Shown here: piece after piece, positions 1 to 64,000 of the stretch
Layout of the letters: every line of letters starts with the position of its first letter
Numbering within the stretch: position 1 is the first letter of the stretch
Source: Candidatus Tayloriibacteriota bacterium
Lineage (GTDB): Bacteria; Patescibacteriota; Minisyncoccia; Phycocordibacterales; PALSA-1337
Direction: 5' to 3'
Length of the DNA: 64,000 nt
NCBI GenBank assembly: GCA_903857825.1
Contig: CAIOGI010000001.1
Location: 40,698 to 104,697, forward strand
The notes under the pieces: generated by a model
Seen by the model: the letters and a program-made list of their open reading frames with translations, nothing else
The model's database searches: none
Told to the model about the DNA's origin: nothing
Position numbers and translations under genes: made by a program

Positions 1-1136
1 GGTCACTTGGAAGCATTCTCGGTGTTTTTGTCACTGGATTTTACTTTATTTCGAGACTTGGAAGTTCTATAACAATATATGTTGTTTCAGTAATATTATT
101 TATATTGTTTTTGTATTTCTATACAATTAACCTTAATAGCCACGGGTCTAGACTCCGAAGGGAACTGCTACTCATATGCATACTGATTATTATTTTTCTA
201 GCATTTCTTTTAACATATCCACATGGGAAATCATTACTTCGAGAAAAGATTGTATACGAGAAAGAAACTGAGTATTACAGAGCAATGGTCGTTGACTATG
301 ATTTATATCCACAGTACGGCAAAAATAGATGGCTATTTCTTGATATAGACTCACACAGCATACAAATGGAAAAAGCCACGAAATCATTCTACACTGACAT
401 ATACCCAGTATTTTCAATATTCTCAAACTCAATAAATAAGATTCATATTATAGGTGCTGGGGCATATACTTTGCCTATAAATTTAAAGAAGTACTATTAT
501 GAATCCGAAGTGTCTGTTTCTGAAATTGATCCCGAATTAGAAAAAATAGGGAATGAGTATTTTAATTTGAAAAAGTATGATATTAAGACAGAGACTATAG
601 ATGCTAGAGTAAAATTCTCTAAAGTAACGGGGAATGACTCAAAGTACGATCTGATATATGGAGATGCGTATAATTCTTTTATATCAGTACCTTGGCATTT
701 ATTAACAAAAGAATTTCTAGGAAATATTAAATCATCATTAAATACAGATGGAATTTATGCAATAAACTTTATAGGGTCAACAAAAGGTACTGATTCTGTG
801 ATGTTTGAAAGTGTTTATAGCACTCTAAATGAAGTATTTCCAAATAATCAAGTTTTTACCTTTGGAACATCAAATGTACAAAATATTACAGTACTAGGAA
901 TTAATAACAACAAGCACATGGAATATGATGAAGTATACAAAAAACTATTGGAAATAAAGTCTAATGATAAGCTGTCTCAATCCCTGTTAAACAAAGATTT
1001 ACTTAACAATGGAAATGGTATAAAAAGAGGTTTTATACTGACTGATGATTTTTCACCAATTGAATATATGATGAACGGCTTAATAAAAAAATACTTCTCA
1101 GGATACTACGGTACATACAAAGAAATTATCAGCTAG
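1..1136 (+). CDS. Spermidine-synthase-like polyamine aminopropyltransferase with a hydrophobic N-terminal segment. The 5' end runs off the window: the frame is open from position 3, and the track start at 105 is a TTG.
   Basis: Motifs IHIIGAGAYTLP (Gly-rich SAM/dcSAM loop) and DLIYGDAYNS match the spermidine synthase fold. There is no in-frame stop upstream of 105. Confidence 0.55.
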   Translation, partial: SLGSILGVFVTGFYFISRLGSSITIYVVSVILFILFLYFYTINLNSHGSRLRRELLLICILIIIFLAFLLTYPHGKSLLREKIVYEKETEYYRAMVVDYDLYPQYGKNRWLFLDIDSHSIQMEKATKSFYTDIYPVFSIFSNSINKIHIIGAGAYTLPINLKKYYYESEVSVSEIDPELEKIGNEYFNLKKYDIKTETIDARVKFSKVTGNDSKYDLIYGDAYNSFISVPWHLLTKEFLGNIKSSLNTDGIYAINFIGSTKGTDSVMFESVYSTLNEVFPNNQVFTFGTSNVQNITVLGINNNKHMEYDEVYKKLLEIKSNDKLSQSLLNKDLLNNGNGIKRGFILTDDFSPIEYMMNGLIKKYFSGYYGTYKEIIS

Positions 1137-1153
1137 AGTCTTTATTTATACTA

Positions 1154-1942
1154 TTAATCAAGATTGAGTTCGATGGGACAATGATCTGAACCAATTACCG
1201 CGTTGAGAATATTGGCTTTTTTTACTTTTTGCACTAGGGCAGGGGAGATGAAAAAATAGTCAATTCTCCAACCAACATTTCTTTCTCTTGCGAAGGTTTT
1301 CATGTCCCACCATGTGTATGCGCCTACTTTTGTTGGATTTTGTTGTCTAAATATATCAAGGTATCCAGCTTGAATTACTTGATCAATCCACTCTCTTTCA
1401 ATAGGAAGGAATCCAGTATGATTCGAATTCTCCTTTGGTCGTGCCAAATCAATTTCATTATGTGCCGTGTTTACATCTCCACAGAATATCACTTCGTATC
1501 CTTTTTTTCTTTGCGCATTTATATATTTTAGGAATTGATCATAAAACCCCAGTTTATACTCTAATCGTTTAGGATCCTCAGCACCATTGGGAAAGTAGCA
1601 ATTAATCAGTACATACTTTACACCCATTAAATTCTTGTTTTCGTAGAATAGAGCTAAAAAGCGACCCTCTTTGTCATATTCCTCAATTCCTAGACCATAT
1701 TCTACCTTATCCGACTTCTCTTTAGCGTAAACAGCGACACCACTATAGCCCTTCTTTTCCTTAGAATGATCAAAATATGAATAATAGCCTAGTGGATTTC
1801 GTACACCTTCCTCTAATTGCTCTGGGTGCACCTTGGTCTCTTGATAACACATAAAGTCAGGAGACTTCTGCAAAAACCAATCAAATCCACCCTTTTTCAC
1901 ATTGGCGCGCAAGCCGTTTACGTTCCATGAGATTATGTTCAT
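1154..1942 (-). CDS. xthA: Exodeoxyribonuclease III / AP endonuclease (Xth family)
   Basis: MNIISWNVNGLRA, QETK, WWD..., and the C-terminal SDHCPIEL motif are hallmarks of EEP-fold ExoIII. Confidence 0.9.
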   Translation of the reverse strand: MNIISWNVNGLRANVKKGGFDWFLQKSPDFMCYQETKVHPEQLEEGVRNPLGYYSYFDHSKEKKGYSGVAVYAKEKSDKVEYGLGIEEYDKEGRFLALFYENKNLMGVKYVLINCYFPNGAEDPKRLEYKLGFYDQFLKYINAQRKKGYEVIFCGDVNTAHNEIDLARPKENSNHTGFLPIEREWIDQVIQAGYLDIFRQQNPTKVGAYTWWDMKTFARERNVGWRIDYFFISPALVQKVKKANILNAVIGSDHCPIELNLD

Positions 1943-1977
1943 GGGATAATTATAGCAGAAATTTTAAAAGCTACCCC

Positions 1978-4176
1978 TTATTCACTCTTCCTATGAAATT
2001 TTTTGTGGATTTTCTTTAATTCTGTATCAGTAACATGTGTATAAATCTGAGTTGTATTGATATTGGCATGGCCAAGAAGCATTTGCACTGAGCGCAGATC
2101 TGCACCATTTCTCAACAGGTCTGTCGCGAAGGAATTATGTGAAATAAAACCATCAGTAATAAAGTTTGAGTATTTATTAATGGTAAAATCAAATACCTCG
2201 GTTTTACCTTTAATATTTTCTATTTTTTTTATCTTTAACCACCGAATATGCGAATTCAGTTTAAGTAAATTCTCAAGTATATCAATCGATCCATCTTTTA
2301 AGCCATTTCCTCGCAAAACAGTTATGATTTTCATTAATAGATTAGCAGACAAACAGATATTTTTATATCTGGTTAGATTTTTTATATTACATTTATTTTG
2401 TATTTCATATACCAATCCCTTATTTTGCAACAATATTGGATATAATTTCCTTAGTATTTGCTGACATGGTATTTTTTCATCCTCAATAATTTCGGGATTT
2501 AATATCGTCTTTTGTTTAAGGGTTTGAATTAAAGACTTAAAGTTTCTCTGGTTTTTAAAGGTGGTTATATGAAGCACATAAATAGTATTGTCAATTATTT
2601 TTCCTTGTGGGAGCTTAACTTTTCTATCTCTTTTTAATAAAATAGAGTCAATATTAAGTATTAAAAATAAAGATTGAACATCTTTTAACAGGTCTTTGCT
2701 TGTTGAAAATACTTTTATAGTTCCATTATTGCCTTCCGCATCATAATATCCAGCAAGAAATGCGCTTATCTCTTCCTTGCTCGCCTTAAACAGACTCTCG
2801 GGAACACGCCTATATTTTGAGTATTGTGTAATACCAAGTTTTCTCAGTTTTCTTAATAACTTAACATCATAAATATATAAAGAATGTGATTTGCTTTCTT
2901 TATTTGGACCAATTATTGGCTTCCTACCAATTATTTTTTCTGCCAAATTTGCATAATATTGAATATGCTTTATGTCCTTATCATTGATAATAATTCCTCG
3001 CCTTCTTTCACTTAAGGTACCATCTCCTAAAATATATCCCGTCAACCTCCAAAAATCCTTGCCCTCACCATCTTTTTTGTTAAAAGAAAAATCTACATGT
3101 TTTATGCCTGCAACATAGTCTCCAACAGATAGATCCTGCATTTGTCTTTCAACAATCCCATTTGTATTTACTGTAAAAAATGTATGATATGGTGTAGCTA
3201 TAATTTCTCTGCCATCTGCCCACATGCTTGATAGATTCTCTGTCGAATGCTTTTTTTTGGCAATAACCTTACCTTTCATTATTTGGCCATTATTAAGGTC
3301 TAGACTCATTACCATGCTTTGCTTGGAATTATTCAATTTATTTGCAGAAAAAATCCCAGAGCTTGTAATAATCCTTGTGTCTGAGTGTAAGCAGTGGCGA
3401 ATAACGTGTGGCGTTACTTTCTTGGAAATACCACTATTTATGGCATACTGCTTGACTATTCTCTCAACTGTTCTTCTATCTAGTCTTAGCGAATCCTTTT
3501 TCTGAGCCATTTTCTCATTCTTCTTGCCTGTAATTTGCACAAAAAGTGCATCGTCCATATCATCTCTTTTATCTAAATATTTTTGTACAGCGTTTCTTGC
3601 ATCATCTGAAATAAATACCACACGAACCTTCTCACCCTTTCCTCTGACAGACATTTCATCTAATTTTAAGTTTATATCTCTAGGGAGGGCACATAACTCC
3701 GACACACGAAGACCTGTTGAAAAAAGTAGCTCTAGCATGGCTTTATCTCTCAAGCCCTTCAAATTGCTTGTGTCTGGGGCGTTAAGCAAACGAACAAGTT
3801 CTTCAATAGTTATCAGATCTAATGATCTTTCTGGTACTTTTGCTAGCTCTATTCTATCTGGAGATAGAGAAGTAATGCTCTGTCTAGCCAGATATTTGAG
3901 AAAGGCACGCAATGCTATCAAATAGTAGTTCTGTGTACGTTTCTTTAGGGTTGTTGGGGCCAGTCCTTTCTCATTTCTAGCCTCTTGTCTGTTAAGCCAA
4001 ATACGGAAATCGCGTACAACATTGTCAGTAATACCTTTTGGATCTTTTATCTTCGTATAATCTAAAAAACGGCTCAGGTAGCGATCATAATTACGCACAG
4101 TATTCAGGCTTCTACCTTTTTCTATTTCAGTATATTGAAGAAATTCGGTTTTTAGTGAAAAAAGATTTTGCGACAT
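1978..4176 (-). CDS. XerC/XerD-family tyrosine recombinase whose catalytic C-terminal domain is interrupted by a roughly 420-aa intein
   Basis: The N-extein has the typical Xer N-terminal region ([13 protein letters not shown]...) and [13 protein letters not shown] (the Arg I region). The sequence ...TPHVIRH is then split from [34 protein letters not shown], which carries the catalytic Tyr. Confidence 0.85.
2134..3393 (-). mobile_element. Intein (Cys1 ... His-Asn, with a +1 Ser) carrying a LAGLIDADG homing endonuclease, inserted directly after the catalytic RH of the recombinase
   Basis: It starts [13 protein letters not shown] and has block B TPYHT. Two LAGLIDADG-type motifs are present ([12 protein letters not shown] and [11 protein letters not shown]). 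It ends FISHN followed by S. Extein coordinates were worked out from residue counts. Confidence 0.8.
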
Positions 4177-4216
4177 GATTTAAGTATACAATGCCAATCT
4201 TTTTCACACCCCCTTG

Positions 4217-4246
4217 ACAAAAAACTAGGGTATGCTATGATATCAC
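4217..4246 (+). promoter_or_regulatory. Near-consensus sigma70-type promoter (TTGACA-N17-TATGAT) pointing towards rpsO
   Basis: Sequence ccTTGACAaaaaactagggtatgcTATGATat. Confidence 0.5.
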
Positions 4247-4460
4247 CAACGTGTCTGAGCTTACTGCTATTGTTTATACCTATTGGCAAGGTAGGCAATG
4301 GCAATCGAACACCGCACAAACAATGGCCCCACGTGCTAAATGCGAGAGCACAGGCCACAACAATGAAAGGGAATCGCCATGATCAGAGGCCCGCCCCAAC
4401 TAGTTCGCCCCGTATCCCAATTTCGCACAGCTATGTGGAAAGAAGAGGATGCGGGGCATT
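4247..4460 (+). ncRNA. Candidate structured non-coding RNA or a long structured rpsO leader. The segment is GC-rich and sits downstream of the consensus promoter. Its class is unassigned.
   Basis: About 210 nt, visibly GC-rich in an AT-rich genome. It has no RBS or plausible ORF. A complementary pair cgccccgtatcc / ggatgcggggc is present. A second promoter-like TTGCAA-N17-TAGTAT lies just upstream of rpsO. Confidence 0.3.
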
Positions 4461-4502
4461 TAATTTGCAAATTTTATACATTCATGCTAGTATATCCCAA
4501 TC

Positions 4503-4772
4503 ATGTTAACAACAAGACAGAAGACAAATATCATAAAAAACGTAGCAATACACGATAAAGATACTGGCTCTCCAGAGGTTCAAATTTCAATATTAACAAA
4601 GAGAATCGAAGAATTAGCTGGTCACTTGAAAAAGCATAAGAAAGACAATCACTCAAGACGAGGACTTCTAGCCATGGTAGCCGATAGACAGACTCACATG
4701 AACTATTTAAAGAAGAAGAGCACTAAGCGTTATAACAGTATCGCGAAGAAACTAGATATAAAGGCAAAGTAA
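4503..4772 (+). CDS. rpsO: 30S ribosomal protein S15
   Basis: GSPEVQISILTKRIEELAGHLKKHKKDNHSRRGLLAMV matches the S15 signature. Confidence 0.95.
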   Translation: MLTTRQKTNIIKNVAIHDKDTGSPEVQISILTKRIEELAGHLKKHKKDNHSRRGLLAMVADRQTHMNYLKKKSTKRYNSIAKKLDIKAK

Positions 4773-4865
4773 AATTGGACTCGCTTGCTTGCGCTCGGAA
4801 GCTCCTCTTTTTTTCACAAGTTCAAAAAAGTAGGACTTCCTCACCGCGTCGAGTCTCAATTTTAC
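4769..4865. repeat. Palindromic intergenic repeat element, copy A. Its termini are gtaaaattggactcg ... cgagtctcaattttac, and it overlaps the rpsO stop.
   Basis: The same element recurs at 36090-36188, with variants at 44676-44702 and 45180-45317. Confidence 0.65.
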
Positions 4866-4977
4866 ATACCCTAATCATTATATGAGTCCAATTTTGTTAT
4901 TAATGGTATACTTAGTTCAGTAAGTATTTTAATAATAGTAGGTTAAATTTTAATAATAAATAAGTAAATAATTTTAT

Positions 4978-5613
4978 ATGTCAGTAATTAAACATAAAGA
5001 ACAGCGTGTTGGAGTTTTTATAGATACTCAAAACATTTATCATAGTGCGAAAAATCTATATCATTCAAAGGTCAATTTTGGTCAAATAGTAAAAGATGCG
5101 GTAGGGGAGAGATCTCTTATCCGTGCAGTCGCTTATGTCATAACAACAGAGGCAGGTGACGAGAAAGCATTTTTTGAAGCACTCACAAAAATGGGCATAG
5201 AAACTAAAACAAAGGATCTTCAGATATTCGGTAGTGGAGCAAAGAAGGCAGACTGGGATGTGGGACTTGCAATAGATGCTGTGAAGCTAGCACCAAAACT
5301 AGATGCAGTCATTCTAGTAACGGGCGATGGAGACTTCGTACCACTTGTAGAATATTTGCAGACAAATGAGGGGTGTCAGGTAGAAGTTGTTTCCTTTGGT
5401 AAATCAACATCAACAAAACTACGTGAAGTAGTAGATGATTTCTTTGACCTTGATGAAAGTGTTTCTAAATATTTAATCGGTCATCAAAATAGATTTCAAG
5501 GATCAGGAAAGGGTAAGGCACCTATTCGCCAAGGCTTCAAGAAGCGAGGACCAAAAGATGCGACAGTTGGAAATGTTGCAGATGAAATAGCGGATTTGAG
5601 TGGGCAGGAGTAA
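4978..5613 (+). CDS. NYN/LabA-like domain protein (a predicted RNase-like PIN-related fold)
   Basis: VFIDTQNIY, DVGLAIDA and ILVTGDGDFVPLV are the LabA/NYN acidic motifs. Confidence 0.7.
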   Translation: MSVIKHKEQRVGVFIDTQNIYHSAKNLYHSKVNFGQIVKDAVGERSLIRAVAYVITTEAGDEKAFFEALTKMGIETKTKDLQIFGSGAKKADWDVGLAIDAVKLAPKLDAVILVTGDGDFVPLVEYLQTNEGCQVEVVSFGKSTSTKLREVVDDFFDLDESVSKYLIGHQNRFQGSGKGKAPIRQGFKKRGPKDATVGNVADEIADLSGQE

Positions 5614-5634
5614 AAATTTTACACTATGAAACAA

Positions 5635-5669
5635 AAGACCTTGTGGCGGAAGTTCCCAAGGTCTTTTTG
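5635..5669 (+). terminator. Rho-independent terminator hairpin (aagaccttg...caaggtctt followed by a T-run)
   Basis: A perfect 9-bp stem followed by TTTTT. Confidence 0.6.
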
Positions 5670-5736
5670 ATTGATATAATTATGGATATTAAAAACTATT
5701 TTATAAATAATTATTAACTTTAATCTAAATATAAAT

Positions 5737-6561
5737 ATGAATGAAATAAAGGATATTGCATTGTTTGAGGGAAAGGAGGTGAGAAAAGTTTGGCATAATG
5801 AAAAATGGTACTTTTGTGTTAATGACATTGTGCTTGTTCTTACAGAAACCGTTGATCCAGTTGATTATATAAAGAAAATTAGACAACGAGATGAAGAACT
5901 TGGCAAAGGGTGGGGACAAATTGTCACCCCCCTTTCAATGCAGACAAGAGGAGGAAAACAGATGATCAATTGTGCAAACTTAGAAGGTATATTCAGAATA
6001 ATTCAATCTATTCCGTCACCTAAGGCAGAACCTATTAGGTTATGGCTCGCTCGTGTAGGCACCGAAAGACTTGAAGAAATTCAAGACCCTGAACTCGCTA
6101 TGGATCGGGCAAAAGCTATTTATGAAAGAAAAGGATATCCGAAGGACTGGATAGACAAGAGAATGAGGGGAATAAATGTTCGTCATAGCCTAACAGACGA
6201 ATGGAAGAACAGAGGAGTAAAGAAGGGTATTGAATTTGCTATTCTTACTGACGAAATATATAAAGGCACTTTTGACATGACTGCACAGGAGTATAAAAAG
6301 CATAAGTCATTAAATAAGGAGAATAATCTCCGTGATCATATGAATGACATCGAACTCATATTGACTATGCTTGGAGAGGCTACAACAACGAAGTTAACGC
6401 AAGATAGAGATTCACGTGAATTTGATAAGTTACAAAAAGATGCGGAAGAAGGTGGGGAAGTGGCAGGAAAAACTAGGAAGGACATTGAAAGTAGGACGAA
6501 GAAGACGGTAATAGCTAAAGAAAATTATTTGCCGAGAACAAGAAAAAATCTAAACTCATAG
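5737..6561 (+). CDS. DinD-family (DNA-damage-inducible protein D) / Bro-N domain protein
   Basis: It has a Bro-N-like N-terminus (KVWHNEKWYFCVNDIV...). The central FAILTDEIYKGTFDMTAQEYKKHKSL...DHMNDIELIL aligns with E. coli DinD FAIFQNRGYQGLYGG...DHMGSTELAANL. Confidence 0.6.
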   Translation: MNEIKDIALFEGKEVRKVWHNEKWYFCVNDIVLVLTETVDPVDYIKKIRQRDEELGKGWGQIVTPLSMQTRGGKQMINCANLEGIFRIIQSIPSPKAEPIRLWLARVGTERLEEIQDPELAMDRAKAIYERKGYPKDWIDKRMRGINVRHSLTDEWKNRGVKKGIEFAILTDEIYKGTFDMTAQEYKKHKSLNKENNLRDHMNDIELILTMLGEATTTKLTQDRDSREFDKLQKDAEEGGEVAGKTRKDIESRTKKTVIAKENYLPRTRKNLNS

Positions 6562-6778
6562 TTGATAGTTTACTGCCAACTATCAACCATAACATACAAA
6601 ATATACGACTAGAATATAAACTAGACTAATAATTAGACCAATAACTAGACTAATAATAGACTAATCTATAGTTATTAAATGGCTATATTTATAACTATAT
6701 ATGGATTTAGCTCAAAGTTATACCTTAAAAGCTAGTAGAAAAATTGATAGAAAAGTTAACCCATGATATACTCATATT

Positions 6779-8002
6779 GTGAACAATGAAACTATAGCAA
6801 AAAACAACTCAAATCCATTCAAAAAAGGCTTTCTATCTCATTTCAGCCTTGATTTTGACTTGTTTAAAATACAGGATTCAGATATACAGAGATTAGATAA
6901 TAAACTAAATTCCTTCGAAAAGATATTTCTGGACCCAAATATAGAAAAGACCCTAATAAGCAAGAATGAGTTACTTGCCTCTTTTGCAATATCAAAAGCA
7001 GAAAATTCTCAGCTCACATTAGAAGAAGCGGAAGATATCTATAAATTTGTTATAGAAAATAAAGATTTTGATTTTATAAGTAAAAAAATATCAAGTGGTA
7101 AAAAACTAGAAAAAAAAGACTATGAAAAGTTAGAATTCTTTAATATTGCTAGCACCTTTAGAGCTTTAAATGCAAATCCTTTTATGATTCAAGAACTGGA
7201 TGATAAATTGATTAGGAAAATCCATTTTGATATAACAAAAGGGCTAGATATTTTTGCTAAATATCTACCAGAATTTACTCTATATAAATCAGGAAACTGG
7301 CGTGATAATAATGAAATTCGTGTTGGAAAATATACTCCATCAGATTTCAAAGATATTCCAAATTCTATTTCTGATCTTATTTCATGGTTTAAAGATAATC
7401 AGTCCATAACAAATGTAGCTATATTTCATACTGCTCTATATGCAATACACCCTTTCAACAATGGGAATAAAAGAGTTTGTAGAATAATTGAGCATATTTT
7501 ATTAAAAATAATAGGGCTTAATAAGAATAATCTTTATAGTAATTCGTATTTTTATCATAAAGAAAAAACTAGATATTACAAGTATCTTTTAAGTTCACTA
7601 GAGAGAAGGAATCTTAATATTTTCTCATCTTTTATACTAGAGTCTATCGTCTTCTCTATTTTGGGAGTGATCAAAACTAGTCTAGAAATAAAAAGGCAAC
7701 AATACATTGCCCAGTCTGAACTTGATAAGGCAGTACAAAAAGCAATTAAAGGGCTTATTAAAAGAAGGGAATTGCAATTTAAAAACTTCTATAAAATAGT
7801 TAAAAACCAAATTTCCAAGCAAACATTCGTAAATTATCTAGAAAAAGCAGTAAGTGCTGGAATTCTTATTAAAAGAGATGCAGGCAAAGCAACATATTAT
7901 AGGTTAAATATAGAAACGGATGAGGAAAAGTTATTAGCGGAGTTACTTGAGGATATAAAAGGGAAGGTTGGGGTTATAGATGAGGATTTGAGGTTGGTGT
8001 AG
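6779..8002 (+). CDS. Fic/Doc-family protein with a non-canonical Fic motif (HPFNNGNKRVCR) and a C-terminal winged-helix-like region. The track start is a GTG.
   Basis: The HPFxxGNxR core is present. It deviates from canonical HPFx(D/E)GNGRxxR by having N at the D/E position and K in place of the second G. Confidence 0.65.
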   Translation: MNNETIAKNNSNPFKKGFLSHFSLDFDLFKIQDSDIQRLDNKLNSFEKIFLDPNIEKTLISKNELLASFAISKAENSQLTLEEAEDIYKFVIENKDFDFISKKISSGKKLEKKDYEKLEFFNIASTFRALNANPFMIQELDDKLIRKIHFDITKGLDIFAKYLPEFTLYKSGNWRDNNEIRVGKYTPSDFKDIPNSISDLISWFKDNQSITNVAIFHTALYAIHPFNNGNKRVCRIIEHILLKIIGLNKNNLYSNSYFYHKEKTRYYKYLLSSLERRNLNIFSSFILESIVFSILGVIKTSLEIKRQQYIAQSELDKAVQKAIKGLIKRRELQFKNFYKIVKNQISKQTFVNYLEKAVSAGILIKRDAGKATYYRLNIETDEEKLLAELLEDIKGKVGVIDEDLRLV

Positions 8003-8022
8003 AAATGTGATGTAAAAGAAAA

Positions 8023-8040
8023 CCGTACATCTCTGTACGG
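8023..8040. terminator. Bidirectional hairpin (ccgtaca-tctc-tgtacgg) between convergent genes
   Basis: A perfect 7-bp stem with A- and T-rich flanks. Confidence 0.45.
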
Positions 8041-8085
8041 CCGTTGTGGGTAATGCCCCGCTGAAACATTACCTTGATTTGCGTG

Positions 8086-8616
8086 TTATTGTGCGGCACG
8101 CTTTGCTTCATCTAGGTGTTGCCTGAGTTGCCCAAGAAACCTTCTTGAGTTCACAGTGATACCTTGTTTTTCTTCCTCCTCAAATAGCTTGATAAATTTT
8201 GTCAGAATCTCAACCGCAATTTTTGCGTCAAGAAATTTCTGGCAAAACCACCAAGCCATGGTCGGTCTGTAGTAGGCGAGTTCACGTGCAGCCTGCTTAA
8301 GATCTTTCTCGTTCATCCGAAGCATTCTCGTCGTCTGAATTACCCCCTCACCATATCCGGCCTTAGCGTATTCGGTCCAAGCTGACTCCAACACAATTTT
8401 CCTGTGGATTCTGGATAGTCCCCTAACCAGACTGGTAACGCCTTGTGTATCCCAAGTTGCCTTATCGGTCTTTGGGTGAATGATGTAAGAAGGGAAGTTT
8501 GTGGTATTCATGTACTTTGTCTTTCTTTTCTGGTGTTCAATGGCACACCTACTTAAAGCCGTATTTTGTTGTAAAGAACTAACTCTATGAATCTGCGACA
8601 TCAGTCGTAGACTCAA
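8086..8616 (-). CDS. Hypothetical protein with visibly higher GC than its neighbours
   Basis: A long ORF with coherent codon usage. I recognise no motifs in it. Confidence 0.4.
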   Translation of the reverse strand: MSLRLMSQIHRVSSLQQNTALSRCAIEHQKRKTKYMNTTNFPSYIIHPKTDKATWDTQGVTSLVRGLSRIHRKIVLESAWTEYAKAGYGEGVIQTTRMLRMNEKDLKQAARELAYYRPTMAWWFCQKFLDAKIAVEILTKFIKLFEEEEKQGITVNSRRFLGQLRQHLDEAKRAAQ

Positions 8617-8695
8617 TGAAGTCGAGGATTTTCTTAGGATCCTCGATGTTGAAAGTTTTAGGCGTTAGCCACGGTTACTTCACCGAGTGGAGTTA

Positions 8696-9070
8696 CTACT
8701 GTGCCTTATGTACCTTAACCATTTGGATGATTAAATGCGCCACCTCCTTCAACGGGAAAGGGTGTTCGTACTTTCCCAAGAGCCGGTAAGTGCAGTAAGC
8801 ATCTATTGCCTTGTGGTCACTGGTAGTCACAAGTGTAATGTCTTTCGGGATAAGTCTTGCGACTTCCGCTCCTGAAAACATATGCATCTGATGATCCAGC
8901 AGGACGAGCTGGCAACCATTGATTTTCTTCAACACCTGATTAATTGATGTGTTCATGGAAACCACGATTGACACCGCCTCAAATCCCGCTACCTGCACAG
9001 CTTGGCTGAGGTCTTTTACGAAGTATTGGTCGTCATCAACCACCGCTATTTTTGTTGTTCTATTTTTCAT
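8696..9070 (-). CDS. Stand-alone response-regulator receiver (CheY-like REC) domain protein
   Basis: IAVVDDD, and LVLLDHQM with the phospho-acceptor Asp. It is about 124 aa and has no output domain. Confidence 0.7.
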   Translation of the reverse strand: MKNRTTKIAVVDDDQYFVKDLSQAVQVAGFEAVSIVVSMNTSINQVLKKINGCQLVLLDHQMHMFSGAEVARLIPKDITLVTTSDHKAIDAYCTYRLLGKYEHPFPLKEVAHLIIQMVKVHKAQ

Positions 9071-9256
9071 AATCTGTTTGTTTTAATGTTCTTATCTGAC
9101 AATAGTATATCATCTCTGTCAATTCTTGTCTAAATTACGTCATTAATTATAGATGTATCTACTGAGTAGATGGCTAGGTTACTATATACATTGAGTATAG
9201 TTAAATTGTTGTCAGTATTATTGACATATGTATGCTATATTTGATATACTGATCCT

Positions 9257-9991
9257 ATGGAAAATATGTCTCAAATATTAGAGAAAATAGGACTTTCAAG
9301 CAAAGAATCGGCTATCTATCTGGCCTTACTCAAATATAACAATGCAACCGTACAGGATATTGCAAATGAAGCAGGAATTAAACGCCCAACCACATATCTA
9401 ATATTAGATGAGCTTAGAAAAAAGGGTCTGGTTCTAAAGATCCCCCATGCAAAGAGAGCGATATTTCAAGCCAGGGCACCAGATGAGGTATATGAACAGG
9501 TATCAAACAATTTGAATAATTTTGAAAAGATATTACCTAAACTTCGATCAATAAATCCATCTAGAAACACTGTAAAAACTTTATATTTCGAAGGAGCAGA
9601 AGGTTTAAAGGAATCATTAAACTACAGGCTCGCAGAAATGAAAGACAAGACGCTTGTAGGCTTTTGGGCAAAAGATAGTGGTTTACCAAAAAAGATTCTC
9701 GAATTATTTGATAATTGGAATAAAAATCTATTAAAATACAATATTACTATGGGAGGGGCAACACCAGATCATGAATCAACTAGGAAATATCTACAACAAT
9801 ATCCACAATTTTATAAATACCTTAAATTAGTACCCGAAAAAGACTACTCTTCTGATGTATCAATAGACGTAAGCGATGATTTTGTAAGAATAATAGATGG
9901 ACATGAATTAAAAGCAGTTATTATAGAAGATAAAAGGGTTGCTGATGCTGTAAAACAGATATTTGCACTTGCTTCTAAAAATATTCAATAG
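9257..9991 (+). CDS. TrmB-family HTH transcriptional regulator
   Basis: The N-terminus ILEKIGLSSKESAIYLALLKYNNATVQDIANEAGIKRPTTYLILDELRKKGLV matches the TrmB wHTH. Confidence 0.65.
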   Translation: MENMSQILEKIGLSSKESAIYLALLKYNNATVQDIANEAGIKRPTTYLILDELRKKGLVLKIPHAKRAIFQARAPDEVYEQVSNNLNNFEKILPKLRSINPSRNTVKTLYFEGAEGLKESLNYRLAEMKDKTLVGFWAKDSGLPKKILELFDNWNKNLLKYNITMGGATPDHESTRKYLQQYPQFYKYLKLVPEKDYSSDVSIDVSDDFVRIIDGHELKAVIIEDKRVADAVKQIFALASKNIQ

Positions 9992-10016
9992 TATAGTCAA
10001 AATTATAATTAAAATT

Positions 10017-10064
10017 CTATAGTTAACCCATGAAATCTAAGCAATACACCCTTGAGGTCGGTCC
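10017..10064 (+). repeat. Duplicated pnp 5' end (a pseudo-start encoding MKSKQYTLEVGPLL*). This is direct-repeat copy 1 of the 37-bp core acccatgaaatctaaRcaatacacccttgaggtcggt.
   Basis: It is identical to 12460-12496 apart from one mismatch. Confidence 0.75.
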
Positions 10065-10068
10065 TCTC

Positions 10069-10833
10069 TTATAGGTTTTCCTTTACAAAATCAACAGCAT
10101 ATCTAAACCTTTCTCCTAGTTTTTCTCTTTCACCAATAGCCACAAACGGCTTCATATCTGCAATAAATTCTTTTTCACTAAATTTATCTAATCTCTTATA
10201 AATTTCTTCTTTATTCTTCAAATCCAATCCGTAATATTTTAATTTCTCTTCTATCATAACACCATTAAAGACGGCCCCGAAACCAAGTAAGTAGGCCAAA
10301 TCATACAAATCCCTCCCTTTCTCTCTGGTCATGATTGCTCTTATTTTCTCAGAGAAAATTTCATTCATTGATAGATGATGAATATACGAATTAAAGATGA
10401 TAGGGAAATCACTTTTTATTGTAGATTTTGAAGGCTCTATTGGCTTTTCTCTAAAAGAAAAATCAAATTTTATAAAAACTTTATAATCTATAAAATCTGG
10501 CTTAACTGTAAGTAGATAGGTCTTACCAGAAATAGCCTCTCTTTCTTTAAATGAAAATCCTGAATTTTCTTTACAAATTAAAACAAAAAAATCTTTTATA
10601 AAGCCTTCAAACTCTTTATCTTGCATATCTACAGTAAAATCAAGATCTTCTGAAAATCTTGGGGCTCCAAAAATAATATGCACGGCTGTTCCTCCTTTAA
10701 AATAAACTTTTTCACAACCTTTCATAGAATATAATTTATCAAGACACAATAACTGTACATACTCTCGCAATACAATAGTCTCATTTGTCTTAAATTTCTT
10801 TGTTAGTTCATGTATTTGATCCTTTGTTATCAT
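10069..10833 (-). CDS. AbiEii/AbiGii-family nucleotidyltransferase toxin (type IV toxin-antitoxin / abortive infection)
   Basis: KGGTAVHIIFGAPRFSEDLDFTV is the AbiEii signature. Confidence 0.75.
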   Translation of the reverse strand: MITKDQIHELTKKFKTNETIVLREYVQLLCLDKLYSMKGCEKVYFKGGTAVHIIFGAPRFSEDLDFTVDMQDKEFEGFIKDFFVLICKENSGFSFKEREAISGKTYLLTVKPDFIDYKVFIKFDFSFREKPIEPSKSTIKSDFPIIFNSYIHHLSMNEIFSEKIRAIMTREKGRDLYDLAYLLGFGAVFNGVMIEEKLKYYGLDLKNKEEIYKRLDKFSEKEFIADMKPFVAIGEREKLGERFRYAVDFVKENL

Positions 10834-11450
10834 AGTATTTTATTAGTTTTTAATATTTCAATGATCTTATCTTTTACTATTCCTTTTTTTATATTATTTA
10901 CATATTCATCGAGTCTTTTCTTATCTATATTTGATAAATCATATTCGCTCATATCTATCTGTCTCTTTCCGTTTATAGACAAATATATCTGATCCAATAA
11001 TGCTTTTTCAGGAAGTGCAATGAGAAATCCATCCTTTTTCTCATAACCCCAGAATAAATCCTTATTAATATGAGAATAACTGTAGATATTGCCATCAATT
11101 TCTTTAATTTTTGTCTTTTTAACTGTTGCGCTAGTTATCTCAAAAGGGAATTGGGAAAGAATACCATGAAAATTCAAAGCTGATTCAAAAGAGATATATG
11201 ATGGTTCGTATAGGAAGTTTGCAATAAGAAAATTACTTGGCTTTTTACTTGGGATTATGTATTTACCCATTTCAAGTCTTTTTAAAATACCATTCATTAC
11301 AAGGCTATTTATCAAGTCGAAGGGGGCTTGATGTCTACTAATACCCAAAAGGTTTCGCAAGGTTTCACTGGGAATAATGCCAATATCTGATTGTAATATT
11401 GCTTCAGTTGCCTTTACTTTATTAAAGTTTTGATTATTCGATGATTCCAT
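10830..11450 (-). CDS. AbiEi-like antitoxin / transcriptional regulator (wHTH). Its stop overlaps the AbiEii start by 4 nt.
   Basis: It sits upstream of AbiEii and is translationally coupled to it (ATGA overlap). The N-terminal region ...LRNLLGISRHQAPFDLINSLVMNGILKRLEMGKY is HTH-like. Confidence 0.55.
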   Translation of the reverse strand: MESSNNQNFNKVKATEAILQSDIGIIPSETLRNLLGISRHQAPFDLINSLVMNGILKRLEMGKYIIPSKKPSNFLIANFLYEPSYISFESALNFHGILSQFPFEITSATVKKTKIKEIDGNIYSYSHINKDLFWGYEKKDGFLIALPEKALLDQIYLSINGKRQIDMSEYDLSNIDKKRLDEYVNNIKKGIVKDKIIEILKTNKIL

Positions 11451-11678
11451 ACACTACGTACTATACCAATTCTGTGGAATCATTACAAGTGGTGAATGTG
11501 GATAACTATATGAAAAGCGCAAAATACCTATATTAAATGTCATTTATATATGTTGCAAAATAAAGGTATTCTGATGATTTCGCATTTAAGTAATGTATAC
11601 TTGACTTAAAAGTGAGATTTAAATTAAGTATACTTAACTAAAATAAGGAAACTATACTACTTCTGATATAATATCCTC

Positions 11679-12424
11679 ATGAACAACGAATTTAAAAAAA
11701 AAACGCACAGCAAATACTATTAGAAAGGGCAGAAATTTCTTTACAAAAAGCAAAAGAACTTATACTCGAGCATATTCCAAATGAAGAAATACAAGCTATA
11801 TATGTAAAAGGGAGCTATATACAAGGGGAACTTAAAGAAGACAGTGATATTGACATAGTAGTGATTCTTAAAACAAAAAAATATTTACCTGATGTCTATA
11901 AACTAACAGATGATTTTGGTAATACTACAGATATGCCTTTTCAAGCTGTAGCATATACTATGGATGAATTGCAAACTGGAGTACTAGCCCAAAATAGAAC
12001 AAAATCGCCTACCACTATTAGTATCTTTGTTAAACAACTAGATCAACTTCCACTCATATATGGCCTAAAACCAGAAGGAAAACTCTATACTCGTACAGAT
12101 ATAAAAGATTTAACCGCTCAAATAGGGAACTTTAGAAAAATGTTTCTGCCAGATTTCGAGAAAGGGAACTTTCACTTCAAATCCCTAGTCAAACAAGTAT
12201 TATGGTTAGTAGAAAGGGAACAAAGGGCGCTGGGTATATTACCAGAATATTCTTGGCAACGCCTTGCGAATTCTATAAAAGATCCGGATCATATTGTCCA
12301 TAATACTTTAAAATATAGAAGGGGTGGAGAAGTTTCAGATAAAGAAAAGGATGAGTATATGAATAAATTAAATGAGTATTTGGAGATGTTGGGAGATAAA
12401 TATAAAAAGACAACAAATATTTAG
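11679..12424 (+). pseudogene. Pol-beta-superfamily nucleotidyltransferase gene (GS...DxD motif KGSYIQGELKEDSDIDIVVIL) interrupted by a frameshift at an A10 homopolymer (11694-11703). The track ORF is the GTG-initiated remnant 11861-12424.
   Basis: ATG at 11679 reads MNNEFKKK and then hits a stop. A -1 shift or an 11th A restores one continuous roughly 248-aa ORF, MNNEFKKKNAQQILLERAEISLQ...KGSYIQGELKEDSDIDIVVIL... Confidence 0.6.
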
Positions 12425-12459
12425 AAGCTATACCAATACCCCACATTCTGCTAAACTAT

Positions 12460-12496
12460 ACCCATGAAATCTAAACAATACACCCTTGAGGTCGGT
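12460..12496 (+). repeat. Direct-repeat copy 2 (the genuine pnp start region)
   Basis: See the feature at 10017-10064. Confidence 0.75.
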
Positions 12497-14551
12497 GGTA
12501 AGACCCTCACAGCAGAATTTAATGATTTAGCAGAGCAAGCTCACGGTTCTGTAATGATGCGATACGACAACACTGTCGTGCTCGCTACAACAGTTATTAG
12601 CAAAGAAGAAAAAAAGGGGGATTTCTTTCCACTCACTGTTGATTATGAAGAAAAGTTTTATGCAGCTGGGAAAATTTCTGGTGGTAAATATAATAAAAGA
12701 GAGGGAAGACCAAGTGATGAAGCCATTCTTTCTGGAAGAATAGTGGATAGGACTATTCGTCCGCTTTTTGATCAACACATTCGTAATGAAGTGCAGGTCA
12801 TACTTACTGTACTTGCTTCTGGCGAAGGAGACCTACATATTCTCGGAGTAATTGGCGCATCACTTGCACTAGGTACATCAAAAATCCCTTGGAACGGTCC
12901 AGCTTCATGTATTCATGATGTAAATCCAAACTACGACCTTGTCGCTTGTGGTAAAGATGGACTAATAAATATGATTGAAGTTGCTGGCAAGGAGGTTGAT
13001 GAAGAAATCGTAAACAAGGCTTTAGTGAATGCTAGTGTAGAAATTGAAAAAATTCAGTCATGGCAAGAAGAAATAATAAAAGAAATCGGAAAGACAAAAA
13101 TGATAATTCCGAAGCCAGAACTTACTGCAGGCACAGAGGAGCTCTTTAATGTTGAAATTACAAACAAACTAGGTGAATACATTTTTGGATCAATTGGTAA
13201 AGATAGAATGGGGGAAATAGCTGACATTTGGACAAAATTATTTATAGAAAAATTCCCTGAGGGGAATCTAGGGCTGGCACAGGAATTTCTTGATGAAAAA
13301 ATAAATGACTTAATACACGCAGAAGCAATAGAAAATGAAAAGAGACCGGACGGTAGAAAGATGGACGAAATAAGACCATTATTTGCAAAGGTTGGTGGAA
13401 TCTCACCGATTCTGCATGGAACAGGGACATTTTATAGAGGAGCAACACACGTTCTTTCAGTACTTACACTTGGCGGGCCTGGGGATGTACAAGAAATAGA
13501 TGGAATGGAAATTACTGAAGCAAAGAGATTTATGCATCATTACAATTTCCCTCCATTCTCAACAGGCGAGACAGGCAGAGTCGGCGGAATGAATCGCAGA
13601 ATGATCGGCCACGGAGCTCTCGCAGAGAAGGCCCTACTACCTATTATTCCAGCAAAAGAACTATTCCCTTACACAATACGCATAGTGTCAGAAGCCTTTT
13701 CATCAAATGGTTCTACATCGATGGGATCTGTTTGCGGATCAACATTAGCACTTATGGATGGAGGGGTTCCTATAAAGGCACCAGTGGCAGGTATTGCATC
13801 TGGACTTATGATGCGAGAAGCGAAGGCTGGCGTAATGGGTAAGCTTTTTGGAAAGAAAAATTATGAATATAAAGTTCTAACAGATATACAAGGACCAGAA
13901 GATCATCATGGTGATATGGACTTCAAGGTTGCAGGTACAAGACAAGGCATCACAGCAATACAAATGGATGTAAAAGTTAATGGTATTCCATTAGAAATTT
14001 TGAAAGAAGCATTCGAAAAGGCAAAATTAGCTCGTTTTCAAATCTTGGACTTGATAGAAAAAGAAATCACCAAGCCAAGAGAAAAGATATCACCAAACGC
14101 TCCTGAGATAGTTATGACAGCGGTCAAGCAAGATCAGATCGGCTTGGTTATAGGTACAGGAGGAAAGACAATCAAGGAAATAAAAGAGAAAACTGGTGTA
14201 GATGACATCACAATAGAAGACGATGGAACAATATTCATCACAGGAAAAAATGGTACCGCTCAAAAGGCAAAAGAAATTATATACAATATGACACGTGAGT
14301 ACAAAGCAGGGGAGAGATTTGAAGGAGAAGTTACAAAGATCACAGACTTCGGTGCATTCGTGAGGATTGCCGGTTCAACAGAGGGACTTGTGCATGTTTC
14401 AGAAATAGCAACATTCCGAGTCGATAGAGTTTCTGATTATCTAAAAGAAGGAATGAAAGTACCAGTAATCATTCGTGAAGTAGATGAAAGAGGAAGATTG
14501 AGTCTATCTATAAAACAAGTTGATCCAAACTTTATAAAGAAAAAAGCTTAG
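12464..14551 (+). CDS. pnp: Polynucleotide phosphorylase / polyribonucleotide nucleotidyltransferase
   Basis: Two RNase PH domains, then KH and S1 domains (…GLVIGTGGKTIKEI…, …GERFEGEVTKITDFGAFV…). Confidence 0.95.
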   Translation: MKSKQYTLEVGGKTLTAEFNDLAEQAHGSVMMRYDNTVVLATTVISKEEKKGDFFPLTVDYEEKFYAAGKISGGKYNKREGRPSDEAILSGRIVDRTIRPLFDQHIRNEVQVILTVLASGEGDLHILGVIGASLALGTSKIPWNGPASCIHDVNPNYDLVACGKDGLINMIEVAGKEVDEEIVNKALVNASVEIEKIQSWQEEIIKEIGKTKMIIPKPELTAGTEELFNVEITNKLGEYIFGSIGKDRMGEIADIWTKLFIEKFPEGNLGLAQEFLDEKINDLIHAEAIENEKRPDGRKMDEIRPLFAKVGGISPILHGTGTFYRGATHVLSVLTLGGPGDVQEIDGMEITEAKRFMHHYNFPPFSTGETGRVGGMNRRMIGHGALAEKALLPIIPAKELFPYTIRIVSEAFSSNGSTSMGSVCGSTLALMDGGVPIKAPVAGIASGLMMREAKAGVMGKLFGKKNYEYKVLTDIQGPEDHHGDMDFKVAGTRQGITAIQMDVKVNGIPLEILKEAFEKAKLARFQILDLIEKEITKPREKISPNAPEIVMTAVKQDQIGLVIGTGGKTIKEIKEKTGVDDITIEDDGTIFITGKNGTAQKAKEIIYNMTREYKAGERFEGEVTKITDFGAFVRIAGSTEGLVHVSEIATFRVDRVSDYLKEGMKVPVIIREVDERGRLSLSIKQVDPNFIKKKA

Positions 14552-14623
14552 AAAGACTTACGCTCAAATACATATTCAGTAAAATAGCATAGAGCGAATA
14601 TTCTTATGTTATAATAAATATCG

Positions 14624-16360
14624 ATGGATGAAGTAAAAACTAATCAGAAAAATGCTTTAGGAAAACAGGTATCTGGTAATATAATACCAGATGAACATCC
14701 TCTGCACATGCTCAACAATCAATCTGACCCAATAAGAAGACGCCGCCCACTATCTCAACAAGCTATCAGAACATACGAAAGCGATATGGCGGATTTGCTT
14801 GGGAAAAAAGAGACAACAGTTGCAACAATGGCAATTGCCGAGCAAAGAAGAAAGGAAGAAAAAACAACAATTGTGCGTCAGCCTCTAATAGAAAAAGTAA
14901 TTGTTCAGGAAAAAAGGGAAGAAATGAATACACATAAGCCTATTCAAAAAAGAGATGTGTTAGAAAATTCTAGAGTATATACACCACCAACAAAGATCAA
15001 GGTTGAATCACCAGCAATCATTCCAGAAAAACAAAATAAAGTAGAAGAGCATGCACTAGACAAATATAATGAAGATACAGCGCTGAGCAATGAGCCTGTT
15101 ATTGAAACCAAGCAAGCACCAATTTTATCTAATCTTATAAGCGCCGAAGACTTTACTAACCCAGAACCCGCAAGAGAGACGCCCATTCTAAAAATGGATA
15201 CTTTTGTTGAGTCGATGGATAAGCCTATTATTAGAGAAAATGATGTGCAACCGATTAAAGAAGATGTTTCAATCAAGCCAGATCAAGCAAATATAGAGAA
15301 ACTTTTCACGCCAGAACCAATAGGAGAAGTTGCCGTTCTTGAACCTGAACCAATTGTCGAGCCTGTAGTTGAACAAGAATCTCCCATCATCCCTGAAACG
15401 ACTTACAGGCCAGCACCTGCTCCATTCACTTTTCCAAAGTATACACCTCCAGTACAGGTTAAAAATTCTAGTTTACAAATTGAGGACAAAGAAGATGCAG
15501 TACCTGAGTTCATTGATAACATTGCCTCAAAAAAGGAGGCCTCTGTTTTTGTTCCAAAGAAAACATTTACCACAATAACCGATGAGTCCGCAGGTACTGG
15601 AAATTACAGTAGAAAGATTTTTATGGTTATAGTAAGCATAATACTTATAGTCGGCGGTGTGGGAGCTGGATACTATTTATACCTAAAAAGCCCTCTTGCG
15701 AAACCAACTGTTGTGCCGATTAGTACAAGCAAGGTTCCAAGTATAATTAAACCAGAAACTCAAAAGATAGTTCCTATAGGAAACCTGAAGGGTGTCTCTT
15801 TGGAAGAAAAGATTAGAAGTGTTGTTGTTTCTGATGCTGTAGCTGCAGGAGTCTTGAATGAGATTGTATTAACACAGACCACAGGTTCAAGCACAATAAG
15901 GGTAACTGCTTTAAATTTTATAAAGACAATTGGATACCAGACTCCAGAGATATTCAAAAGATCACTTATGAACATATGGATGCTTGGTGCATATGGATCA
16001 GATGAAGGAAATGCACCCTTTATAATATTCAAAACTGATTTCTTCCAGAATTCATATGCAGGAATGCTAGATTGGGAGAAAAATATGGTGGACGATTTAG
16101 CTATTTTATTAAATTTTGAAGAAAAAATAAAAAATCAAAACAACACAGGAACCAGCACAGTTAGAGGATACTTGGCTGTTAGAGGTAGGTTTGAAGACAA
16201 AATTATTCTTAATCGTGATGTAAGAAAGTTTACAAATGAAAATGGTGTATCTTTACTTGTATATTCTTTTATAGACAAAGATACCTTAGTAATCACAACA
16301 TCCGAAAATGTCTTACGAAGTATAATACAAAAGCTTGAAAAGCAAACGCAGATAAGGTAA
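14624..16360 (+). CDS. Hypothetical single-pass membrane protein. The cytoplasmic half is Pro/Glu-rich and a transmembrane segment lies near residues 333-355.
   Basis: The hydrophobic stretch IFMVIVSIILIVGGVGAGYYLYL is present. No recognisable catalytic motif. Confidence 0.45.
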   Translation: MDEVKTNQKNALGKQVSGNIIPDEHPLHMLNNQSDPIRRRRPLSQQAIRTYESDMADLLGKKETTVATMAIAEQRRKEEKTTIVRQPLIEKVIVQEKREEMNTHKPIQKRDVLENSRVYTPPTKIKVESPAIIPEKQNKVEEHALDKYNEDTALSNEPVIETKQAPILSNLISAEDFTNPEPARETPILKMDTFVESMDKPIIRENDVQPIKEDVSIKPDQANIEKLFTPEPIGEVAVLEPEPIVEPVVEQESPIIPETTYRPAPAPFTFPKYTPPVQVKNSSLQIEDKEDAVPEFIDNIASKKEASVFVPKKTFTTITDESAGTGNYSRKIFMVIVSIILIVGGVGAGYYLYLKSPLAKPTVVPISTSKVPSIIKPETQKIVPIGNLKGVSLEEKIRSVVVSDAVAAGVLNEIVLTQTTGSSTIRVTALNFIKTIGYQTPEIFKRSLMNIWMLGAYGSDEGNAPFIIFKTDFFQNSYAGMLDWEKNMVDDLAILLNFEEKIKNQNNTGTSTVRGYLAVRGRFEDKIILNRDVRKFTNENGVSLLVYSFIDKDTLVITTSENVLRSIIQKLEKQTQIR

Positions 16361-16370
16361 AATAAGCTTC

Positions 16371-16736
16371 ATGAATAAGAAAGATTTAATATATTTCAAA
16401 GACAAGCTGTTAAAGGAAAAAGCTCTACTAGAAGAGGAATTATCCACTATTAGTCGTGTAAACCCAGACAATGCAAATGATTGGGAAGCAACGACTACAG
16501 ATATCGAAGTCGATGCCGCAGACGAGAATGAAGTCGCTGACAAAATGGAAGAACTTGAGGACAATAAATCAATCATAAGACAATTAGAGCCACAATTAAA
16601 CGAAGTAAAAGCAGCTCTTGAGAGGATTGAGTCTGGCACATATGGCGTATGCGAGATATCTGGAGAACCTATAGAAAGAGAGAGGTTGGAGGCAAGTCCA
16701 TCAGCAAGAACATCAATGAAACACATGAAAAAATAG
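16371..16736 (+). CDS. DksA/TraR-family protein, a Cys-poor variant of the C4 zinc finger
   Basis: A coiled-coil N-terminus, then C-terminal GTYGVCEISGEPIERERLEASPSARTS, which resembles the DksA finger but keeps only one Cys. Confidence 0.5.
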   Translation: MNKKDLIYFKDKLLKEKALLEEELSTISRVNPDNANDWEATTTDIEVDAADENEVADKMEELEDNKSIIRQLEPQLNEVKAALERIESGTYGVCEISGEPIERERLEASPSARTSMKHMKK

Positions 16737-16842
16737 GCTTAGGCCTGTTTTTTTATTGTCAATTTAAAAAAGTTATTGTGAAACTACTAAAAACAGTGGT
16801 TTTCTTTATAATTTCTTAATAATTTTATTTTAAACTGGCAGC

Positions 16843-18372
16843 ATGAGTATAGCAAAAACTTACAGCGCACAATTATCTGGTCTACAAGCACATATTATCA
16901 ACATAGAAGTTGACTTATCAAATGGTCTTCATGCCTTTGTGATCATCGGACTAGGCGACAAGGCAGTCGAAGAGTCAAAAGATAGGATATCAGCCGCTAT
17001 AAAAAATACTGGTTTTACATCGCCAAAACAGAAAAATCAAAAAGTTGTGATCTCTCTCGCCCCAGCAGATATTCGAAAGGAGGGACCGTCCTTTGATCTT
17101 GGCATGGCGCTTGCTTATCTATCTGCCAGTGGTGATATTGATTTCGATCCAGAAAATAAAATCTTTCTTGGTGAGCTTTCTCTTGAAGGAGAGATAAGAA
17201 AAATCAGCGGAATACTGCCCTTGGTCAATGGAGCAAAGAAATTCGGCTTTAAAGAAATATTTATGCCAGAAGGAAATGCTGAAGAAGCAGCTCTTATCAG
17301 TGGAGTAAAGATTTATCCAATAAAGACATTGGATCAGGTTATTGCACATCTTACTCAGAGAAAAGATTCTAAGATACCAATTCAAAAAAAGACAAAAATA
17401 AAGTTAATTAATGAAAAGTTTGAAACTAATTTCAATTTAATTCAAGGACAAGAAACAGCAAAAAGGGCATTGGAAATAGCAGCCGCTGGAGGGCACAATA
17501 TAGCAATGTATGGCCCTCCAGGAACAGGAAAAACCATGCTGGCAAAAGCCTTACAAACTATTTTACCTCCTTTAAATGAAGAAGAGATCCTTGAAGTAAC
17601 TAGCATACACTCTATTGCAAAGATTCTAGACAAATCCTTTATTACGAAGCCACCCTTTAGATCACCACATCATACATCCTCATATGCTTCTATCGTCGGT
17701 GGGGGTTCTTTTCCAAGACCAGGAGAAATCACCCTTGCACACAGAGGTGTACTTTTTCTTGATGAATTTCCAGAGTTTGATAAGAAAGTAATAGAATCAC
17801 TAAGACAGCCACTTGAGGAACATTCAATAACAATATCCAGAGTAAGAGGCTCCATAAATTATCCAGCAAAATGTATTCTTGTGGCATCAATGAATCCATG
17901 TCCATGTGGGTATGGAAAGGGGAATAAATGTAAATGCACTGACTATGATATAAGTAATTATAATAAAAGAATATCAGGTCCTATAGTAGACCGTATCGAC
18001 ATTTGGGTTTCTGTATCAAAGATTGAGTATGATAAATTATCAAACAAGTCATCGAACAATGAAGATTCTAAAGACATATTAAATCGTGTAATCAAGGCTC
18101 GCAAAATTCAAGAACTACGTTTTGTCAAAAATAAAATATTTAATAAAAAGTATAATAGTGAAATATCTATAGCTAATATTGAAAAAATGATCTGTCTAAG
18201 TGACAAAGTAAGAAAAATGTTAAAAGATTTTTCAGAAAAACTAGAATTATCAGCCAGAGCGTATCATAAAGTAATCAAACTAGCACAAACAATAGCTGAC
18301 TTAGATAATTCAAAAGAAATTACAGAGTCTCACCTATTGGAAGCATTGCAATACAGAAAAAGGGAATATTAG
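16843..18372 (+). CDS. comM: YifB/ComM-family Mg-chelatase-like AAA+ ATPase
   Basis: A Lon-like N-domain, Walker A GPPGTGKTMLA and GVLFLDEFPEF. Confidence 0.9.
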   Translation: MSIAKTYSAQLSGLQAHIINIEVDLSNGLHAFVIIGLGDKAVEESKDRISAAIKNTGFTSPKQKNQKVVISLAPADIRKEGPSFDLGMALAYLSASGDIDFDPENKIFLGELSLEGEIRKISGILPLVNGAKKFGFKEIFMPEGNAEEAALISGVKIYPIKTLDQVIAHLTQRKDSKIPIQKKTKIKLINEKFETNFNLIQGQETAKRALEIAAAGGHNIAMYGPPGTGKTMLAKALQTILPPLNEEEILEVTSIHSIAKILDKSFITKPPFRSPHHTSSYASIVGGGSFPRPGEITLAHRGVLFLDEFPEFDKKVIESLRQPLEEHSITISRVRGSINYPAKCILVASMNPCPCGYGKGNKCKCTDYDISNYNKRISGPIVDRIDIWVSVSKIEYDKLSNKSSNNEDSKDILNRVIKARKIQELRFVKNKIFNKKYNSEISIANIEKMICLSDKVRKMLKDFSEKLELSARAYHKVIKLAQTIADLDNSKEITESHLLEALQYRKREY

Positions 18373-19493
18373 AATGGATTTTTTGCACCTCTAATCTCAA
18401 AGTGTATATGTGGTCCTGTTGACCTACCAGTAGATCCCAACTTTGCAATCATCTGTCCTTGCTCAACACTGTCTCCAACACTTACAAAGTTCTTCTGTGT
18501 ATGAGCATATAGTGTCTGAGATCCATTTGAATGTGAAATAATTGCATAATTACCATATCCACCATTGTATCCACCTGTCACACTGGCGATCACTATTCCT
18601 GCTGCAGAAGCTCTTATTGGAGTTCCTAGTGAAGCAGCCAGGTCAACAGCATTGTAACCATGCAAATCTTGAGACTTGTATCCTCCGACAATTGGACGAA
18701 TATAATATCCTGGGAAGTATTTACCATCAGCATCATGAAGGGGATTTGTGCTGGTTTTCTTTATCGCCAAAATCTTTGGAGTAGTTGCTGTATATGGTTC
18801 TGCGTCTGGAATTACAATAGTATCGCCAGGCATTATAACAGATGAAATTGTGAGATCATTGTATTGTAAGACTTCATTTAAATCTGTTTTGTATAGTTTA
18901 ACAATTCCTCTTATGGTATCACCCTTTTTGACAGTATAATTAATTCCAGAAATAGGCAAAATAACCAGCTTTTGACCTTCCTTTATTGTAAATCCTCTAG
19001 ACAGGTCGTTTGCCCAAATAATAGTATTCACAGTCACATCAAACATATCCGCAATCATTGAAAGAGTATCTCCCTCTCTAACGGTATAAAGACTTATTTG
19101 TGTATTTGTCCTTTCATTATCAATGTCTGACACTGTGCCCGAGGGTCCAATTTCTGCAACCAAAGAATTTCCAGATACGAGTGCTATATCCTCTGAAGTC
19201 TTGCCTGAATTTAATTCACGGTTAACGGCAGCCTGGAGAACTGGCATGCTTTGTGAGTTTGTGGCATTTTCTTCATCAAGAGTTTTGGCTGAAACCTTCT
19301 CATTTGTACTATCCATAAAATATGAAAAAAGGCCAGCATTCGTAGTTGCTGGGAGAGAAAAAGCTAAAGAAAATATAACAAAAAGAAATAAAGCAATCTT
19401 TGAAAAGATGCTTAAAAAGTTTATTTCCTTAGTATTATTTTTTTGTGAAAATTGCATAATATAAATAGGCTTTTGGCAATATCTGTATGACAT
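18369..19493 (-). CDS. Secreted LysM-domain M23 (LytM-type) peptidoglycan endopeptidase
   Basis: A signal/transmembrane N-terminus, two LysM-like repeats (YTVREGDTLSMIA..., YTVKKGDTIRGIV...) and M23 motifs HGYNAVDLA and GSTGRSTGPHIHFEI. Confidence 0.85.
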   Translation of the reverse strand: MSYRYCQKPIYIMQFSQKNNTKEINFLSIFSKIALFLFVIFSLAFSLPATTNAGLFSYFMDSTNEKVSAKTLDEENATNSQSMPVLQAAVNRELNSGKTSEDIALVSGNSLVAEIGPSGTVSDIDNERTNTQISLYTVREGDTLSMIADMFDVTVNTIIWANDLSRGFTIKEGQKLVILPISGINYTVKKGDTIRGIVKLYKTDLNEVLQYNDLTISSVIMPGDTIVIPDAEPYTATTPKILAIKKTSTNPLHDADGKYFPGYYIRPIVGGYKSQDLHGYNAVDLAASLGTPIRASAAGIVIASVTGGYNGGYGNYAIISHSNGSQTLYAHTQKNFVSVGDSVEQGQMIAKLGSTGRSTGPHIHFEIRGAKNPF

Positions 19494-19734
19494 CTATTAC
19501 GATGTGACGGAAGTATCAATCAATGCAGTAAATGGCTTTACTGAGCCACTCTTGTAACTATATTTAATAGGTACTTAATTAGACTACTTTAGCCCATAAC
19601 TAATGTCAATAGGCAGTGTGGAAAGAATATTTGATACAATCATTCTAGCAATCTGTCAAAAGCACAGTTGAAGTTGTTAAATATTATTGTCTAATATTTA
19701 TAAAAAACACGGTTAAGCATGTTATAGTTGTTTC

Positions 19735-21678
19735 ATGTCATCAGGAGAATTAAATCAGAGACAAAAAGAAGCGGTTGAGACCCTTGAAGGGCCCCTTCTT
19801 ATTCTTGCTGGCGCAGGTGCTGGCAAGACAAAGACCATAACCCACAGGATATTGAATCTTATAAAGTCTGGCATTCAGCCATCAAAGATCCTTGCCATAA
19901 CATTTACCAATAAGGCTGCCAAGGAGATGAGGGAACGAGTATTCGACCTGATTGAGAAAGACAAGAGTCTAAACATACCAATATCTTTCGCAGAAAGACC
20001 TTTTGTAAGCACGTTTCATTCACTTGGGGTTCATATAATCAAGGAAAATGCATCTTTATTGGGTATTACCAGACACTTCACCATATATGATCGCGGTGAT
20101 TCCAAAAGAGCAGTCAAGGACGCCCTTGAGCAAATAGGTTTAGATCCCAAACAGCATGATCCAGGAGCAATATTAAATGCTATATCTAGAGAAAAAGGTG
20201 ATGGGGTAACCTTTTCGGCTTATAGGGGAAAAAGTTCTAAAGAATTTTTTACAAAAATTGTTTCTCAAGTTTGGGAGAAGTATGAAGCGACCCTTCTGAA
20301 AGAGAAGTCGCTTGATTTCGACGATCTTTTATTAAAAACCGTGGTACTACTTGAAAATAATGAATCAGTGAGGGAGCATTATCAAAAAGTGTGGGAATAT
20401 ATTCATGTAGATGAATATCAAGACACAAATCAAGTACAGTATAAAATGGTACGCTTGCTAGGAGGACACAACAATGTGTGCGTTGTGGGGGACGGGGATC
20501 AAAACATATATTCATTTCGTGGTGCGAGTGTTAAAAATATTCTTGATTTTGAAAAAGATTTTCAGAATGCCAAAGTTATTACACTTGAAGAAAATTACAG
20601 GTCAACACAGACCATACTCACAGCAGCAAATAACGTCATAAAGAAAAATGTAATGCGTAGAGAAAAAAATCTCTATACAAAAAATGCTGAGGGTGAAAAA
20701 ATTGAATTATTAATTTCTTACATAGAGCAAGAAGAGGCCAGAATGGTTGCAGATGAGGCGAGAAAAAAAATTGATTCAGGAACCAATCCTAGGGATATAG
20801 CGGTCTTGTATAGGGCAAATTTTCAATCACGAGTCTTGGAGGAAGCATTTTTAAATAAAAACATTCCATATCAAGTCCTTGGAGTAAAGTTCTTTGAGAG
20901 AAGAGAGATTAAAGATGTCCTCTCATTTATCAAAGCATCTTTAAACAGAGACAGTACAAATGATTTAGTTAGAATTGTAAATGTTCCACCAAGGGGTATA
21001 GGGAAGGCCACGATTCTAAAGGTAATCACTGGGCAAGAAAATACGCTTGGACCAGCATTAAAAAATAAAGTTGCAACCTTTTTAAATTTGCTTGAAAGAA
21101 TAAAGGGTGTTGCATTAAAAGAGACACCATCACAATTAATAAAGTACATTATTCGCGAAAGTGGTATGGAAAATATATACAAAAATGGGACTTCGGAAGA
21201 GCAGGAAAAGCTTGAAAACCTTAGAGAATTAGTATCTGTAGCCACGCAATACGATTCATTACCTACTAACGAAGCTATAGAAAAGTTATTAGAAAATGCA
21301 GCATTAGCAACAGATCAAGATGAATTGGAAAAAGACAATAATGCTGTTCGTCTTATGACAGTTCACGCATCTAAGGGTCTTGAATTTGATTATGTATTTA
21401 TTGTTGGACTTGAGGAAGATCTATTCCCACATCAAAGATTAGGCAAGGAAGAGATAAGTATGTCCGAATCAGAAGAGGAACGTCGTCTTTTCTATGTAGC
21501 ATTGACTAGAGCAAGAAAAAAAGTATTCTTGAGTTATGCCCAACTTAGAACTATTTATGGCGCACAAAAAGTTAACGCTCCGTCAAGCTTTATTTCTGAT
21601 ATCGGAGACGAACACATAACGTCTGTTGGTGATGTGGAGGCCCCTAGAGGAATAAAGGCAATCTTCATCGACTTTTAA
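19735..21678 (+). CDS. pcrA: ATP-dependent DNA helicase PcrA/UvrD/Rep
   Basis: AGAGAGKTKT (Walker A), VDEYQDTN, and helicase motifs through to the C-terminus. Confidence 0.9.
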   Translation: MSSGELNQRQKEAVETLEGPLLILAGAGAGKTKTITHRILNLIKSGIQPSKILAITFTNKAAKEMRERVFDLIEKDKSLNIPISFAERPFVSTFHSLGVHIIKENASLLGITRHFTIYDRGDSKRAVKDALEQIGLDPKQHDPGAILNAISREKGDGVTFSAYRGKSSKEFFTKIVSQVWEKYEATLLKEKSLDFDDLLLKTVVLLENNESVREHYQKVWEYIHVDEYQDTNQVQYKMVRLLGGHNNVCVVGDGDQNIYSFRGASVKNILDFEKDFQNAKVITLEENYRSTQTILTAANNVIKKNVMRREKNLYTKNAEGEKIELLISYIEQEEARMVADEARKKIDSGTNPRDIAVLYRANFQSRVLEEAFLNKNIPYQVLGVKFFERREIKDVLSFIKASLNRDSTNDLVRIVNVPPRGIGKATILKVITGQENTLGPALKNKVATFLNLLERIKGVALKETPSQLIKYIIRESGMENIYKNGTSEEQEKLENLRELVSVATQYDSLPTNEAIEKLLENAALATDQDELEKDNNAVRLMTVHASKGLEFDYVFIVGLEEDLFPHQRLGKEEISMSESEEERRLFYVALTRARKKVFLSYAQLRTIYGAQKVNAPSSFISDIGDEHITSVGDVEAPRGIKAIFIDF

Positions 21679-21694
21679 AATAAACAAAATCATA

Positions 21695-22477
21695 ATGAAT
21701 AATAATTTCACTGCAAAAAAGTCTTTGGGTCAAAACTTTCTTCACGCACCGAATGTTATTTCTGCAATGGTTCATGCTGGAGAAATTTCTAAAGAAAATA
21801 CCGTGCTTGAGGTTGGTCCGGGGAAGGGCGCTTTGACGATAAAACTTTTAGAGACCGGTGTACACGTTATTGCAATCGAAAAAGACGATAGGGCTATTCC
21901 ATTTTTAGAAGAAAAGTTTTCTAACGAGATAAAAAGTGGTCAGCTCGAACTAATTCATGAAGATGTACTATCTTTTAACGAAAAAAGATTGAGTAACTAT
22001 ATTCTAATAGCAAATATTCCATATTATATAACTGGAGAATTTATGAGAAAGTTTCTAGAGACTTCAAATCCGCCTATAAGGATGGTTGTAATGCTTCAGA
22101 AGGAAGTAGCAAAAAGGATAGTTGATGCGAAGGGGAGCATTCTTTCTTTATCAATAAAGTCATATGGTGAACCGAAATATCTAGTAACTGTACCGAAAAA
22201 GTTCTTTAGACCGATACCAAATGTTGATTCCGCCGTGCTTATTGTTAATAACATATCAAAAAGATACTTTACGGAGTCTGGCATAAATGAAAAATACTTT
22301 TTTGATGTAATAAAAACTGCTTTTGCTCACAAAAGAAAGGTTGTTATAAAAAATCTAGAGCAAATAATACCAAGAGAAAAGCTAAATCTCATATGGGAAA
22401 GAGAAAATCTATCTACCAATGCGAGAGCAGAGGACTTATCCACTGAAATGTGGAAAAAAATCGTAGGAAATCCATAA
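21695..22477 (+). CDS. rsmA: 16S rRNA (adenine1518/1519-N6)-dimethyltransferase
   Basis: KSLGQNFLHAPNV, VLEVGPGKGALT and NIPYYIT. Confidence 0.9.
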   Translation: MNNNFTAKKSLGQNFLHAPNVISAMVHAGEISKENTVLEVGPGKGALTIKLLETGVHVIAIEKDDRAIPFLEEKFSNEIKSGQLELIHEDVLSFNEKRLSNYILIANIPYYITGEFMRKFLETSNPPIRMVVMLQKEVAKRIVDAKGSILSLSIKSYGEPKYLVTVPKKFFRPIPNVDSAVLIVNNISKRYFTESGINEKYFFDVIKTAFAHKRKVVIKNLEQIIPREKLNLIWERENLSTNARAEDLSTEMWKKIVGNP

Positions 22478-22480
22478 AAC
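22441..22480 (+). repeat. Direct-repeat copy 1 (the authentic rsmA 3' end), ggacttatccactgaaatgtggaaaaaaatcRtaggaaat
   Basis: It is 40 bp long and is repeated at 23775-23814 with one mismatch. Confidence 0.75.
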
Positions 22481-22542
22481 GGCTATAAATAGGGGTATTT
22501 TATTAACAAAAACCATATGTAATATAATACTTTACATTTGGT

Positions 22543-23763
22543 ATGACTTGGTGTAATATGATAGTTACAATGAATAAGACATATTATAAAAGAAAAATTT
22601 ATTCGGCTCTTAAAGAGCATATGAACAGTAATGATGTGACGATTATTACTGGTATGCGTCGTACTGGAAAAACAACCCTGGTAGAACATTTATTAAGCGA
22701 AATTGACTCAAAAAATAAAATATTTCTAGATCTAGAGAAAATTAGTAATCAAGAACTATTTTCAGATAAAAACTATGATAATGTGATCATAAATCTAGAA
22801 CGGAGAGGCCTCACACAAAAAGAGAGAATGTTTGTGGCCCTTGATGAAATACAAACGATGCAAAATATTCCGAGTGTTATAAAGTATTTACATGATCATT
22901 ATAATATAAAGTTTATTCTGACTGGTTCAAGCTCTTATTACTTGAAAAACCAGTTCACTGAGTCCCTAGCTGGCAGAAAAATGCTTTTCGAACTTTTCCC
23001 TCTTGATTTTAGTGAATTTTTAACATTTAAAGAGATTCCGCACATAGCAACTAAAAATATTGAATTAATCAAGTCATTCGATACTAATGAATTTGATAGA
23101 TTGAAAGCATATTACGAAGAATACATAGAGTTCGGTGGTTTTCCAAAAGTTGTACTTGCACAAAAAATCGAAGAAAAGAAAAATATATTAGATGATATTA
23201 TAAGTTCATATATTAATATTGATATAAAAAGTATTGCTGATTTTAAAGAAAGCTCTTCAATAATAAATATAGCTAAAATGTTGGCTGGAAGAATAGGGAA
23301 TAAGCTAGATTATTCTAAAATATCACATCTTACAGGCCTTTCTCGACCAACAGTGCAAAATTATATTAGTTTATTTGAACAGACCTATCTCATTTCTCTG
23401 GTACCAGTCTTTACAAAGAATCAAGACAGAGAGATAGTAAAAGCCCAAAAAATATACTTCTCAGACAATGGTCTAGCCGGAATCCTTGCCGACATTGACA
23501 GTGGATCAAAGTTTGAAAATGCTATTTTCAATCAACTTCGTAAAAAAAATAATATAAAATATTTTTCATTAAAAAATGGCAATGAAATAGACTTTATAAT
23601 GGACAATAAACTAGGTTTAGAGGTAAAGGAAACACCCACAGGACATGATTTGAAAGATTTAAGTAATTTGTCTGAAAAAGCGGGAATAAGTTCATATAAA
23701 TTAGTTGGTAGACACAAAACACCAAATTTTTCTGAATATATGTGGGGAGGCAATATTCTATAA
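22543..23763 (+). CDS. AAA-domain ATPase with a C-terminal DUF4143-type domain. It is the cargo of a direct-repeat-flanked insertion.
   Basis: TGMRRTGKTT (Walker A) and FVALDEIQ (Walker B) in the architecture typical of the AAA_14/DUF4143 family. Confidence 0.7.
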   Translation: MTWCNMIVTMNKTYYKRKIYSALKEHMNSNDVTIITGMRRTGKTTLVEHLLSEIDSKNKIFLDLEKISNQELFSDKNYDNVIINLERRGLTQKERMFVALDEIQTMQNIPSVIKYLHDHYNIKFILTGSSSYYLKNQFTESLAGRKMLFELFPLDFSEFLTFKEIPHIATKNIELIKSFDTNEFDRLKAYYEEYIEFGGFPKVVLAQKIEEKKNILDDIISSYINIDIKSIADFKESSSIINIAKMLAGRIGNKLDYSKISHLTGLSRPTVQNYISLFEQTYLISLVPVFTKNQDREIVKAQKIYFSDNGLAGILADIDSGSKFENAIFNQLRKKNNIKYFSLKNGNEIDFIMDNKLGLEVKETPTGHDLKDLSNLSEKAGISSYKLVGRHKTPNFSEYMWGGNIL

Positions 23764-23774
23764 TAGACAAATAT

Positions 23775-23814
23775 GGACTTATCCACTGAAATGTGGAAAA
23801 AAATCATAGGAAAT
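23775..23814 (+). repeat. Direct-repeat copy 2. It is a pseudo 3' end of rsmA encoding ...LSTEMWKKIIGNN*.
   Basis: See the feature at 22441-22480. Confidence 0.75.
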
Positions 23815-23871
23815 AATTAGGTTTATTGATATAATTTCATAGGTATTTTAAATAATTTTAAATACTACCCC

Positions 23872-24753
23872 GTGAAGTATTCAACAAAAAAACCTGGAGC
23901 AAAAAATGTACTAATGATCCTGGTCGCCATCCTCCTGGTTGGTGGAGCTTTTACTTATGCGGAATATTCTAATAAAGAGGCAGAAACTGTATATAGTAAG
24001 CCAGATATTGAGATTGGAACTTCTACAAGTCAGTCCTATCAAAATTCACAGGATAGTACTGATTGGAAGAGAATACTTCTCGCCACGGACACTGTTGCAT
24101 CTAGTTCTGTTAATGATTTAACAAAAAAGCCAGCCCCTCTAACCCCCGCAGACCTATTGGCAAGAGATTTTTTTGCTAGATATATGGAATTAAAACAAAC
24201 AGGAGATACTGCAGATGAGGCCAGCAGACAAGAACTCATCAACAAAGTACTTCAAAATGGAACACTTGTTGCGACGCCGAAGGTCTACAGCCATGGTGAT
24301 ATTAAGACAAAAGTAGACAGTAGCACTGAATCCCTAAAGACTTACTACAATCAACTAGGAACAGTAGTAAAAACATATTCAATACAATACAGAAATGAAG
24401 CCATCATAGCCAAAGAGGCATTTGATAAGGCTGATATGAGCATACTCAAGGAGCTTGACCCAATTATTAAGAATAATAAGGCTCAACTTGATGCGTTTTT
24501 AAAAATTGTGGTTCCACAAACCGTTGTAAAAACACATTTAGATCTTGTAAACACAATGAGCTCTATAGTTTACATGGATGAAGGATTTAGAAACTCTGCA
24601 AATGACCCTTTTGCTGGCATACAATCAACCAGTTTGGTATTAAAAAATAATGACAGCCTTGTTTTGATACTAAAAAGCATTCAGAATACAATTTTTTCAA
24701 ATGATATTACCTTTACGCCCTCTGAAAATGGTTCATTGTTTACAAAACTATAA
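23872..24753 (+). CDS. Hypothetical membrane-anchored protein (an N-terminal transmembrane/signal anchor). An alternative ATG lies at 23914.
   Basis: The hydrophobic stretch LMILVAILLVGGAF. It is the first gene of a long co-directional envelope gene cluster. Confidence 0.4.
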   Translation: MKYSTKKPGAKNVLMILVAILLVGGAFTYAEYSNKEAETVYSKPDIEIGTSTSQSYQNSQDSTDWKRILLATDTVASSSVNDLTKKPAPLTPADLLARDFFARYMELKQTGDTADEASRQELINKVLQNGTLVATPKVYSHGDIKTKVDSSTESLKTYYNQLGTVVKTYSIQYRNEAIIAKEAFDKADMSILKELDPIIKNNKAQLDAFLKIVVPQTVVKTHLDLVNTMSSIVYMDEGFRNSANDPFAGIQSTSLVLKNNDSLVLILKSIQNTIFSNDITFTPSENGSLFTKL

Positions 24754-24758
24754 AATAT

Positions 24759-26321
24759 ATGAGAATTAATTTTTATAAAAAATTCATTCCGGCAATACTC
24801 ATGATAACGCTTCTTGCCCAACCGCTATTCTTTTTGAAGCCAGCGAAAGCAAGCGCAATCCCCGTAGTTGATGCCGGGGTTATAGCACAATTGGTTATTG
24901 CAAATATTTCTCTAGGAACACTGGTGGGGCAGTCAACTGCAGCTAATCTAAAAACCTTTACACTTGACGGCCTCGCTTGGATGCTTGCAAAAATGATAGT
25001 GCAACAAATAACAGTTAGTACTGTAAACTGGATCAACTCTGGCTTTGAAGGAAGCCCTGCCTTTGTAGAAAATCCTGGTTCATTTTTTCTTGATGTGGCT
25101 GATCAAGCAACAGGTCAGTTCATTACTGGAGGCCTTTTAGCGGATATGTGTTCACCATTTAGCATAGATATAAAAATAGCTCTTTCTTTTAAGTACAGAC
25201 CATACACACCAAAGAGGTACGCTTGTACAATAAGTACAATAATGAGAAATATGGTTAATGCAGGAAAAAATGCATCTATAAATGGGTTTACTGCTGGAGA
25301 TTTTAAACAGGGAGGGTGGCCGGCTTTTGCCTCACTGACAACAGAGCCACAAAATAATATATATGGTTCATATCTGCAAGCAGAAAGCGATCTATCATTC
25401 CGTGTAGCCTCGATACAAGGACAAAAGAAAGACGAGCTAGGAGCTGGAAGAGGATTCCTTTCAAAAGAGGTGTGTACAGAAAAAACTGTTGAAAGTTCTG
25501 ATTTTGAGGGAAATGTATCTAGTCAGCTAGTCAAAGACTGCAAGGTACAAACCCCTGGTTCAGTGATCGCTGGCACACTGGATAATCAACTCGCATCAGC
25601 CGGTCACTCACTTGAGCTTGCAGACTCAATAAATGAAATTGTTGGTGCTCTTTTTGCACAATTGGTAACAAAAGTTCTTCAGGGTGGACTTGGTGGATCA
25701 AGTGGTGGCGGTGCGGGTGATTCAGAATCATATATGAATCAAGTTCGTGATGAAATAAAGGGAAGTTCAGAACAAGTAGAATCAATAAAGGTAAAGCTCC
25801 TTGATCAAATAAAAACAATGACAATGCCTTCAAGTGCATACATGGATGCAAAAACATCATCACTAAACCTATTCCTTAATATAAAAGGCACATTTGATAA
25901 GGCTAGAAGCTGTTATGCAGCAAAAATTATTTATCTAACTTCATTACCAACTACGCCACACAATTCTGGATTAATTCAGCAGTATCGAAATCAAATAAGT
26001 ACAATTGATTCGACCGTAGCATCAACAATCACTCCACTAGTCACAAGATTACAGGCTGAAAAAGATGCGGCGTACAGAACGTCCTCCAATCTTACGCGTA
26101 TTGAAAATACTATAAGGGCGGCTGCAACATTAAATGATTTGATTGAACCTAGTCAAACCCTGTCCCAAATGGAGACGATAACAGGAGCAAATATGACAAT
26201 CAAAACACAGGAAGCAAAAAATGAGTATGAACAATTACGAAATGATGTTGCGCCTGACTTAAATCAGACCGCCAGATCTATGCTAAACAACTGCCTAGCA
26301 CAACCAGGTCCTTCTATATAA
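24759..26321 (+). CDS. Secreted protein (signal peptide) with a Gly-rich linker and a C-terminal coiled-coil. It is a component of the T4SS-like cluster.
   Basis: The signal peptide is MRINFYKKFIPAILMITLLAQPLFFLKPAKASA. No enzymatic motif. Confidence 0.45.
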   Translation: MRINFYKKFIPAILMITLLAQPLFFLKPAKASAIPVVDAGVIAQLVIANISLGTLVGQSTAANLKTFTLDGLAWMLAKMIVQQITVSTVNWINSGFEGSPAFVENPGSFFLDVADQATGQFITGGLLADMCSPFSIDIKIALSFKYRPYTPKRYACTISTIMRNMVNAGKNASINGFTAGDFKQGGWPAFASLTTEPQNNIYGSYLQAESDLSFRVASIQGQKKDELGAGRGFLSKEVCTEKTVESSDFEGNVSSQLVKDCKVQTPGSVIAGTLDNQLASAGHSLELADSINEIVGALFAQLVTKVLQGGLGGSSGGGAGDSESYMNQVRDEIKGSSEQVESIKVKLLDQIKTMTMPSSAYMDAKTSSLNLFLNIKGTFDKARSCYAAKIIYLTSLPTTPHNSGLIQQYRNQISTIDSTVASTITPLVTRLQAEKDAAYRTSSNLTRIENTIRAAATLNDLIEPSQTLSQMETITGANMTIKTQEAKNEYEQLRNDVAPDLNQTARSMLNNCLAQPGPSI

Positions 26322-28330
26322 TGAAATTAATGAAAAAATTCTTTGCTACAATTCTAGTAATAATAATGGTCCTAACTGTAATGGGAGTAGTTACTGTTCC
26401 ACAAACAGCGAATGCAGCTTGTGCAAATCTTCTAAGTTTTAATTTCGGCGAATGTGTTACAGAGGGTACGGCTTGGGTGGGAAATATTCTATTAACCATG
26501 ATGAGTTATTTATTAACAGTTACTGGAACAATTCTAAGCTTTTCGATAAAAATAACACTAAATATAAAAAATATATACGACGGAACTCCAGCAATAAATA
26601 ATGTCTGGGTAATTGTGAGAAACTTGTCGAGCATGTTTATCATATTTATGCTTATGTATAGTTCGATACAAACTATTTTAGGAATAGGAAGTGCAAATGT
26701 TAAAACACTTATTGGAAAAATAATTATTGCTGGTCTACTAATAAACTTTAGTCTTTTCTTTACCAAAGTAGCCATAGATGCTTCAAATCTTATATCAATG
26801 CAATTTTATAGAGCAATAGCGCCACAGTCTGCGTCTCAAAATCTAAGCGGCTGGTCTAATGAATACTACGATGGGGGTCTATCAGACGTATTCATGTCTG
26901 CGCTAAAAATTCAAAGCATCTATCATCCAAGCAATACTGAAATAAAAAATGCTGGAAGCAAGGGGGAGGGAACAGTATGGATGTCAATAATAATAGCGAC
27001 TTATGGCGGAGTACTACTCATGTTGTTTGCAGCAATAAGTTTCTTGGGTGCTTCTGTAGCATTTACAATACGAACTGGTATGCTACTTCTATTAATGGCA
27101 TTTTCTCCTATATATTTCGCTGGAATGATATTCCCAAAAATTAAAAGTGATATTTCTGATAAATGGCTTAAATACCTTACTAATCAGCTTATTTTTATGC
27201 CTGTTTATCTCCTATTGATGTATGTGGCACTAACGATTGTAAGTGACAAAGGTTTTATGTCGTTCATAAGTAGTGGGAATCTCCAAGACAATGCTAAGGG
27301 CTCAGTTGTTATACTTATCGGTATTTGTATTCAGTATTTTATTGCAATATTCTTTATAAACGTACCTCTTATAGGAGCACTGCAGTCCGGGGCTATGGGA
27401 GCTGGTTTTGCAGAGAGCATGACAAAAGGTCTGAAAGATAGAATATATAAACAACCAGGGGCAGTGGCTTCATTTGCGGCTCAACACGGTGTTGGTCGTG
27501 GGGCTAGAGCTATTTCAGAGAGGCTGGCAACAAGCAATTTTGCCGCAAGGAATCCTTCATTGGCAATAATGGCTGATAAGGGATTAGGGAAGATTTCTGG
27601 AAACGCATTTGGTGGAAAAAAGGGTGGATATGATAAGAGGGTGGCTGAGTATGTTAAAGAAAGATCTGAATATGCAACAAAAAGATATGGACTGACGACA
27701 GACAAGAAACAAGACATTGAACAAGCAACTGAAAAAGAATTGAAGGGTAAAATGGCAGAATGGGCTGAAAATAAAAATCAAAAAATAAAGGAGTCAGAGA
27801 ACAATGCCAGTGTAGCAAAAGATTTACTATTAAACTTAGAAAAAGAAAACTCTAGAATAGCAGGTGAAGCCGCCTCACTTCAGAAAGAATATAGCGATGC
27901 AAAAGTCTTGTCAGGCGAAGATAGTCCACTAACAATAAAAATAAAGGATAGATTAGATGAAATAAATAAAATATTAAAAGAAAAGACTAAACAGATTGAA
28001 AATTCACGTCAAGCTATTAAAAATACTGAGAAAGAATTTGAAAAAGCAAACTTTGAAGCAAGCGAGCTAGCTAAGACTAGACATGAAGCCAGTCAAAAAA
28101 TAGAAATTGAGAAGAGGATAAAGAAGGAAACACGAGAGGGTGTGTCCGAAAAATTTGCTGAAAACCTTGATCAGGATTGGAATCCATTTACAAGAGAGGC
28201 AAGCAAGAAAGCTGCGAATGCAATTAGAGCTGGTAAACTCAAATCAGAACAGGAAATTAATTATGAAAAGGCATTAAAAGACTTAACTAGTGGGTTTGTA
28301 AAGAAAGAGGATGATGATGAGAAGAAATAA
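26321..28330 (+). CDS. Polytopic inner-membrane protein resembling VirB6/TrbL, with a long C-terminal coiled-coil tail
   Basis: A signal peptide, about six transmembrane helices, then a K/E-rich coiled-coil of roughly 200 aa. It lies in the same operon as a VirB4-like ATPase. Confidence 0.5.
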   Translation: MKLMKKFFATILVIIMVLTVMGVVTVPQTANAACANLLSFNFGECVTEGTAWVGNILLTMMSYLLTVTGTILSFSIKITLNIKNIYDGTPAINNVWVIVRNLSSMFIIFMLMYSSIQTILGIGSANVKTLIGKIIIAGLLINFSLFFTKVAIDASNLISMQFYRAIAPQSASQNLSGWSNEYYDGGLSDVFMSALKIQSIYHPSNTEIKNAGSKGEGTVWMSIIIATYGGVLLMLFAAISFLGASVAFTIRTGMLLLLMAFSPIYFAGMIFPKIKSDISDKWLKYLTNQLIFMPVYLLLMYVALTIVSDKGFMSFISSGNLQDNAKGSVVILIGICIQYFIAIFFINVPLIGALQSGAMGAGFAESMTKGLKDRIYKQPGAVASFAAQHGVGRGARAISERLATSNFAARNPSLAIMADKGLGKISGNAFGGKKGGYDKRVAEYVKERSEYATKRYGLTTDKKQDIEQATEKELKGKMAEWAENKNQKIKESENNASVAKDLLLNLEKENSRIAGEAASLQKEYSDAKVLSGEDSPLTIKIKDRLDEINKILKEKTKQIENSRQAIKNTEKEFEKANFEASELAKTRHEASQKIEIEKRIKKETREGVSEKFAENLDQDWNPFTREASKKAANAIRAGKLKSEQEINYEKALKDLTSGFVKKEDDDEKK

Positions 28331-28346
28331 GATAAAAATATAAAAT

Positions 28347-29117
28347 ATGGATATACAAGAAATATTAAAAGATAGATACAAGGTTTTACCACCAGATATG
28401 CAAAAAGTTATCTCTGGTTCTGATTACTATTTGAAACTAACTGAAATATGTAAAAAATATAATCTACATGTTGACCAAAGCGGGGCACTGCAAACAGAAA
28501 CCATATTGGTAATGCTAGGACTTGAATCCGCAAATAGCTATAGTTCTAATATTCAAAATGCTCTTGAGATATCTAAAGAAAGTGCAGACCGTATTGCAAA
28601 GGATATTAGCGATTCAATATTTGTTGAAGTGCGTGACTCGCTAAAGAAGATAGATGAAATGCGTAATTTACCTGAAAATACCCATAGTTCAGTGGATATA
28701 CTCATAGATAGGGGAATCCCATTAAATTCAGTACCCAAAAATCCTATAGCTCCACCGATAATCACCCCCTACACCAAAGCCCCACAAACAATACCAGATC
28801 AAAAAACATTAAGGGAAGCGACGTCAGAACAAGGACCTACTCAAATTCCAATAAGTAAAACAATATCAAATATAGAAAGAGTCGGGCAGTTTAAAGTAGA
28901 GAAAGACCCATTATCCTCATCTCCTCAATATAAAGAAGACAATATAAATAGGGAAGCACTACTTAAACAAATTGAGGATGCACCTGTTCCATTAGTAGAC
29001 CATTTACTTGCAAATCCTATTATCAATTCTAATAAAACTCAGACTGAGAAAGAAGTTCCAAATAAAAGTGTTGATAATAAATCATATTCATTAGATCCGT
29101 ATAGAGAACAGATATAA
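28347..29117 (+). CDS. Hypothetical soluble protein
   Basis: An ORF within the operon, with 16-bp spacing to the preceding gene. Confidence 0.4.
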   Translation: MDIQEILKDRYKVLPPDMQKVISGSDYYLKLTEICKKYNLHVDQSGALQTETILVMLGLESANSYSSNIQNALEISKESADRIAKDISDSIFVEVRDSLKKIDEMRNLPENTHSSVDILIDRGIPLNSVPKNPIAPPIITPYTKAPQTIPDQKTLREATSEQGPTQIPISKTISNIERVGQFKVEKDPLSSSPQYKEDNINREALLKQIEDAPVPLVDHLLANPIINSNKTQTEKEVPNKSVDNKSYSLDPYREQI

Positions 29118-29138
29118 TAAGTATGGTAAAATAAAAGA

Positions 29139-29567
29139 ATGCAATATCAAGTTCCACAATTTATTGAAGTTGAGGATAAAATATTTGAAAAAATAACACT
29201 AAAGCAATTTATTTATCTTGCTGGAGGTGCTGGATTATCTTTTCTTATATACAAAATTGCAGGATCATTGATAATAGCGGCAATACCTATACTCATAGTC
29301 CTATCATTTTCAATAGCATTAGCTTGGTATAGGCTATATAGTCGTTTTCCTTTCATAGAAGTTGTTGAATGGATGTTCAAATATTTTACATCTTCTAGAT
29401 TATACATATGGAAGAAGGTAGATAAAAAACCCTCAGCGAATCCTGTCAAAGAAGTAAAGGAATATGCATCAATACTAGTGCCCAAAATTTCAGACAGCAA
29501 ATTAAAAGACCTCACATGGAGTTTGGATATTAAAGATAGTGTGTATAGTAATAAAAACCAAAATTAA
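29139..29567 (+). CDS. Small two-transmembrane membrane protein, possibly VirB3/PrgI-like
   Basis: Two adjacent hydrophobic helices. It is located just upstream of the VirB4-like ATPase. Confidence 0.4.
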   Translation: MQYQVPQFIEVEDKIFEKITLKQFIYLAGGAGLSFLIYKIAGSLIIAAIPILIVLSFSIALAWYRLYSRFPFIEVVEWMFKYFTSSRLYIWKKVDKKPSANPVKEVKEYASILVPKISDSKLKDLTWSLDIKDSVYSNKNQN

Positions 29568-29569
29568 AT

Positions 29570-30202
29570 ATGGCACAATCAACAAAAACCACACAAGACT
29601 TTGTACCAATACAAGAAATACGAGATGGAATCGTCGTTCTTAAAGATGGAACCATGCGTTCAATTGTATTGGCTTCTTCGTTAAACTTTGCATTAAAATC
29701 ATCCGATGAACAAAATGCCATAATTTCTCAATTCCAAAATTTCCTGAATTCTCTTGATTTTTCAGTGCAGATATTCATACAATCAAAAAAACTAGATATA
29801 AGACCATATTTGGGGCTATTAGAAGACAGGTACAAGGATCAAGTTACTGAACTGATGAAAATACAGACCAGAGAGTATATTGAATTCATAAGAACGTTTG
29901 TAGAAAATTCTAGCATTATGACAAAGAGTTTTTTTGTTGTCGTCCCATATAGTCCAGTGAGTATTTCTACATCCAATAATCCTATTAATAAATTCATGAA
30001 AAAAGAAGGGGAGGAAAAGGTATTGGCAAACGAGAAGTTCGAAGAATACAGAAGCCAACTAGAACAAAGAACGGGTGTTGTGGAACAGGGCTTGGTTCGA
30101 TGTGGTATACGCGTTGCAGAACTTGGTACAGAGGAGGTTGTAGAATTATATTATAAGATATTCAATCCTGGAGAAACTGAGAAGCCTATTCAGATAAACT
30201 AG
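29570..30202 (+). CDS. Hypothetical protein of the T4SS-like cluster
   Basis: An ORF tightly spaced with its neighbours. Confidence 0.4.
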   Translation: MAQSTKTTQDFVPIQEIRDGIVVLKDGTMRSIVLASSLNFALKSSDEQNAIISQFQNFLNSLDFSVQIFIQSKKLDIRPYLGLLEDRYKDQVTELMKIQTREYIEFIRTFVENSSIMTKSFFVVVPYSPVSISTSNNPINKFMKKEGEEKVLANEKFEEYRSQLEQRTGVVEQGLVRCGIRVAELGTEEVVELYYKIFNPGETEKPIQIN

Positions 30203-30231
30203 CCTTAAAACTGATTAAATAAATAATAAAT

Positions 30232-32064
30232 ATGAGTATATTTTCAAAATTATTTGCAAAAAAAGAAGAATCTCCAATTGTTTCTCTGATGCCACAGGAA
30301 ATATATGAGGCTGGAGTGCTTGAACTAAAAGATGTCATTGCTCCATCTGCATTAAAAATAACACCAAAAGAAATAAACCTAGGCGAGAAAATGGCTAGAA
30401 CGTTTTTTGTCATATCATATCCTAGATTTTTAACAGAAAGTTGGTTTGCTCCTATTATTAATCTAGACAAAGTTTTTAATATTTCAATTTTCATTCATCC
30501 AATAGACACAGCAAAGATACTTAGACACTTTCAAAAAAAGGTTGCTGAGGTTCAAAGTCAGATATCCACAAGAGAGGATAAGGGTTTGGTTCGTGATCCA
30601 ATGCTTGATACAGCATACCAGGACCTTGAATCATTACGCGATAACCTAATGCAGGCACAGGAAAAGCTTTTTGATGTTGGTGTATATATTACAATCTTTG
30701 GTGACTCGACTTCTGACCTAGACAAGATAGAGTCTGAGATGAAGTCCATACTCGAATCAAAGCTTGTTTATGTAAAACCAGCACTATTTCAACAAGAAAG
30801 TGGCTATAAGAGTGTTCTACCAATAGGGGATGATCAGTTAATGGTTCATTCGAAGCTGAATTCCTCACCACTTTCAAGTCTTTTCCCATTTGTTTCCTTT
30901 GACCTTACGTCTGACAAGGGTATATTGTACGGTATAAATCGACACAACTCATCACTTGTGCTGTTTGATAGATTCCTACTAGAAAACTACAATTCTGTCA
31001 CATTTGCAAAGGCAGGATCTGGAAAATCATACTGTACGAAGCTAGAGATACTTAGAACTTTGATGTTCGATACTGAGGTTATTGTTATTGATCCAGAAAA
31101 AGAATATGAGTACATGGCAGAAGCTACTGGTGGCAAATATTTTAATATTTCTTTAAATTCAGAACATCATATCAATCCTTTTGATCTTCCGATTCCAAGA
31201 GAAGATGAATCTGCTGCAGATATATTACGTTCAAACATTATAAACCTTGTAGGATTGTTCAGAATAATGCTTGGAGGTCTTACTCAGGAAGAAGATGCAA
31301 TAATAGACAGAGCCATTACAGAAACCTATGCTCTTAAAGATATTTCTCCTGAATCAGACTTTAGAAATGTTGAGCCCCCAATGCTTTCTGACTTTGAACT
31401 AGTACTAGCCGGAATGGAGGGTGCGGAATCGCTGGTGGAAAGATTGACGAAGTATACAAAGGGAACATGGTCTGGTTTCATAAACCGTCCATCAAATGTT
31501 GATATAAATAAGAAATTCGTCGTTTTCTCTCTTAGGGACATGGAGGATGAGTTGAAGCCTGTAGCGATGTATATAGTCACACATTATATATGGAATGCTA
31601 TTAGAAAAAATCTCCGAAAACGTCTTTTGGTCATAGATGAGGCTTGGTGGATGATGAAATCAGAAGATACGGCCTCATTCTTGCTTGGACTAGCAAAAAG
31701 AGGTAGAAAATACTATCTTGGACTTGCAACAATAACACAAGACGTTGATGATTTCTTGAAATCACCATATGGTCTTCCAATTATTACTAACTCATCTATT
31801 CAAATTCTATTAAAACAATCTCCTTCTTCTATTGATAATGTTCAGAGGACTTTTAATCTAACGGATGAAGAAAAGTATCTGCTTCTAGAATCAGATGTTG
31901 GAGAGGGTATATTCTTTGTCGGATTGAAGCATGTGGCATTAAAAGTGGTTGCTTCGTACACAGAAGATCAGATAATCACCACAAACCCTGCACAGGTTTT
32001 AGCTATTAAACAAGCAAAGCAGGATCTGGAAGCTTCTCAGCAGGGTGGTGCTGGGGTACAATAA
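30232..32064 (+). CDS. VirB4/TraC/TrbE-family conjugation/type IV secretion ATPase
   Basis: N-domain ...TFFVISYPRF.... Walker A FAKAGSGKSY, DPEKEY and Walker B LLVIDEAWWMM. Confidence 0.8.
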   Translation: MSIFSKLFAKKEESPIVSLMPQEIYEAGVLELKDVIAPSALKITPKEINLGEKMARTFFVISYPRFLTESWFAPIINLDKVFNISIFIHPIDTAKILRHFQKKVAEVQSQISTREDKGLVRDPMLDTAYQDLESLRDNLMQAQEKLFDVGVYITIFGDSTSDLDKIESEMKSILESKLVYVKPALFQQESGYKSVLPIGDDQLMVHSKLNSSPLSSLFPFVSFDLTSDKGILYGINRHNSSLVLFDRFLLENYNSVTFAKAGSGKSYCTKLEILRTLMFDTEVIVIDPEKEYEYMAEATGGKYFNISLNSEHHINPFDLPIPREDESAADILRSNIINLVGLFRIMLGGLTQEEDAIIDRAITETYALKDISPESDFRNVEPPMLSDFELVLAGMEGAESLVERLTKYTKGTWSGFINRPSNVDINKKFVVFSLRDMEDELKPVAMYIVTHYIWNAIRKNLRKRLLVIDEAWWMMKSEDTASFLLGLAKRGRKYYLGLATITQDVDDFLKSPYGLPIITNSSIQILLKQSPSSIDNVQRTFNLTDEEKYLLLESDVGEGIFFVGLKHVALKVVASYTEDQIITTNPAQVLAIKQAKQDLEASQQGGAGVQ

Positions 32065-32069
32065 TATAC

Positions 32070-32522
32070 ATGGCAGGAGAAATAAAACATAAGATAAGCA
32101 AACAAGCAACGTATATTCTAATTGGCCTAGCTGGAATTGCTGATATATTTACATTTATACCTTTTGTTGGTGATTTTGTAGGATGGATATTCTGGATAAT
32201 AATGTCTGTAGTTTTCTGGAAACTTGGATTGGGATTAGTAAATTACAGAAAGCTGACAAGTATGCTCATATCAACCGCAATAGAATTCATTCCTTTTGTA
32301 CAAATGTTGCCATCGATCACAGCCGCTATGGCTGCTATTATCTTTTTTAGTAGAATCGAAGAGAAAACGGGTCTAAAAATACTACCGACAAAAACAAAAC
32401 CAGGCATAACGAGACCAAATATAAGAAAAGCCCCGTTAAATTCTCAGTCAGGTATCAGACAACCGAGAAACATAGTAAAACTTGAGCAGCCCGTTGACGA
32501 AGGGTTGGATATTGCTGCGTAA
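32070..32522 (+). CDS. Small integral membrane protein (2-3 transmembrane helices)
   Basis: ILIGLAGIADIFTFIPFVGDFVGWIFWIIMSVVFW. Confidence 0.45.
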   Translation: MAGEIKHKISKQATYILIGLAGIADIFTFIPFVGDFVGWIFWIIMSVVFWKLGLGLVNYRKLTSMLISTAIEFIPFVQMLPSITAAMAAIIFFSRIEEKTGLKILPTKTKPGITRPNIRKAPLNSQSGIRQPRNIVKLEQPVDEGLDIAA

Positions 32523-32634
32523 GTGGGGAAATGCGCTTGATAAGACAGGAGGAATCTTTTTGTACAACTAATTTCACACGAGCTGTACACAGTGAATGAT
32601 GAAATAGAAGTGCCCTTGTGGTAAAATATATGTA

Positions 32635-33651
32635 ATGAAAAAACTTTTATCAATAACTTTTATACTTGTTTTATCTCTATCTTTTTCATACACAAATGCC
32701 CAAGTACAACAGGGAATAGATGGCGTAGAAATATACTCTAAACCAAAGAATCCAGCCGAGTATCAGAATGTTACACTATATCTGGAAAGCTTTTTAGAGG
32801 ACCTAGACTCCTCATCCATAATCTGGATGATTAATGGTAAAACAGAGGCTCACGGCGTTGGAATGAAAGAACTTCAGGTTATCGCTCCAAAAACAGGTAA
32901 AACATTAGTGGCTGTTGCAATAATAAAAACAAGTGCTGGAAAGGAAATAAAAAAAAGTTTTGTTATAAAATCTGGTTCTGTAGATATTGTGTTTGAAAGC
33001 AAGGGATATGTTCCACCATTCTATAAAGGTAAGAACTTTTTTTCCTATCAAAACTGGATAAGACTTGTTGCAATACCACACCTATCGGTTGACGGTGTGA
33101 CCGAAGTTAGTCCAAAGAATCTTATCTATGTTTGGAAGCGCGGAGGTAAATACATAGAAGGTGGGAAGGGTTATGGCAAGCAAAGCGTAGACATAAAGGC
33201 TGATGATGTACCAAAAACACTTGAGGTATCTGTCGAAGTATACACAAGAGATCAAAGCCAATTTGCTTCTGCCACACTTAATATCAACCCCACAGAACCA
33301 ACCGTGCTTATTTATGAAATGAGTCCTCTATATGGAGTTTTGTTTAATAAAGCATTGATAGATAAGATCACACTTGATAGTTCAGAAATAAGTATGCTAG
33401 CTGCTCCGTTTGGTTTTAATTACAATTCAAAAACCAATCAATTAAAGTACAATTGGTCAATAAACAATGTAGAGCAGACAAACTTAGTTAACAATCAAAG
33501 TATTGTATTAAAGACAACAGGGGAGGTTGATGGTAGCTCGGATGTAAATATTGATATTAGAAGCAATACCGAAATGCTTCAAGGAGCTTATTCGTCAGTA
33601 AGAGTTAATTTTAAAAAAGCAACAACAAATAATGATAGCGTAATATTTTAA
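32635..33651 (+). CDS. Secreted protein (signal peptide) that is beta-rich
   Basis: MKKLLSITFILVLSLSFSYTNA followed by a hydrophilic mature protein. Confidence 0.45.
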   Translation: MKKLLSITFILVLSLSFSYTNAQVQQGIDGVEIYSKPKNPAEYQNVTLYLESFLEDLDSSSIIWMINGKTEAHGVGMKELQVIAPKTGKTLVAVAIIKTSAGKEIKKSFVIKSGSVDIVFESKGYVPPFYKGKNFFSYQNWIRLVAIPHLSVDGVTEVSPKNLIYVWKRGGKYIEGGKGYGKQSVDIKADDVPKTLEVSVEVYTRDQSQFASATLNINPTEPTVLIYEMSPLYGVLFNKALIDKITLDSSEISMLAAPFGFNYNSKTNQLKYNWSINNVEQTNLVNNQSIVLKTTGEVDGSSDVNIDIRSNTEMLQGAYSSVRVNFKKATTNNDSVIF

Positions 33652-33653
33652 AC

Positions 33654-34796
33654 ATGAAAAAGATTTTTATATTCATACTCATACTAGCAATATTAATACC
33701 AATATCAATTAGGGCGGCAGATGAATACACCCTACTTGAACCCCTGCCTTGTATTGAGGGAACTGGAAACACTTGTACTGCTGGGGCAACAAGCACACCC
33801 ACAATGAACATAGAGACCTATATTGGGTATATATTTAAATTTGCTATAGCTATTTCTGCATTCTTGGCGATAATAATGATAATATATGGCGGTTTTGAAA
33901 TAATGCTAAGCGAGGCTGTGCCAGCAAAAATGGACGGCAAGGAAAGAATAAAGAATGCTATATTTGGATTAATAATGGTTTTGGCTTCATATCTTATTCT
34001 AAGAACAATAGATCCAAGGTTAGTAGAAATAAATACAAGAATTGCACCAATAGATACAGCCCGTCTAATCGCAGAAATGAAAGATTTTCACGAGAAGCTA
34101 AATAGTGATATAAATAATTCGGTTAGAATAAATAATGCAAGTTCAAAGGCTTCTTTAGAACAATTAGATAGATTAAATAATTACAAGCAACAACTTGAAG
34201 ATACTTTGGAAATGGCAAATATCACAGACAACGAAAGAGATTTCTTTGAAGCCGAGCTAGAACAAGCAACAAGAAGCATAAACTCAGTTAAGTCTGAAAA
34301 AAACCTAAGTGAGGCCAATAGTAGTGGATTATCACATTTTAAAAGAGCCACCTCAATAATAAACAATCCAAATGCTGATAGCAGTGATCTTGCCACACTA
34401 AACTCTGAATATTTAAATCAAGATTCCATGAGTACATCTGTGTATACAACATATCAAGCCAAGATTCTTGATGCTGAATCAAGAAGAAATACTGCAGAGT
34501 CTGACCTTTTAATAAAACAGAGGGATTTCTTTATTAACCAAATAAAAGAAGAGAAGATATTAAAAGACAAAATAATAACTCACAAAACTACAGGAGTAGT
34601 AAATAATAGTGGCAGCTGGTCTCCAACGTCTGTCGGAGAGATTAATAATACAGTATTCCTTGAAAGCTATATCGAAGAATCGCGTAATGAGCTAATAAAC
34701 CCCACAAAGATTGTGGGAACGGGAATTGATCCTGTGGTATACACAACCATGCTGCAAACCAGAATTGATAAGTTAAACAAAGCCCTAAACAAATAA
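33654..34796 (+). CDS. Signal peptide plus a double-transmembrane hairpin (VirB2/TrbC pilin-like topology), followed by a roughly 250-aa coiled-coil extension
   Basis: MKKIFIFILILAILIPISIRAADEY..., then two hydrophobic helices (FAIAISAFLAIIMIIYGG / AIFGLIMVLASYLIL). Confidence 0.4.
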   Translation: MKKIFIFILILAILIPISIRAADEYTLLEPLPCIEGTGNTCTAGATSTPTMNIETYIGYIFKFAIAISAFLAIIMIIYGGFEIMLSEAVPAKMDGKERIKNAIFGLIMVLASYLILRTIDPRLVEINTRIAPIDTARLIAEMKDFHEKLNSDINNSVRINNASSKASLEQLDRLNNYKQQLEDTLEMANITDNERDFFEAELEQATRSINSVKSEKNLSEANSSGLSHFKRATSIINNPNADSSDLATLNSEYLNQDSMSTSVYTTYQAKILDAESRRNTAESDLLIKQRDFFINQIKEEKILKDKIITHKTTGVVNNSGSWSPTSVGEINNTVFLESYIEESRNELINPTKIVGTGIDPVVYTTMLQTRIDKLNKALNK

Positions 34797-34797
34797 C

Positions 34798-36090
34798 ATG
34801 CAAAAAGTATTTATAGCCAGCATATCAATAGTGATACTTATCCTTATCGGTGCAGGGGTGTATTGGTATGTGAACAAAGACATAGTCTCACAGTTACCAG
34901 CAACTACTGAGGGTGAAACAAGAGATCCTTTTGTTCCACTTAACAGAAATGGAATTACAGCAGAGAATCCAAACACCCCAACAAATCAGAATGAAAATAC
35001 TGAGCCCACAACACCATCGAACAACGCATCTTTTAAAATGCCCAAGCTTAGACAATTGAGCAACACGCCAGTAGCAGGAATGTATGCCAGCACAACAAAA
35101 ATAAGGGATTTAAATTTCTCAAGCACAACAATTGAAAAAACAATAGTTCGTTTTGTCGACAGGGGAACTGGGCACATATACGAAGCAAATGATAGTGATT
35201 TAAATATAGAAAAACTATCAAACACGACACTTCCAAAGATCTATGAGGCTTTTTGGAATAAAAACCTAACAGCAATGGTTGTGAGATATTTAAAGGACAA
35301 TACAGACATGATCACAAACTTTTATGCTGAAGTAAGGTCAAATCCAAACTCAACAGCATCTTCTACAACATCGTTCGAAGTTAAGGGTAAATATTTATCT
35401 CCAAATATTAACCAAGTAGCTGTATCTCCAGAAGGTAACAGAATATTTACATGGAATATTGAAAACGATAGCGGTGTTGGCTATTTATCATCTTTTGATG
35501 AAAAAGGTAAAACAAAAATAATAGATACTCCGCTAACCCAAATGAATATTGACTGGCCAGCAACATCTACAGTTACACTAACCACTCGCGGATCGGGTTT
35601 TTCTTTGGGATATATGTATGCAATAAACACAAAAAACGCCTCTACACGTAAACTATTTGGTGGAATTCGTGGTATATCTGCCAAAATGAGTAGGGATGGC
35701 AAGAATGTTATTTATTCTACTGGTGGAAACAATCTTACCTTAGGACTTTTCAATACAAACAAGTCTGAATTCACAGAAGTCATGTTCAATACGATCGCAG
35801 ACAAGTGTGTGTGGAGCTCAATCAGAACAAATGAAGCCTACTGCGCTGTTCCAAACGAAACACCTGCCGGAGTGTATCCCGATGATTGGTATAAGGGTAA
35901 AATCTTGTTTACAGATAAAATATGGCACCTAGACACAACGACAGGGGAAGTGCACTTATTGGCAAACCTTCTTGATCTTTCAAATAAACTGATTGACGCT
36001 ACTGAACTTGTACTTGATCCAAAAGAGAATTATTTATACTTTATAAACAAAAGGGATTTGACGCTTTGGGCACTAGATCTAAACCAGTAG
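34798..36090 (+). CDS. N-terminally anchored extracytoplasmic protein that is beta-rich. It is the last gene of the cluster.
   Basis: The transmembrane anchor ISIVILILIGAGVYWYV. Confidence 0.45.
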   Translation: MQKVFIASISIVILILIGAGVYWYVNKDIVSQLPATTEGETRDPFVPLNRNGITAENPNTPTNQNENTEPTTPSNNASFKMPKLRQLSNTPVAGMYASTTKIRDLNFSSTTIEKTIVRFVDRGTGHIYEANDSDLNIEKLSNTTLPKIYEAFWNKNLTAMVVRYLKDNTDMITNFYAEVRSNPNSTASSTTSFEVKGKYLSPNINQVAVSPEGNRIFTWNIENDSGVGYLSSFDEKGKTKIIDTPLTQMNIDWPATSTVTLTTRGSGFSLGYMYAINTKNASTRKLFGGIRGISAKMSRDGKNVIYSTGGNNLTLGLFNTNKSEFTEVMFNTIADKCVWSSIRTNEAYCAVPNETPAGVYPDDWYKGKILFTDKIWHLDTTTGEVHLLANLLDLSNKLIDATELVLDPKENYLYFINKRDLTLWALDLNQ

Positions 36091-36188
36091 TAAAATTGGA
36101 CTCGCTTGCTTGCGCTCGGGAGCACTTTATTTTTATACGCAAGCTAGTAAAAATAAAGTCTCCCTCACCGCGTCGAGTCCAATTTTAC
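36090..36188. repeat. Palindromic intergenic repeat element, copy B. It exactly fills the gap between convergent stop codons.
   Basis: Its termini gtaaaattggactcgcttgcttgcgctcgg ... cctcaccgcgtcgagtccaattttac are near-identical to copy A. Confidence 0.7.
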
Positions 36189-36926
36189 TTATAGTGGCTG
36201 ATGCTTCTTTAAATGCCTTCTAACTACTAGTTCCTGACCCAATGTGAACAAACTGCTTATAGCCCAATATAGAGCAACTACAGCTGATATTTTGTAGGAG
36301 ATTAGAAACACAATAACAGGAAAAACATATTTCATGTTTTTCATCATGTTTTGTGCCATATCCATTTGTGATGGTGGTCCCTTTGGTGCATTCGTATTTG
36401 GTTTTGGTGCTGTGGCTGAAAGAGAGTAGTGTAATTGGAAGAATTGAGCCGCTGCAGCAATTATCGATAATGGTATGCTTCTAACTCCAATATCCATAAT
36501 GCCCAAAAAATGCATATTTATAATGGGAGAAGAAACAAAGCTATATAAAAGAGCATCCTTTACTACTGGTAATCCTGAATTAATGAAAATTGAGTAAAGA
36601 GCATAAATAATTGGTAGTTGTATTATCAAAACAAGAAAACTAGAAAAAGGATTGACCCCCTTTTCCTTATACAAAGCCATAACCTTAACAGCTTGTTGTT
36701 GTTTGTCTGGAACTGTTTCTTTTAACCTGTTTAATTCTGGCTCTATTTCTTTCATCCTAACCTGCGTAACTATGGCTTTCTTTGAGAGAGGGAAGAGAAT
36801 GAGTCGAACAATTATTGTAAGAATAATCACAGCAATTCCAGCATCTGCCCAAGGAAAGACATCTATTAAATAGATTAACCCATTATAAAGAGGGTTAAAG
36901 ATAAAAGTGTTGTATATATAAGACAT
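36189..36926 (-). CDS. yidC: Membrane protein insertase YidC/Oxa1 (the short form)
   Basis: ...IVRLILFPLSKKAIVTQVRMKEIEPELNRLKE...KVMALYKEKGVNPFSSF.... Confidence 0.9.
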   Translation of the reverse strand: MSYIYNTFIFNPLYNGLIYLIDVFPWADAGIAVIILTIIVRLILFPLSKKAIVTQVRMKEIEPELNRLKETVPDKQQQAVKVMALYKEKGVNPFSSFLVLIIQLPIIYALYSIFINSGLPVVKDALLYSFVSSPIINMHFLGIMDIGVRSIPLSIIAAAAQFFQLHYSLSATAPKPNTNAPKGPPSQMDMAQNMMKNMKYVFPVIVFLISYKISAVVALYWAISSLFTLGQELVVRRHLKKHQPL

Positions 36927-36936
36927 GTTTTATATT

Positions 36937-37272
36937 TTACTTTAAAAGTCCTGATTTAACAAAGGCATATTCTATTTCTTTTTTTAATACATCGTGTGAG
37001 ATGTCTTCTATATTTTTTTTAATAGTGATTACCACACTTCTCTTGATCACAAATCTTGGTATTAGATCTTTCACAATTGAGTAGATACGTCTTTTTACCC
37101 TATTTCTAATTACAGCTGTCTTTGCTATCTTTTTTGAAATGACAACAGCGAAACGGCTACCACTGTCGGTATTTGAGCATTTAAGAAAAAATAACGGGCT
37201 ATGAAAAATAAGGCCCTTTGTCTGTGTTTCTTTAAAAACCTCCTTTGATATCCTCTGTGAACGAGGCAGCAT
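36937..37272 (-). CDS. rnpA: RNase P protein component. The track ORF is extended 5' to 37416, but the real start is probably the ATG two nt after the rpmH stop.
   Basis: ...SGSRFAVVISKKIAKTAVIRNRVKRRIYS... carries the RNR-motif. Confidence 0.8.
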   Translation of the reverse strand: MLPRSQRISKEVFKETQTKGLIFHSPLFFLKCSNTDSGSRFAVVISKKIAKTAVIRNRVKRRIYSIVKDLIPRFVIKRSVVITIKKNIEDISHDVLKKEIEYAFVKSGLLK

Positions 37273-37274
37273 GT

Positions 37275-37409
37275 TTATACGGCTATTTTCTTGCGTCCCT
37301 TTGTTCGACGTCGCTTCAAAACACGGCGTCCGGTCGAAGATTTTGAGCGCACAAGGAATCCATGTGTTTTTGCTCTCTTTCTTTTCTTTGGTTGATATGT
37401 AAATGACAT
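37275..37409 (-). CDS. rpmH: 50S ribosomal protein L34. It is not in the ORF track; I found it by hand-translating the minus strand.
   Basis: It translates to [44 protein letters not shown]. Confidence 0.85.
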
Positions 37410-37567
37410 AGTTCAAGTACTATACATCACAAGAAAGAATAATTCAAGTTTTTTGAATAATTACGGTAGTCCACAGCTTATCAACATGTTTATACCATTT
37501 CCACAAGTTTGCATTTTTATAAACAAGTATATAATTAGTAAATTAATTTGCTTATAATAATAACAAA

Positions 37568-38920
37568 ATGAAAGACTATGTAGAACTATGGAATAGGGCA
37601 ATGACTGATATAGAACTTGCTGTTTCAAAGGCAAATTTTTCTACATGGTTCAAGGATACTTATATTATAAAAATTGAGGAGGGGGTTATATTCCTTGGTG
37701 TTCCAAATCCTTTTATACAGCAATGGTTGTACAAGAAATTTCACAATACAATTCTAAAGTCACTACGCCAAATAGACACAGGCACGAGAGCGCTTGAATA
37801 CATCATTCTAAAGGAAGCAGATAGGAAAAAGATTGTAGAAAAGAAAGCGGCACCACAACAACAAAGCCCTACAATTTCAATGCCTCTTCATGATTTTTAC
37901 ATAGACAAAGACGACAATCTAAACCCTCGTTATGTCTTTGACTCCTTTGTTGTTGGTCCCTTTAATGAATTGGCACATGCAGCATCAAAGGCTGTTGTTA
38001 AAAATCCAGGGTCCGTATACAACCCTTTGTTTATATATGGAAACACAGGTCATGGAAAAACCCACTTGATACAAGCGATAGGTAATCATATAAAGAAAGA
38101 CTTTCCTCAAAAAAAGGTATTCTATCTAACATCAGAGCGCTTTGGTTCTGAATATTTCAGCTCTTTACAAACAAATAGTGCACAGAAGTTTAAAGAAAAG
38201 TATAGAAAGTATGATGTTATTATAATGGACGATGTACAGTTCTTTGCTAGTAAAGAGAAATTTCAAGAAGAATTATTCCATCTCTTTGAAACCTTTTACC
38301 AAACAAATCGCCAACTAGTCTTTTCTTCAGACAAACATCCAAATTTCATACCAGGGCTAGAAGGAAGGCTTAAATCTCGCTTTGTTTCGGGAATGATTAT
38401 CGACATACCAACACCAGATCAAGAATCTAAAATCGCCATACTAAAGGCAAAGAGTATGAGTAACAACATAGAGCTGACTGACGAAATCTTGAATTTTCTT
38501 GCCTCAAACATAGAAAGTAATGTTAGGGAGATAGAGGGAATAATAAACACCATTGCATGCCAGACACAATTAAAAAACCACACTCTCACAGTTATGGAGG
38601 TTAAGAATTTAATAAAAAACAGTGCTAGACCCAAGAAAAATATCTCCGTCAAAGAAGTAATAAAGATAATAACTGATTTTTACAACATTAGTGAGGAAAG
38701 TATTTTTGACAAAACAAGAAAGAAGGATGTGGTTAAGCCACGTCAGGTTATTATGTACTTGCTCAGGGAAGACTTTAGTCTTTCTTTCCCTTCAATAGGG
38801 GAGAAGCTCGGTGGACGTGACCACACAACAGTCATACACTCTTGCGAGAAGATCAGAGAAGACTTGAAAACCAATTCTGTTCTTATAAATGAGATTTCTC
38901 AGATAAGAGCGATGTTGTAA
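37568..38920 (+). CDS. dnaA: Chromosomal replication initiator DnaA
   Basis: GNTGHGKTHL, the AAA+ motifs and the C-terminal DNA-binding domain ...RQVIMYLLRE.... Confidence 0.95.
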   Translation: MKDYVELWNRAMTDIELAVSKANFSTWFKDTYIIKIEEGVIFLGVPNPFIQQWLYKKFHNTILKSLRQIDTGTRALEYIILKEADRKKIVEKKAAPQQQSPTISMPLHDFYIDKDDNLNPRYVFDSFVVGPFNELAHAASKAVVKNPGSVYNPLFIYGNTGHGKTHLIQAIGNHIKKDFPQKKVFYLTSERFGSEYFSSLQTNSAQKFKEKYRKYDVIIMDDVQFFASKEKFQEELFHLFETFYQTNRQLVFSSDKHPNFIPGLEGRLKSRFVSGMIIDIPTPDQESKIAILKAKSMSNNIELTDEILNFLASNIESNVREIEGIINTIACQTQLKNHTLTVMEVKNLIKNSARPKKNISVKEVIKIITDFYNISEESIFDKTRKKDVVKPRQVIMYLLREDFSLSFPSIGEKLGGRDHTTVIHSCEKIREDLKTNSVLINEISQIRAML

Positions 38921-39160
38921 GTTGTGGAAAGTATGTGGATAAGCTTGTGGTAAACTGGTTAAAAACTGTTATAAGATTGGGGTTAAATAGAGGTAAATTA
39001 TTTTAAACTTTGTTTTTTTCTAAAGTTATCAAAAGTTATGAGAAAAATAATTCACAGTTCATTCTTAAATAAAGAGCTTAAAAAAAGAGTTTTATTGAGT
39101 TATCCCCGTTTCCACAGGACTAATAGTAATAATAAATTAATTATATAAATAATAACAAAT
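38921..39160. promoter_or_regulatory. Candidate oriC / DnaA-box cluster in the dnaA-dnaN spacer
   Basis: A perfect DnaA box TGTGGATAA at 38934-38942, several 1-2 mismatch boxes (tgtggaaag, ttatccccg, tttccacag) and AT-rich tracts. Confidence 0.45.
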
Positions 39161-40267
39161 ATGAAAATAGAATGTGTACAAGAAAAACTTAGGAGTGCGA
39201 TCGGGGTATCAGGAAAGATAGCTGGAAAGCATATGACATTACCGGTACTGTCTTGTCTACTACTAGACGCATCTTCAAAGAACTCCTTGGTTATAAGATC
39301 AACAAACCTTGATCTAGGAATAGAAATTTCAATACCAGCAAAAATTCAAGACAGTGGAATAATAGCTGTTCCAGCCCAAGTCCTATCTTCTTTTGTTGAG
39401 GGGGTTAATAGCGATGATAGTGGTGTTAGACTAGAGTCAGATCAAAATAATTTAAAAATACTCACCACGCGCAGTTCTGGGACAATAAAGACTATGCCAG
39501 CAGAAGATTTCCCAACCATTCCAAGAGTCTCTGAAGACAATAAATTCTTTCTTAATGGTGCTGATTTTGCAAAAGGACTAAAATCTGTTTGGTACAGCTC
39601 CTCAGTTTCCAGTATTAAACCAGAATTATCTAGTATTTATATATATTGCGAAGACGAATCTATTGTCTTTGTTGCTACAGATTCATTTAGACTTGCTGAA
39701 AAGAGGGTAAAAATTAAAAAAACAAAGGATTTTGGACAAATATTGATCCCATTTAAAAATATACCAGAGATAATAAGGGTTCTTGAGAATATAAACGATG
39801 AAATAGAAATAAATCTAGATAAGAATCAAATATCATTCACATACAACAATCTTTATATGGTTTCACGAGTTGTTGACGGTATATTTCCCGATTATAAACA
39901 AATTATTCCAAAAAGTAGTACCACCGAGGTTGTTGTTCTAAAACAAGACTTATTAAACGCATTAAAATTATCAAATATTTTTTCAGATAAATTTAAACAA
40001 ATAAATTTTAAAATAAGCATAATAACAAAAACCTGCGAAATAAAAACAAAAAATAATGATATTGGGGAAAATATTACCAGTCTAGACGCTGCAATAACAG
40101 GGGAAGACATAGAAATAAACTTTAATTACAAGTATATTGTTGATTGTTTTCAGTCTATAGACTCAGACAGTGTTTCTATACACTTTAATGGTTTAAATAG
40201 GCCAATGATAATCAAACCTGTCTCCGATACATCATTTAGGTATTTGGTTATGCCAATGAATAGATAG
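39161..40267 (+). CDS. dnaN: DNA polymerase III beta sliding clamp
   Basis: A three-domain clamp, ...LPVLSCLLLDAS... to ...MPMNR. Confidence 0.95.
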   Translation: MKIECVQEKLRSAIGVSGKIAGKHMTLPVLSCLLLDASSKNSLVIRSTNLDLGIEISIPAKIQDSGIIAVPAQVLSSFVEGVNSDDSGVRLESDQNNLKILTTRSSGTIKTMPAEDFPTIPRVSEDNKFFLNGADFAKGLKSVWYSSSVSSIKPELSSIYIYCEDESIVFVATDSFRLAEKRVKIKKTKDFGQILIPFKNIPEIIRVLENINDEIEINLDKNQISFTYNNLYMVSRVVDGIFPDYKQIIPKSSTTEVVVLKQDLLNALKLSNIFSDKFKQINFKISIITKTCEIKTKNNDIGENITSLDAAITGEDIEINFNYKYIVDCFQSIDSDSVSIHFNGLNRPMIIKPVSDTSFRYLVMPMNR

Positions 40268-40269
40268 TA

Positions 40270-40518
40270 ATGAAAAAAATAGGACAATTCTTTGGAAAAT
40301 TTAATTCTGTTGCTGCAAAAGAAATTCAAAAAAGAGTTTATATTTGTAATATAATTAAAAATGAGATAGGACAGGAAATACAAATCGACGACATATCAAT
40401 TAGAAGTGGGGAGGTAATCATAAAAGGGGGATCAGGTTTGAAGAGTCAGATATTTATAAAAAAAGAAAAAATACTCTATTTAATCAACAAAGAAGTAAGT
40501 ATTAGGGATATAAAATAA
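40270..40518 (+). CDS. Small DUF721-like (DciA-like) protein downstream of dnaN
   Basis: Synteny after dnaN, and ...ISIRSGEVIIKGGSGLKSQIF... resembles the DUF721 core. This is a weak call. Confidence 0.3.
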   Translation: MKKIGQFFGKFNSVAAKEIQKRVYICNIIKNEIGQEIQIDDISIRSGEVIIKGGSGLKSQIFIKKEKILYLINKEVSIRDIK

Positions 40519-43065
40519 CTACTGAACGATAGAGATCCTAACCGATGAAGATGTGCTGTTGAAAATAGAGTCGTAAGAGATAATTTTTATATCATTTACA
40601 CCAGGCTCAAAACCACCAATATCAGAAGGTGTGAAGTTGATGATGGAAGGATCTGTTTCCTTGGAAGAAATATATTTATCATTAATATATAGTTCAGACT
40701 TCTTTATTGGATATTTACCTGTAGATGTAATCTTGATTTCAACTTTAGAATTTAAATTTATGGCATCACCTTCTTTTGGGGAAATAATTGTAATTGAAGG
40801 CTGGTTTTCTGGCACATGAACATCATCGGTTTCTGTTGGAATTGTATAAGAAGGAGTTTCTTTGAACGATTGATTGTCTTTCTGCCAAATATCAAACCAT
40901 TTTCTAACACCGTACTCCCAATAGTCATACTGAGAATCTTTTTTTGGTTCTGCTGGAACAGGTCCTTGTGGATGATCTTTTTCTAACCAATTCAATATTG
41001 TATGAACGCTTGGAACTATAATTTCTTGACGTGTTTGAGTTGGGGTCATTTCTGTCGCTATTTTTTTTGATACAGAATCAATTGTATAAGAAATACCACC
41101 TTTCCAAATGCCTCTTAATACAGGCTTAATATCTTCTGGGGAAGGTTCTGGTTTTTTAAATGATTCTTTTTCTAATGAATCATTTATTTCTGCCATAAAA
41201 GCCCCCCACACAGGAGTAATAATAGTTCCAGCAACTTTTTTGTCCATCGGACTATTGTCGTTTTTTCCAGCCCAAGCACCCACGACAATATTTGGTGTAT
41301 ATCCTTCTATCCAAACATCTCGAAAGTCATTGGTTGTTCCTGTTTTTACTGCTACCTGACGATTTAAATTTGCAACAACAGATGTGACACTCTCCATTCT
41401 TACAGATGGATCTGAAAGAATATCCGAAATCTGCCTAGCTGATTGAGAGGGTATTGCTTGAACAGGTTCGATAGAAGACTCCTCCAATACATTTCCTAGA
41501 GAATCTTCGATTCTAAGTATTGATCTATATGGATTTCTAATTCCATCATTTGCAAATACACCATAAGCACTTGTAAGTTCTAGTAAAGACACCTCGCCAC
41601 CACCAAGAACGAGGGTCAAACCATAGCGTCCTGGGTCTTTTAGGCTAGTTATACCCATTGTCTCAGCAGTATCAATAGACTCTTTAATACCAACCAAATA
41701 AAGCGCCTTAACCGCAGGAATATTTCTAGAATGAGCAAGAGCCGTTCTTATTGTTTCAGGACCTTCAAAGATTCCATCGTAATTATCAGGAGAATAGCAA
41801 ACTTTTTCAATATCATCACTTGGATTTGTTGGTTTTCCTTCAACGGTACACTTTGTTGAAAATTCCGTCTTTACATCAAACAAAATAGTTTCAGGGGTGT
41901 AGCCTTTTGTGAAAGCTGTTGCATAAACAAAGGGTTTAAATGTTGACCCCGGTTGTCTGTATGCTGTTGTTATATTGAAATTTCCTTGAATCTTTTTATC
42001 AAAGTAGTTTCTAGAGCCAATCATTGTCAGGATATCACCATTTTTTGGGTTTATGGCGATCATTGCTGTATTACTTGCACTAAAAGTGGATTCTAGTGTT
42101 GGTGCGAAATTGGCAACAACTTTTTCAGCCTTTTCTTGCATTGTATAGTCAAGAGTTGTTATTACCTTCATGCCATTTTCCTCCACAGCGTCTTCGCCGA
42201 ATTTTTGTATCAAATAATCCTTAACATACAATGCAAAATGAGGGGCCCTCATACCTGTTGAACTTTTTTCTAGAAATATTACATTTTCATTTGTTGCTTG
42301 TTGATATTCTTCTTCGTTTATAAAACCATTTTCTAACATTTTCTGTAATACAAGACGCTGTCTAGCTTTCAAAGACTCTTTGTTTGGGCCATATGGAGAG
42401 TAGAATGTCGGTGCTTGAGGTATGGCACCCAAATATGCAGCTTCCGCAAGTGTTACATTTTCTGCTGATTTACCAAAAAAGGTTTTACTCGCTTCTTCTA
42501 CACCATAAACACTTCCACCATAAGGGGTTTCGTTTAGATAGGTACTAAGTATTTGGTCTTTCGATAATATTTTTTCGAGTTTAATTGCCAAGACCCACTC
42601 CTTTATTTTTCTTGTTATTGTTCTATCTTTTGTAAGTACGGAGTTTTTTATAACTTGTTGGGTTATGGTTGAACCGCCTTGTTTTGTTCCAGAACCAGGT
42701 GTTATGTTTGAAAGTACGGCTCGAACTATTGAAGATGGCTTTATTCCCATATGTTGATAAAACTCTGTATCCTCTATTGCGATGGCGGCATTTTTAATAT
42801 AAACAGAAATCTTATCAAATTCTATAACTGTTCTTTTTGCATCACTATGAATATCATAAAGAAGAACTTGACCAGTTCTATCAAATATCTTTGTGGACTG
42901 TACAACTTTTCTTGCCTCGAAGGCACTCAAGTCTGGTATTTGGAGGGATGTAAACCATATTATAGAACCACCAGCCAAAAGAAGGGATAGGGAAATAGAC
43001 AGCATCAATAATGCCTTTATTATCTTCCACTTAGTACTCTTGAAGAATGTTTTTCTTCTATGCAT
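40519..43065 (-). CDS. Penicillin-binding protein 1A (bifunctional GT51 glycosyltransferase/transpeptidase) with an extra C-terminal domain
   Basis: IAIEDTEFYQHMGI, GGSTITQQVIKN (GT51), and SGSTFKP and KTGTTND (transpeptidase). Confidence 0.9.
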   Translation of the reverse strand: MHRRKTFFKSTKWKIIKALLMLSISLSLLLAGGSIIWFTSLQIPDLSAFEARKVVQSTKIFDRTGQVLLYDIHSDAKRTVIEFDKISVYIKNAAIAIEDTEFYQHMGIKPSSIVRAVLSNITPGSGTKQGGSTITQQVIKNSVLTKDRTITRKIKEWVLAIKLEKILSKDQILSTYLNETPYGGSVYGVEEASKTFFGKSAENVTLAEAAYLGAIPQAPTFYSPYGPNKESLKARQRLVLQKMLENGFINEEEYQQATNENVIFLEKSSTGMRAPHFALYVKDYLIQKFGEDAVEENGMKVITTLDYTMQEKAEKVVANFAPTLESTFSASNTAMIAINPKNGDILTMIGSRNYFDKKIQGNFNITTAYRQPGSTFKPFVYATAFTKGYTPETILFDVKTEFSTKCTVEGKPTNPSDDIEKVCYSPDNYDGIFEGPETIRTALAHSRNIPAVKALYLVGIKESIDTAETMGITSLKDPGRYGLTLVLGGGEVSLLELTSAYGVFANDGIRNPYRSILRIEDSLGNVLEESSIEPVQAIPSQSARQISDILSDPSVRMESVTSVVANLNRQVAVKTGTTNDFRDVWIEGYTPNIVVGAWAGKNDNSPMDKKVAGTIITPVWGAFMAEINDSLEKESFKKPEPSPEDIKPVLRGIWKGGISYTIDSVSKKIATEMTPTQTRQEIIVPSVHTILNWLEKDHPQGPVPAEPKKDSQYDYWEYGVRKWFDIWQKDNQSFKETPSYTIPTETDDVHVPENQPSITIISPKEGDAINLNSKVEIKITSTGKYPIKKSELYINDKYISSKETDPSIINFTPSDIGGFEPGVNDIKIISYDSIFNSTSSSVRISIVQ

Positions 43066-43121
43066 TTAGAAATATTATCATAAATATGATACATTACATA
43101 GTAATAAGTTATATAAATATT

Positions 43122-44348
43122 ATGAATAACATCAACAAACTAGAGACAATAGTAGACGAAAAAAAGATAGAAAATGTTTTGTCTAGGGGTATTGAAGCGA
43201 TATTTCCCAACAAAGACTTTTTAAAAAGTAGATTATTAAAGGGGGAAAGACTAACTTTATATTTAGGAGTAGATCCAACAGGCCCAACACTCCATCTTGG
43301 TCACGCAATACCATTAAAAAAGTTAGGTGAATTCCAAAAGCTTGGACATCAGATCATCCTCTTGATAGGAGACTTTACTGCTATGATAGGGGATCCCTCA
43401 GACAAGACAGCGGCAAGAAAAAAACTCACGAAAGAACAGGTCTTAGAGAATTGTAAAGAATATAAAAAACAAGCAGAATCATTTATTTCATTTGATGGAG
43501 AAAATCCTGCGTTATTAAAGTTTAACTCTGAATGGCTTGCAAAAATGAATTTTGGAGATGTGCTAGAACTGGCATCCCTAATGACTGTTGATCAAATGAT
43601 GAAGAGAGACATGTTCGCGAGACGAGAAGAAGAAAATAAGCCAATATATATACATGAATTCATGTACCCCCTTATGCAGGGTTACGATTCTGTCGCTATG
43701 GATGTTGACGTAGAGATCGGTGGGAATGATCAAACCTTCAACATGCTTACTGGGAGAGATTTTATGAAGACCATAAAGAATAAGGAGAAATTCGTTATAG
43801 CCACCAAGCTCCTAACTGATTCTTCAGGTAAAAAAATGGGAAAGACAGAAGGAAATATGGTTAGTTTGGACCAATCCCCAGAGGAGATATTTGGGAAGGT
43901 TATGAGCTGGTCAGACAATCTTATTTTGCCAGGACTTGAAATTGCAACAAATATCTCATTAGAAGAGATAGAAGATATTAAGAAATCTCTAGACTCTGGA
44001 TCAAATCCAAAAGAAGCTAAAGTAAAATTGGCAAAAGAAATTGTATCTATGGTTCATGATTTAGAATCATCAGAAACAGCTCATCAGTCTTTTGAAAAAG
44101 CTTTCTCTAAAGGAGAAATCCCAGATGACATAAAAGAAATTTCTACACCAGTGGGATTTTTGATTAGAGATTTGTTGGTCAAAGAGGGGATTGTGAGCTC
44201 AAATGGGGACTGGAAGAGGTTGATCGAGGGCAATGCTATTACTATTGTTGATTCTGATGAAATAATTAAAGACCTTTCCTTAAAATCAGAAAAAAACCTC
44301 ACTATTCGTATTGGTAAAAAAAGATTTGTTAAAATAATTATCAAATAA
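43122..44348 (+). CDS. tyrS: Tyrosine--tRNA ligase. The likely start is MNNINKLE, and the track ORF begins earlier at 43047.
   Basis: GVDPTGPTLHLGHAIPL (the HIGH motif), KMGKT (KMSKS-like) and a C-terminal S4-like domain. Confidence 0.9.
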   Translation: MNNINKLETIVDEKKIENVLSRGIEAIFPNKDFLKSRLLKGERLTLYLGVDPTGPTLHLGHAIPLKKLGEFQKLGHQIILLIGDFTAMIGDPSDKTAARKKLTKEQVLENCKEYKKQAESFISFDGENPALLKFNSEWLAKMNFGDVLELASLMTVDQMMKRDMFARREEENKPIYIHEFMYPLMQGYDSVAMDVDVEIGGNDQTFNMLTGRDFMKTIKNKEKFVIATKLLTDSSGKKMGKTEGNMVSLDQSPEEIFGKVMSWSDNLILPGLEIATNISLEEIEDIKKSLDSGSNPKEAKVKLAKEIVSMVHDLESSETAHQSFEKAFSKGEIPDDIKEISTPVGFLIRDLLVKEGIVSSNGDWKRLIEGNAITIVDSDEIIKDLSLKSEKNLTIRIGKKRFVKIIIK

Positions 44349-44378
44349 AAATAGTAACAAGATAAATCTTTCTATTTT

Positions 44379-44579
44379 TTACTCCTCCCACCTGTCTTTG
44401 AATGGGTCCACCTCATCGTCGGCTAGTGCCAACTCATCCTCTTCGTCATCTTCGTCAGTAGTTTCTTCTAGTGGGTCTACTATTGGTGCTGCATCATCGT
44501 CTAATAATAAATCTGGATCAAGCACCTTTTCGCTTTTTTCATCTTTTTCTTCACCTAATATTGCTTTTGTTTTTGGCAT
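44379..44579 (-). CDS. Small highly acidic hypothetical protein (Asp/Glu-rich)
   Basis: A 66-aa ORF in an otherwise empty gap. It is low-complexity, so coding is uncertain. Confidence 0.3.
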   Translation of the reverse strand: MPKTKAILGEEKDEKSEKVLDPDLLLDDDAAPIVDPLEETTDEDDEEDELALADDEVDPFKDRWEE

Positions 44580-44675
44580 GTTCTTCTATTTATTAAATTA
44601 TTTTCTAAGATTTCATATTTGTAACAAAACTATTTAATTTTTGCAAATAGTACAAACTGTGGAAAACTTTATATT

Positions 44676-44702
44676 GTAAAATTGAAGCGAGTCCAATTTT
44701 AC
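44676..44702. repeat. Short copy C of the palindromic repeat (gtaaaattgaagcgagtccaattttac), overlapping the ruvC stop
   Basis: It shares the terminal motifs of copies A and B without the internal region. Confidence 0.5.
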
Positions 44703-45169
44703 CTAAGTTTAGATCCAATATGAGATTGGCATGTAAGAGCAACGGCTATCGCATCATACTCATCATCTAAGGCTTTTTTTGCCTTTATTTTTAGGAGTAA
44801 AGGGATCATTTTAATTATTTGCGCCTTATCGCTACCACCGTGTCCTGTAACAGCAACCTTGATTTCGGGTGGACTGTATTCAAATATTTCAATGTCTTTT
44901 AGACCTGCTTCATATGATATTACTCCACGAGCCTCGGCTACCCTCATTGCCGTCTTTTGATTTTTTGTGATAAAAAGAGATTCGATGGCCATTATGTTTG
45001 GTGAAAATTCTTTAATTATTTTTCCAATTTTAATTCCAATTTCGCATAGTCTTTTGTGAAAACTGTCTTTTGATGAAGTAGAAAAACATTCGGAGTGTAT
45101 TAGTACTCCATCTTCTATTATCGCTATTCCTACTCGATCATATCCTGGATCTATTCCTAGTATTTTCAT
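44699..45169 (-). CDS. ruvC: Holliday junction resolvase RuvC
   Basis: MKILGIDPGYDRVGIAII..., with catalytic D/E positions conserved. Confidence 0.9.
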   Translation of the reverse strand: MKILGIDPGYDRVGIAIIEDGVLIHSECFSTSSKDSFHKRLCEIGIKIGKIIKEFSPNIMAIESLFITKNQKTAMRVAEARGVISYEAGLKDIEIFEYSPPEIKVAVTGHGGSDKAQIIKMIPLLLKIKAKKALDDEYDAIAVALTCQSHIGSKLR

Positions 45170-45179
45170 TTAGATTTAG

Positions 45180-45317
45180 GCAAAATAGGCTTGCCAATCT
45201 TGCGGTCGGAAGCACTTTATATTTCTAGCTAAGGCACTTGTTGTTTGATAAATCAAACAATGTCGCGCAAGCTAGGAAATATAAAGTCTTCCTCCCCGTT
45301 GGCTCGCACTATTTTGC
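45180..45317. repeat. Variant copy D of the palindromic repeat family (gcaaaataggcttgcc ... ggctcgcactattttgc), with a central 9-bp perfect inverted repeat ttgtttgat-aa-atcaaacaa
   Basis: Its internal segments gcggtcggaagcactttat and gcgcaagctag are shared with copy B. Confidence 0.55.
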
Positions 45318-45319
45318 AG

Positions 45320-45853
45320 TTACTCTGCATTGGTAAATACCTCCTGCACCTCCTCATTTTCTTCCAAAGCTTCAACAAGGGCCTGGAGCTTCTCTATATC
45401 CTCATCTTCAAGTGGCATGGTTGTCGTTGCCGCAATCACTCCGTCTGGACCCTTTGCAAAAGCCCACGACGCACTTCCTGGAGAAGCGAGCTCCGCGCCA
45501 TGTCTTGCAAGTATTGCCTTTATTTCCTGAGCAGCTTTGTTCCTGTTGTCTGTTAATACCTCGACAAGTATAGCAATACCACCTGGTCCGTATGATTCAT
45601 ATTGAATATTTTCCATCTGAGCACTGTTGTCTGTTGTTGCTTTTTTTATTGCTCTTTCAATAGTGTCGTTCGGCATATTTTCTTTTCTTGCCTTTTCAAT
45701 AGCTAAAGCTAGTCCTGGAGACTTCAGGTTTCCTCCAGATTTCTTTGCCTCTACTGTGATAAATCTAACAAGTTTACCGAACACATTACTCTTTTTTGCG
45801 TCATTAGCAGCCTTCTGATGCTTGATCTTTGAAAATTTATTATGTCCTGACAT
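45320..45853 (-). CDS. yebC: YebC/PmpR-family (TACO1) probable transcriptional regulator
   Basis: MSGHNKFSKIKHQKAANDAKKSNVFGKLVRFITVEAK.... Confidence 0.9.
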   Translation of the reverse strand: MSGHNKFSKIKHQKAANDAKKSNVFGKLVRFITVEAKKSGGNLKSPGLALAIEKARKENMPNDTIERAIKKATTDNSAQMENIQYESYGPGGIAILVEVLTDNRNKAAQEIKAILARHGAELASPGSASWAFAKGPDGVIAATTTMPLEDEDIEKLQALVEALEENEEVQEVFTNAE

Positions 45854-45854
45854 G

Positions 45855-46691
45855 TTATTGTTTGTTATTTTTTAATTTTTTAGTATCTTTTTTATATTTT
45901 GATTCTACTTTATTTATATCTTCCGCGGGAGGAAGATTTTCAGGATAAATACCTGTTTTAACAAGAACCCCACGAACACCAATATTATTATTCACGTGCT
46001 CAGTAAGTATACTATTTTTTCCTTGAAGATTTTTTCTGCGAGTATTTTCTGAGGTCATGGCAGTAGCAAGATCTTTTGCTTTTAGTGTGATATCCGGTAA
46101 AAAGTCAGCCAAAGGTTTTGAAGAATCTATACCCAATCTTTTCTTCATTGTATCTGTACTCTTTCCACCAAACAAAGCTTGATCACCAAAACTTCTTATT
46201 TCACCCAAACCCCTTCCATCGACGCCCCTACTCATAGCCAGAGTGCTAAAATCTTTCTCTGTAATCTTTAGTTTTTCCCTGGAATTTATTCTTTCTAATT
46301 CAGCCATTCTTTGTTCCAATACCTCCATTTTTCTTGTTTGGGTAACAAAATATGCTTGTGCAAATGCAACTTCTTTTTTTCTAGGATCACCGTTTAGGGC
46401 TGTTAAATAACATGCATATCTTGTTAATTTCATATCGTCAATACTTTTTTCTATATCAAGGCCTATTTTCGCCATTTTCTGCACGTGCAGGAAATGGTCT
46501 TCCACGAGACTTTTCGCATTTTTGCAGGCTTCCTTTGCTCTTTGTATTGTGGTATCAAAATTATCCCAACGGGTATATCCAAGTAGTGGATATAGTTCTC
46601 TCGCAAACCAAAACTCAACACCATTTTCTGTGTGTTTTATATCATCAAAGGTTTTGTATAGAGTTTGTAATTCTTTATTCTCCATTCCCAC
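45855..46691 (-). CDS. dinD: DNA-damage-inducible protein D (DinD family, Bro-N-like N-terminus)
   Basis: EFWFARELYPLLGYTRWDNF...KLTRYACYLTALNGDPRKK...AYFVTQTRKMEVLEQ aligns closely with E. coli DinD. Confidence 0.8.
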   Translation of the reverse strand: MGMENKELQTLYKTFDDIKHTENGVEFWFARELYPLLGYTRWDNFDTTIQRAKEACKNAKSLVEDHFLHVQKMAKIGLDIEKSIDDMKLTRYACYLTALNGDPRKKEVAFAQAYFVTQTRKMEVLEQRMAELERINSREKLKITEKDFSTLAMSRGVDGRGLGEIRSFGDQALFGGKSTDTMKKRLGIDSSKPLADFLPDITLKAKDLATAMTSENTRRKNLQGKNSILTEHVNNNIGVRGVLVKTGIYPENLPPAEDINKVESKYKKDTKKLKNNKQ

Positions 46692-46771
46692 ATTCTACTA
46701 CTTGAAAATGACTTGTAAACTTATCAGGATAGAAAATTTGTTTTGTGGTTTGGGTTTGATATACTCTACAA

Positions 46772-47602
46772 ATGGATAGTCAAACTGAGGCTAATAAATT
46801 CGAAAGACAAAATACTCCAAGTGTTAAATTTGAATTACCAGACACTGAGTATGAAGCGGGTATGTTTTTCTATTTTTGTTTTAAAAAAGATGGCTTGCTA
46901 GATTGGAGTGAAAGGGTATATGCTGCACATCCAAAACTAAAGGAGATGACTGTGGGGGTTGTCGATGGTAAGGAGTTTCTTGATATGTGTAAGGAATATG
47001 TCAGTGCATGCTTAAAAGAGCAGGATGTGTCTTTGCAGAACGCAAAAGAACATTTTCAATTAGCTTGGGATAAAATAGCAGAAACTTTTTTGAGAGAAAT
47101 TATAGGAGACTTTGAAACTCAACATCCAGAAAATATCGATGATATTGTTGCGAATGTTTCTATAAATCCAATTTGTCCAAGACACATAAAAGATTGGTCA
47201 TATAGTTTATTTTACAAATTCTCAGCAGAGCAAGTGTGCAAAACTAGTATTCATGAGATTATTCACTTTTTCTATTTTAAAAAATGGCTAGAGGTGTTTC
47301 CTGGTTATGACACAAGGACCTTTGAGAACCCTCATTCAGAATGGATATTAAGTGAAATTTTGGTTGTTGTAATAATGAATCAGAATAAGAAAATTCAAGA
47401 AATATTAAAGGGCGGTCAGTCTGATGTGTATAAAGAGTTTCAACATATAAAAATAGGGGACAAGTCCCTCGTTGATTTTTTCGGAGAAATTTATAGGAAA
47501 CATACGGACAGTCAGATGTCTTTTGAAGATTTTTTAAAGAAATCCTGGGAGGAATATAATAAACATAGAGGTGAGATTGAGGTAAAGAAAAACATAAAAT
47601 AG
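46772..47602 (+). CDS. Hypothetical protein with a HExxH motif (HEIIH)
   Basis: A clean ORF with an isolated HEIIHFFY motif. Confidence 0.35.
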   Translation: MDSQTEANKFERQNTPSVKFELPDTEYEAGMFFYFCFKKDGLLDWSERVYAAHPKLKEMTVGVVDGKEFLDMCKEYVSACLKEQDVSLQNAKEHFQLAWDKIAETFLREIIGDFETQHPENIDDIVANVSINPICPRHIKDWSYSLFYKFSAEQVCKTSIHEIIHFFYFKKWLEVFPGYDTRTFENPHSEWILSEILVVVIMNQNKKIQEILKGGQSDVYKEFQHIKIGDKSLVDFFGEIYRKHTDSQMSFEDFLKKSWEEYNKHRGEIEVKKNIK

Positions 47603-47612
47603 TTTATAATTT

Positions 47613-48611
47613 TTATTTCCTCACCTCCAAATGCCCATATGCCTTCTCCGTAACCGTTCTTCCTCGTGCGGTTCGTTCAAGCAATCCCAACTGTATTAGA
47701 TATGGCTCATATACTTCCTCTATTGTCGCTTGTTCCTCTGACAGGGCAGCAGCTATTGTGTTTAGGCCTACAGGACCCCCTTTAAACTTTTCAATCATAA
47801 CCTTCAGTATGTCTCGATCAGCACCATTTAGTCCAAGATTATCAACACCAAGCATTTTCAGTGCTTTTTCTACTGCATCTTTTGTAAGATCTGTTTTCTT
47901 TATCTGTGCATAGTCTCTACATCTTTTTAAAAAGTAATTTGCAGTTCTTGGAGTGAAGCGACTTCTAGACGCTATCTCTTTTATAGCTTCCGGATGAATA
48001 TCAATATCTAAAATCTTTGCAGATCTTTTAATAATTTCACCAATTTCGCCTTCGGTATAAAATTCTAGCTTAAATACTCCACCAGAAAATCTTGAACGAA
48101 GCGGCGAAGAAATCATGGCAATACGTGTTGTTGCGGCAATAAGTGTAAAAGAGGGTAGTTCGAGTTGAATGGTTCTAGCAGACGGTCCTTTTCCTATAAT
48201 AATATCCAGGACACCACTTTCCATTGCTGGATATAGCACTTCCTCGATGGCCTTATTTAATCTGTGTATTTCATCGATAAAAAGTATATCTCCATGCGAA
48301 AGGTTTGTAAGAATTGATGCTAAATCACCAACCTTGAGAATTGCGGGACCAGAAGTGACCTTCATTTGTGCACCAGTTTCCTTGGCAATGAGGTGAGCGA
48401 GGGTAGTCTTTCCCAGTCCTGGTGGACCATAGAATAAAATATGTTCAGGCGGATGTTTCCTCTCCTGCGCAGCAGTTAAAAGTATGTGCAAATTGTCTTT
48501 TATTGACTGTTGTCCTATGTAGTCCGCCCAGCGAGAAGGGCGCAGGGTCTGGTCTAGGTAGCCAGTATCTTTTTCTTGCTCGTTATTGTTCTTCTGAATA
48601 TTACTTGACAT
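47613..48611 (-). CDS. ruvB: Holliday junction branch-migration helicase RuvB
   Basis: GPPGLGKTTLA and ILFIDEIHRL. Confidence 0.95.
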   Translation of the reverse strand: MSSNIQKNNNEQEKDTGYLDQTLRPSRWADYIGQQSIKDNLHILLTAAQERKHPPEHILFYGPPGLGKTTLAHLIAKETGAQMKVTSGPAILKVGDLASILTNLSHGDILFIDEIHRLNKAIEEVLYPAMESGVLDIIIGKGPSARTIQLELPSFTLIAATTRIAMISSPLRSRFSGGVFKLEFYTEGEIGEIIKRSAKILDIDIHPEAIKEIASRSRFTPRTANYFLKRCRDYAQIKKTDLTKDAVEKALKMLGVDNLGLNGADRDILKVMIEKFKGGPVGLNTIAAALSEEQATIEEVYEPYLIQLGLLERTARGRTVTEKAYGHLEVRK

Positions 48612-48669
48612 AACTATTAATATATGCTAAGCTAATTGGGTTAGTGAATAGCGGAGCAAATGTAGCATT

Positions 48670-48900
48670 TTTACAGGAATCCTTCGGATTCATAAATCTC
48701 TAAACAATATAGTCCGTTTACTCGAACTATCTGGTGTAGTTTTGAGGACATTCTGGTTATAAACCTCGTGTTTATTTACTGGGATTATCCTTGATGCTAC
48801 GTTTAACTTTTGGTGATCGCATTGAAAGTATTGTTTAGAGATTCATGCACCCGATTTACTCGAGACGAGCAAATCAACCTCTCTATCTGGGTCTAATACT
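48670..48900 (+). ncRNA. Candidate structured ncRNA (class unknown, possibly 6S-like) in a 343-bp gene-free gap
   Basis: A gaatcc-ttcg-ggattc hairpin (UUCG-type loop) at 48676-48692. A 16-bp long-range inverted repeat (aaatctctaaacaatat at 48694-48710 pairing with atattgtttagagatt at 48828-48843). A direct repeat ccgWtttactcga. Confidence 0.3.
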
Positions 48901-48954
48901 ACCTACTATTAATAGAAAATTCAATTGACACTAATTTTCTTTTGAGTTTTAAAG

Positions 48955-49233
48955 CTATTGAGCCTGCCTTAATGCTAGTTCATGTGAAGACACCTCTTTC
49001 TTTAAGTGGTCAATTTCATTTTTAAGAGAGGGCTGTATTCTTTCTAGATTCATAATTTCCATTCTCATTGCATCATGACTTTTTTGTAAATTTACAATCT
49101 CTATTCTCTTCTCTCCTAGTGTAATTTCATTATCTGAGTACTTCTTTTCTTTGGTAGCTAATTCTCTTTTTTCATTCTCCATATCTTGCTTGATTTTTTG
49201 AATTTGCTGTTGGATGTTTGTTGGGTTTGTCAT
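48955..49233 (-). CDS. Small coiled-coil hypothetical protein
   Basis: A 92-aa heptad-rich ORF. Confidence 0.35.
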   Translation of the reverse strand: MTNPTNIQQQIQKIKQDMENEKRELATKEKKYSDNEITLGEKRIEIVNLQKSHDAMRMEIMNLERIQPSLKNEIDHLKKEVSSHELALRQAQ

Positions 49234-49262
49234 TGTTTTTTGTTAATTAATTTAATAATAAT

Positions 49263-50933
49263 TTAATCCTCAATCGATATAACTCTTTGCAACTCATCAA
49301 AAGATGTGATGCCTTGCAATATCTTTACTATACCATCCTGTGTGAGGGTTAGTATAGCCTGTGGGGCTGCGGCTTTTTCTACTTCATCTTCACTAGGATT
49401 ATTTTCTAGTGTAGCATTCACTTCTGGTGTCATGATTATGCCTTCGTATATACCTATTCTACCTTTGTATCCTGTATGATTACATTTCTCACACTCACCA
49501 GCTGTGAATATATTTGCTGGCATTGGTGGGATTTCGCTTTTATCAAAAATTGTTTCAACGACTTTGTCTATCTTGATCTTATTATCACCATCTATCGGAA
49601 TTGGTTTTTTACAGAATTCACACAGCTTTCTTATTAGACGTTGAGCAAGAACGATGTTTATAGCAGAACTCATGATTTTAGGATTAATACCAAGGTCTAT
49701 AAGGCGGGGGAATGCACCAGCGGCGCTATTTGTGTGCAGGGTAGAGAAGACAAGGTGGCCTGTTAAGGCAGAGTTAATAGCGATCGCAGCAGTTTCCCCG
49801 TCTCGGATTTCACCAACCATAATAATATCTGGGTCTTGTCTGAGTGCTGCTCTTAACCCATCAAGAAAAGTATAGCCTTTTTCATTTACCTGTGTCTGGA
49901 CTATGCCTTGCAGATGATATTCGATGGGGTCTTCAATTGTAATGATTTTTACGGTTGGGTTATGTGCCTTTTTCAAGAACGCATAAAGCGTTGTTGTCTT
50001 TCCTGAACCTGTTGGCCCTGTGGTTAGAAGCATTCCATTTGGCTTGTCGATCTCTTTTAGAATAATGGCAAGTAGCTTTGGAGGGATGCCAAGATTTTCT
50101 AGTGGCACTCCAATAGATTTAGGATTAAGTATACGCATAACGATTGATTCGTTATATGCACCTGGCAGAATAGATGTTCTTATTTCTATGTCTAAATCTT
50201 TTACATGAACACTGAATCTTCCATCTTGAGAATCAAGTTTGATGTTTAATTTTAATCCAGAAAGTAATTTTACACGAGATAGTAGTAGGGCATAAGTCTC
50301 CTTGTCGAAGTCGATCACTTGTACGAGTACACCGTCTAGTCTATATCTAAGCCTAATATATTCTTCTTCAGGTTCTATGTGAACATCAGATGCGTCCGTG
50401 GCGAGTGCTCCCGCAAGAATTGTTTCGAGTATTTTAGAAACCCTGTAGCTCCTATTCATTGAAAGTAAATCTTTTAGAATGGTCACTATTGCGGGTAGAC
50501 TTTTTGCCTTTTCGACAATATCACTAATTTCGTCGCTCGCCACTTCTAAAGAACCAGCCTTGCTCTCATAAGCAAAAGACATGTCTTTGTATGCATTCCA
50601 TGCTTTATTCAGGCTTGCTGTGGAACATATGTATAGTGTTGGTTCGTAACCCTTATTCTTCAAATCTACTAGGACTTCTTGTATTTTGCTATCCTCAGGA
50701 TTCCTTGTGGCTACTTTGATTTTTTTATCAACCAAAGCGAAACCTGCCATTTTTTTCTCTCTCGCAACTTTCTCCTCAATCAGTCTCAATGCATCACTGC
50801 TTATAGGAACAGCAGAAAGATCTACGTACTCTAATCCATATTTTGCGGATAACAGCTGAACAAGTTCTTCCTCCTCTCTCTTTAGAAGATCACTCATTTT
50901 TCTATTTTGCTTGTCTTCGTCAAATTGAATCAT
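49263..50933 (-). CDS. pilB: Type IV pilus assembly / type II secretion ATPase (PilB/GspE family)
   Basis: A GSPII_E N-domain. Walker A TGPTGSGKTTTL, the Asp box, the His box TLHTN, and a C-terminal Cys4 finger. Confidence 0.9.
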   Translation of the reverse strand: MIQFDEDKQNRKMSDLLKREEEELVQLLSAKYGLEYVDLSAVPISSDALRLIEEKVAREKKMAGFALVDKKIKVATRNPEDSKIQEVLVDLKNKGYEPTLYICSTASLNKAWNAYKDMSFAYESKAGSLEVASDEISDIVEKAKSLPAIVTILKDLLSMNRSYRVSKILETILAGALATDASDVHIEPEEEYIRLRYRLDGVLVQVIDFDKETYALLLSRVKLLSGLKLNIKLDSQDGRFSVHVKDLDIEIRTSILPGAYNESIVMRILNPKSIGVPLENLGIPPKLLAIILKEIDKPNGMLLTTGPTGSGKTTTLYAFLKKAHNPTVKIITIEDPIEYHLQGIVQTQVNEKGYTFLDGLRAALRQDPDIIMVGEIRDGETAAIAINSALTGHLVFSTLHTNSAAGAFPRLIDLGINPKIMSSAINIVLAQRLIRKLCEFCKKPIPIDGDNKIKIDKVVETIFDKSEIPPMPANIFTAGECEKCNHTGYKGRIGIYEGIIMTPEVNATLENNPSEDEVEKAAAPQAILTLTQDGIVKILQGITSFDELQRVISIED

Positions 50934-50997
50934 GTTTTTAATTTAAAAAAGTTAAATATTGTATTTATTATAGCGTATAAGGTAAATTTGACTGCTA

Positions 50998-51025
50998 TTG
51001 ACTTTACCGCTGACTGTGATATAAT
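50998..51025 (+). promoter_or_regulatory. Consensus promoter 1 (TTGACT-N16-TGaTATAAT, an extended -10), followed by leader hairpin agccagaa-ttgt-tctggct at 51036-51054
   Basis: It is near-identical to the promoter and leader at 51511-51570. Confidence 0.6.
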
Positions 51026-51072
51026 ACTACCGTAAAGCCAGAATTGTTCTGGCTCGGTTACGGAATGATCAT

Positions 51073-51399
51073 ATGAAAAAGAAAGTGTTTCTTCTGGTGG
51101 CGTGTGCCACCTTAGCCTACGCCCCAGCTCATGCTGGGGGGACACCGCCAAAGCAGGCGACCCTCCCAGTGGTCGCTACAGCGACGAACCCACCTCACAC
51201 TTTAGTGTTGGGAAGAGTGGTGGGATCTACGGAGATCCGACTGTTTGTCCCCATTCACACCCACCGGTGGACAAACAACCCAACCCCAACGCCGACGACC
51301 AACCAGTGGTCATCGGCGGGGTCTAAGACTCCAGCCACAAACGGTGTGGCTAAACAAAACTCTGGGGCAATCGCCCCCGGAAAGGTGGACGGCAAATAG
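51073..51399 (+). CDS. High-GC small secreted protein or lipoprotein, Thr/Pro/Asn-rich, 108 aa
   Basis: The signal peptide is MKKKVFLLVACATLAYAPAHA, with a possible LVAC lipobox. Its GC is much higher than the flanking DNA. It has a promoter, an RBS-like ggaa and a terminator. Confidence 0.5.
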   Translation: MKKKVFLLVACATLAYAPAHAGGTPPKQATLPVVATATNPPHTLVLGRVVGSTEIRLFVPIHTHRWTNNPTPTPTTNQWSSAGSKTPATNGVAKQNSGAIAPGKVDGK

Positions 51400-51417
51400 C
51401 TAAGACCACCCCACCAA

Positions 51418-51458
51418 GCGGCTCGAATCTCACAGGAGAGGCGAGCCGTTATTTTTTA
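51418..51458 (+). terminator. Rho-independent terminator (gcggctcg...cgagccg followed by TTATTTTTT)
   Basis: A GC stem followed by a T-run. Confidence 0.6.
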
Positions 51459-51510
51459 TATTTTCGATTAGGTAGTAATTGATTAGCAGGTTTAATATCT
51501 TTTAATACTA

Positions 51511-51538
51511 TTGACTTTGTGTCTAGATGTGATATAAT
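51511..51538 (+). promoter_or_regulatory. Consensus promoter 2 (TTGACT-N16-TGaTATAAT), followed by leader hairpin gctggaa-tatgttgt-tccagc at 51550-51570
   Basis: A paralogue of promoter/leader 1. Confidence 0.6.
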
Positions 51539-51592
51539 ACTAGTGTGAAGCTGGAATATGTTGTTCCAGCCAGATGACGGAAAGTTCTTCCT

Positions 51593-52003
51593 ATGAAAAA
51601 CATTCTTCTGTTGGCGACAGTGTTGGCTCTGATGGCGTTCACCTGCACTGGGTGTGCGGGTATCTTTTCAAAGTCTACGAAGCCGTTGTCCCGCCAGGTC
51701 ACCGAGCCAATGTCTGGCTCGAAGATGCCGGTGGAAAAGTTCCACTCGGTGTCAGTGAGTGGGCCTGGTTTCGGGTACTCCAAAGTCGAAGAGACTAGGG
51801 GGTATCCGGTCCAGGTCGTCAGTCGTGACCATAACGGCGCCCTTGTGTACACCAACGAGGTGTACATCTACTCCCAGACCAACGTCTGGGGATACCGGTA
51901 CAACACCGACAGGGTGCCCCAGACATACACCGCACCAGTGCCTTACAAGAGCACGGTGTACGGACCCCAGGGTCCGAGAGGAAGGAAAGCCTCCCCGCGC
52001 TGA
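51593..52003 (+). CDS. High-GC small secreted protein, Tyr/Gly/Val/Thr-rich, 136 aa
   Basis: The signal peptide is MKNILLLATVLALMAFTCTGCAG. It is GC-rich with strong GC3 bias. Overlapping ORFs in other frames are the expected high-GC artefacts. Confidence 0.5.
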   Translation: MKNILLLATVLALMAFTCTGCAGIFSKSTKPLSRQVTEPMSGSKMPVEKFHSVSVSGPGFGYSKVEETRGYPVQVVSRDHNGALVYTNEVYIYSQTNVWGYRYNTDRVPQTYTAPVPYKSTVYGPQGPRGRKASPR

Positions 52004-52023
52004 AAAAGCGCAAAACAGTTTCG

Positions 52024-52070
52024 CAGCCGGCTCCTTCTTGTCACACGACGAGATACGAGCCGGTTTTCTA
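52024..52070 (+). terminator. Rho-independent terminator (gccggctc...gagccgg followed by TTTT)
   Basis: A GC stem followed by a T-run. Confidence 0.55.
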
Positions 52071-52110
52071 TTATATTTTTATAATCGTCCTATTGTGTTA
52101 TATTTTAATA

Positions 52111-52551
52111 ATGAAAATCACAGTCACCACTCACTCTCTAGAAGAAGCTCAAAAGCTTGCGAAAGATTGGCTAGCCTCTTTACCTCAAAAAACTGACGAG
52201 GCGACTATTGTGGGATTGTATGGAAATCTCGGATCTGGGAAAACTACTTTTACACAATCCGTTGCTAGAGAGCTTGGCATAAATAGTGCGGTAACTAGTC
52301 CGACATTCGTAATAGAGAAACTTTACGAGACCACGCACCCGTATTTTGCCAGACTTATACATATAGACGCATATAGACTAGAAAGTGGAAGGGAATTGCA
52401 AACTTTAAACTTCGAGGATTTGGTAGATAATCCAAATAATTTGATCTTGATAGAGTGGCCAGAGAATGTAAAAGAGATTTTACCTGAAAATCATTTGAAA
52501 ATACTTTGCGAATTTGTCGATGAGAATTCTAGGAAATTTGAAATTCTTTAA
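52111..52551 (+). CDS. tsaE: tRNA threonylcarbamoyladenosine biosynthesis protein TsaE (YjeE). The likely start is MKITVTT, and the track ORF begins at a TTG at 52093.
   Basis: GLYGNLGSGKTTFTQ (the P-loop) and TSPTFVIE. Confidence 0.85.
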   Translation: MKITVTTHSLEEAQKLAKDWLASLPQKTDEATIVGLYGNLGSGKTTFTQSVARELGINSAVTSPTFVIEKLYETTHPYFARLIHIDAYRLESGRELQTLNFEDLVDNPNNLILIEWPENVKEILPENHLKILCEFVDENSRKFEIL

Positions 52552-52814
52552 GAATAAAGATTACTATGACTATCTATTTTATAAAAAGTATAGACGCCTT
52601 TTGGACTTTCTTTATAAATTAACCTCAAATCTGAGTTTACATTGATACTTCTAAAATCTTTTAGTTCACCATGTAGAGGGTGATTGTTTAATATTTGATC
52701 AAATGGATTAACAATAAAAATATCCCTCCTTGCCTTAAAAGATCCCTTCTGTTTATTATCTAGTTTTTTATACTGTTTTTCAAAACTTTTGTGTAAGTAT
52801 ATTTTCACAAACAC
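52548..52814 (-). CDS. RelE/ParE-family type II toxin (mRNA interferase)
   Basis: About 88 aa, with ...KARRDIFIVNP... and ...LRLIYKE... typical of the RelE/YoeB fold. It overlaps the antitoxin by 4 nt. Confidence 0.65.
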   Translation of the reverse strand: MFVKIYLHKSFEKQYKKLDNKQKGSFKARRDIFIVNPFDQILNNHPLHGELKDFRSINVNSDLRLIYKESPKGVYTFYKIDSHSNLYS

Positions 52815-52817
52815 ATT

Positions 52818-53087
52818 TTATATTGAATCTAGATAGTCGTCCATTTTTTTGCTATCAGAAAAAGAAGGGGACAGGTTCTTGCTCTTTTTAACGTCCATTT
52901 CAGCCTTTTTTAATTCACTTGTGGTTTTTGTATTAGGATAATATTCAAATTCAATCTTCTTCTCCCTTATCAATTTTCTCATAGAGGCATTTACAAAACT
53001 GCTAATATTAAAACCCATATCCTCAAGAATCTTTTGCGCCTCATCCTTTATTTTTTTGTCTGTTCTTATGTGTATCAGTGTATTCAT
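52818..53087 (-). CDS. RelB/DinJ-family antitoxin (ribbon-helix-helix). The likely start is MNTLIHIRTD, and the track ORF extends to 53180.
   Basis: IRTDKKIKDEAQKILEDMGFNISSFVNASMRKLIREKKIEF resembles DinJ. Confidence 0.6.
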   Translation of the reverse strand: MNTLIHIRTDKKIKDEAQKILEDMGFNISSFVNASMRKLIREKKIEFEYYPNTKTTSELKKAEMDVKKSKNLSPSFSDSKKMDDYLDSI

Positions 53088-53165
53088 AGTATACATAGTA
53101 TATACAATGTATACTATTTTGCAAGTACGGTGTATCTCGTCATATATTTGAGGTACAATAGGGGT

Positions 53166-53939
53166 ATGAAAGAGGAACAATCATTAGTTAATTATGAAAG
53201 AGGAGGTTTCAGGACCGATTTGTCTAAAAGAATTCTCGAGCCAGAGGAGATTATTACTGGTGAAGAGGGAGAAAAATATGCCAATCGAAAAGATGACAGA
53301 ACCCTGACTTATAGCATGGTCGCTAGGGATATTGTAGAAAGACTTGGTATGAATGAAAGATCTAGGGTCATGGAGGTTTGCTGTGGGTCAGGTCAATTAG
53401 CCCATTTTCTTAGAGAAATGACTGGTGCGTATATTGTTGCAACAGATGGAGGAAAAGAATTGGTGGACGCCGCCACCTCAAAGTATGGCGGTGAGGGTAT
53501 AGAATTCCGACAGCTTGATGTTCATGGTGCTACAGATGGCGATTTTGATTTTGTAATATGTAAAGACTCATTCCATCATTTTACTGACCCAGTACAATCG
53601 ATAAAAGATATGTTTCGCCTGTTAAAAGACGGCGGAAAGATTTACATTTTTGATTTAGTCAGAAGTTGTGATCCAGAACAAATAGATTATCGTCAAAAGG
53701 TGATGCAGATAGATGCTGAGGCAAAAAGGTTTTTGCAATCAGTTAACGCTTCATTAACTCCAGAAGAAATGAAGAGCGTGGCAATTGGGAGTGCAGTAAT
53801 AGATGTGGAGGTGATTTATCCGATGCAGTATTCAGAGGATAATATAGAGGAGCATAAAGAAATAATAGAGAGAGACTCAACCAAAGAGTACTTACTAGAC
53901 AAACTCTTTGCCGTGTACATCCTGACAAAAAAAATATGA
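53166..53939 (+). CDS. Class I SAM-dependent methyltransferase. The likely start is MKEEQSL, and the track ORF begins at 53034.
   Basis: VMEVCCGSGQLAHFL (motif I) and FDFVICKDSFHHF. Confidence 0.7.
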   Translation: MKEEQSLVNYERGGFRTDLSKRILEPEEIITGEEGEKYANRKDDRTLTYSMVARDIVERLGMNERSRVMEVCCGSGQLAHFLREMTGAYIVATDGGKELVDAATSKYGGEGIEFRQLDVHGATDGDFDFVICKDSFHHFTDPVQSIKDMFRLLKDGGKIYIFDLVRSCDPEQIDYRQKVMQIDAEAKRFLQSVNASLTPEEMKSVAIGSAVIDVEVIYPMQYSEDNIEEHKEIIERDSTKEYLLDKLFAVYILTKKI

Positions 53940-56305
53940 TCAAGACAATAACTCAAACCAAACGCCTTGTCCTTCTCGATGCCCACGCCATTTTACATAG
54001 GGCATATCACGCTCTGCCTGATTTCATGTCTGCAAAAGGCGAACCGACAGGTGCCCTGTATGGACTTACAACCATGCTCATAAAGATAATTGATGAGCTC
54101 AAGCCAGACTACTTGGTGGCTTGTTATGACTTGCCTCAGCCTACTTATAGACATGAGGCTTACAAAGACTATAAGGCGGGTAGGGCAAAGGCGGACGACG
54201 AGCTTGTGGCACAGATGAAAAGATCGAGAGACATTTTCAAAGCTTTTGATGTTCCAATTTATGATAAGCCTGGTTTCGAGGCAGATGATATGCTCGGAAC
54301 TATTGTTGAAAAATTAAAGGACGATCCTGAAGTAGATATCGTTATTGCTTCTGGTGACATGGACACACTTCAGCTCATCACCGGCAAAAAGGTTCAAGTC
54401 TATACTTTAAAGAAAGGAATAAAGGATACGATTATTTATGATGAAAAAGCTGTAAATGAACGATATGGTTTTGGACCACTTCAATTGCCTGATTATAAAG
54501 GGCTTCGAGGAGACCCCTCGGATAATATTATAGGCATTGCAGGTATTGGTGAAAAGACTGCAACAATACTCATCTCTACCTTTGGAAGCATAGAAAATAT
54601 TTATAAAGAGCTTGAGGCTGGGCATGAGGAGAAATTTAAAAAAGTCGGGATTACAGATAGAATAGTCAATCTTTTAAAAGAAGGAAAAGAGGATGCGGAA
54701 TTTAGTAAAATGCTCGGAACCATAAGAAGGGATGCGCCAATTGATTTCAATTTACCAAAGAACTTTGGTGAGAGTATTGATTTCGATAAAATCATTGCAC
54801 TTTTTAATGAATTAGACTTCAGGACTTTAGCTAATAGATTGAGAATGGTGTTGGGAGGTAAAGCGGAAGAGGTGAAGAAAGAGGAGGTGGAACAGAATAT
54901 TTCAAAAGAAGATTTAACTGAAACAGGTATTGCTCTTTGGCTTATTAATTCAAACCTTACAAATCCCACTGCAGACGATATTTTAGAATTTGCTAAGACA
55001 AAGGATTTTGCTGAAGCAAAGAAAATAATATTTACAGAGCTAGAAAAGAGGGGATTGAAAAAAGTTTATGATGATATTGAATTTCCAATTATTCCAATAA
55101 TAGAAAAGATGGATAAAAAGGGGGTGAAGATAGATGTCACTTTCTTGAATGATCTTTCAAAAACATATCACACCGAACTTTCTAAGCTAGAAAAGAAAAT
55201 CTGGGAATATGCTGGCGGGGAATTTAATATAAATTCACCGAAGCAACTTGGTGAAATTCTTTTTGATAAAATGGCTTTGACTGCAAAAGGTCTAAAGAAG
55301 ACTAGTGGCGGAGCGCGCTCTACTCGTGAGTCTGAGCTCGAAAAGCTTAGAGATGTTCACCCTATCGTTCCTCTACTCTTTGAATATCGCGAGCTTCAGA
55401 AACTTCTTTCTACATATATAGACACCATTCCGACACTTGTGGATGACAATCATCGCCTACATGCACATTTTCTACAAACAGGTACTACTACTGGGCGCAT
55501 GTCTTCTCAGGGGCCGAATCTCCAGAATATTCCAGTGAAAACTGATCTGGGTAGAGCTATTAGAAATGCATTTATTGCAGAAAAAGGTTTTGTTTTGGCC
55601 TCGCTCGACTATTCACAAATAGAACTTCGAATTGCTGCATTCCTTTCTGGTGATGAAAAGTTGATTGAGATTTTTACAAAAGGAGAGGATGTACATACAG
55701 CTGTCGCGTCTGAAGTTTTTGAAGTGTCACTTGATAAGGTGGATAAAGAAATGCGTAGGAAGGCGAAGATTATTAACTTCGGAATACTTTATGGTATGGG
55801 TGTGAATGCTTTGAAGCAGAATCTCGGAGAAGGCACAGAAAGGGCCGAAGCTCAGAAGTTCTATAATGATTACTTTGCCAAGTTTTCTGGTCTCGCTTCA
55901 TATCTCGATAGGGTAAAGGCAGATGCTCAGCGCAAGGGCTATACAGAAACTTTCTTTGGGCGTAGAAGATATTTCGAAGGTATAAATTCTAAGCTACCCT
56001 TCATAAAGGCTATGGCAGAGCGCATGGCTATCAATGCGCCGATACAAGGAACCAATGCTGATATTGTGAAGATTGCTATGAAGAGAATAGATGACTATTT
56101 GATAAAGGAAGGACTTCAGGAAGATGTGCAATTAATCTTGCAGGTGCATGACGAACTAGTTTACGAAATTAGAGAAGGAAAGGAAGAGGGGGTGGTTGCT
56201 GAAATAAAGAAGATGATGGAAACTGTTGTTGATCCAAAAGATATAAAGGGAATTCGCTGTGTGGCGAATGGGGTGACAGGAAAGAATTGGGGAGAGTTGA
56301 AATAG
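53936..56305 (+). CDS. polA: DNA polymerase I (5'-3' exonuclease plus polymerase; the 3'-5' exonuclease region is reduced)
   Basis: LLDAHAILHRAYHAL, ...DYSQIELRIAAFLSGD... (motif A), ...KIINFGILYGMG... (motif B) and QVHDELV (motif C). Confidence 0.95.
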   Translation: MIKTITQTKRLVLLDAHAILHRAYHALPDFMSAKGEPTGALYGLTTMLIKIIDELKPDYLVACYDLPQPTYRHEAYKDYKAGRAKADDELVAQMKRSRDIFKAFDVPIYDKPGFEADDMLGTIVEKLKDDPEVDIVIASGDMDTLQLITGKKVQVYTLKKGIKDTIIYDEKAVNERYGFGPLQLPDYKGLRGDPSDNIIGIAGIGEKTATILISTFGSIENIYKELEAGHEEKFKKVGITDRIVNLLKEGKEDAEFSKMLGTIRRDAPIDFNLPKNFGESIDFDKIIALFNELDFRTLANRLRMVLGGKAEEVKKEEVEQNISKEDLTETGIALWLINSNLTNPTADDILEFAKTKDFAEAKKIIFTELEKRGLKKVYDDIEFPIIPIIEKMDKKGVKIDVTFLNDLSKTYHTELSKLEKKIWEYAGGEFNINSPKQLGEILFDKMALTAKGLKKTSGGARSTRESELEKLRDVHPIVPLLFEYRELQKLLSTYIDTIPTLVDDNHRLHAHFLQTGTTTGRMSSQGPNLQNIPVKTDLGRAIRNAFIAEKGFVLASLDYSQIELRIAAFLSGDEKLIEIFTKGEDVHTAVASEVFEVSLDKVDKEMRRKAKIINFGILYGMGVNALKQNLGEGTERAEAQKFYNDYFAKFSGLASYLDRVKADAQRKGYTETFFGRRRYFEGINSKLPFIKAMAERMAINAPIQGTNADIVKIAMKRIDDYLIKEGLQEDVQLILQVHDELVYEIREGKEEGVVAEIKKMMETVVDPKDIKGIRCVANGVTGKNWGELK

Positions 56306-56387
56306 GATTGGGGCATTGACAAAACTCAGCGAAGTGGTAGTTTGGGGTTAGTTAGTGTCGGTTAACCCTTAATCGGAGAAAATCCAA

Positions 56388-56633
56388 ATGACGACGTTTA
56401 ATGATGCGGCGGCGGCGGCCTTTGTTAGGCAGGTCGGACAAGGGGTAAAAGGGCGTATGCCTCAAGAAATGCCGAATGTTCCAAGTGGAATGGCTGTTGT
56501 GGTGCTCTTGGGCGACACCATGTATTGCCTCGAAGATCCCAAAGACTACGACGTAGTCAAAGAAATGTTCGGCAACAGTGTCACAGCCGAACTCTTTGCC
56601 GTCGATTGGTCGCACTTTAATCAGGCGACCTGA
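56388..56633 (+). CDS. Small GC-rich hypothetical protein (81 aa, no signal peptide)
   Basis: There is a GGAG RBS 7 nt upstream of the ATG. The segment is GC-rich (ggcggcggcggcc...). A terminator follows. Confidence 0.35.
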   Translation: MTTFNDAAAAAFVRQVGQGVKGRMPQEMPNVPSGMAVVVLLGDTMYCLEDPKDYDVVKEMFGNSVTAELFAVDWSHFNQAT

Positions 56634-56667
56634 ATATCATCACCCCCCCCACTATGCAGTCACCTCA

Positions 56668-56700
56668 GACCGGTCCACACAAGACGCCGGTCTTCTTTTT
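56668..56700 (+). terminator. Rho-independent terminator (agaccgg...ccggtct followed by TTTTTAT)
   Basis: A stem followed by a T-run. Confidence 0.55.
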
Positions 56701-56730
56701 ATATTTTCCTTTTTATCCTATACTAAACCC

Positions 56731-57411
56731 ATGATCTACTTTTTTCACGGCACAGATACAGAGAAGGCCAGAGTAAAGGCAAATGAGCTTGCTGATTCTT
56801 TACGTAAGAAGAAGCCAGACGCCTCTTTCTTTAAAATGAGTGCAGAGAATTTTGACGCGATTACTTTACAAGAATATATAGGCGGGCAAGGACTTTTTTC
56901 AAATAAATATATTGTTTTACTAGACAGGCTTTGTGGAGATAAAGAAGTAAAAGGACAGTTTATTGATTTACTAAAAGAAATCGCTGAATCAGAAAACATT
57001 TTTATAATCTTTGAAGAAAAAATAGATAAGGCAACAGCGACAAAGATAGAGAAGAAAGCTGAAAAGACCGCAGTCTTTGATTTATCAGAAAAAGAAGAAA
57101 GAGAAATAAAGGCTAAAAAAGAGGAGGGTATGAACATTTTTGAGATTGCAAATGCCTTAGGGGACAAAAATAAAAAGCATCTATGGATTATTTATAGACA
57201 GCTAATTGAAGAGGGGAAGGCACCAGAAGAAATACACGGAGTACTTTTTTGGAAAGCAAAGACTATGCTTTTAGCTGGAGGTTCGGGGGTATGGAAAGCC
57301 GAAGAGTTGTCAAAACTAATTGAGGATCTGATAACTGTATATCATGAGTCCAGAAGGGGAATACATGAGCTCGAAACAGGACTCGAGGCTTTACTTGTAG
57401 GGATAAAATAG
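56731..57411 (+). CDS. holA: DNA polymerase III delta subunit-like protein (a short HolA). The start MIYFFHGTD is at 56731, and the track ORF begins upstream.
   Basis: MIYFFHGTDTEKARVKANELADSL... and ...NKYIVLLD... match the HolA N-terminal pattern. Confidence 0.55.
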   Translation: MIYFFHGTDTEKARVKANELADSLRKKKPDASFFKMSAENFDAITLQEYIGGQGLFSNKYIVLLDRLCGDKEVKGQFIDLLKEIAESENIFIIFEEKIDKATATKIEKKAEKTAVFDLSEKEEREIKAKKEEGMNIFEIANALGDKNKKHLWIIYRQLIEEGKAPEEIHGVLFWKAKTMLLAGGSGVWKAEELSKLIEDLITVYHESRRGIHELETGLEALLVGIK

Positions 57412-57412
57412 A

Positions 57413-58984
57413 TTATTTAATTGTAGGAATTGAAAAATAAAATGTGCTACCTTTTCCTATGCCGTCTGATTCAACCCACATTTTACCCTTATGATGTTTC
57501 ACTATTTCTTTAGAGATAAATAATCCAATTCCCATACCTTCGGTATCTGTTGTCCTTGCCTCATTTGTTCTGTAGAATTTCTCAAAAATCATTGGAAGTT
57601 CTGCCTTGTCTATACCAATTCCAGTATCTTTAACAGAAAAAACTGCCTCATTCTTTACTTTTTTAATCTTTATAATAATGGTGCCACCTTCTTTTGTATA
57701 ATGAATCGCATTCTCTATAAATGATTGTATTACAAATCTAATCCTTGCCACATCGCACATAACAAATATATCAGGCTCCATTTCTTTTATTAGTCCAGTT
57801 TTTCTTATCTGAATTTGCCTAGCAAGTGATTGAATTACATGTTCCACTTCTCCAGATATATTATTTTTCACCGGAACATAGTTGAATAAGTTTTTTTCAG
57901 AACTCGATGTGTTCATTAGTAAATCTGTTAGTTCGACAAGCTTGCTGTTTGAGTTTTTTATATATTCAATTTGTTCGAATGCTGCATCTGGCAAGTCCAT
58001 GGCTGTTAGGTTTTCAGTCGCCCATTTTATGCCCGTTAAAGGTGTGCGAAATTTATGTGTGATTGTTGTTATGAATTCATAACGGAGAAGATCGCCCTTT
58101 CTAAGGTTCTTCCATACGAGTATGCCTACGATCACAGTAAGAAGTGAAGATATGATAATTGTTGCCTTTGATGAATAAAAAGGTATAAGCGAAATTATCC
58201 ATGAATCTAGATAATTAAATAAGATAATTATCCCTCCTATTATTGTAATTCCTATAGAATATGAAAAAGCTTGTTTGGCAACAACCCTAACATTAAATAG
58301 TTCATATCTTATCGCTGCGTATATTAATGGTATTGAAAGTAATGCGGCAAAGGACATTCCCCATATAGGATCAATGGCGATATCATAAACTAGAAAGTTA
58401 GGAATGAAACCAATAAAATATCCAATAATAATTACAAAAAGTGCATAAATATAATGTCTTCTATCTACCTCCGAAATAGAATCATAGTATGCTTTTATTA
58501 ATATATAAATCAAGTAGGGAAGAGTTATACCAAATAGAAAAGCTAATCTCATCCAATTAAACTGACCAGGTACATAATAATTGGTAAAATACATCTTTGG
58601 AACCGATGATAAAAGGAAAAGATTTGGTGAAATCAAAAATACTATAATAAATACAAAACTAGTTATATAGAAAAAAATTATCATCCATCTTTTTTTAATA
58701 TCTTCTTCCACTAGTGCTAGTATCGCATGGACATTTGTAGATGCTATTGTAAACATCGAGAGATTAAACATAAAGAGTATCGTTGCAACTTTTGGATCTT
58801 GAGTATTTACTCCTATAACATGAGATAAACTAAATATGGCTATACTTAGCATTGTTAGTGAAAGAGCACGACCGGATATCTTTTTTTGTCCATTCATAAA
58901 CAAAAAGAGTGCCATTGCTAAAGCAACTATTGTAGAAATAATAGAGAGAACATTATGAAGAATTAAATAAAGCTCTGGACTCAT
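57413..58984 (-). CDS. Multi-pass membrane sensor histidine kinase
   Basis: About 8 transmembrane helices, then HisKA (ITHKFRTPLTGI) and HATPase_c (...VKDTGIGI..., GMGIGLFISKEIV). Confidence 0.85.
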   Translation of the reverse strand: MSPELYLILHNVLSIISTIVALAMALFLFMNGQKKISGRALSLTMLSIAIFSLSHVIGVNTQDPKVATILFMFNLSMFTIASTNVHAILALVEEDIKKRWMIIFFYITSFVFIIVFLISPNLFLLSSVPKMYFTNYYVPGQFNWMRLAFLFGITLPYLIYILIKAYYDSISEVDRRHYIYALFVIIIGYFIGFIPNFLVYDIAIDPIWGMSFAALLSIPLIYAAIRYELFNVRVVAKQAFSYSIGITIIGGIIILFNYLDSWIISLIPFYSSKATIIISSLLTVIVGILVWKNLRKGDLLRYEFITTITHKFRTPLTGIKWATENLTAMDLPDAAFEQIEYIKNSNSKLVELTDLLMNTSSSEKNLFNYVPVKNNISGEVEHVIQSLARQIQIRKTGLIKEMEPDIFVMCDVARIRFVIQSFIENAIHYTKEGGTIIIKIKKVKNEAVFSVKDTGIGIDKAELPMIFEKFYRTNEARTTDTEGMGIGLFISKEIVKHHKGKMWVESDGIGKGSTFYFSIPTIK

Positions 58985-59150
58985 GGGAGTATTTTAGCAT
59001 GAAATTTAAATATCTATGGCTAGTTTTTGCACTTTTTCAGATTTTGACTTTGTGGTCAGGAATAATTTTGTTTTCGTCGAAACAAAATTTTCATGACCTT
59101 ACCTCGTCTATTTTTTCTACTGAAAAAATATGACTGCGGTTCGCACAGCT

Positions 59151-59178
59151 AAAAAATCTGCAGAAGTGCAGATTTTTC
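59151..59178. terminator. Bidirectional terminator (AAAAA-atctgca-gaag-tgcagat-TTTTT) downstream of the tRNA
   Basis: A perfect palindrome flanked by A and T runs. Confidence 0.6.
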
Positions 59179-59187
59179 TTAACGCTG

Positions 59188-59260
59188 TGCGCCCAGTTGG
59201 AATCGAACCAACGACCCACTCCTTAAAAGGGAGTTGCTCTACCGACTGAGCTATGGGCGC
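59188..59260 (-). tRNA. tRNA-Lys (anticodon UUU)
   Basis: Hand-folded: acceptor GCGCCCA/TGGGCGC, D-arm GCTC-AGTCGGTA-GAGC, anticodon stem ACTCC/GGAGT with loop CTTTTAA, and T-arm GTTGG-TTCGATT-CCAAC. Confidence 0.85.
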
Positions 59261-59389
59261 GTTATTAATTTTTTACTGACTTGTCAAACATGCCGCCTAT
59301 ATGATTTGGGCCTACCAAAACAGCTATGGGCGCATTACTTCACACAAAAAGACTGTATGAAATGATATTACCACAAAAAATATAATTGG

Positions 59390-59758
59390 CTAGAGGGGAA
59401 GGTCAAATCCGAATGCTCCCGCTCCTGTGAATATAACTGATAAAGCCATAGCAAAGAGTAATAAATAGTAGTTAATTCCATCATTTAGAAACTTCCCATC
59501 AGATATTTTATGGCCAATTTTTATTACCAAAATAATTGCATTTATAAAAGCCGCTAGCTGAGCAAAAAGACCGATTACTAAAAATACTGCCACAGCGATT
59601 TCCAATATTCCATACAATTTACTGTTGCTACCTGAACTAGTGCCTTTTTCTATTGTTTTTCTATATCCAAAATACGCAAGAGTGATTCCCAACATAACCC
59701 TTATTATAAAAGGTCCTAACGCTTCATAAGCTAAAAGAGATGGAAAAAGTGATAACAT
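59390..59758 (-). CDS. DoxX-family membrane protein
   Basis: Four transmembrane helices, with ...RVMLGITLAYFGYRK... matching the DoxX pattern. Confidence 0.65.
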   Translation of the reverse strand: MLSLFPSLLAYEALGPFIIRVMLGITLAYFGYRKTIEKGTSSGSNSKLYGILEIAVAVFLVIGLFAQLAAFINAIILVIKIGHKISDGKFLNDGINYYLLLFAMALSVIFTGAGAFGFDLPL

Positions 59759-59793
59759 ATTGATATTTAATTAATTTACTATAAAGTAGCTAT

Positions 59794-60291
59794 ATGATAT
59801 CACAAAAAAGAGAAGCAGAACATAAAGATGTGTCGATACTGCTCCACAACATAAGAAGTACATATAATGTCGGTTCTATATTCCGAACAGCTGATGCTGT
59901 TGGCGTTTCTAAAATATATCTATCTGGATATACTCCAGCCCCTGTGGATCGTTTCGGTAGGAATCGTCAAGATATTTCTCGTGCTTCGTTGGGAGCAGAA
60001 AAAACAGTAGCTTGGGAAAGTGTCGATAGTCCTTTCGAGTTGATTAAAGAATTAAAGAAAGAAAAAGTAAAAATAATTGGATTAGAGCAAGATAAAAAGT
60101 CTATTGATTATAAAGAGATAAATTTAGATCAGAGGAGTTTAATAATATTAGGAGAAGAGGTAAGTGGTATAGAAAAGAAATTAATTGATCTTTGTGATCA
60201 GATAGTTGAGATACCAATGTTTGGGAAAAAAGAGTCGCTGAACGTATCGGTGGCCACAGGAGTACTTCTTTATAGAATTATGAAAATATAA
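59794..60291 (+). CDS. SpoU/TrmH-family (SPOUT) RNA 2'-O-methyltransferase
   Basis: NVGSIFRTADAVGV, IIGLEQ and LNVSVATGVLLY. Confidence 0.85.
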   Translation: MISQKREAEHKDVSILLHNIRSTYNVGSIFRTADAVGVSKIYLSGYTPAPVDRFGRNRQDISRASLGAEKTVAWESVDSPFELIKELKKEKVKIIGLEQDKKSIDYKEINLDQRSLIILGEEVSGIEKKLIDLCDQIVEIPMFGKKESLNVSVATGVLLYRIMKI

Positions 60292-60450
60292 GCAAAACAC
60301 CCCGTGAGGGGTGTTTTGCCAAAGACTAGGTTGTCTTTGGTGGACACGTACATTCAGCTGCTGGCTTTTCACATGTTGGGCAAGTTGCTTCACTCATAAA
60401 TTGTTTAGAAATTAAGGCGAATAATTTCGACCGACTCGATTACTATTATA

Positions 60451-61320
60451 CTACTTAATCGCCTGATGTGCATTACAATAATGTGTTCCTCTACCACCTA
60501 CAACTATTCGAACGATCTTTCCTCCACAACCCTTTTTAAGACAAGTAGATCCAGTCTTTCTATACGCCATATGTTGTTCCTGGAATTTTTCTCTTTCGCC
60601 ATGAATATTCCTATAGTCTGACATCGAGTCGCCTCCAAAGTCTATGCCACAAGAAAGTGTTTTTTGAATGGCTGTGTATAATATTTTTCTCTGTTTAATT
60701 GAAATCTCGCCCACTAGTTTTTCTGGATGAATTCCAGCACGCCACAGACTTTCGTCTGCATAAATATTACCGATGCCGGCAATTATACTTTGATCCATTA
60801 ATACTAGTTTAACTTTTTTATTTAATTGTTTGTTGATTTGATTATTAAAGGATTCGAAAGTGAATTTCTTTTCAAGTGGTTCTGGGCCAATATCTTTCAA
60901 ATGCTCTGTCTCTAGCAGGGAAGTAGTTTTTAAAAGAGTGACCTTCGCGAATTTTCTAGAGTCACAAAGCTCCATGGTTTTTCCATTTGATAAATAAAAT
61001 ATCAGTCTGATATGTCTATTGTAAGGGTCCTTCCTGTTGAAGTCGCCATACATGACATGACCAGTCATTTTCATGTGAATGAGAATGATGTAGCCATTTG
61101 ATAATTCAATCAATATGTTTTTACCCCTACGGCTTACACCCGTTATCCTAGATCCAATTATTGTTTTTTTGAAATATTTAAAATACTCAGGATCCTTTAT
61201 CGTATTTGACCCGTAGAAATATGGACTATTGTACTCAGTCCAAACATCATTAATAACAAGACCAGGGATAAACCGGTTCAATCCAGCCACTGTGGTTTGT
61301 ACTTCTGGCAATTCTGGCAT
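60451..61320 (-). CDS. mutM: Formamidopyrimidine-DNA glycosylase (Fpg/Nei family)
   Basis: MPELPEVQT (the N-terminal catalytic Pro and Glu), H2TH, and a C-terminal zinc finger C..C...C..C. Confidence 0.9.
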   Translation of the reverse strand: MPELPEVQTTVAGLNRFIPGLVINDVWTEYNSPYFYGSNTIKDPEYFKYFKKTIIGSRITGVSRRGKNILIELSNGYIILIHMKMTGHVMYGDFNRKDPYNRHIRLIFYLSNGKTMELCDSRKFAKVTLLKTTSLLETEHLKDIGPEPLEKKFTFESFNNQINKQLNKKVKLVLMDQSIIAGIGNIYADESLWRAGIHPEKLVGEISIKQRKILYTAIQKTLSCGIDFGGDSMSDYRNIHGEREKFQEQHMAYRKTGSTCLKKGCGGKIVRIVVGGRGTHYCNAHQAIK

Positions 61321-61377
61321 ACAATTCTTATAATATCAGAGTAATTCCATTTTAATCAATTCAAATTTATTTAATAA

Positions 61378-62643
61378 ATGAAAATCAATAAACACATTTT
61401 AATTACTTTTGTGGCATGCATCATTCTCGGCGTGCCTTGGTTGATAAACAAATATCCACAAAGTATGAACTTTATAGATGGTGTGTTCTACTATGTCAAT
61501 AACAATTATGCTGCAGTTTTTTTAAACAAATCAATTACTGTAAATGATTTGCATAATAAGTATGGTGCTGTTGCGGACGGCAATCCCAAGGTGCGCATAC
61601 TAATTGTTCCTGGACATGAGCCAGATTTCGGGGGAACCGAGTATAAGAATTTAAAAGAAAGAGATTTAAATGTAGAATTAGCAAAAAAATTGGAGGAATT
61701 TCTAAAAAGAAATGATCACTATGAAGCTATAATTGCGAGAGACAATAAGTCTTGGAATACGGATCTAGAAAATTATTTTACAAATAACTGGAAAGATATA
61801 ATTGCTTTTTTTAAGCAGAGAAAGGAAAATATGATTCACTTGGTAAATAGTGGAGAAGTAAAAAAAGCAACAAATGGAGTTAAGCACAATGCAGCACCTC
61901 AGAATGTTGCACTAAGACTTTATGGGATAAATAAATGGGTTAATGAGAATAAGGTTGATATTGCAATACATATTCATTTTAATGATTATCCGAGAAGTGG
62001 TGATTCATCAGCTGGGAAGTATTCTGGTCTATCTATCTATGTTCCAGAAAGGCAATATTCAAATAGCACCACGACAAGGGTGATAGCTGAAGCCGTATTC
62101 AATAGGCTTTCAAAATACAATGCTGTTAGTAATTTGCCAAAAGAAGAAAATGGAGTAAATGAAGATCAAGACCTGATAGCTATTGGATCATACAACACCC
62201 TTGATGCTCCAAGTATGCTTATTGAGTATGGTTACATATATGAACCGCAGTTTGCTGATGCAGAGGTTAGGGATGCTATTTTCAAAGATTTGGCCTTTCA
62301 GACCTATCTCGGACTACAGGACTTCTTTGGTGGACCAAATGATGTGTCAGTAGCATATGACACTCTAATGTTGCCTTATGATTGGAAAGATACACTGAAG
62401 AAAAATGGAACAAATAATAATAAAGATGTTTTGGCATTACAGACGGCACTACTTTTAGAAGGGGTATACCCTGGTGATGGTAAAACAAAAAATGACTGTC
62501 CTATAACGGGCAAGTTCGGAGCTTGTACAGCTGAGGCTGTTAGTCAGTATCAGAAAAAATATGGAATAACCGGAGAGAGTGGTGTTGCTGGTAGTAAAAC
62601 TTTAAGGTCATTAAATGGGGAATACTCACTAAATATTAGATAG
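61378..62643 (+). CDS. N-acetylmuramoyl-L-alanine amidase (Amidase_3 type) with a C-terminal peptidoglycan-binding domain
   Basis: ILIVPGHEPDFGGTEY, IHIHFNDY, and C-terminal ...LALQTALLLEGVYPGDG...TGKFGACTAEAVSQYQKKYGI (PG_binding_1-like). Confidence 0.75.
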   Translation: MKINKHILITFVACIILGVPWLINKYPQSMNFIDGVFYYVNNNYAAVFLNKSITVNDLHNKYGAVADGNPKVRILIVPGHEPDFGGTEYKNLKERDLNVELAKKLEEFLKRNDHYEAIIARDNKSWNTDLENYFTNNWKDIIAFFKQRKENMIHLVNSGEVKKATNGVKHNAAPQNVALRLYGINKWVNENKVDIAIHIHFNDYPRSGDSSAGKYSGLSIYVPERQYSNSTTTRVIAEAVFNRLSKYNAVSNLPKEENGVNEDQDLIAIGSYNTLDAPSMLIEYGYIYEPQFADAEVRDAIFKDLAFQTYLGLQDFFGGPNDVSVAYDTLMLPYDWKDTLKKNGTNNNKDVLALQTALLLEGVYPGDGKTKNDCPITGKFGACTAEAVSQYQKKYGITGESGVAGSKTLRSLNGEYSLNIR

Positions 62644-63907
62644 AAGAAAGTAACTTCTTTAATTCTTCTCGTGCGACAGTGGCGTCATCCCAAGGAGTCT
62701 TGGTACCATTTGGGCCCATTATGCATGGGTCAGTTCCTTTTCCGGTTATTAGAATACTATCACCAGTTTTTGCGTGTTTTATTGCTTCAGCGATTGCTAT
62801 TCTTCTGTCCATAATAATCGTGGGCTCTTTGTCTTTTATGCCAAGTGCGACATCAGCAACAATTTTATCAGGATTTTCATCATAAGGATCTTCGTTTGTA
62901 AGAAAGATTTCATCGCAATATGCGTCTGCTATTCTACCCATCTCTTTTCTTTTCCAATTATCTCTGCCTCCACCAGTACCACCTAAAACACAAATATTCC
63001 TTGAACCTTCAAATACTTGATATACCTTTTCTAGTGAATCTGGAGTGTGAGCGTAATCAACAATTACATTGAAATCCTGACCCTCAAGTATTTTTTCTAC
63101 TCTTCCTCGTACGCCATTAAACTTTTCTACTGTACGAATAATTACTTCATCCGATATTCCGAGGTTCTTGGCACACACCATGCCAGCGAGTAGATTGTAT
63201 AAATTAAATAAACCTGAAAGATTTGAGTGTATTCGTCTTCCTGCAAAACTAAATGAAATACCATCGAGTCCCACACTATAGGGTTCTGCGTCTTTTGTAC
63301 TATAGGTTGTTTTTTTGTCCGAGTCGCATGATAGGAATCTTTGGCTCTCTTTATCATCAGCATTTGCAACTATTATTCTTTCTGATTTTTTTGAGTTTAT
63401 CATTTCACATGCAATCTTTACTTTTGCATTTATATATTCTTCATATGTTCCATGAGACTCTATATGCTCAGGTGAAAGATTTGTAAAAACAAATGAGTCT
63501 AATTGTATAAATTTATGACGAAATTGAATTGTACCTTGAGATGTCATCTCTAAAATAACATAATCGCACTTTGCTTTCACTGCTTTTCTGATAAGTCTCT
63601 GTACAAAAAATCTTCCTGGCATGGACATTTTGAATTTATTGTCTGTCGATTCTTTGTCAATTTTATACCTAATGGTATTGGACACCGCGGTTTTGTATCC
63701 AGCTTCCTCTATGATTGCATTGATTATTTCTGTCGTGGTACTTTTTCCTTTTGTTCCTGTTACGCCAATTACTTTGATTTTTCTAGATGGAAAACGATAA
63801 TAGACAGCAGCTGCAAGTGCCAGTGTATAGTGATAGGCTGGTTGAAAAAATGAAAAAACCTTTATCGGTATATATTTTTTTATTTTTATTAGTATTTTAT
63901 CAAGCAT
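62636..63907 (-). CDS. murE: UDP-N-acetylmuramoyl-L-alanyl-D-glutamate--2,6-diaminopimelate (or L-Lys) ligase. The N-terminal domain is short.
   Basis: GVTGTKGKSTT (the P-loop), DYAHTPDSL and the Mur ligase C-domain. Confidence 0.8.
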   Translation of the reverse strand: MLDKILIKIKKYIPIKVFSFFQPAYHYTLALAAAVYYRFPSRKIKVIGVTGTKGKSTTTEIINAIIEEAGYKTAVSNTIRYKIDKESTDNKFKMSMPGRFFVQRLIRKAVKAKCDYVILEMTSQGTIQFRHKFIQLDSFVFTNLSPEHIESHGTYEEYINAKVKIACEMINSKKSERIIVANADDKESQRFLSCDSDKKTTYSTKDAEPYSVGLDGISFSFAGRRIHSNLSGLFNLYNLLAGMVCAKNLGISDEVIIRTVEKFNGVRGRVEKILEGQDFNVIVDYAHTPDSLEKVYQVFEGSRNICVLGGTGGGRDNWKRKEMGRIADAYCDEIFLTNEDPYDENPDKIVADVALGIKDKEPTIIMDRRIAIAEAIKHAKTGDSILITGKGTDPCIMGPNGTKTPWDDATVAREELKKLLSSI

Positions 63908-63925
63908 TTTATTATTTTATTTACC

Positions 63926-64000
63926 TAGTATTTTTAAAGCCTCTTTTATCTTATCGCTCGTTTTTTCTTTATCTTTTGAAACTTCTTTTAATGCATCACG
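63926..64000 (-). CDS. 3' end of an unidentified minus-strand CDS that runs off the window
   Basis: The open frame on the minus strand ends ...EALKILGK*. This is a weak call. Confidence 0.25.

Follow-up and report, generated by a model that had tools for sequence, protein, structure and literature searches.

Between the conserved genes for an NYN-type nuclease and polynucleotide phosphorylase (pnp), the Paceibacteria chromosome studied here carries what we judge likely to be a lineage-specific accessory region assembled stepwise, at the plastic spot of an xer-rpsO-NYN-pnp neighborhood. A fossil of pnp's original start, retained inside this region, reveals the insertion route of one of its pieces. 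The host, a Candidatus Tayloriibacteriota bacterium, belongs to the tiny-genome Patescibacteria. The window analyzed is a stretch of 64,000 nt (contig CAIOGI010000001.1 of assembly GCA_903857825.1, positions 40,698 to 104,697 of the forward strand), and all coordinates given below refer to it.

Two conserved landmarks frame the locus. On the left, outside the island, lies rpsO (4503-4772, + strand; Pfam PF00312/S15, 4.5e-30), whose product, ribosomal protein S15, is 100% identical to that of the sister genome L082. On the right lies pnp (12464-14551, + strand), with 97% amino acid identity between the two PNPases. A preliminary description of this DNA held that rpsO and pnp are normally adjacent and had been split here by a 7.7-kb defense/toxin island. 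Using pnp/PNPase as the query, we recovered 80 related loci; in all 71 related Paceibacteria species with rpsO upstream of pnp, an NYN/LabA-type nuclease gene intervenes (4978-5613 in the window, + strand; Pfam NYN, 1.2e-35). Because this syntenic gene is a constant part of the locus and not cargo, the premise of a broken adjacency fails, and the foreign part is 5614-12439 (6.8 kb) rather than 4773-12463. The genes ancestrally follow the order rpsO-NYN-pnp, with a variable slot that extends from the NYN stop codon to pnp. Distances between NYN and pnp were below 400 bp in 39 species, 400 to 900 bp in 8, and 0.9 to 4.2 kb in 24; the window's 6.85 kb is the largest, with relatives reaching 4.2 kb at most. 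The slot is empty in three relatives (L004, 13-bp gap; L092, 7 bp; L096, about 50 bp). Since its cargo in 24 other species consists mostly of non-defense genes, it is a general variable slot and not a dedicated defense hotspot, and it is the single plastic spot within an otherwise fixed neighborhood.

DNA similarity to L082 ends exactly at position 5613 and restarts at 12440, and the NYN stop codon is also where similarity to L089 and L096 ends. Apart from a 46-nt pnp remnant, the intervening region has no DNA similarity to L082, whose slot holds entirely different cargo: a Peripla_BP_6 gene and a TrmB gene, which precedes pnp there and is 27% identical to the TrmB of the window. All of the genes listed in the preliminary description were found where it had placed them, and close relatives lack them (L004, L096, and L092 being empty and L082 carrying other cargo). 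What stands of the original proposal is a block of mixed composition that is specific to this lineage and abounds in toxin and defense-type genes. Its extent and unity are not supported: the island is a mosaic made up of three or more pieces, probably assembled in at least three steps. We conclude that it is a real, ordinary strain-specific island.

At 5737-6561 (+ strand), a gene encodes a Bro-N domain protein (Pfam Bro-N, 2.1e-10) that matches the PADLOC candidate family PDC-S13 over its full length (5.8e-110). It had been described as DinD/Bro-N; the Bro-N assignment held, whereas the DinD-like match at the C terminus is weak (31 bits versus a cutoff of 242). L067 has a 47% identical homolog in this slot, and 48% identical homologs are carried on small phage-labelled contigs. 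A long Fic-fold protein (407 aa) is encoded at 6779-8002 (+ strand; Pfam Fic, 6.2e-13; PADLOC SoFic, 1.9e-27; 28.8% GC). Its active-site motif was previously called degenerate. However, a regular-expression search placed a Doc-type motif, HPFNNGNKRVCR, at residue 224, and HPFNNGNKR fits the Doc kinase consensus HxFx(D/N)(A/G)NKR (PMC4177925). A search of the same kind detected no inhibitory [ST]xxxE[GN] motif in the protein. With its Lys, the Doc motif makes a protein kinase function more likely than AMPylation.

The stretch at 8.0 to 9.1 kb has a GC content of 44%, versus 35.7% for the whole window, ranking it in the top 2.4% of 1-kb windows; the elevated GC noted earlier is real but lies in the middle of the island and not in its left portion. 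Here are encoded a near-orphan all-helical protein of 141 to 171 aa (8086-8601, or 8616; - strand; 44.1% GC) and a stand-alone REC-like protein (8696-9070, - strand; 45.1% GC), the latter with a Pfam Response_reg score of 26.4 bits, below the threshold of 30.2. Only three clusters of REC homologs were found. One homolog, 70% identical, is on a 4.5-kb contig carrying a rolling-circle Rep gene; another, 59% identical, comes from a genome of 44% GC, where it has a TrmB homolog as its neighbor; and the relatives sit in 43 to 44% GC contexts. Divergent from REC is a TrmB-family regulator gene (9257-9991, + strand; Pfam TrmB, 1.4e-15), preceded by a promoter-like site at 9221-9250 (11/12 match in a promoter scan). 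In tblastx, this TrmB was 57% identical over 159 codons to the TrmB beside a REC homolog in L094. However, the joint arrival of TrmB and REC that L094 suggests appears doubtful because their GC contents are 33% and 45%, respectively.

The AbiE cassette (10063-11516, - strand) comprises AbiEii, AbiEi, and their promoter/operator. AbiEii (10069-10833, - strand; Pfam PF08843, 1.9e-28; PADLOC AbiEii, 2.7e-32) is by homology a DUF1814 nucleotidyltransferase toxin, and its translation contains the motifs GG47-48, R59, D63xD65, KIRAIMTR, and RDLYD, as defined previously (PMC3985639). AbiEi (10830-11450, - strand; PADLOC AbiEi, 1.3e-34), a putative antitoxin and autorepressor by homology, scored 34 bits against NCBIfam TAA_AbiEi, below the cutoff of 150. 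The two genes overlap by 4 nt, and the abortive-infection pair recognized earlier is confirmed by the PADLOC matches. The inverted repeat ATGATTCCA-N25-TGGAATCAT (11441-11483) spans the abiEi start codon and the -10 box of a promoter-like site at 11488-11460 (promoter scan), and it is presumed to be the AbiEi operator; in L089, the palindrome is maintained via a change on both arms (ATGGTTCCA/TGGAACCAT). PADLOC, proposed earlier as a check of the island's defense character, thus returned PDC-S13, SoFic, AbiEii, and AbiEi, but AbiE is the only cargo from an experimentally established abortive-infection/TA family. The Fic and PDC-S13 matches are to candidate or related families, REC and TrmB are regulatory, and the orphan is unassigned to defense.

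In L089, the cassette occupies the same site with 85% nucleotide identity (AbiEii, 89%; AbiEi, 86%; host proteins, 79 to 98%), a divergence compatible with vertical descent of the pair followed by loss in L082. In L092, it occupies a different slot, between xer and Exo_endo_phos, with 80% nucleotide identity against 65 to 75% for the flanks; AbiEii is 86% and AbiEi 81% identical, and PNPase is 60% identical. Because the cassette is conserved above PNPase and sits in a different slot in L092, this comparison indicates that the 1.45-kb cassette is a unit that spreads horizontally, into two different intergenic slots of this neighborhood.

The remaining gene, at 11679-12424 (+ strand), encodes a Pol-beta-type nucleotidyltransferase. 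The frameshift reported for it is present here, three-frame translation showing the reading frame broken at an A10 run (11694-11703), but it is an A10/A11 length difference: the three other same-strain assemblies whose DNA was read have A11 and an intact gene (248 aa; Pfam Polbeta, 2.5e-09; NTP_transf_2, 7.6e-07), and a fourth has a gene call of intact length. L089 lacks this gene, and its AbiE cassette directly adjoins pnp.

The start of pnp is present twice. The live copy, from -13 to +33 (12451-12496, + strand), forms a 46-nt direct repeat with 10017-10062 (89% identical), and no such duplicate was present in the 80 related species checked. The second partner belongs to a fossil at 9989-10062 (+ strand) that preserves the former spacer between NYN and pnp together with the promoter of pnp and its initial 33 nt, with a remnant ATG at 10030. 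This segment is 82% identical to the native spacer and pnp start of the empty-slot relative L096, and the bases upstream of the remnant are identical to the native pnp upstream sequence of L082. The ancestral state was NYN, a spacer of ∼50 nt, and pnp, the old spacer being kept as the fossil. The duplication had been read as marking the right end of the island; it is genuine but internal, and together with the live copy it brackets only the right-hand 2.4 kb (AbiE and the nucleotidyltransferase).

These observations bear on several explanations. One acquisition of a single 7.7-kb phage-defense/toxin island that split rpsO from pnp, with the duplicate as its right end, would fit the presence of AbiE, a SoFic-like Fic, and PDC-S13, the direct repeat, and the lack of these genes in close relatives. 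We nevertheless consider it highly improbable, such a unit being already contradicted by the NYN gene in 71 of 71 species, by a repeat that encloses only 10063-12450, by a fossil spacer in the island's middle, and by relatives in which the pieces occur apart (L089, AbiE and the remnant with other left-hand cargo and no nucleotidyltransferase; L092, AbiE alone and elsewhere). The island's GC content, which falls into three or more classes between 29% and 45%, also argues against it. An unlikely but conceivable alternative treats AbiE as a site-directed insertion element whose attachment site is the promoter/5' end of pnp and which entered the window and L089 lineages independently; each entry would make or bring a copy of about -13 to +33, leaving pnp intact, with a recombinase such as Xer acting in trans. 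In both genomes, the junction falls at exactly +33 of pnp, adjoining the AbiEii stop codon, and at +6, +9, and +18 each remnant has the same variants as the pnp of its own genome (3/3 in the window and 3/3 in L089), which suggests that the duplications arose after these lineages split. The differences within the window fit an attL/attR exchange, the left part of the remnant being of ancestral type and that of the live copy not, and sister L082 lacks the cassette. However, this pattern comes from just a few informative bases in two genomes, and gene conversion between the 46-nt copies would yield the same result. Furthermore, the L092 cassette lies elsewhere, without a pnp fragment and in the other orientation relative to the downstream gene; other AbiE cassettes (52 to 58% identical) lie in unrelated contexts; and no excised form or empty site was seen among the 14 contigs that encode this exact TrmB and were read, nor was a recombinase gene seen.

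Gain and differential loss are not fully separable with present genome sampling. It is nonetheless improbable that the cargo was ancestral to the genus and lost from L082, L096, L004, and L092. L089 shares AbiE at pnp and the remnant, with divergence like that of host genes, and TrmB-type regulators recur near the locus in many relatives. In contrast, three relatives have clean empty junctions, each of which would need a precise deletion, an intact ancestral spacer is preserved beside the remnant, AbiE is far more conserved with L092 than housekeeping proteins are, the Bro-N, Fic, orphan, and REC genes were found only in same-strain contigs, and the genes with 44 to 45% GC differ from the host, which has 36%. 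Three assemblies break within the Fic gene (7014-7376) and a single homopolymer base differs between assemblies, as might be expected if foreign DNA had been joined by misassembly or binning, but we give this explanation almost no credence. Independent assemblies from five or more samples show the identical arrangement: L081 matches the window over 14,772 nt at 99.993%, L085 has the gene order in full, and part of it is covered by each of L084 and L086. Five concordant assemblies argue against a chimeric contig, and the breaks fall in a 27 to 28% GC stretch, for which low coverage is a simpler explanation.

Under the stepwise assembly that we favor, the pieces are Bro-N/PDC-S13 with the Doc-motif Fic, the orphan and REC with TrmB, the AbiE cassette (29.3% GC), and the Pol-beta nucleotidyltransferase. 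The genes from Bro-N/PDC-S13 through TrmB lie to the left of the fossil, with the NYN stop codon on one side and the old spacer on the other. To its right, AbiEii-AbiEi and the nucleotidyltransferase lie within the former start of pnp, and the second copy of -13 to +33 restores an intact pnp. The left block is probably itself of mixed origin, with Patescibacteria of higher GC, or small replicons of theirs, as the likely source of the orphan and REC. The mechanism of insertion is one that we infer and did not see, because the island has no recombinase, transposase, or terminal inverted repeats of its own; the only nearby tyrosine recombinase is the conserved chromosomal Xer. After DNA uptake, recombination between the conserved flanks (NYN and pnp) may bring in new cargo, with insertions at the pnp promoter/5' end contributing occasionally. 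By homology, AbiEii would be a GTP-dependent nucleotidyltransferase toxin restrained by AbiEi, which would repress its own promoter via the inverted repeat; the pair may confer abortive-infection-type phage protection and/or stabilize the island. Bro-N/PDC-S13 would be a DNA-binding candidate defense gene, and REC and TrmB would act as regulators.

Directly after the rpsO stop codon, the palindromic repeat recorded earlier was also recovered, as a long hairpin (4769-4865; fold dG -35.8, z -6.2) that is not conserved in L082 and is probably a terminator-type repeat. With a second copy at 36089-36190 and a partial copy at 44685-44702 in the window, it is a member of a small repeat family in the host genome.

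The preliminary description had read this locus as an island splitting a conserved rpsO-pnp pair. An accessory region is indeed present, but that framing did not hold: the region is a 6.8-kb mosaic (5614-12439) in the slot between the NYN gene and pnp. ORF listing and profile searches recovered all of the genes named earlier. Downstream of rpsO (4503-4772, +; Pfam S15) lie genes for an NYN protein (4978-5613, +; Pfam NYN), a Bro-N protein (5737-6561, +; PADLOC candidate family PDC-S13), a Fic protein (6779-8002, +; Pfam Fic), an orphan without a family match (8086-8601/8616, -), a REC-like protein (8696-9070, -), a TrmB-like regulator (9257-9991, +; Pfam TrmB), AbiEii (10069-10833, -; Pfam and PADLOC AbiEii), AbiEi (10830-11450, -; PADLOC AbiEi), and a nucleotidyltransferase (11679-12424, +; Pfam Polbeta and NTP_transf_2), followed by the conserved landmark pnp (12464-14551, +). 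The host belongs to the Paceibacteria (Parcubacteria) within the Patescibacteria, and the best matches of its PNPase among species representatives share 59-77% identity. Exact-protein look-up recovered the same strain from at least five samples in independent assemblies. One of these (L081) matched window positions 1-14771 at 99.993%, a second (L085) repeated the full gene order, and two more (L084 and L086) each spanned part of it. Since independent assemblies from at least five samples agree, mis-assembly is excluded. Contig ends from three independent assemblies fall within 7014-7376, inside the Fic gene, where GC content is 27-28% (L084 ends at 7376, L086 starts at ∼7014, and a third contig starts at ∼7067); low coverage or strain heterogeneity could cause these breaks.

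We retrieved 80 species-representative loci with the PNPase query and mapped S15 and NYN in each. In all 71 of the 71 Paceibacteria species loci with rpsO upstream of pnp, NYN lay between the two, so the view that rpsO and pnp are normally adjacent is wrong for this lineage. These data suggest that rpsO-NYN-pnp is a fixed unit, with a possible functional tie of the NYN nuclease to S15/PNPase RNA metabolism, and they correct an annotation habit: here the NYN gene is no defence cargo but a core partner of rpsO and pnp. As in the E. coli/Bacillus-type locus, rpsO and pnp share one orientation with rpsO upstream, and a strong hairpin comes after rpsO. Unlike that locus, the Paceibacteria always interpose the NYN nuclease gene, and pnp here is apparently served by a separate extended -10 promoter that lies 6-7 nt ahead of its ATG, of the leaderless type. 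The cumulative GC skew reaches its minimum near 5 kb, which raised the idea of a replication origin or terminus at this locus; with only 4.5 kb of the window to its left, that idea was set aside.

Between the NYN end and the pnp start, 39 species have <400 bp, 8 have 400-900 bp, and 24 have 0.9-4.2 kb; at 6.85 kb, the gap in the window is the largest among the species surveyed. Cargo in the 24 other species included DUF475/TerC (four times), DUF805, PRPP synthase, LexA, PIF1 helicase, NUDIX, SET domain, and polysaccharide lyase genes. A defence-candidate match was detected in only one of these 24, a 47% homolog of the Bro-N/PDC-S13 protein at locus L067. Given that the cargo of the other species is mostly non-defence, the site is a general plastic slot rather than a dedicated defence hotspot.

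Comparison with closer relatives showed how readily the content of this slot changes. The sister loci L082 and L083 (S15, 100%; PNPase, 97%) have the order NYN, Peripla_BP_6 (-), TrmB (+), pnp. DNA similarity between the window and L082 ends at the NYN stop codon (5613) and restarts 24 nt before the pnp ATG (12440), and the TrmB proteins of the two share only 27% identity. Had the region not been accessory, the same genes were expected in relatives. Instead, the cargo of L082 is different, and the slot is empty in L004 (PNPase, 77%; 13 bp), L096 (73%; about 50 bp), and L092 (60%; 7 bp, with an AbiE cassette elsewhere); the region is thus absent from close relatives at the same site, as for a genomic island. 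A metagenome scan with the pnp-start sequence, seeking other strains, returned a single locus, L096, with its empty slot. Profile searches found no integrase or recombinase gene in the island, and the neighbouring Xer recombinase is conserved in most relatives. No direct repeats were found at both island ends; the sole direct repeat brackets 10063-12450. No paralogs of the island genes were found elsewhere in the window. A prophage or ICE remnant was rejected, since 5614-12439 carries no structural, replication, conjugation, or integrase genes. The divergent Peripla_BP_6 (-)/TrmB (+) pair occurs twice in L082 (1-1680 and 11160-13250), one copy being inside the NYN-pnp slot, and once in L092 at another position (11662-13595); this pair is another module moving around the neighbourhood.

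Variable accessory or defence slots flanked by core genes are known to be filled and exchanged through homologous recombination in their flanks. The locus resembles such slots in its fixed flanks (NYN and pnp), in cargo that is wholly different between sisters with 97% identical PNPase, in the empty state of other relatives, and in the mosaic nature of the cargo. It differs from variable defence-gene slots in that the same slot holds mostly non-defence genes in the 24 other species. In Patescibacteria, genomes are very small, and few defence systems or mobile elements have been recognised. The locus adds one more example to a known kind of feature and is of low surprise to a specialist. Its value lies in being a clean, datable case of accessory-gene shuffling in this group, with one plastic slot in a fixed neighbourhood, full cargo replacement between sisters, and a fossil junction that has been preserved; as comparison material for gene flow, it offers slots that are filled, empty, or occupied by alternative cargo.

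The fossil junction is a partial duplication of the start of pnp. Positions 10017-10062 and 12451-12496 form a 46-nt repeat of 89% identity spanning pnp -13 to +33. The duplication had been taken to mark the right end of the island; however, its left copy directly follows TrmB, and the pair brackets the 2.4 kb that carry AbiE and the nucleotidyltransferase (10063-12450). Together with the preceding 28 nt (9989-10062), the left copy aligned at 82% with the native NYN-pnp spacer and pnp start of L096, and its bases from -13 to -1 match L082 exactly. This copy is thus what remains of the original spacer, promoter, and pnp start, a fossil that divides the island in two. The left part (5614-9988) sits between the stop codon of NYN and that former spacer, and the right part (10063-12450) sits within the former pnp start. 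No pnp-start duplications were found in the 80 related species.

Some integrative islands and prophages enter the end of a gene and bring a replacement copy, as do the islands that target tRNA and tmRNA genes. Here, too, a direct repeat of the end of the target gene flanks the inserted DNA, and the gene stays intact while one copy is a non-functional remnant. Unlike in those islands, the target is the promoter and 5' end of a protein-coding gene, and the inserted segment is merely 2.4 kb and encodes no integrase. The remnant keeps a promoter-like site (TAGTCA-18-TATAGT, 9994-10030) that points at the convergent 3' end of abiEii; this promoter may still fire, with antisense transcription into the toxin gene.

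The bracketed putative toxin gene and its partner belong to the AbiE type IV toxin-antitoxin and abortive-infection systems described in Streptococcus agalactiae and Lactococcus (Dy et al. 2014, PMC3985639). AbiEii matched PF08843 (DUF1814) at 1.9e-28 (100.4 bits; cutoff, 22.5) and the PADLOC AbiEii profile at 2.7e-32. Read from the translation, motifs I-IV as defined in that work (I/II, hG[GS]...R...DhD; III, K...R; IV, +DxxD; PMC3985639) are intact, namely, G47G48, R59, D63-L-D65, KIRAIMTR, and RDLYD. On the minus strand, abiEi lies upstream of abiEii with a 4-nt overlap, and the same two-gene layout was observed in the relatives L089 and L092 and in the further loci L097-L100. AbiEi matched the PADLOC AbiEi profile at 1.3e-34 and NCBIfam TAA_AbiEi at 34 bits (cutoff, 150), with no Pfam match, a pattern indicative of a divergent member of the family. 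An inverted repeat with 9-bp arms (11441-11449/11475-11483) covers the -10 box and start codon of abiEi, and in L089 the palindrome is preserved by a change on both arms; we consider this repeat a putative AbiEi operator for autorepression. The cassette thus shares with the S. agalactiae and Lactococcus systems the two genes (here with a 4-nt overlap), the DUF1814 toxin with its motifs, the upstream AbiEi-family partner, and the inverted repeat across the promoter. It differs from them in its motif I-II spacing, which is two residues shorter than that of S. agalactiae, in putative operator arms of 9 bp rather than 11-23 bp, and in its host, a Patescibacterium.

Two homologs stand closest to AbiEii (89% and 86%), both encoded in this same chromosomal neighbourhood in related genomes. 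In the first pair of loci, L089/L090 (PNPase, 79%), rpsO and NYN are followed by two unknown genes, a decayed pnp remnant without an ATG, AbiEii, AbiEi, and pnp, with no nucleotidyltransferase. In the second, L092/L093, the cassette occupies the gap from the xer stop codon to the start of Exo_endo_phos, and the NYN-pnp slot is empty. DNA shared with L089 covers window positions 9993-11507 at 85%, against 74-82% in the housekeeping flanks; that shared with L092 covers 10069-11516 at 80%, against flanks of 65-75%. At the protein level, AbiEii and AbiEi of the window and L092 are 86% and 81% identical, compared with 60% for PNPase, 69% for Xer, 73% for S15, and 79% for NYN. Conservation in the AbiE pair far above that of PNPase is evidence of horizontal transfer, and the sequence comparisons show a well-defined AbiE module that moves between genomes. 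Compared with L089, the nucleotidyltransferase and its flanks (about 11507-12457) are either additional DNA inserted in the window or DNA that L089 has deleted. More distant AbiEii homologs were rejected as linked to pnp, since their contexts are unrelated polysaccharide-synthesis loci.

How the cassette came to lie at the pnp start in two lineages can be explained in more than one way. In both the window and L089, the junction falls at exactly pnp +33, within a few bases of the AbiEii stop codon, as would be expected if the insertions were independent, site-directed, and at one preferred site. Each remnant also bears the pnp variants of its own genome at +6, +9, and +18, and the differences between the two window copies resemble those of attL and attR, the left part of the remnant being of the ancestral type and that of the live copy not. 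However, just a handful of positions are informative, no recombinase gene is encoded, and L092 has the cassette without any pnp fragment; we regard site-directed insertion as unlikely. The own-genome variants at +6, +9, and +18 also fit a single spread of the cassette with subsequent gene conversion between the duplicated short pnp starts.

An extension of site-directed insertion would make the AbiE cassette of the Paceibacteria a recombinase-less mobile unit that repeatedly targets the pnp promoter and 5' end, as well as promoter-proximal spots adjacent to xer, and regenerates the gene start through the ∼46-nt repeat with a host enzyme (e.g., Xer) acting in trans. We consider this improbable. 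If true, it would be a previously undescribed movement of TA/defence cassettes in ultra-small genomes without classical mobile-element machinery. The possible preference of the cassette for the pnp start is the only potentially new thread at this locus.

Base composition bears out the compositional discontinuity claimed for the region, in heterogeneous form. With per-gene GC set against 1-kb windows, the orphan gene (44.1%) and the REC-like gene (45.1%) are 2.3-2.6 SD above the mean, and Fic (28.8%) and AbiE (29.3%) are about 1.8-1.9 SD under it (window, 35.7%). This heterogeneity indicates a mosaic. An exhaustive HMMER search with the orphan gene detected five distant homologs among 1.84 billion representatives, and a word-indexed search found only the gene itself. 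Its model is a confident seven-helix protein without an informative structural neighbour. The REC-like protein scored 26.4 bits against PF00072 (threshold, 30.2) and matched only the first 67 of 111 profile positions; its homologs P0123 and P0124 have a precomputed PF00072 match. Its sequence shows the expected DD, D, T, and K positions, so it is probably a divergent REC domain.

Three clusters of REC homologs were detected among 5.8 billion proteins. A 70% homolog is encoded on the 4.5-kb contig L095 (1-4560; 43% GC), together with an unrelated NYN gene and a rolling-circle Rep (PF23343). The contig, whose ends showed no overlap, may be a small Patescibacterium replicon, either a plasmid or phage-like. 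A 59% homolog occurs in a Patescibacteria genome of 44% GC (L094), with a divergently transcribed TrmB gene one gene removed that is 57% identical to the TrmB of the window (tblastx, 159 codons); the gene beside the L094 homolog has no similarity to the orphan gene. Together, these matches suggest that the orphan and REC genes came from relatives of higher GC content or from small replicons of theirs. Because the window TrmB is only 33% GC, it is uncertain that TrmB and REC arrived together. The highest-GC patch of the window lies elsewhere, at 50900-52000 (up to 52.7%), and holds two small ORFs (51073-51399 and 51593-52003) with signal-peptide/lipoprotein-like N termini; it is probably another foreign insertion.

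The active-site motif of the Fic protein, described earlier as degenerate, is HPFNNGNKR at residue 224, which fits the Doc consensus HxFx(D/N)(A/G)NKR as opposed to the AMPylase HxFx(D/E)GNGR (PMC4177925). From this motif, kinase-type chemistry would be predicted. The protein is 407 aa long and matched PADLOC SoFic at 1.9e-27 across residues 45-374, with NCBIfam scores of 39 bits for ProtAdlyltaseSoFic (cutoff, 550) and 16 bits for DOC_P1 (cutoff, 38.65). It carries no inhibitory [ST]xxxE[GN] motif, and no Phd-like antitoxin was found upstream, where the only ORFs of ≥20 aa in the 217-bp spacer are of 21 and 26 aa. Doc, of the phage P1 Phd-Doc system, is a small six-helix toxin with an upstream Phd-type antitoxin. 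The Fic protein shares with it the Fic fold and the motif but is three times longer and lacks the upstream Phd-like partner; given its length, the missing antitoxin ORF, and the subcutoff DOC_P1 score, it was rejected as Doc proper. It resembles SoFic in overall length and in a C-terminal region that matches the PADLOC profile. Unlike AMPylating SoFic, it has NGNKR instead of GNGR, and with its NCBIfam score below cutoff it was rejected as a SoFic equivalog. Two tandem 24-nt repeats upstream of the Fic promoter (6610-6657; TAGAATATAAACTAGACTAATAAT/TAGACCAATAACTAGACTAATAAT) may be a regulator-binding site.

The Bro-N protein matched PDC-S13 over its full length (residues 1-269 on profile positions 1-271 of 286; 5.8e-110), with only a weak DinD-like C-terminal match. 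PDC-S13 is a candidate PADLOC phage-defence family only, and a literature search on it found nothing. The nucleotidyltransferase is a Pol-beta/NTP_transf_2 enzyme weakly similar to aminoglycoside nucleotidyltransferases and MntA. Its reported frameshift is present in the window, which has A10, and not in L081, L085, and L086, which have A11; one further assembly has split gene calls, and another has an intact-length call.

Extended -10 boxes (TGnTAnnnT) lie 6-8 nt ahead of the start codons of TrmB (9221-9257), Fic (6744-6779), the nucleotidyltransferase (11662-11681), pnp (12445-12466), the pnp remnant, and Exo_endo_phos (1940-1975, -). This placement suggests that leaderless mRNAs are common in this organism. 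The palindromic element next to rpsO is ∼97 nt long (4769-4865), begins inside the rpsO stop codon, and lies outside the island. A second copy occurs at 36089-36190, between two convergent genes, and a partial one at 44685-44702; the outer arms are near-identical and the inner stem is variable, and these elements form a small family that looks like a REP-like or bidirectional-terminator repeat. Rfam at the gathering threshold detected only a tRNA across the whole window, and no known RNA was found around rpsO (4100-5000) at E values up to 1.

On the other side of rpsO, the xer-rpsO intergenic region (4177-4502) is 326 bp long with 44.8% GC and a fold z-score of -2.4. It contains an 11/12 match to a sigma-70-type promoter (4214-4241) and is not conserved in the sister L082 save for its last 38 nt; possible identities are a small RNA and a long leader for rpsO. 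The adjacent Xer-type tyrosine recombinase (1978-4176, -) has orthologs of 313-315 aa without an intein in L082, L089, and L092. In the window, the protein is 732 aa long and contains a LAGLIDADG intein placed right after the active-site motif HVIRH.

Follow-up and report, generated by a model that had tools for sequence, protein, structure and literature searches.

A dead pnp start beside an AbiE operon: a recombination scar in a variable gene island of Paceibacteria

Described systems and the present locus

Campbell-type integration of a circular DNA yields a copy of the homology, the insert and a second copy, and the target stays intact if the circle brings the 5' end and the promoter. Most known cases involve plasmids or laboratory constructs that share hundreds of bp with their target. 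Other described systems bear comparison. SXT/R391 elements, which are conjugative and ~100 kb long, carry their own tyrosine integrase Int (plus Xis) (PMC2791158), while a CIME is a decayed integrative element in which attL and attR are kept and the integration genes are lost (PMC5704250). Homology-facilitated illegitimate recombination (HFIR) has been linked to remnants of genes displaced in T6SS effector-immunity loci and Rhs arrays (PMC5361080), and hot spots without an integrase, which diversify through recombination in the core genes beside them, have likewise been described (PMC5635113).

We analysed a window of 64,000 nt (the whole stretch of DNA under study) from the genome of an uncultured ultra-small bacterium of the Paceibacteria (Patescibacteria/CPR), which has the conserved order xer-rpsO-NYN-pnp. 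A dead pnp start lies 2.4 kb ahead of its intact pnp, an essential RNA-degrading gene, and the two enclose an AbiE operon and a nucleotidyltransferase (NTase) gene. As with SXT/R391, foreign DNA sits in the 5' end of a conserved housekeeping gene between near-identical short flanks, and the gene is functional; here, however, there is no integrase, the cargo measures 1.45-2.4 kb and is a two-module composite, and the duplication accompanies one cargo type only. The locus resembles a CIME in being an integrase-less segment between direct repeats of the target gene's end, at a site of island accretion. A CIME, however, has an ICE or IME as its ancestor and relies for movement on the integrase of a related resident element, and no ICE/IME-type element, relic or integrase was detectable here or in the relatives. 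HFIR loci share with it a conserved gene as homologous anchor, one illegitimate junction and an orphan fragment beside defence or toxin-immunity cargo. T6SS and Rhs loci displace 3' effector parts and immunity genes downstream in series, whereas here a 5' stub lies upstream, statistics support one stub only, and a single crossover with a circle accounts better for the topology. The likeness to hot spots free of mobile elements lies in NYN-pnp cargo that varies per relative, with no mobile-element genes and with flanks of mosaic ancestry. A plain double crossover in the flanks, however, leaves no duplication, and the pnp stub thus implies that at least one event crossed within the 5' end of the flanking gene. 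Compared with known Campbell-type integration, the homology is only ~37-70 bp and the event is a natural one in an uncultured CPR lineage.

The duplicated pnp start and the genes it encloses

The initial annotation described a 37-bp imperfect direct repeat with one mismatch, and a search of the window bears this out. Within 64 kb the 37-nt sequence occurs twice and no more, at 10026-10062 (0 mismatches) and 12460-12496 (1 mismatch, G/A), and 0 matches were obtained in 100 dinucleotide-preserving shuffles of the window. In a repeat search the pair grows to 46 nt (10017-10062 and 12451-12496; 89% identity). The downstream copy corresponds to -4..+33 of the live pnp, which encodes an intact polynucleotide phosphorylase of 695 aa (12464-14551, + strand; Pfam RNase_PH twice, KH and S1). 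The upstream copy (10017-10062, + strand) comprises the promoter-proximal flank and first 11 codons, -13..+33. It opens a 14-codon remnant ORF, MKSKQYTLEVGPLL and a stop, at 10030-10074 (+ strand), in agreement with its earlier description as a dead pnp N-terminus; in the relative L096, the corresponding ATG is mutated to ACA. The single mismatch is a synonymous one at the third base of codon 4, AAG in the upstream copy and AAA in the downstream one, both Lys. Because all relatives have AAA, the G of the dead copy is derived.

An assembly artefact, which had been raised as a concern together with the repeat, is ruled out because L001 and L002, two other assemblies from different samples, carry both copies and the G/A difference between them. 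Over 21.5 kb, L001 and the window are 99.995% identical. In exact-protein look-ups with pnp, AbiEii or TrmB, all of the 13-14 contigs read per look-up have the full arrangement.

The sequences preceding the two copies are of different kinds. A block common with L096 and L097 begins 24 nt before the dead copy (9993-10016, + strand), 2 nt past the TrmB stop codon, with 17/24 identity to L096 over this stretch; it contains the -35-like TAGTCA of a promoter-like pair, TAGTCA-18-TATAGT, over 9994-10023. At -13..-1, the dead-copy flank is identical to what precedes pnp natively in L087, L090 and L102, and over -13..+33 the dead copy matches the native pnp 5' region at 45/46 positions in L087 and 44/45 in L090. 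The promoter-proximal flank of the live pnp (-24..-5; 12440-12459, + strand) has an extended -10-like TGCTAAACT. It agrees with the native flank of L087 at -24..-11 but differs at -5..-10, where it also departs from the dead-copy flank and resembles other lineages; with the L093 spacer it has CTGCTAAACTA in common. The flanks thus differ in lineage type, so that the two copies do not come from one target. At the other end of the dead copy, a junction spacer, CCTCTC (10063-10068), separates codon 11 of pnp from the stop codon of abiEii at an illegitimate junction; the spacer of L096 and L097 is ATATTCT, 7 nt.

The cargo begins with abiEii (10069-10833, - strand), the predicted nucleotidyltransferase toxin of an AbiE pair (Pfam PF08843, E=1.9e-28; PADLOC AbiEii, E=2.7e-32), and abiEi (10830-11450, - strand), the predicted antitoxin/regulator (PADLOC AbiEi, E=1.3e-34). 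As in known AbiE systems, abiEi comes before abiEii (DUF1814/PF08843) in one operon with a 4-nt overlap (10830-10833), and the family-model scores are strong. By gene content, the pair is a predicted AbiE type IV toxin-antitoxin or abortive-infection system; the genes are ordinary and the chromosomal context alone is unusual. The region upstream of abiEi (11451-11512, - strand) forms, by homology, the right end of an AbiE core common to three species, and homology to L096 and L099 stops at ~11512 in all three contexts. Beyond it lies a separate NTase module (11513-12439, + strand), made up of a 166-nt upstream region and a Polbeta-type NTase gene at 11679-12424 (Pfam Polbeta, E=2.5e-9; NTP_transf_2, E=7.8e-7; PADLOC PDC-S09). 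The genes listed in the initial annotation are all present, but its NTase "pseudogene" is an A10/A11 homopolymer difference: the frame is broken here by an A10 run (11694-11703), while L001 and L002 have A11 and an intact 248-aa protein.

The variable island and its relatives

The NYN-domain gene (4978-5613, + strand; Pfam NYN, E=1.2e-35) is the conserved left border of the island and stands between rpsO and pnp in nearly all of 80 Paceibacteria loci. Profile annotation of the upstream island part (5614-9992; GC 27% to 46%) gave five genes over 5737-9991: a Bro-N/PDC-S13 gene (5737-6561), a SoFic-like Fic gene (6779-8002), a gene for an unknown protein of 176 aa (8086-8616, - strand), a receiver domain gene (8696-9070, - strand) and a TrmB-type regulator gene (9257-9991). 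In most relatives none of these is at the site; L086 has a Fic gene immediately 5' of pnp, and L071 a Bro-N gene at the site. The comparison set consisted of 80 GTDB species representatives (Paceibacteria) and 10 closer relatives, and a degenerate pnp-start pattern scan of JGI metagenomes supplied L085 and L086. The NYN-pnp gap, 6.85 kb here, spans 0-4.2 kb in the 80 species and is empty in some relatives. It is free of mobile-element genes, and its cargo is unlike in L087, L090, L093, L096, L101, L103, L086 and L071. The gap is a hypervariable hot spot across Paceibacteria.

The core genes flanking this gap are recombination mosaics. The pnp product is 97% identical in amino acids to that of P0001/L087, while its neighbours dksA and comM reach 75%; third-codon identity to L087 is 0.72 for pnp and 0.40-0.47 for the adjacent dksA, comM and uvrD (0.40-0.42 for dksA and comM). 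Species with 73-79% identity in the rest of pnp agree at 91-100% over its first 33-66 nt, and this conserved start is thus a usable homology patch. The window also carries ruvB, ruvC, comM and a type II/IV secretion ATPase.

A duplicated pnp start was found only in the two AbiE-bearing species among the 80 species representatives and 10 closer relatives, and in 0 of ~88 other loci with non-AbiE cargo at the hot spot. L093 has NTase-pnp collinear with the window over 11642-14545, without AbiE and without the repeat. L096 and L097 have pnp'-AbiE-pnp without the NTase, their AbiE core being flanked directly on both sides by pnp -16..+33; the two copies match at 27/27 positions over +4..+30, with a score of 27.5 versus a background of at most 13.5. 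L099 carries a bare AbiE operon between xer and exo, with no pnp sequence and no long duplication; the spacer at this insertion totals only 36 nt, so that a long duplication is impossible there. Because NTase-pnp occurs alone, stub-AbiE-pnp occurs without the NTase and bare AbiE occurs elsewhere, the interval between the copies is a composite of two modules, not one cassette.

The junction between pnp (+33) and the abiEii stop codon is the same in the window species and in L096 and L097 (spacer 6 vs 7 nt), and the window and L096 are collinear over 1516 nt at 85.4%. The shared junction indicates that it arose once and was carried with AbiE. In L096, the stub-AbiE block stands behind an 89-aa ORF, where the window has TrmB. 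AbiEii is 89% identical in amino acids to L096 and 86% to L099, and third-codon identity of AbiE is 0.70-0.73 to L096 and 0.61-0.62 to L099, as against 0.43-0.54 and 0.36-0.47 for most core genes. AbiE exceeds most core genes in this measure and occupies another locus in L099, which shows that it moves horizontally. The NTase, with a third-codon identity of 0.58 to L093, looks as old as the core genes at the site. A phage or plasmid origin was considered and rejected: neither the 37-mer nor AbiEii had a match or relative among viral contigs, and the AbiE block had no match in PLSDB plasmids.

Divergence of the stub (73% identity vs 70-73% at AbiE third positions) is close to the silent-site rate; hence no constraint was detected on it and, on this comparison, the upstream pnp copy appears to behave now as a neutral relic. 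Lineage-specific variants are common to both copies within a genome (A,T,C here; C,C,T in L096), a pattern that requires gene conversion, repeated integration or matching haplotypes at integration.

Origin of the duplication

Recombination in a rapidly changing gene island left the dead pnp start as a genuine scar, in which no integrase or transposon footprint can be demonstrated. The 37-nt repeat is best explained as the core that remains of a duplication of ~50-70 bp, which took in the pnp promoter and codons 1-11. In our judgement there is an even chance that a circular DNA carrying AbiE and a short pnp 5' fragment integrated via one crossover with pnp, probably through host recombination. 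The topology fits a single crossover: upstream is a dead 5' stub whose promoter flank is of native type, and downstream is the intact gene. On the circle, a chance junction would have linked the abiEi-abiEii operon to a short piece of the pnp 5' end. A single (Campbell-type) crossover between this circle and the chromosomal pnp 5' end would leave the recipient's promoter and codons 1-11 upstream as the dead stub (10017-10062), the cargo in the middle and an intact, rebuilt pnp downstream. The most likely catalyst would be the host's own system for general homologous recombination, using the unusually conserved pnp start (33-66 nt), rather than a dedicated integrase. Afterwards, stub and AbiE would have been kept together as one block, common with the second species, while the stub drifted neutrally, and the NTase between AbiE and pnp would be a separate, older resident of the site. 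We infer the circular intermediate, catalysis of RecA type rather than by an integrase, and the order of the AbiE and NTase events. Several observations count against this origin: neither a circular form nor an empty site turned up in the contigs read; a homology of 37-50 bp comes close to the minimum for recombination of RecA type; the NTase lies between AbiE and the live pnp, so that either the circle also carried the NTase or a second event is needed; the NTase looks as old as the core genes here; and the variants common to both copies within a genome call for gene conversion, repeated integration or matching haplotypes. The junctions concerned would read ...TCTATAGTTAACCCATGAAATCTAARCAATACACCCTTGAGGTCGGTGGTAAGACC for the empty site and ...CTGCTAAACTATACCCATGAAATCTAARCAATACACCCTTGAGGTCGGTCCTCTCTTATAGG for the circle; the empty-junction pattern had 0 matches in JGI metagenomes, a collection that, as the scan with the degenerate pnp-start pattern showed, lacks the window species.

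Linear DNA could have produced a similar scar by island stacking through HFIR, which we consider unlikely. DNA with island-A-pnp would have entered an AbiE-(NTase)-pnp strain, anchored by homology on the rpsO/NYN side, and its other end, stopping at pnp codon 11, would have been joined illegitimately past the abiEii stop codon; the stub would then be a passenger of the upstream island, not of AbiE. Mosaic flanking core genes, cargo that differs in every relative and a dead-copy flank of the type native to L087, L090 and L102 are consistent with such stacking, and displaced gene remnants at T6SS/Rhs loci have been put down to HFIR (PMC5361080). However, the stub and 24 more nt move with AbiE rather than with the upstream island, L096 having another upstream gene altogether. 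The same illegitimate junction would also be needed twice, or the stacking would have to be older than both islands. More improbable is site-specific integration by a tyrosine or serine recombinase acting in trans, which would make the interval a CIME-like or mobilisable element with attL and attR at the pnp 5' end. Precedents exist in SXT/R391 at prfC, which give direct repeats at a gene's 5' end with the gene restored (PMC2791158), and in CIMEs, which keep attL/attR without an integrase (PMC5704250); moreover, the +33 boundary is the same in two species, and the DNA of the pnp 5' end is unusually conserved. This is also the closest to the attL/attR-type integration proposed in the initial annotation, of which part stands: the duplication is real, foreign DNA is joined at the pnp 5' end, and the downstream copy rebuilt a functional pnp, the topology of a circle entering a gene's 5' end. 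What does not stand is the site-specific part. No integrase or transposase was found between the copies (10063-12459), and the only recombinase in the 64-kb window (49 ORFs of at least 150 aa) is a Xer homologue at 1978-4176, whose gene is conserved next to the locus in 80 species whatever the cargo. Direct repeats at a conserved target are present (37 nt, 1 mismatch, pnp 5' end), but a recombinase in or tied to the element, an interval behaving as one unit and recurrent att use by other cargo were not found. Furthermore, the left limit of identity between the copies is unequal between species (-4 here, +4 in L096), and the 37-mer has no inverted-repeat core by eye, which is a weak test.

A tandem duplication in situ of AbiE, the pnp promoter and codons 1-11, with the first AbiE copy later lost or replaced, would place the scar at the join point of pnp +33 and the abiEii 3' flank and would account for a single novel junction in two species. 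Tandem duplications with illegitimate join points are common. This origin, however, requires a second, precise deletion, and in both genomes the promoter-proximal parts differ sharply while the coding parts are near-identical, which is unexpected for copies of one resident; the distinct lineage origins of the flanks likewise speak against it, and we regard it as very improbable. Least credible of all, with almost no chance of being correct, is the idea that a transposase or casposase-like enzyme duplicated its target site, or that the repeat is an artefact of assembly. The insert is indeed bounded by direct repeats, but there is no transposase or Cas1-like gene, no terminal inverted repeats are seen by eye, and the structure recurs in independent assemblies from different samples. 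The very long target duplication offered as an option in the initial annotation is excluded by flanks of different origin, and the 36-nt spacer of the L099 insertion likewise speaks against a target-site duplication. Two further candidates were rejected. An integron-like array is not consistent with cassettes in mixed orientation and with the lack of any repeated element common to the module boundaries in 5000-16000, where the only palindrome (6558-6587) is single-copy, with no attC-like repeats between modules; rpsO and NYN, moreover, part xer from the array. As for hijacking of a Xer/dif-type system, the 37-mer is unlike a dif-like palindrome by eye.

It is possible, though doubtful, that the stub-AbiE block is an active integrase-free mobile cassette that uses its 50-70-bp pnp copy as a portable homology arm. 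Host recombination between the copies would loop out the block as a circle, with anything between, such as the NTase, and after transfer the circle would re-enter pnp at its near-invariant 5' end in a different species of Paceibacteria, where the AbiE toxin-antitoxin pair would stabilise the block. Such cycling would explain the identical junction in two species, the signal of horizontal transfer in AbiE and the agreement of both copies with the pnp haplotype resident in each genome. A block that cycles in this way, by host recombination alone, would exemplify gene targeting via a carried homology arm in minimal form; otherwise, the locus is a recombination scar of the ordinary sort, whose main use is as a marker for following the AbiE block from lineage to lineage. 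The locus shows shuffling of defence and toxin-antitoxin genes in reduced, uncultured CPR genomes nearly without classical mobile elements. Events of this kind rarely leave a physical trace, and the dead pnp start is one, from a crossover inside the 5' end of an essential gene that did not kill the gene.

A 13-bp echo of the repeat had been taken to suggest an earlier insertion at the same site. The match, AGTTAACCCATGA, lies at 6754-6766 rather than 6757-6771 and is not above chance, with a local-alignment score of 14-15 against a null 95th percentile of 15.5-16. A 15/16 match at 7439-7454, considered as a second echo, falls within the shuffled-sequence null; read by eye, it encodes AIHPF of the Fic motif in another frame.

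The two copies of the pnp start

A search of the 64 kb confirmed a 37-bp direct repeat of the pnp start with one difference: the 37-mer occurs at exactly two sites, 10026-10062 and 12460-12496, and 100 dinucleotide-preserving shuffles gave no match. In a repeat search, the match continued leftward to a length of 46 nt (89% identity). The genuine start of pnp (695 aa, with RNase PH, KH and S1 domains) is the downstream copy, whereas the upstream copy starts a 14-codon ORF, MKSKQYTLEVGPLL followed by a stop (10030-10074), bearing out its description as a dead pnp N-terminus (hereafter, the stub). The lone mismatch lies at the third position of codon 4 and is synonymous, AAG upstream versus AAA downstream. 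Because AAA is found in all relatives examined, the G of the dead copy is a derived change. In L001 and L002, two assemblies derived from other samples, both copies recur with the same G/A difference, and the window aligns to L001 with one gap over 21.5 kb. Thus, the repeat is real and an assembly artefact is ruled out.

Between the copies lie abiEii (10069-10833, minus strand; Pfam PF08843, E=1.9e-28) and abiEi (10830-11450, minus strand; PADLOC, E=1.3e-34), which overlap by 4 nt, and a third gene, a Polbeta-type nucleotidyltransferase (NTase; 11679-12424). The initial annotation had called the NTase a pseudogene, a reading that does not hold: its frame hinges on a poly-A run (11694-11703) that is A10 in the window, a frameshift, but A11 in L001 and L002, which encode an intact 248-aa protein. 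Rather than decay, the A10 reflects a slip in sequencing or assembly, or else a polymorphism in the length of the homopolymer (phase-variable length). One further public assembly likewise has the NTase called as two pieces, of 34 and 187 aa.

AbiE and the nucleotidyltransferase as separate modules

Using the pnp start of each genome as the query, we searched all 80 species loci, as well as 10 closer relatives, for a second copy. Scores were at a background of 8-16, except in the window (34.5) and in the relative L096/L097 (27.5), and both exceptions carry the same AbiE operon. The L096 pnp is 79% identical to that of the window in amino acids and 76% in DNA, and its locus reads rpsO, NYN, a 131-aa and an 89-aa gene, the pnp stub, abiEii, abiEi and pnp, without the NTase. 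It is collinear with window 9993-11507 (85.4% over 1516 nt). The shared block consists of 24 nt, the stub (-13 to +33 from the pnp ATG) and AbiE, with its right end at about 11512; its left end lies 2 nt past the stop codon of TrmB in the window versus within the stop codon of the unrelated 89-aa gene in L096. The junction of pnp codon 11 with the abiEii stop codon is the same in both, with a spacer of 6 nt versus 7 nt. In a third species (L099/L100), a bare AbiE core corresponding to window 10069-11516 (80% identity) lies between xer and an exonuclease gene; this locus has no pnp sequence, and the spacer totals only 36 nt, so a long duplication is impossible there. In the relative L093, the NTase and pnp are collinear with window 11642-14545, without AbiE and without a stub. 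Thus, the 2.4 kb between the repeats comprises two modules with separate histories, and the stub is part of the AbiE module.

Third-codon identity of AbiE is 0.70-0.73 between the window and L096 (core xer, pnp, dksA, comM and uvrD, 0.43-0.54) and 0.61-0.62 between the window and L099 (core genes, 0.36-0.47). AbiE is closer between species at silent sites than most core genes, so it has been transferred horizontally between these lineages. The NTase has 0.58 to its L093 homologue, about like core genes (0.50-0.63), and is thus an old resident of the site. The stub regions of the window and L096 share 73% identity, equal to the AbiE third-position identity, so the stub drifts neutrally. The pnp starts of the two genomes differ at +6, +9 and +18, and each stub has its own genome's variant; this match requires that the copies underwent gene conversion, that integration was repeated, or that the haplotypes already matched when integration took place.

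Origin of the repeat by recombination

Three relatives (L087, L090 and L102) have as their native pnp flank the very 13 nt that precede the ATG of the dead copy, CTATAGTTAACCC. The live-copy flank, CTAAACTATACCC, agrees with L087 only at -24 to -11 and -4 to -1 and has CTGCTAAACTA in common with the L093 NTase-pnp spacer. Copies of one target would have common flanks; since these two differ in origin, target-site duplication is excluded. Of the initial proposal of an attL/attR-type integration or a long target duplication, the topology and the pnp target stand, but the dedicated site-specific system and the long duplication are not supported. No integrase or transposase was found within the NYN-pnp gap, and among the window's 49 ORFs of at least 150 aa the only recombinase is a Xer homologue, a conserved neighbour irrespective of gap cargo.

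A circle in which a pnp promoter/5' fragment ending at +33 was joined to AbiE would, by a single crossover with the chromosomal pnp 5' region, yield exactly the L096 structure: native promoter and codons 1-11, then AbiE, then promoter and intact pnp. The accidental +33 joint would sit inside the block and survive later excision or transfer, which would explain the same joint in two species. In the window, the NTase between AbiE and pnp could have been carried by the circle or set there by a second event. Since no recombinase is in view and the flanks have clearly recombined, the homologous recombination of the host is the most economical catalyst. The described behaviour of MGE-free hot spots agrees with this reading (PMC5635113), and HFIR-type events leave gene remnants, in line with the stub (PMC5361080).

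HFIR stacking of the upstream island is the best supported of the rival explanations, but the stub's association with AbiE, and not with TrmB, counts against it. Integration by a recombinase supplied in trans, whether CIME-like (PMC5704250) or as for SXT at prfC (PMC2791158), is improbable; the repeats are present but every other feature is missing. A tandem duplication with subsequent loss of the first copy ranks lower and is very improbable, and transposition or artefact, ranked lowest, is contradicted. We conclude that recombination left the duplicated pnp start as a scar, one that goes with a horizontally moving AbiE operon and lies at a conserved CPR hot spot. It is a fresh example of an already known event type. 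That the AbiE block is an integrase-free cassette targeting pnp via a carried homology arm is conceivable, if rather unlikely.

A variable island of mixed ancestry

The genome belongs to the Paceibacteria (Patescibacteria/CPR). Across 80 species representatives, the order xer (minus strand), rpsO, NYN, pnp, an unknown gene, dksA and comM is conserved, and the NYN-to-pnp gap spans about 0 to 4.2 kb; in the window it is 6.85 kb (5614-12459). Including closer relatives obtained via protein look-ups, the gap holds no cargo in L008 and L101, a periplasmic-binding protein and TrmB269 in L087, the same pair plus the NTase in L093, a 324-aa ORF in L090, two unknown ORFs in L103, a Fic gene in L086 and a Bro-N gene in L071. 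The gap is a hypervariable island bounded by two core genes. In the window, a TrmB-type regulator, a receiver-domain protein, an unknown 176-aa ORF, a SoFic-like Fic and a Bro-N/PDC-S13 protein lie upstream of the dead copy. The island is also a compositional mosaic; GC is 44-46% for the 176-aa ORF and receiver gene (8001-9000) versus 27-30% for the neighbouring Fic and AbiE. A 24-nt tandem repeat (two copies, 83% identity; 6610-6657) lies in the AT-rich spacer ahead of the Fic gene.

The ancestry of the locus (12464-18372) is mosaic. In amino acids, the window's pnp is 97% identical to that of L087 (third-codon identity 0.72), compared with only 75% (0.40-0.42) for the adjacent dksA and comM, and dksA, comM and uvrD beside pnp resemble L087 no more than they do L096 (0.40-0.47). 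The first 33-66 nt of pnp are 91-100% identical across species that are 73-79% identical in the remaining gene, which makes the pnp 5' end a near-perfect homology patch across lineages. For the full 66 nt (12464-12529), compared with the pnp starts of L087, L090, L093 and L096, DNA identity is 92-98%, implying nucleotide-level constraint or repeated exchange. A structured leader, CGCCTCCAGATA.ACAGG ... CTGAAATCTGGAGGCGA, lies 60-150 nt upstream of pnp in seven loci of other Paceibacteria (L005, L007, L009, L011, L012, L013 and L016) and is absent from the window and closest relatives.

A 13-bp echo of the repeat, AGTTAACCCATGA (6754-6766), had been taken to suggest an earlier insertion at the same site. 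Its local-alignment score of 14-15, from native pnp 5' regions against 5614-10016, lies inside the range of shuffled sequence (median 13-14, 95th percentile 15.5-16.5), and the suggestion is not upheld. In the island, only one other match is significant, a 30-nt palindrome with a perfect stem (6558-6587), just past the Bro-N gene and single-copy in the window; the same palindrome occurs 85 nt ahead of pnp in another species, L090-L092 (L090 2529-2557; score 30.5 versus a null maximum of 19). This hints that some island intergenic DNA derives from former pnp upstream regions, but does not show a second stub.

Several further observations concern the surroundings. An intein that bears a LAGLIDADG homing-endonuclease domain interrupts the Xer-type tyrosine recombinase (1978-4176, minus strand, 732 aa); Xer of the relatives L087, L096, L099, L101 and L103 is intein-less (311-315 aa). 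The non-coding xer-rpsO spacer (4191-4470; 48% GC versus about 35% for the genome) has a plus-strand fold (z=-3.2), no Rfam match at E<=1, and two short pieces also found in the L103 xer-rpsO gap, and is possibly a small RNA of no known family. Directly 3' of rpsO is a long hairpin (4770-4865; -32 kcal/mol, z=-5.15), of which a 31-nt piece is 97% identical to the opposite strand of L093, so the sequence is palindromic. Another Bro-N gene lies between yebC and ruvB (45855-47602), alongside a 276-aa ORF without annotation; at this spot an NTase homologue (60% identity) occurs in L094, which suggests another variable site. The region 30232-34796 encodes a VirB4/TraG-like P-loop ATPase and a T4SS-pilin-like protein amid several ORFs without a Pfam match.

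Follow-up and report, generated by a model that had tools for sequence, protein, structure and literature searches.

A candidate defence-gene cassette bracketed by a duplicated rsmA terminus in a Patescibacteria genome

[quoted passage not shown] In a later genome survey RM systems were found between repeats longer than 30 bp, for example of 46 bp overlapping gene 3' ends, without mobility genes and mostly in naturally competent species (Furuta et al. 2010, PMC2853133). This survey delimits the class by absence from an aligned relative, a repeat >30 bp with one copy at the empty site, no mobile genes, a length <20 kb and the presence of restriction and modification genes. For Rhs, CDI and T6SS effector–immunity loci, arrays formed by “C-terminal displacement” have been proposed (Kirchberger et al. 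2017, PMC5361080).

Here, we describe a short insert at the rsmA gene of a Candidatus Tayloriibacteriota bacterium (Patescibacteria), located in a window of 64,000 nucleotides (contig CAIOGI010000001.1, positions 40,698 to 104,697) to which all coordinates refer; related loci are numbered with the prefix L. Judged from the sequence, the rsmA event can be placed in the class of insertions with long target duplication. It shares with the RM cases a short segment of defence or selfish type that is absent from relatives and has no integrase or transposase, a repeat that varies in length between events (46, 47 to several hundred bp in the RM cases) and is often a gene 3' end, and a host presumed capable of DNA uptake. 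Empty site, repeat, size and lack of mobile-element genes thus agree with the definition given above, whereas no methyltransferase is present; the insert is like the class but not an RM case, because its cargo is a single ATPase-nuclease gene of the PDC-S01 family (at the second locus discussed here, pnp, it is a toxin–antitoxin module). Further differences are the patescibacterial host and the recurrence of one cassette family with consistent borders. With integrase islands the locus has in common that a direct repeat of a gene 3' end brackets the insert and that the gene is restored, and it differs from them in having no recombinase, no common core and only one gene on 1.3 kb.

The rsmA locus and its empty sites

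The gene rsmA (16S rRNA dimethyladenosine transferase; 21695–22477, plus strand) is intact, as the initial annotation had maintained, and has a Pfam RrnaAD match of E 5.5e-50. A repeat search of the window showed that its final 40 nt ahead of the last codon (22432–22471, plus strand), which are part of the functional gene, recur directly at 23775–23814 on the same strand with an identity of 39/40, the sole mismatch being G at 22463 and A at 23806. A repeat of the rsmA 3' end of about 40 bp with one mismatch had been claimed before and is borne out by this alignment; the interval given then for the downstream copy was exact, that for the upstream copy (22441–22480) was off by 9 nt. An ungapped scan of the flanks gives the pair a score of 37 with a shuffle maximum of 12, and local alignment against 2000 shuffles revealed no significant similarity past either border (p 0.12–0.75). 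The similarity therefore ends abruptly on both sides, which counts in favor of a duplicated target.

The repeat–cassette–repeat arrangement is real and no assembly artefact, since both copies with the identical G/A mismatch recur in an independent assembly (L081) and the DUF4143 gene of the insert is found on other contigs with the exact RsmA protein. This protein occurs on 35 contigs, 13 of which were read: in both displayed places the DUF4143 gene follows downstream, the remaining 11 being collapsed as similar. A search via the RsmA 90% protein cluster, which consists of this single member, did not reveal an empty allele of the same species.

Empty sites are known from 13 related Patescibacteria genomes (the 12 loci L001–L012 and L124), a comparison with cassette-free relatives that had been called for. 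All of them have the order UvrD-RsmA-p293 with one copy of the block and without the DUF4143 gene, i.e. rsmA is followed directly by the downstream operon (p293, type IV secretion-like, with PrgI, TraC-like and TraG genes). From this alignment the segment 22472–23774 (1303 bp, plus strand) can be recognized as an insertion into the rsmA locus, 6 nt ahead of the gene end; with ~30% G+C it is poorer in these bases than its flanks (~35–38%). The block is seen as single-copy at the empty site in L001, L002 and L124, and it is the downstream copy that continues into the ancestral flank as in these three, first with GGAAATAATTAG and then with TTGATATAAT. It joins the ancestral rsmA stop (AATTAG) and the native promoter/leader (TTGATATAAT at 23826–23835), which alignment with the relatives shows to be kept intact at 23815–23871 (plus strand). 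The insert contributes the last codon and the stop of functional rsmA, CCA TAA (22472–22477); the gene ends with MWKKIVGNP followed by the stop, while the downstream copy reads in frame MWKKIIGNN and stop. The designation of the latter as an orphan tail is thus correct, with the refinement that the orphan adjoins the ancestral flank and the functional gene has the foreign end.

Repeat position 11 is A in both copies of the window and C in all 13 relatives, a lineage-specific state shared as expected from local duplication. The G/A mismatch is uninformative in this respect since most relatives have G like the first copy and L124 has A like the second one; the idea that the orphan copy had drifted from G to A was withdrawn because of the A in L124.

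Homology-assisted integration is a serious rival of insertion by breakage and joining; we consider this rival possible but on balance doubtful. It assumes that incoming DNA from a related lineage already had the conserved rsmA terminus beside the cassette, so that the repeat would be the footprint of an overlap and not a target-site duplication. Either a circle of cassette and block would have entered by a single RecA-type crossover with the chromosomal block (Campbell type), or a linear fragment would have recombined homologously within rsmA on one side and by an illegitimate joint 46 nt ahead of the resident stop on the other, as in C-terminal displacement. The position of the repeat speaks for it and has to be counted against breakage and joining: in 14.5 kb few exact matches to diverged relatives are as long as those of the rsmA block (22443–22471) and the pnp 5' block (12460–12498), and the right border of the repeat lies exactly where the rsmA termini of different lineages begin to differ. 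This border together with the natural-looking tail of proline and stop (L005 ends GNP and stop) is easier to reconcile with homology-assisted integration than with random staggered cuts.

The A at repeat position 11, present in both copies and in 0/13 relatives, argues in the other direction. It means that any donor must have been very close, and from such a donor the rsmA tail NN and stop would be expected instead of P and stop. Homology-assisted integration also presupposes a donor with the cassette beside rsmA, an arrangement found in 0/15 related rsmA loci. Against breakage and joining it has to be said that no donor, insertion intermediate or empty allele of the same species was found. 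A longer, diverged duplication from a donor lineage reaching past the 40 nt was sought and rejected, as no side of either event gave a significant alignment (at pnp likewise by local alignment with 2000 shuffles). Sliding-window identity across UvrD-rsmA against 11 relatives gave no switch and thus no mosaic signal, in a comparison in which RsmA of the relatives is only 65–80% identical and thus too distant for power.

The cassette and its homologues at other sites

The insert contains only one open reading frame, which starts at 22543 or 22570 and ends at 23763, and a putative promoter TTTACA-17-TAATAT (22531–22559, plus strand) that overlaps a short inverted repeat ATGTAA/TTACAT and is conserved in homologous cassettes; the initial view of a single-gene DUF4143 cassette with its own promoter is therefore well founded. 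Upstream of homologous genes the block ATGTAAnnnnnnnACTTTACAnnTGG...TGTAnACT is kept in 8 loci, and over 22517–23765 the cassette is 71% identical at the nucleotide level to those of L082 and L083. The protein of 397 amino acids (22570–23763, plus strand) consists of AAA_14 (E 3.7e-31) and DUF4143 (E 1.5e-26) without other Pfam domains and matches seven PADLOC models of PDC-S01 (best E 5.8e-66), which makes its gene a member of this candidate phage-defence family. Its predicted architecture joins a STAND/Orc-like ATPase and a winged helix to a PD-(D/E)xK nuclease at the C-terminus. Residues G28/G33/K34/T35, D92/E93, E316, D341 and K353 are invariant and E351 nearly so; the ATPase and nuclease motifs are intact. 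In an AF2 model (pLDDT 89) the best Foldseek matches are NLR, Apaf-1, Avs and Orc1/Cdc6, and the modeled fold is that of a STAND/NLR sensor with a nuclease effector, typical of defence proteins.

In the literature PDC-S01 is a PADLOC candidate single-gene defence system (AAA_14 + DUF4143, COG1373) with ATPase and PD-(D/E)xK architecture (PMC12988326, PMC3424549), and PDC-S01/DUF4143 genes are reported as the fourth commonest candidate “defence system” in prokaryotes. One representative was tested in E. coli and did not belong to the systems that gave protection (bioRxiv 10.1101/2024.09.26.614923). The cassette protein agrees with this family in model matches and architecture and differs in the flanking target duplications; the literature searched holds nothing on such duplications or on mobility of the family.

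Could the cassette be an autonomous single-gene mobile element whose own STAND-type ATPase-nuclease nicks both strands of the target at a variable offset of 35–90 nt and drives insertion? It is a discrete unit with its own conserved promoter and invariant catalytic motifs, it recurs with flanking repeats, and the family is extremely abundant; the one phage test published for it, in E. coli, had a negative outcome. Nevertheless, we regard this as improbable. The same architecture is found around cargos without the gene (AbiE plus nucleotidyltransferase at pnp, RAYT plus MNT/HEPN in L103, MNT/HEPN in L101), the fold is that of a defence protein, and no joining activity is predicted. If it were true, the cassette would represent a transposase-free selfish class and explain how insertions with long target duplication arise.

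Other types of mobile elements were considered and rejected. For a DNA transposon or insertion sequence a transposase domain is absent, a repeat search found no terminal inverted repeats at 22472 and 23774, and the duplications measure 35–92 nt. An integron gene cassette disagrees with the presence of an own promoter, with the just 11 nt between stop codon and border, and with the absence of intI from the neighbourhood. Diversity-generating retroelements were discarded as well: insert and neighbours have no reverse transcriptase, the repeat is 40 nt with one difference instead of ~100 nt or more with adenine-specific changes, the relatives are single-copy, and the mismatches within the repeats of L082 and L087 show no adenine specificity.

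Homologous cassettes are bracketed by direct repeats of 35–92 nt, often gene termini, in ~6/27 testable metagenome loci; a general repeat scan of 13 Patescibacteria rsmA loci without the cassette, used as controls, gave no such repeats. The repeat of L082 comprises 65 nt (63/65 identical) of the 3' end of tsaE, that of L087/L088 92 nt of the 5' end of a secreted-protein gene, and others measure at least 39 nt (L090), 76 nt (L098) and 35 nt (L113). The sequences of the repeats in the window, L082, L087, L090, L098 and L113 are mutually unrelated and have no shared core. The initial annotation had spoken of a recurring insertion mechanism in this genome; the layout does recur, in the pnp event and in other genomes, but its restriction to this genome was too narrow, as cassettes of other Patescibacteria have it with unrelated repeats. 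Nearest cassettes adjoin tsaE, infC-rpmI-rplT, dnaJ and other genes. The search for a second empty site, at tsaE of L082, led to only one close relative (TsaE 83% identical), which also has a DUF4143 gene downstream. The footprint is not universal since four further close homologues (L119–L123) have no flanking repeats. No repeat is detectable at ~21 of the 27 homologous cassettes altogether; these could have decayed or could have entered by a different route.

The cassette borders are consistent between independent sites, which speaks for breakage and joining. On the left the border precedes the ATG by 98 bp in the window and by 108 bp in L082, and on the right it lies 7–31 bp past the stop codon in five events, a regularity that counts against homology-assisted integration with a random illegitimate joint, which would not land there in five independent events. 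Known C-terminal displacement differs in the same point, as the right joints of the cassettes lie within 31 bp of their stop, unlike random illegitimate joints, and also in that the displaced tip there is a toxin domain with immunity gene and here 40 nt of a housekeeping gene, the new tip being one codon. Common to both is a conserved part of a gene as anchor, with new DNA beside it and the old terminus pushed downstream.

Some of the loci have a more complex history. L087 and L088 are 98.5% identical in the repeat–cassette–repeat unit with unrelated DNA upstream, and the switch falls inside the first repeat, which shows recombination within a repeat and is in line both with the explanation by breakage and joining and with homology-assisted integration. 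In L113 four ATPase cassettes form an array separated by copies of the 3' end of one gene. Such orphan 3'-end arrays recall those for which displacement has been proposed at Rhs and T6SS loci (PMC5361080), where successive events produce arrays of orphan termini, and thus support a homologous route, as does the natural-looking tail MTTIE and stop at the L082 repeat.

The arrays of L090/L103, L098 and L113, each with one common repeated sequence, could also be explained by site-specific integration through a recombinase acting in trans (a chromosomal Xer-like enzyme or a helper integrase), with the block as attB and its copies as attL/attR. Classically, an integrase is recognized by direct repeats of a 3' end through which the gene is restored, and an Xer-like gene is present in the window (1978–4176, minus strand), ~18 kb from the insert. 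We consider this explanation very improbable. According to Pfam and gene content, the insert and the neighbouring genes have no recombinase, the cassette repeats are unrelated, range from 35 to 92 nt and so lack a common core, the cassette ends are neither conserved between loci nor inverted repeats, and the Xer-like gene is kept in relatives that lack both inserts. Neither tRNA nor Rfam elements were found at the junctions.

A 48-nt tblastn overlap at the Xer-like gene had suggested a third duplication event and turned out to be an in-frame LAGLIDADG intein. An intein also interrupts UvrD of L001.

The pnp insertion

The second insert of the window was initially described as having the same architecture as that at rsmA. 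It is a real insertion with duplication of a gene end, but it is the 5' end of pnp that is duplicated instead of a 3' end, and the cargo is different. A distal orphan copy of the pnp leader and 11 codons (10017–10062, plus strand) agrees in 45/46 positions with the only copy of L124, and the proximal copy (12451–12496, plus strand), which forms the 5' end of functional pnp, matches the distal one in 41/46 positions. Between them lies the insert 10063–12450 (no strand assigned) with AbiEii (10069–10833, minus strand), AbiEi (10830–11450, minus strand) and a nucleotidyltransferase (11679–12424, plus strand) that is frameshifted in the window. That the pnp event is a true insertion is seen from L124, in which TrmB and pnp are adjacent.

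Nevertheless, it is not a simple mirror image of the rsmA event, because extra homology of 11 bp precedes the proximal copy and the pnp allele is anomalously similar. The final 11 bp of the insert (12440–12450) match the native pnp upstream region in 10/11 positions, and the tract 12440–14544 is 89% (nucleotides) and 97% (amino acids) identical to L124 with only 64–84% amino acid identity in the neighbouring genes. The pnp event thus bears clear signs of homologous exchange, and it is here that homology-assisted integration finds support: such an imported allele is what C-terminal displacement leads one to expect. The imported tract demanded by homology-facilitated illegitimate recombination is seen at pnp; at rsmA the relatives, all just 65–80% identical, are too distant to show one.

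A possible route of insertion and its meaning

The explanation we tentatively prefer, and which may well be correct, is insertion of a promoter-plus-gene cassette by breakage and joining, independent of a recombinase and with fill-in of a 40-nt offset. Foreign cassette DNA, presumably obtained by DNA uptake, would be joined to a broken target at two points 40 nt apart, with the left end of the cassette after 22471 and the right end before the equivalent of 22432, and repair synthesis would then copy the 40 nt between the joints into a direct repeat. The cassette's own nuclease may participate in these steps. Only events whose duplication regenerates both neighbours would survive, and this would explain, for a genome so tightly packed, that gene termini form the repeats: rsmA would keep all but its last residue and the downstream operon its promoter. 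Once formed, the repeats would provide portable homology, by which homologous recombination could lead to loss or amplification of the cassette or to its transfer into the corresponding block of a related or paralogous locus. If repeat-mediated excision occurs, circles with outward-facing junctions of the type ...ACAAATAT-GGACTTATCC...GGAAAT-CCATAAAACGG would be formed.

We know of no enzyme that produces staggers of 35–92 nt, and this has to be counted against breakage and joining. A cruciform or hairpin target cut by a resolvase-like nuclease was rejected as a general explanation: folding of seven repeats gave mixed z values of -5.0, -4.6, -2.2, -1.8, 0.0, +1.1 and +1.9.

Genome comparisons have documented insertion with long target duplication since 2000, so far almost wholly for RM systems in a few competent bacteria. 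The same footprint is now seen in the ultra-small genomes of Patescibacteria, around PDC-S01 cassettes and toxin–antitoxin modules, and the cassette, a single gene with its promoter and clear-cut borders that is found inserted at many natural sites, offers a tractable model for the mechanism. It also suggests how streamlined genomes with scant intergenic space and without classical mobile elements gain defence genes while essential neighbours stay undamaged. By analogy, the layout of the cassette matches the older pattern of selfish movement of defence genes, and this raises the question whether the abundance of PDC-S01 may in part reflect selfish spread and not defence.

The rsmA repeat and the gene between its copies

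The host is a Patescibacteria (Paceibacteria/Taylorbacteria-like) bacterium whose rsmA gene (21695-22477, plus strand; Pfam RrnaAD, E 5.5e-50) carries at its 3' end one copy of a direct repeat of 40 nt (22432-22471), with the second copy at 23775-23814. Both are identical at 39 of 40 positions, the sole mismatch being G at 22463 versus A at 23806. The 40-bp repeat of the rsmA 3' end with one difference, claimed in the initial annotation, was recovered by repeat search and by an ungapped comparison of the sequences on both sides of the gene (score 37 versus ≤12 in shuffles); the second interval had been placed exactly but the first 9 nt too far right. Local alignment reveals no significant similarity past either border. 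The C-terminus of RsmA, copy 1 included, reads ...MWKKIVGNP*, and in-frame reading of copy 2 gives ...MWKKIIGNN*. Between the copies there is, as had been proposed, a single DUF4143 AAA-ATPase gene: the only ORF (22570-23763, plus strand; gene callers put the start at 22543) shows the Pfam domains AAA_14 and DUF4143, with TTTACA-17-TAATAT upstream at 22531-22559. An independent assembly (L081) has the identical structure including the G/A difference. An identical RsmA protein is encoded on 35 contigs, 13 of which were looked at; a DUF4143 gene lies downstream of RsmA at both places displayed, and the other 11 of the 13 contigs were grouped as similar. The repeat with its cassette is neither an assembly artefact nor a chance match.

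Comparison with relatives that lack the cassette covers 13 genomes, all with rsmA directly followed by p293 and no DUF4143 gene. Twelve of them (RsmA 65-80% identical) share the order LysM/M23 peptidase - UvrD - RsmA - p293 - p520 - p669 with an rsmA-p293 gap of about 40-60 bp, and L124 is the thirteenth genome with the same rsmA arrangement. UvrD of the relative L001 (2914-5988) is interrupted in frame by an intein (about 360 aa; VVGDMDQ|C...VHN|C), and the window UvrD has none. In three relatives (L001, L002, L124) rsmA ends with ...GGAAAT AAT TAG/TAA or ...GGAAAT ACT TGA, followed by (A/T)TTG(A/G)TATAATTT(C/T)ATAGGTATTTTAAAT. This flank corresponds to the window sequence after copy 2, not after copy 1, which means that copy 2 adjoins the ancestral rsmA stop, together with the promoter that serves the type IV secretion-like operon further on (PrgI, TraC-like, TraG). 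Copy 1 is contiguous with the rsmA body. The claimed insertion beside an intact rsmA thus stands but with corrected polarity: copy 2 borders the ancestral flank, and the first six bases of the insert (CCA TAA) supply the final codon and stop of the functional gene. Judged from these alignments the insert comprises 22472-23774 (1303 bp); its G+C content is about 28-32% versus about 35-38% in the flanks. Repeat position 11 is A in both window copies and C in every relative. The G/A difference gives no polarity for the event, since G (copy 1) is found in most relatives and A (copy 2) in L124.

The pnp event and its surroundings

The pnp locus had been described as having the same architecture. 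It is a real insertion with direct repeats, but it duplicates a 5' end, bears signs of exchange and is not a simple duplication. The repeat (46 nt, 41/46 identical; 10017-10062 and 12451-12496) represents the 5' leader and the first 11 codons of pnp and brackets 2.4 kb with AbiEii (10069-10833, minus strand), AbiEi (10830-11450, minus) and a nucleotidyltransferase (11679-12424, plus). Insertion follows from L124, where TrmB and pnp are 45 bp apart and the block is single-copy. Of the 11 bases before the proximal copy, 10 agree with the native sequence upstream of pnp in L124. The tract 12440-14544 is 89% identical to L124 in nucleotides and 97% in amino acids, compared with only 64-84% (aa) in neighbouring genes, which indicates that the pnp allele was exchanged by recombination. 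The event is best read as one homologous plus one illegitimate joint rather than as simple target duplication.

This recombination tract has the size of a gene and ends at the pnp stop codon. The rpsO-pnp interval differs as a whole between relatives, and from rpsO/NYN to pnp it is a variable hotspot (window 5614-12439, L124 7753-9976, relative L127 1520-2645). It contains Bro-N, Fic, a response-regulator-like gene, TrmB, AbiE and the nucleotidyltransferase in the window, a periplasmic binding protein and a different TrmB in L124, and one unrelated gene in L127. The nucleotidyltransferase homopolymer at 11694-11703 is A10 in the window, which breaks the frame, versus A11 in two other assemblies (L117, L118); this could be phase variation or sequencing error.

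Further features of the window include an Xer-like tyrosine recombinase (1978-4176, minus strand; ORF of 732 aa, 93% identical to that of L124) with an in-frame intein (C...HN|S) carrying a LAGLIDADG endonuclease at the catalytic HxxRH|SFAT region. A palindromic element (AAAATTGGACTCGCTTGCTTGCGCTCGG ... CCTCACCGCGTCGAGTC; about 110 nt) occurs in two copies about 80% identical (4751-4862 and 36072-36186), both at a gene's 3' end, and has no Rfam match. A 58 nt repeat (50987-51044 and 51500-51557, 74% identical, 513 nt apart) contains TTGACT...TATAAT promoter-like sequences.

Recurrence of the layout and properties of the cargo

Patescibacteria contain at least 4834 DUF4143 homologues at E ≤1e-20 among 8000 candidates scored, mostly on short contigs. 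Close homologues mostly lie on contigs of 1-9 kb, several hardly exceeding the gene, as assemblies breaking at repeated or strain-variable cassettes would produce. In a scan for bracketing direct repeats at 35 metagenome loci and five loci of the closest proteins, about 6 of 27 testable loci have repeats far above the shuffle range, and the expected recurrence of the layout is confirmed. These repeats are 65 nt in L082 (63/65; the stretch that immediately precedes the tail of tsaE), 92 nt in L087 and L088 (85/92; the first 92 nt of a secreted-protein gene), at least 39 nt in L090 (truncated where the contig ends; the terminator that follows a surface-protein gene), 76 nt in L098 (palindromic multicopy repeat) and 35 nt in L113 (intergenic promoter region inside a cassette array). 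A general scan for direct repeats spaced 300-8000 nt apart detected no pairs in the window other than those of rsmA and pnp, and none at all at 13 cassette-free Patescibacteria rsmA loci.

Repeats of different cassette loci have no sequence relation to each other. The inserted unit is consistent, with a start-to-start spacing of 1343-1470 nt, a left border 98 bp (window) or 108 bp (L082) upstream of the ATG and, in five events, a right border 7-31 bp past the stop codon. The window cassette shares 71% nucleotide identity with those of L082 and L083 over 22517-23765, and a promoter block ATGTAA n7 ACTTTACA nn TGG ... TGTAnACT is kept upstream of eight homologues; conserved or inverted cassette termini were not found. 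Locus L113 (1150-7920) strings together four single-gene ATPase cassettes, all different (AlbA_2-like, two AAA_14/DUF4143-like, DUF4143) separated by 60-190 nt copies of a LamG-like gene 3' end with terminator and promoter. Small accessory modules without a DUF4143 gene also carry the footprint: in L103 (6-1474) a RAYT-like gene and an MNT/HEPN pair have on either side the same terminator block as the cassette of L090, and in L101 (8245-9305) an MNT/HEPN pair lies between 48 nt repeats. The direct repeats of these two toxin-antitoxin modules (48-60 nt) include terminator hairpins. In L121 a DUF4143 gene is followed, at a distance of about 1.6 kb, by a diversity-generating retroelement module (4099-5502; bAvd and split RVT_1), probably by coincidence.

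The cargo protein (397 aa) matches seven PADLOC models of the candidate defence system PDC-S01 (best E 5.8e-66). In alignments of 23 and 30 homologues Walker A (G28, G33, K34, T35), Walker B (D92, E93), a GSSS motif with R136 and, C-terminally, E316, D341 (EIDF motif) and K353 are invariant, and E351 (E-x-K motif) is invariant or nearly so. This C-terminal pattern is a PD-(D/E)xK nuclease signature, and DUF4143/COG1373 has been assigned to that superfamily (Steczkiewicz et al. 2012, PMC3424549). The AlphaFold2 model (pLDDT 89) is closest to STAND/NLR proteins (WRR4A, Apaf-1, Avs4, Avs5) and Orc1/Cdc6, and predicts a nuclease fused to a module made up of ATPase, helical domain and winged helix. 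Among the candidate defence systems of prokaryotes PDC-S01 is reported to rank fourth in frequency (PMC12988326); when one representative was assayed in E. coli, it did not belong to those giving protection from T4, T5 or T7 (bioRxiv 10.1101/2024.09.26.614923). The literature found on DUF4143, COG1373 or PDC-S01 makes no mention of mobility or flanking repeats.

Possible routes of insertion

Three classical routes were rejected for the rsmA event: a site-specific integrase (no recombinase gene, no core common to related cassettes), a transposon (no transposase, no inverted ends, duplications of 35-92 nt) and an integron (cassette with its own promoter, too little space for an attC site, no neighbouring intI). 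The architecture is that of an insertion with long target duplication, a name given by Kobayashi's group (Furuta et al. 2010, PMC2853133). Their cases are restriction-modification genes missing from the sister genome, without mobility genes and with repeats of >30 bp (e.g. 46 bp) overlapping gene 3' ends, mostly in naturally competent species, and a life cycle using the repeats is hypothesised (PMC2853133). The rsmA cassette resembles them in its long flanking repeats at a gene 3' end, its absence from relatives and the lack of mobility genes.

We tentatively rank first a break-and-join event, in which two joints 40 nt apart and fill-in of the gap would truly duplicate the local target. The lineage-specific base common to both copies, the sharp end of similarity at both borders, the discrete cassette with consistent borders and the finding of closely related cassettes next to quite different genes all support it. 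Homology-assisted entry (Campbell-type or homology-facilitated illegitimate recombination) ranks after it as a serious but less probable reading for rsmA. In its favour, the rsmA and pnp blocks rank, over 14.5 kb, among the longest stretches identical to diverged relatives, lineages part at the right border of the rsmA repeat, the functional copies have natural-looking tails (P* in the window, cf. GNP* in L005; MTTIE* in L082) and the pnp allele is discordant. Moreover, repeat-cassette-repeat of L087 and L088 is 98.5% identical next to unrelated upstream DNA, and from the start of the first repeat they differ at 4 positions within 39 nt but nowhere in the next 450 nt, which implies a crossover inside the repeat. 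Later spread and the pnp event probably took this route. The nuclease encoded by the cassette might take part in insertion, but nothing supports this: nuclease-free cargos show the same footprint and the cargo folds like a STAND sensor of the defence type. It is considered improbable that PDC-S01 genes move autonomously as transposase-free elements.

Returning to break-and-join, selection may explain why repeats are gene termini. The rsmA stop lies 6 nt from the next promoter, so only insertions rebuilding both neighbours would survive. The class of event was already known; what is new is the family to which the cargo belongs, the phylum of the host and the repeated occurrence of cassettes whose borders are consistent.
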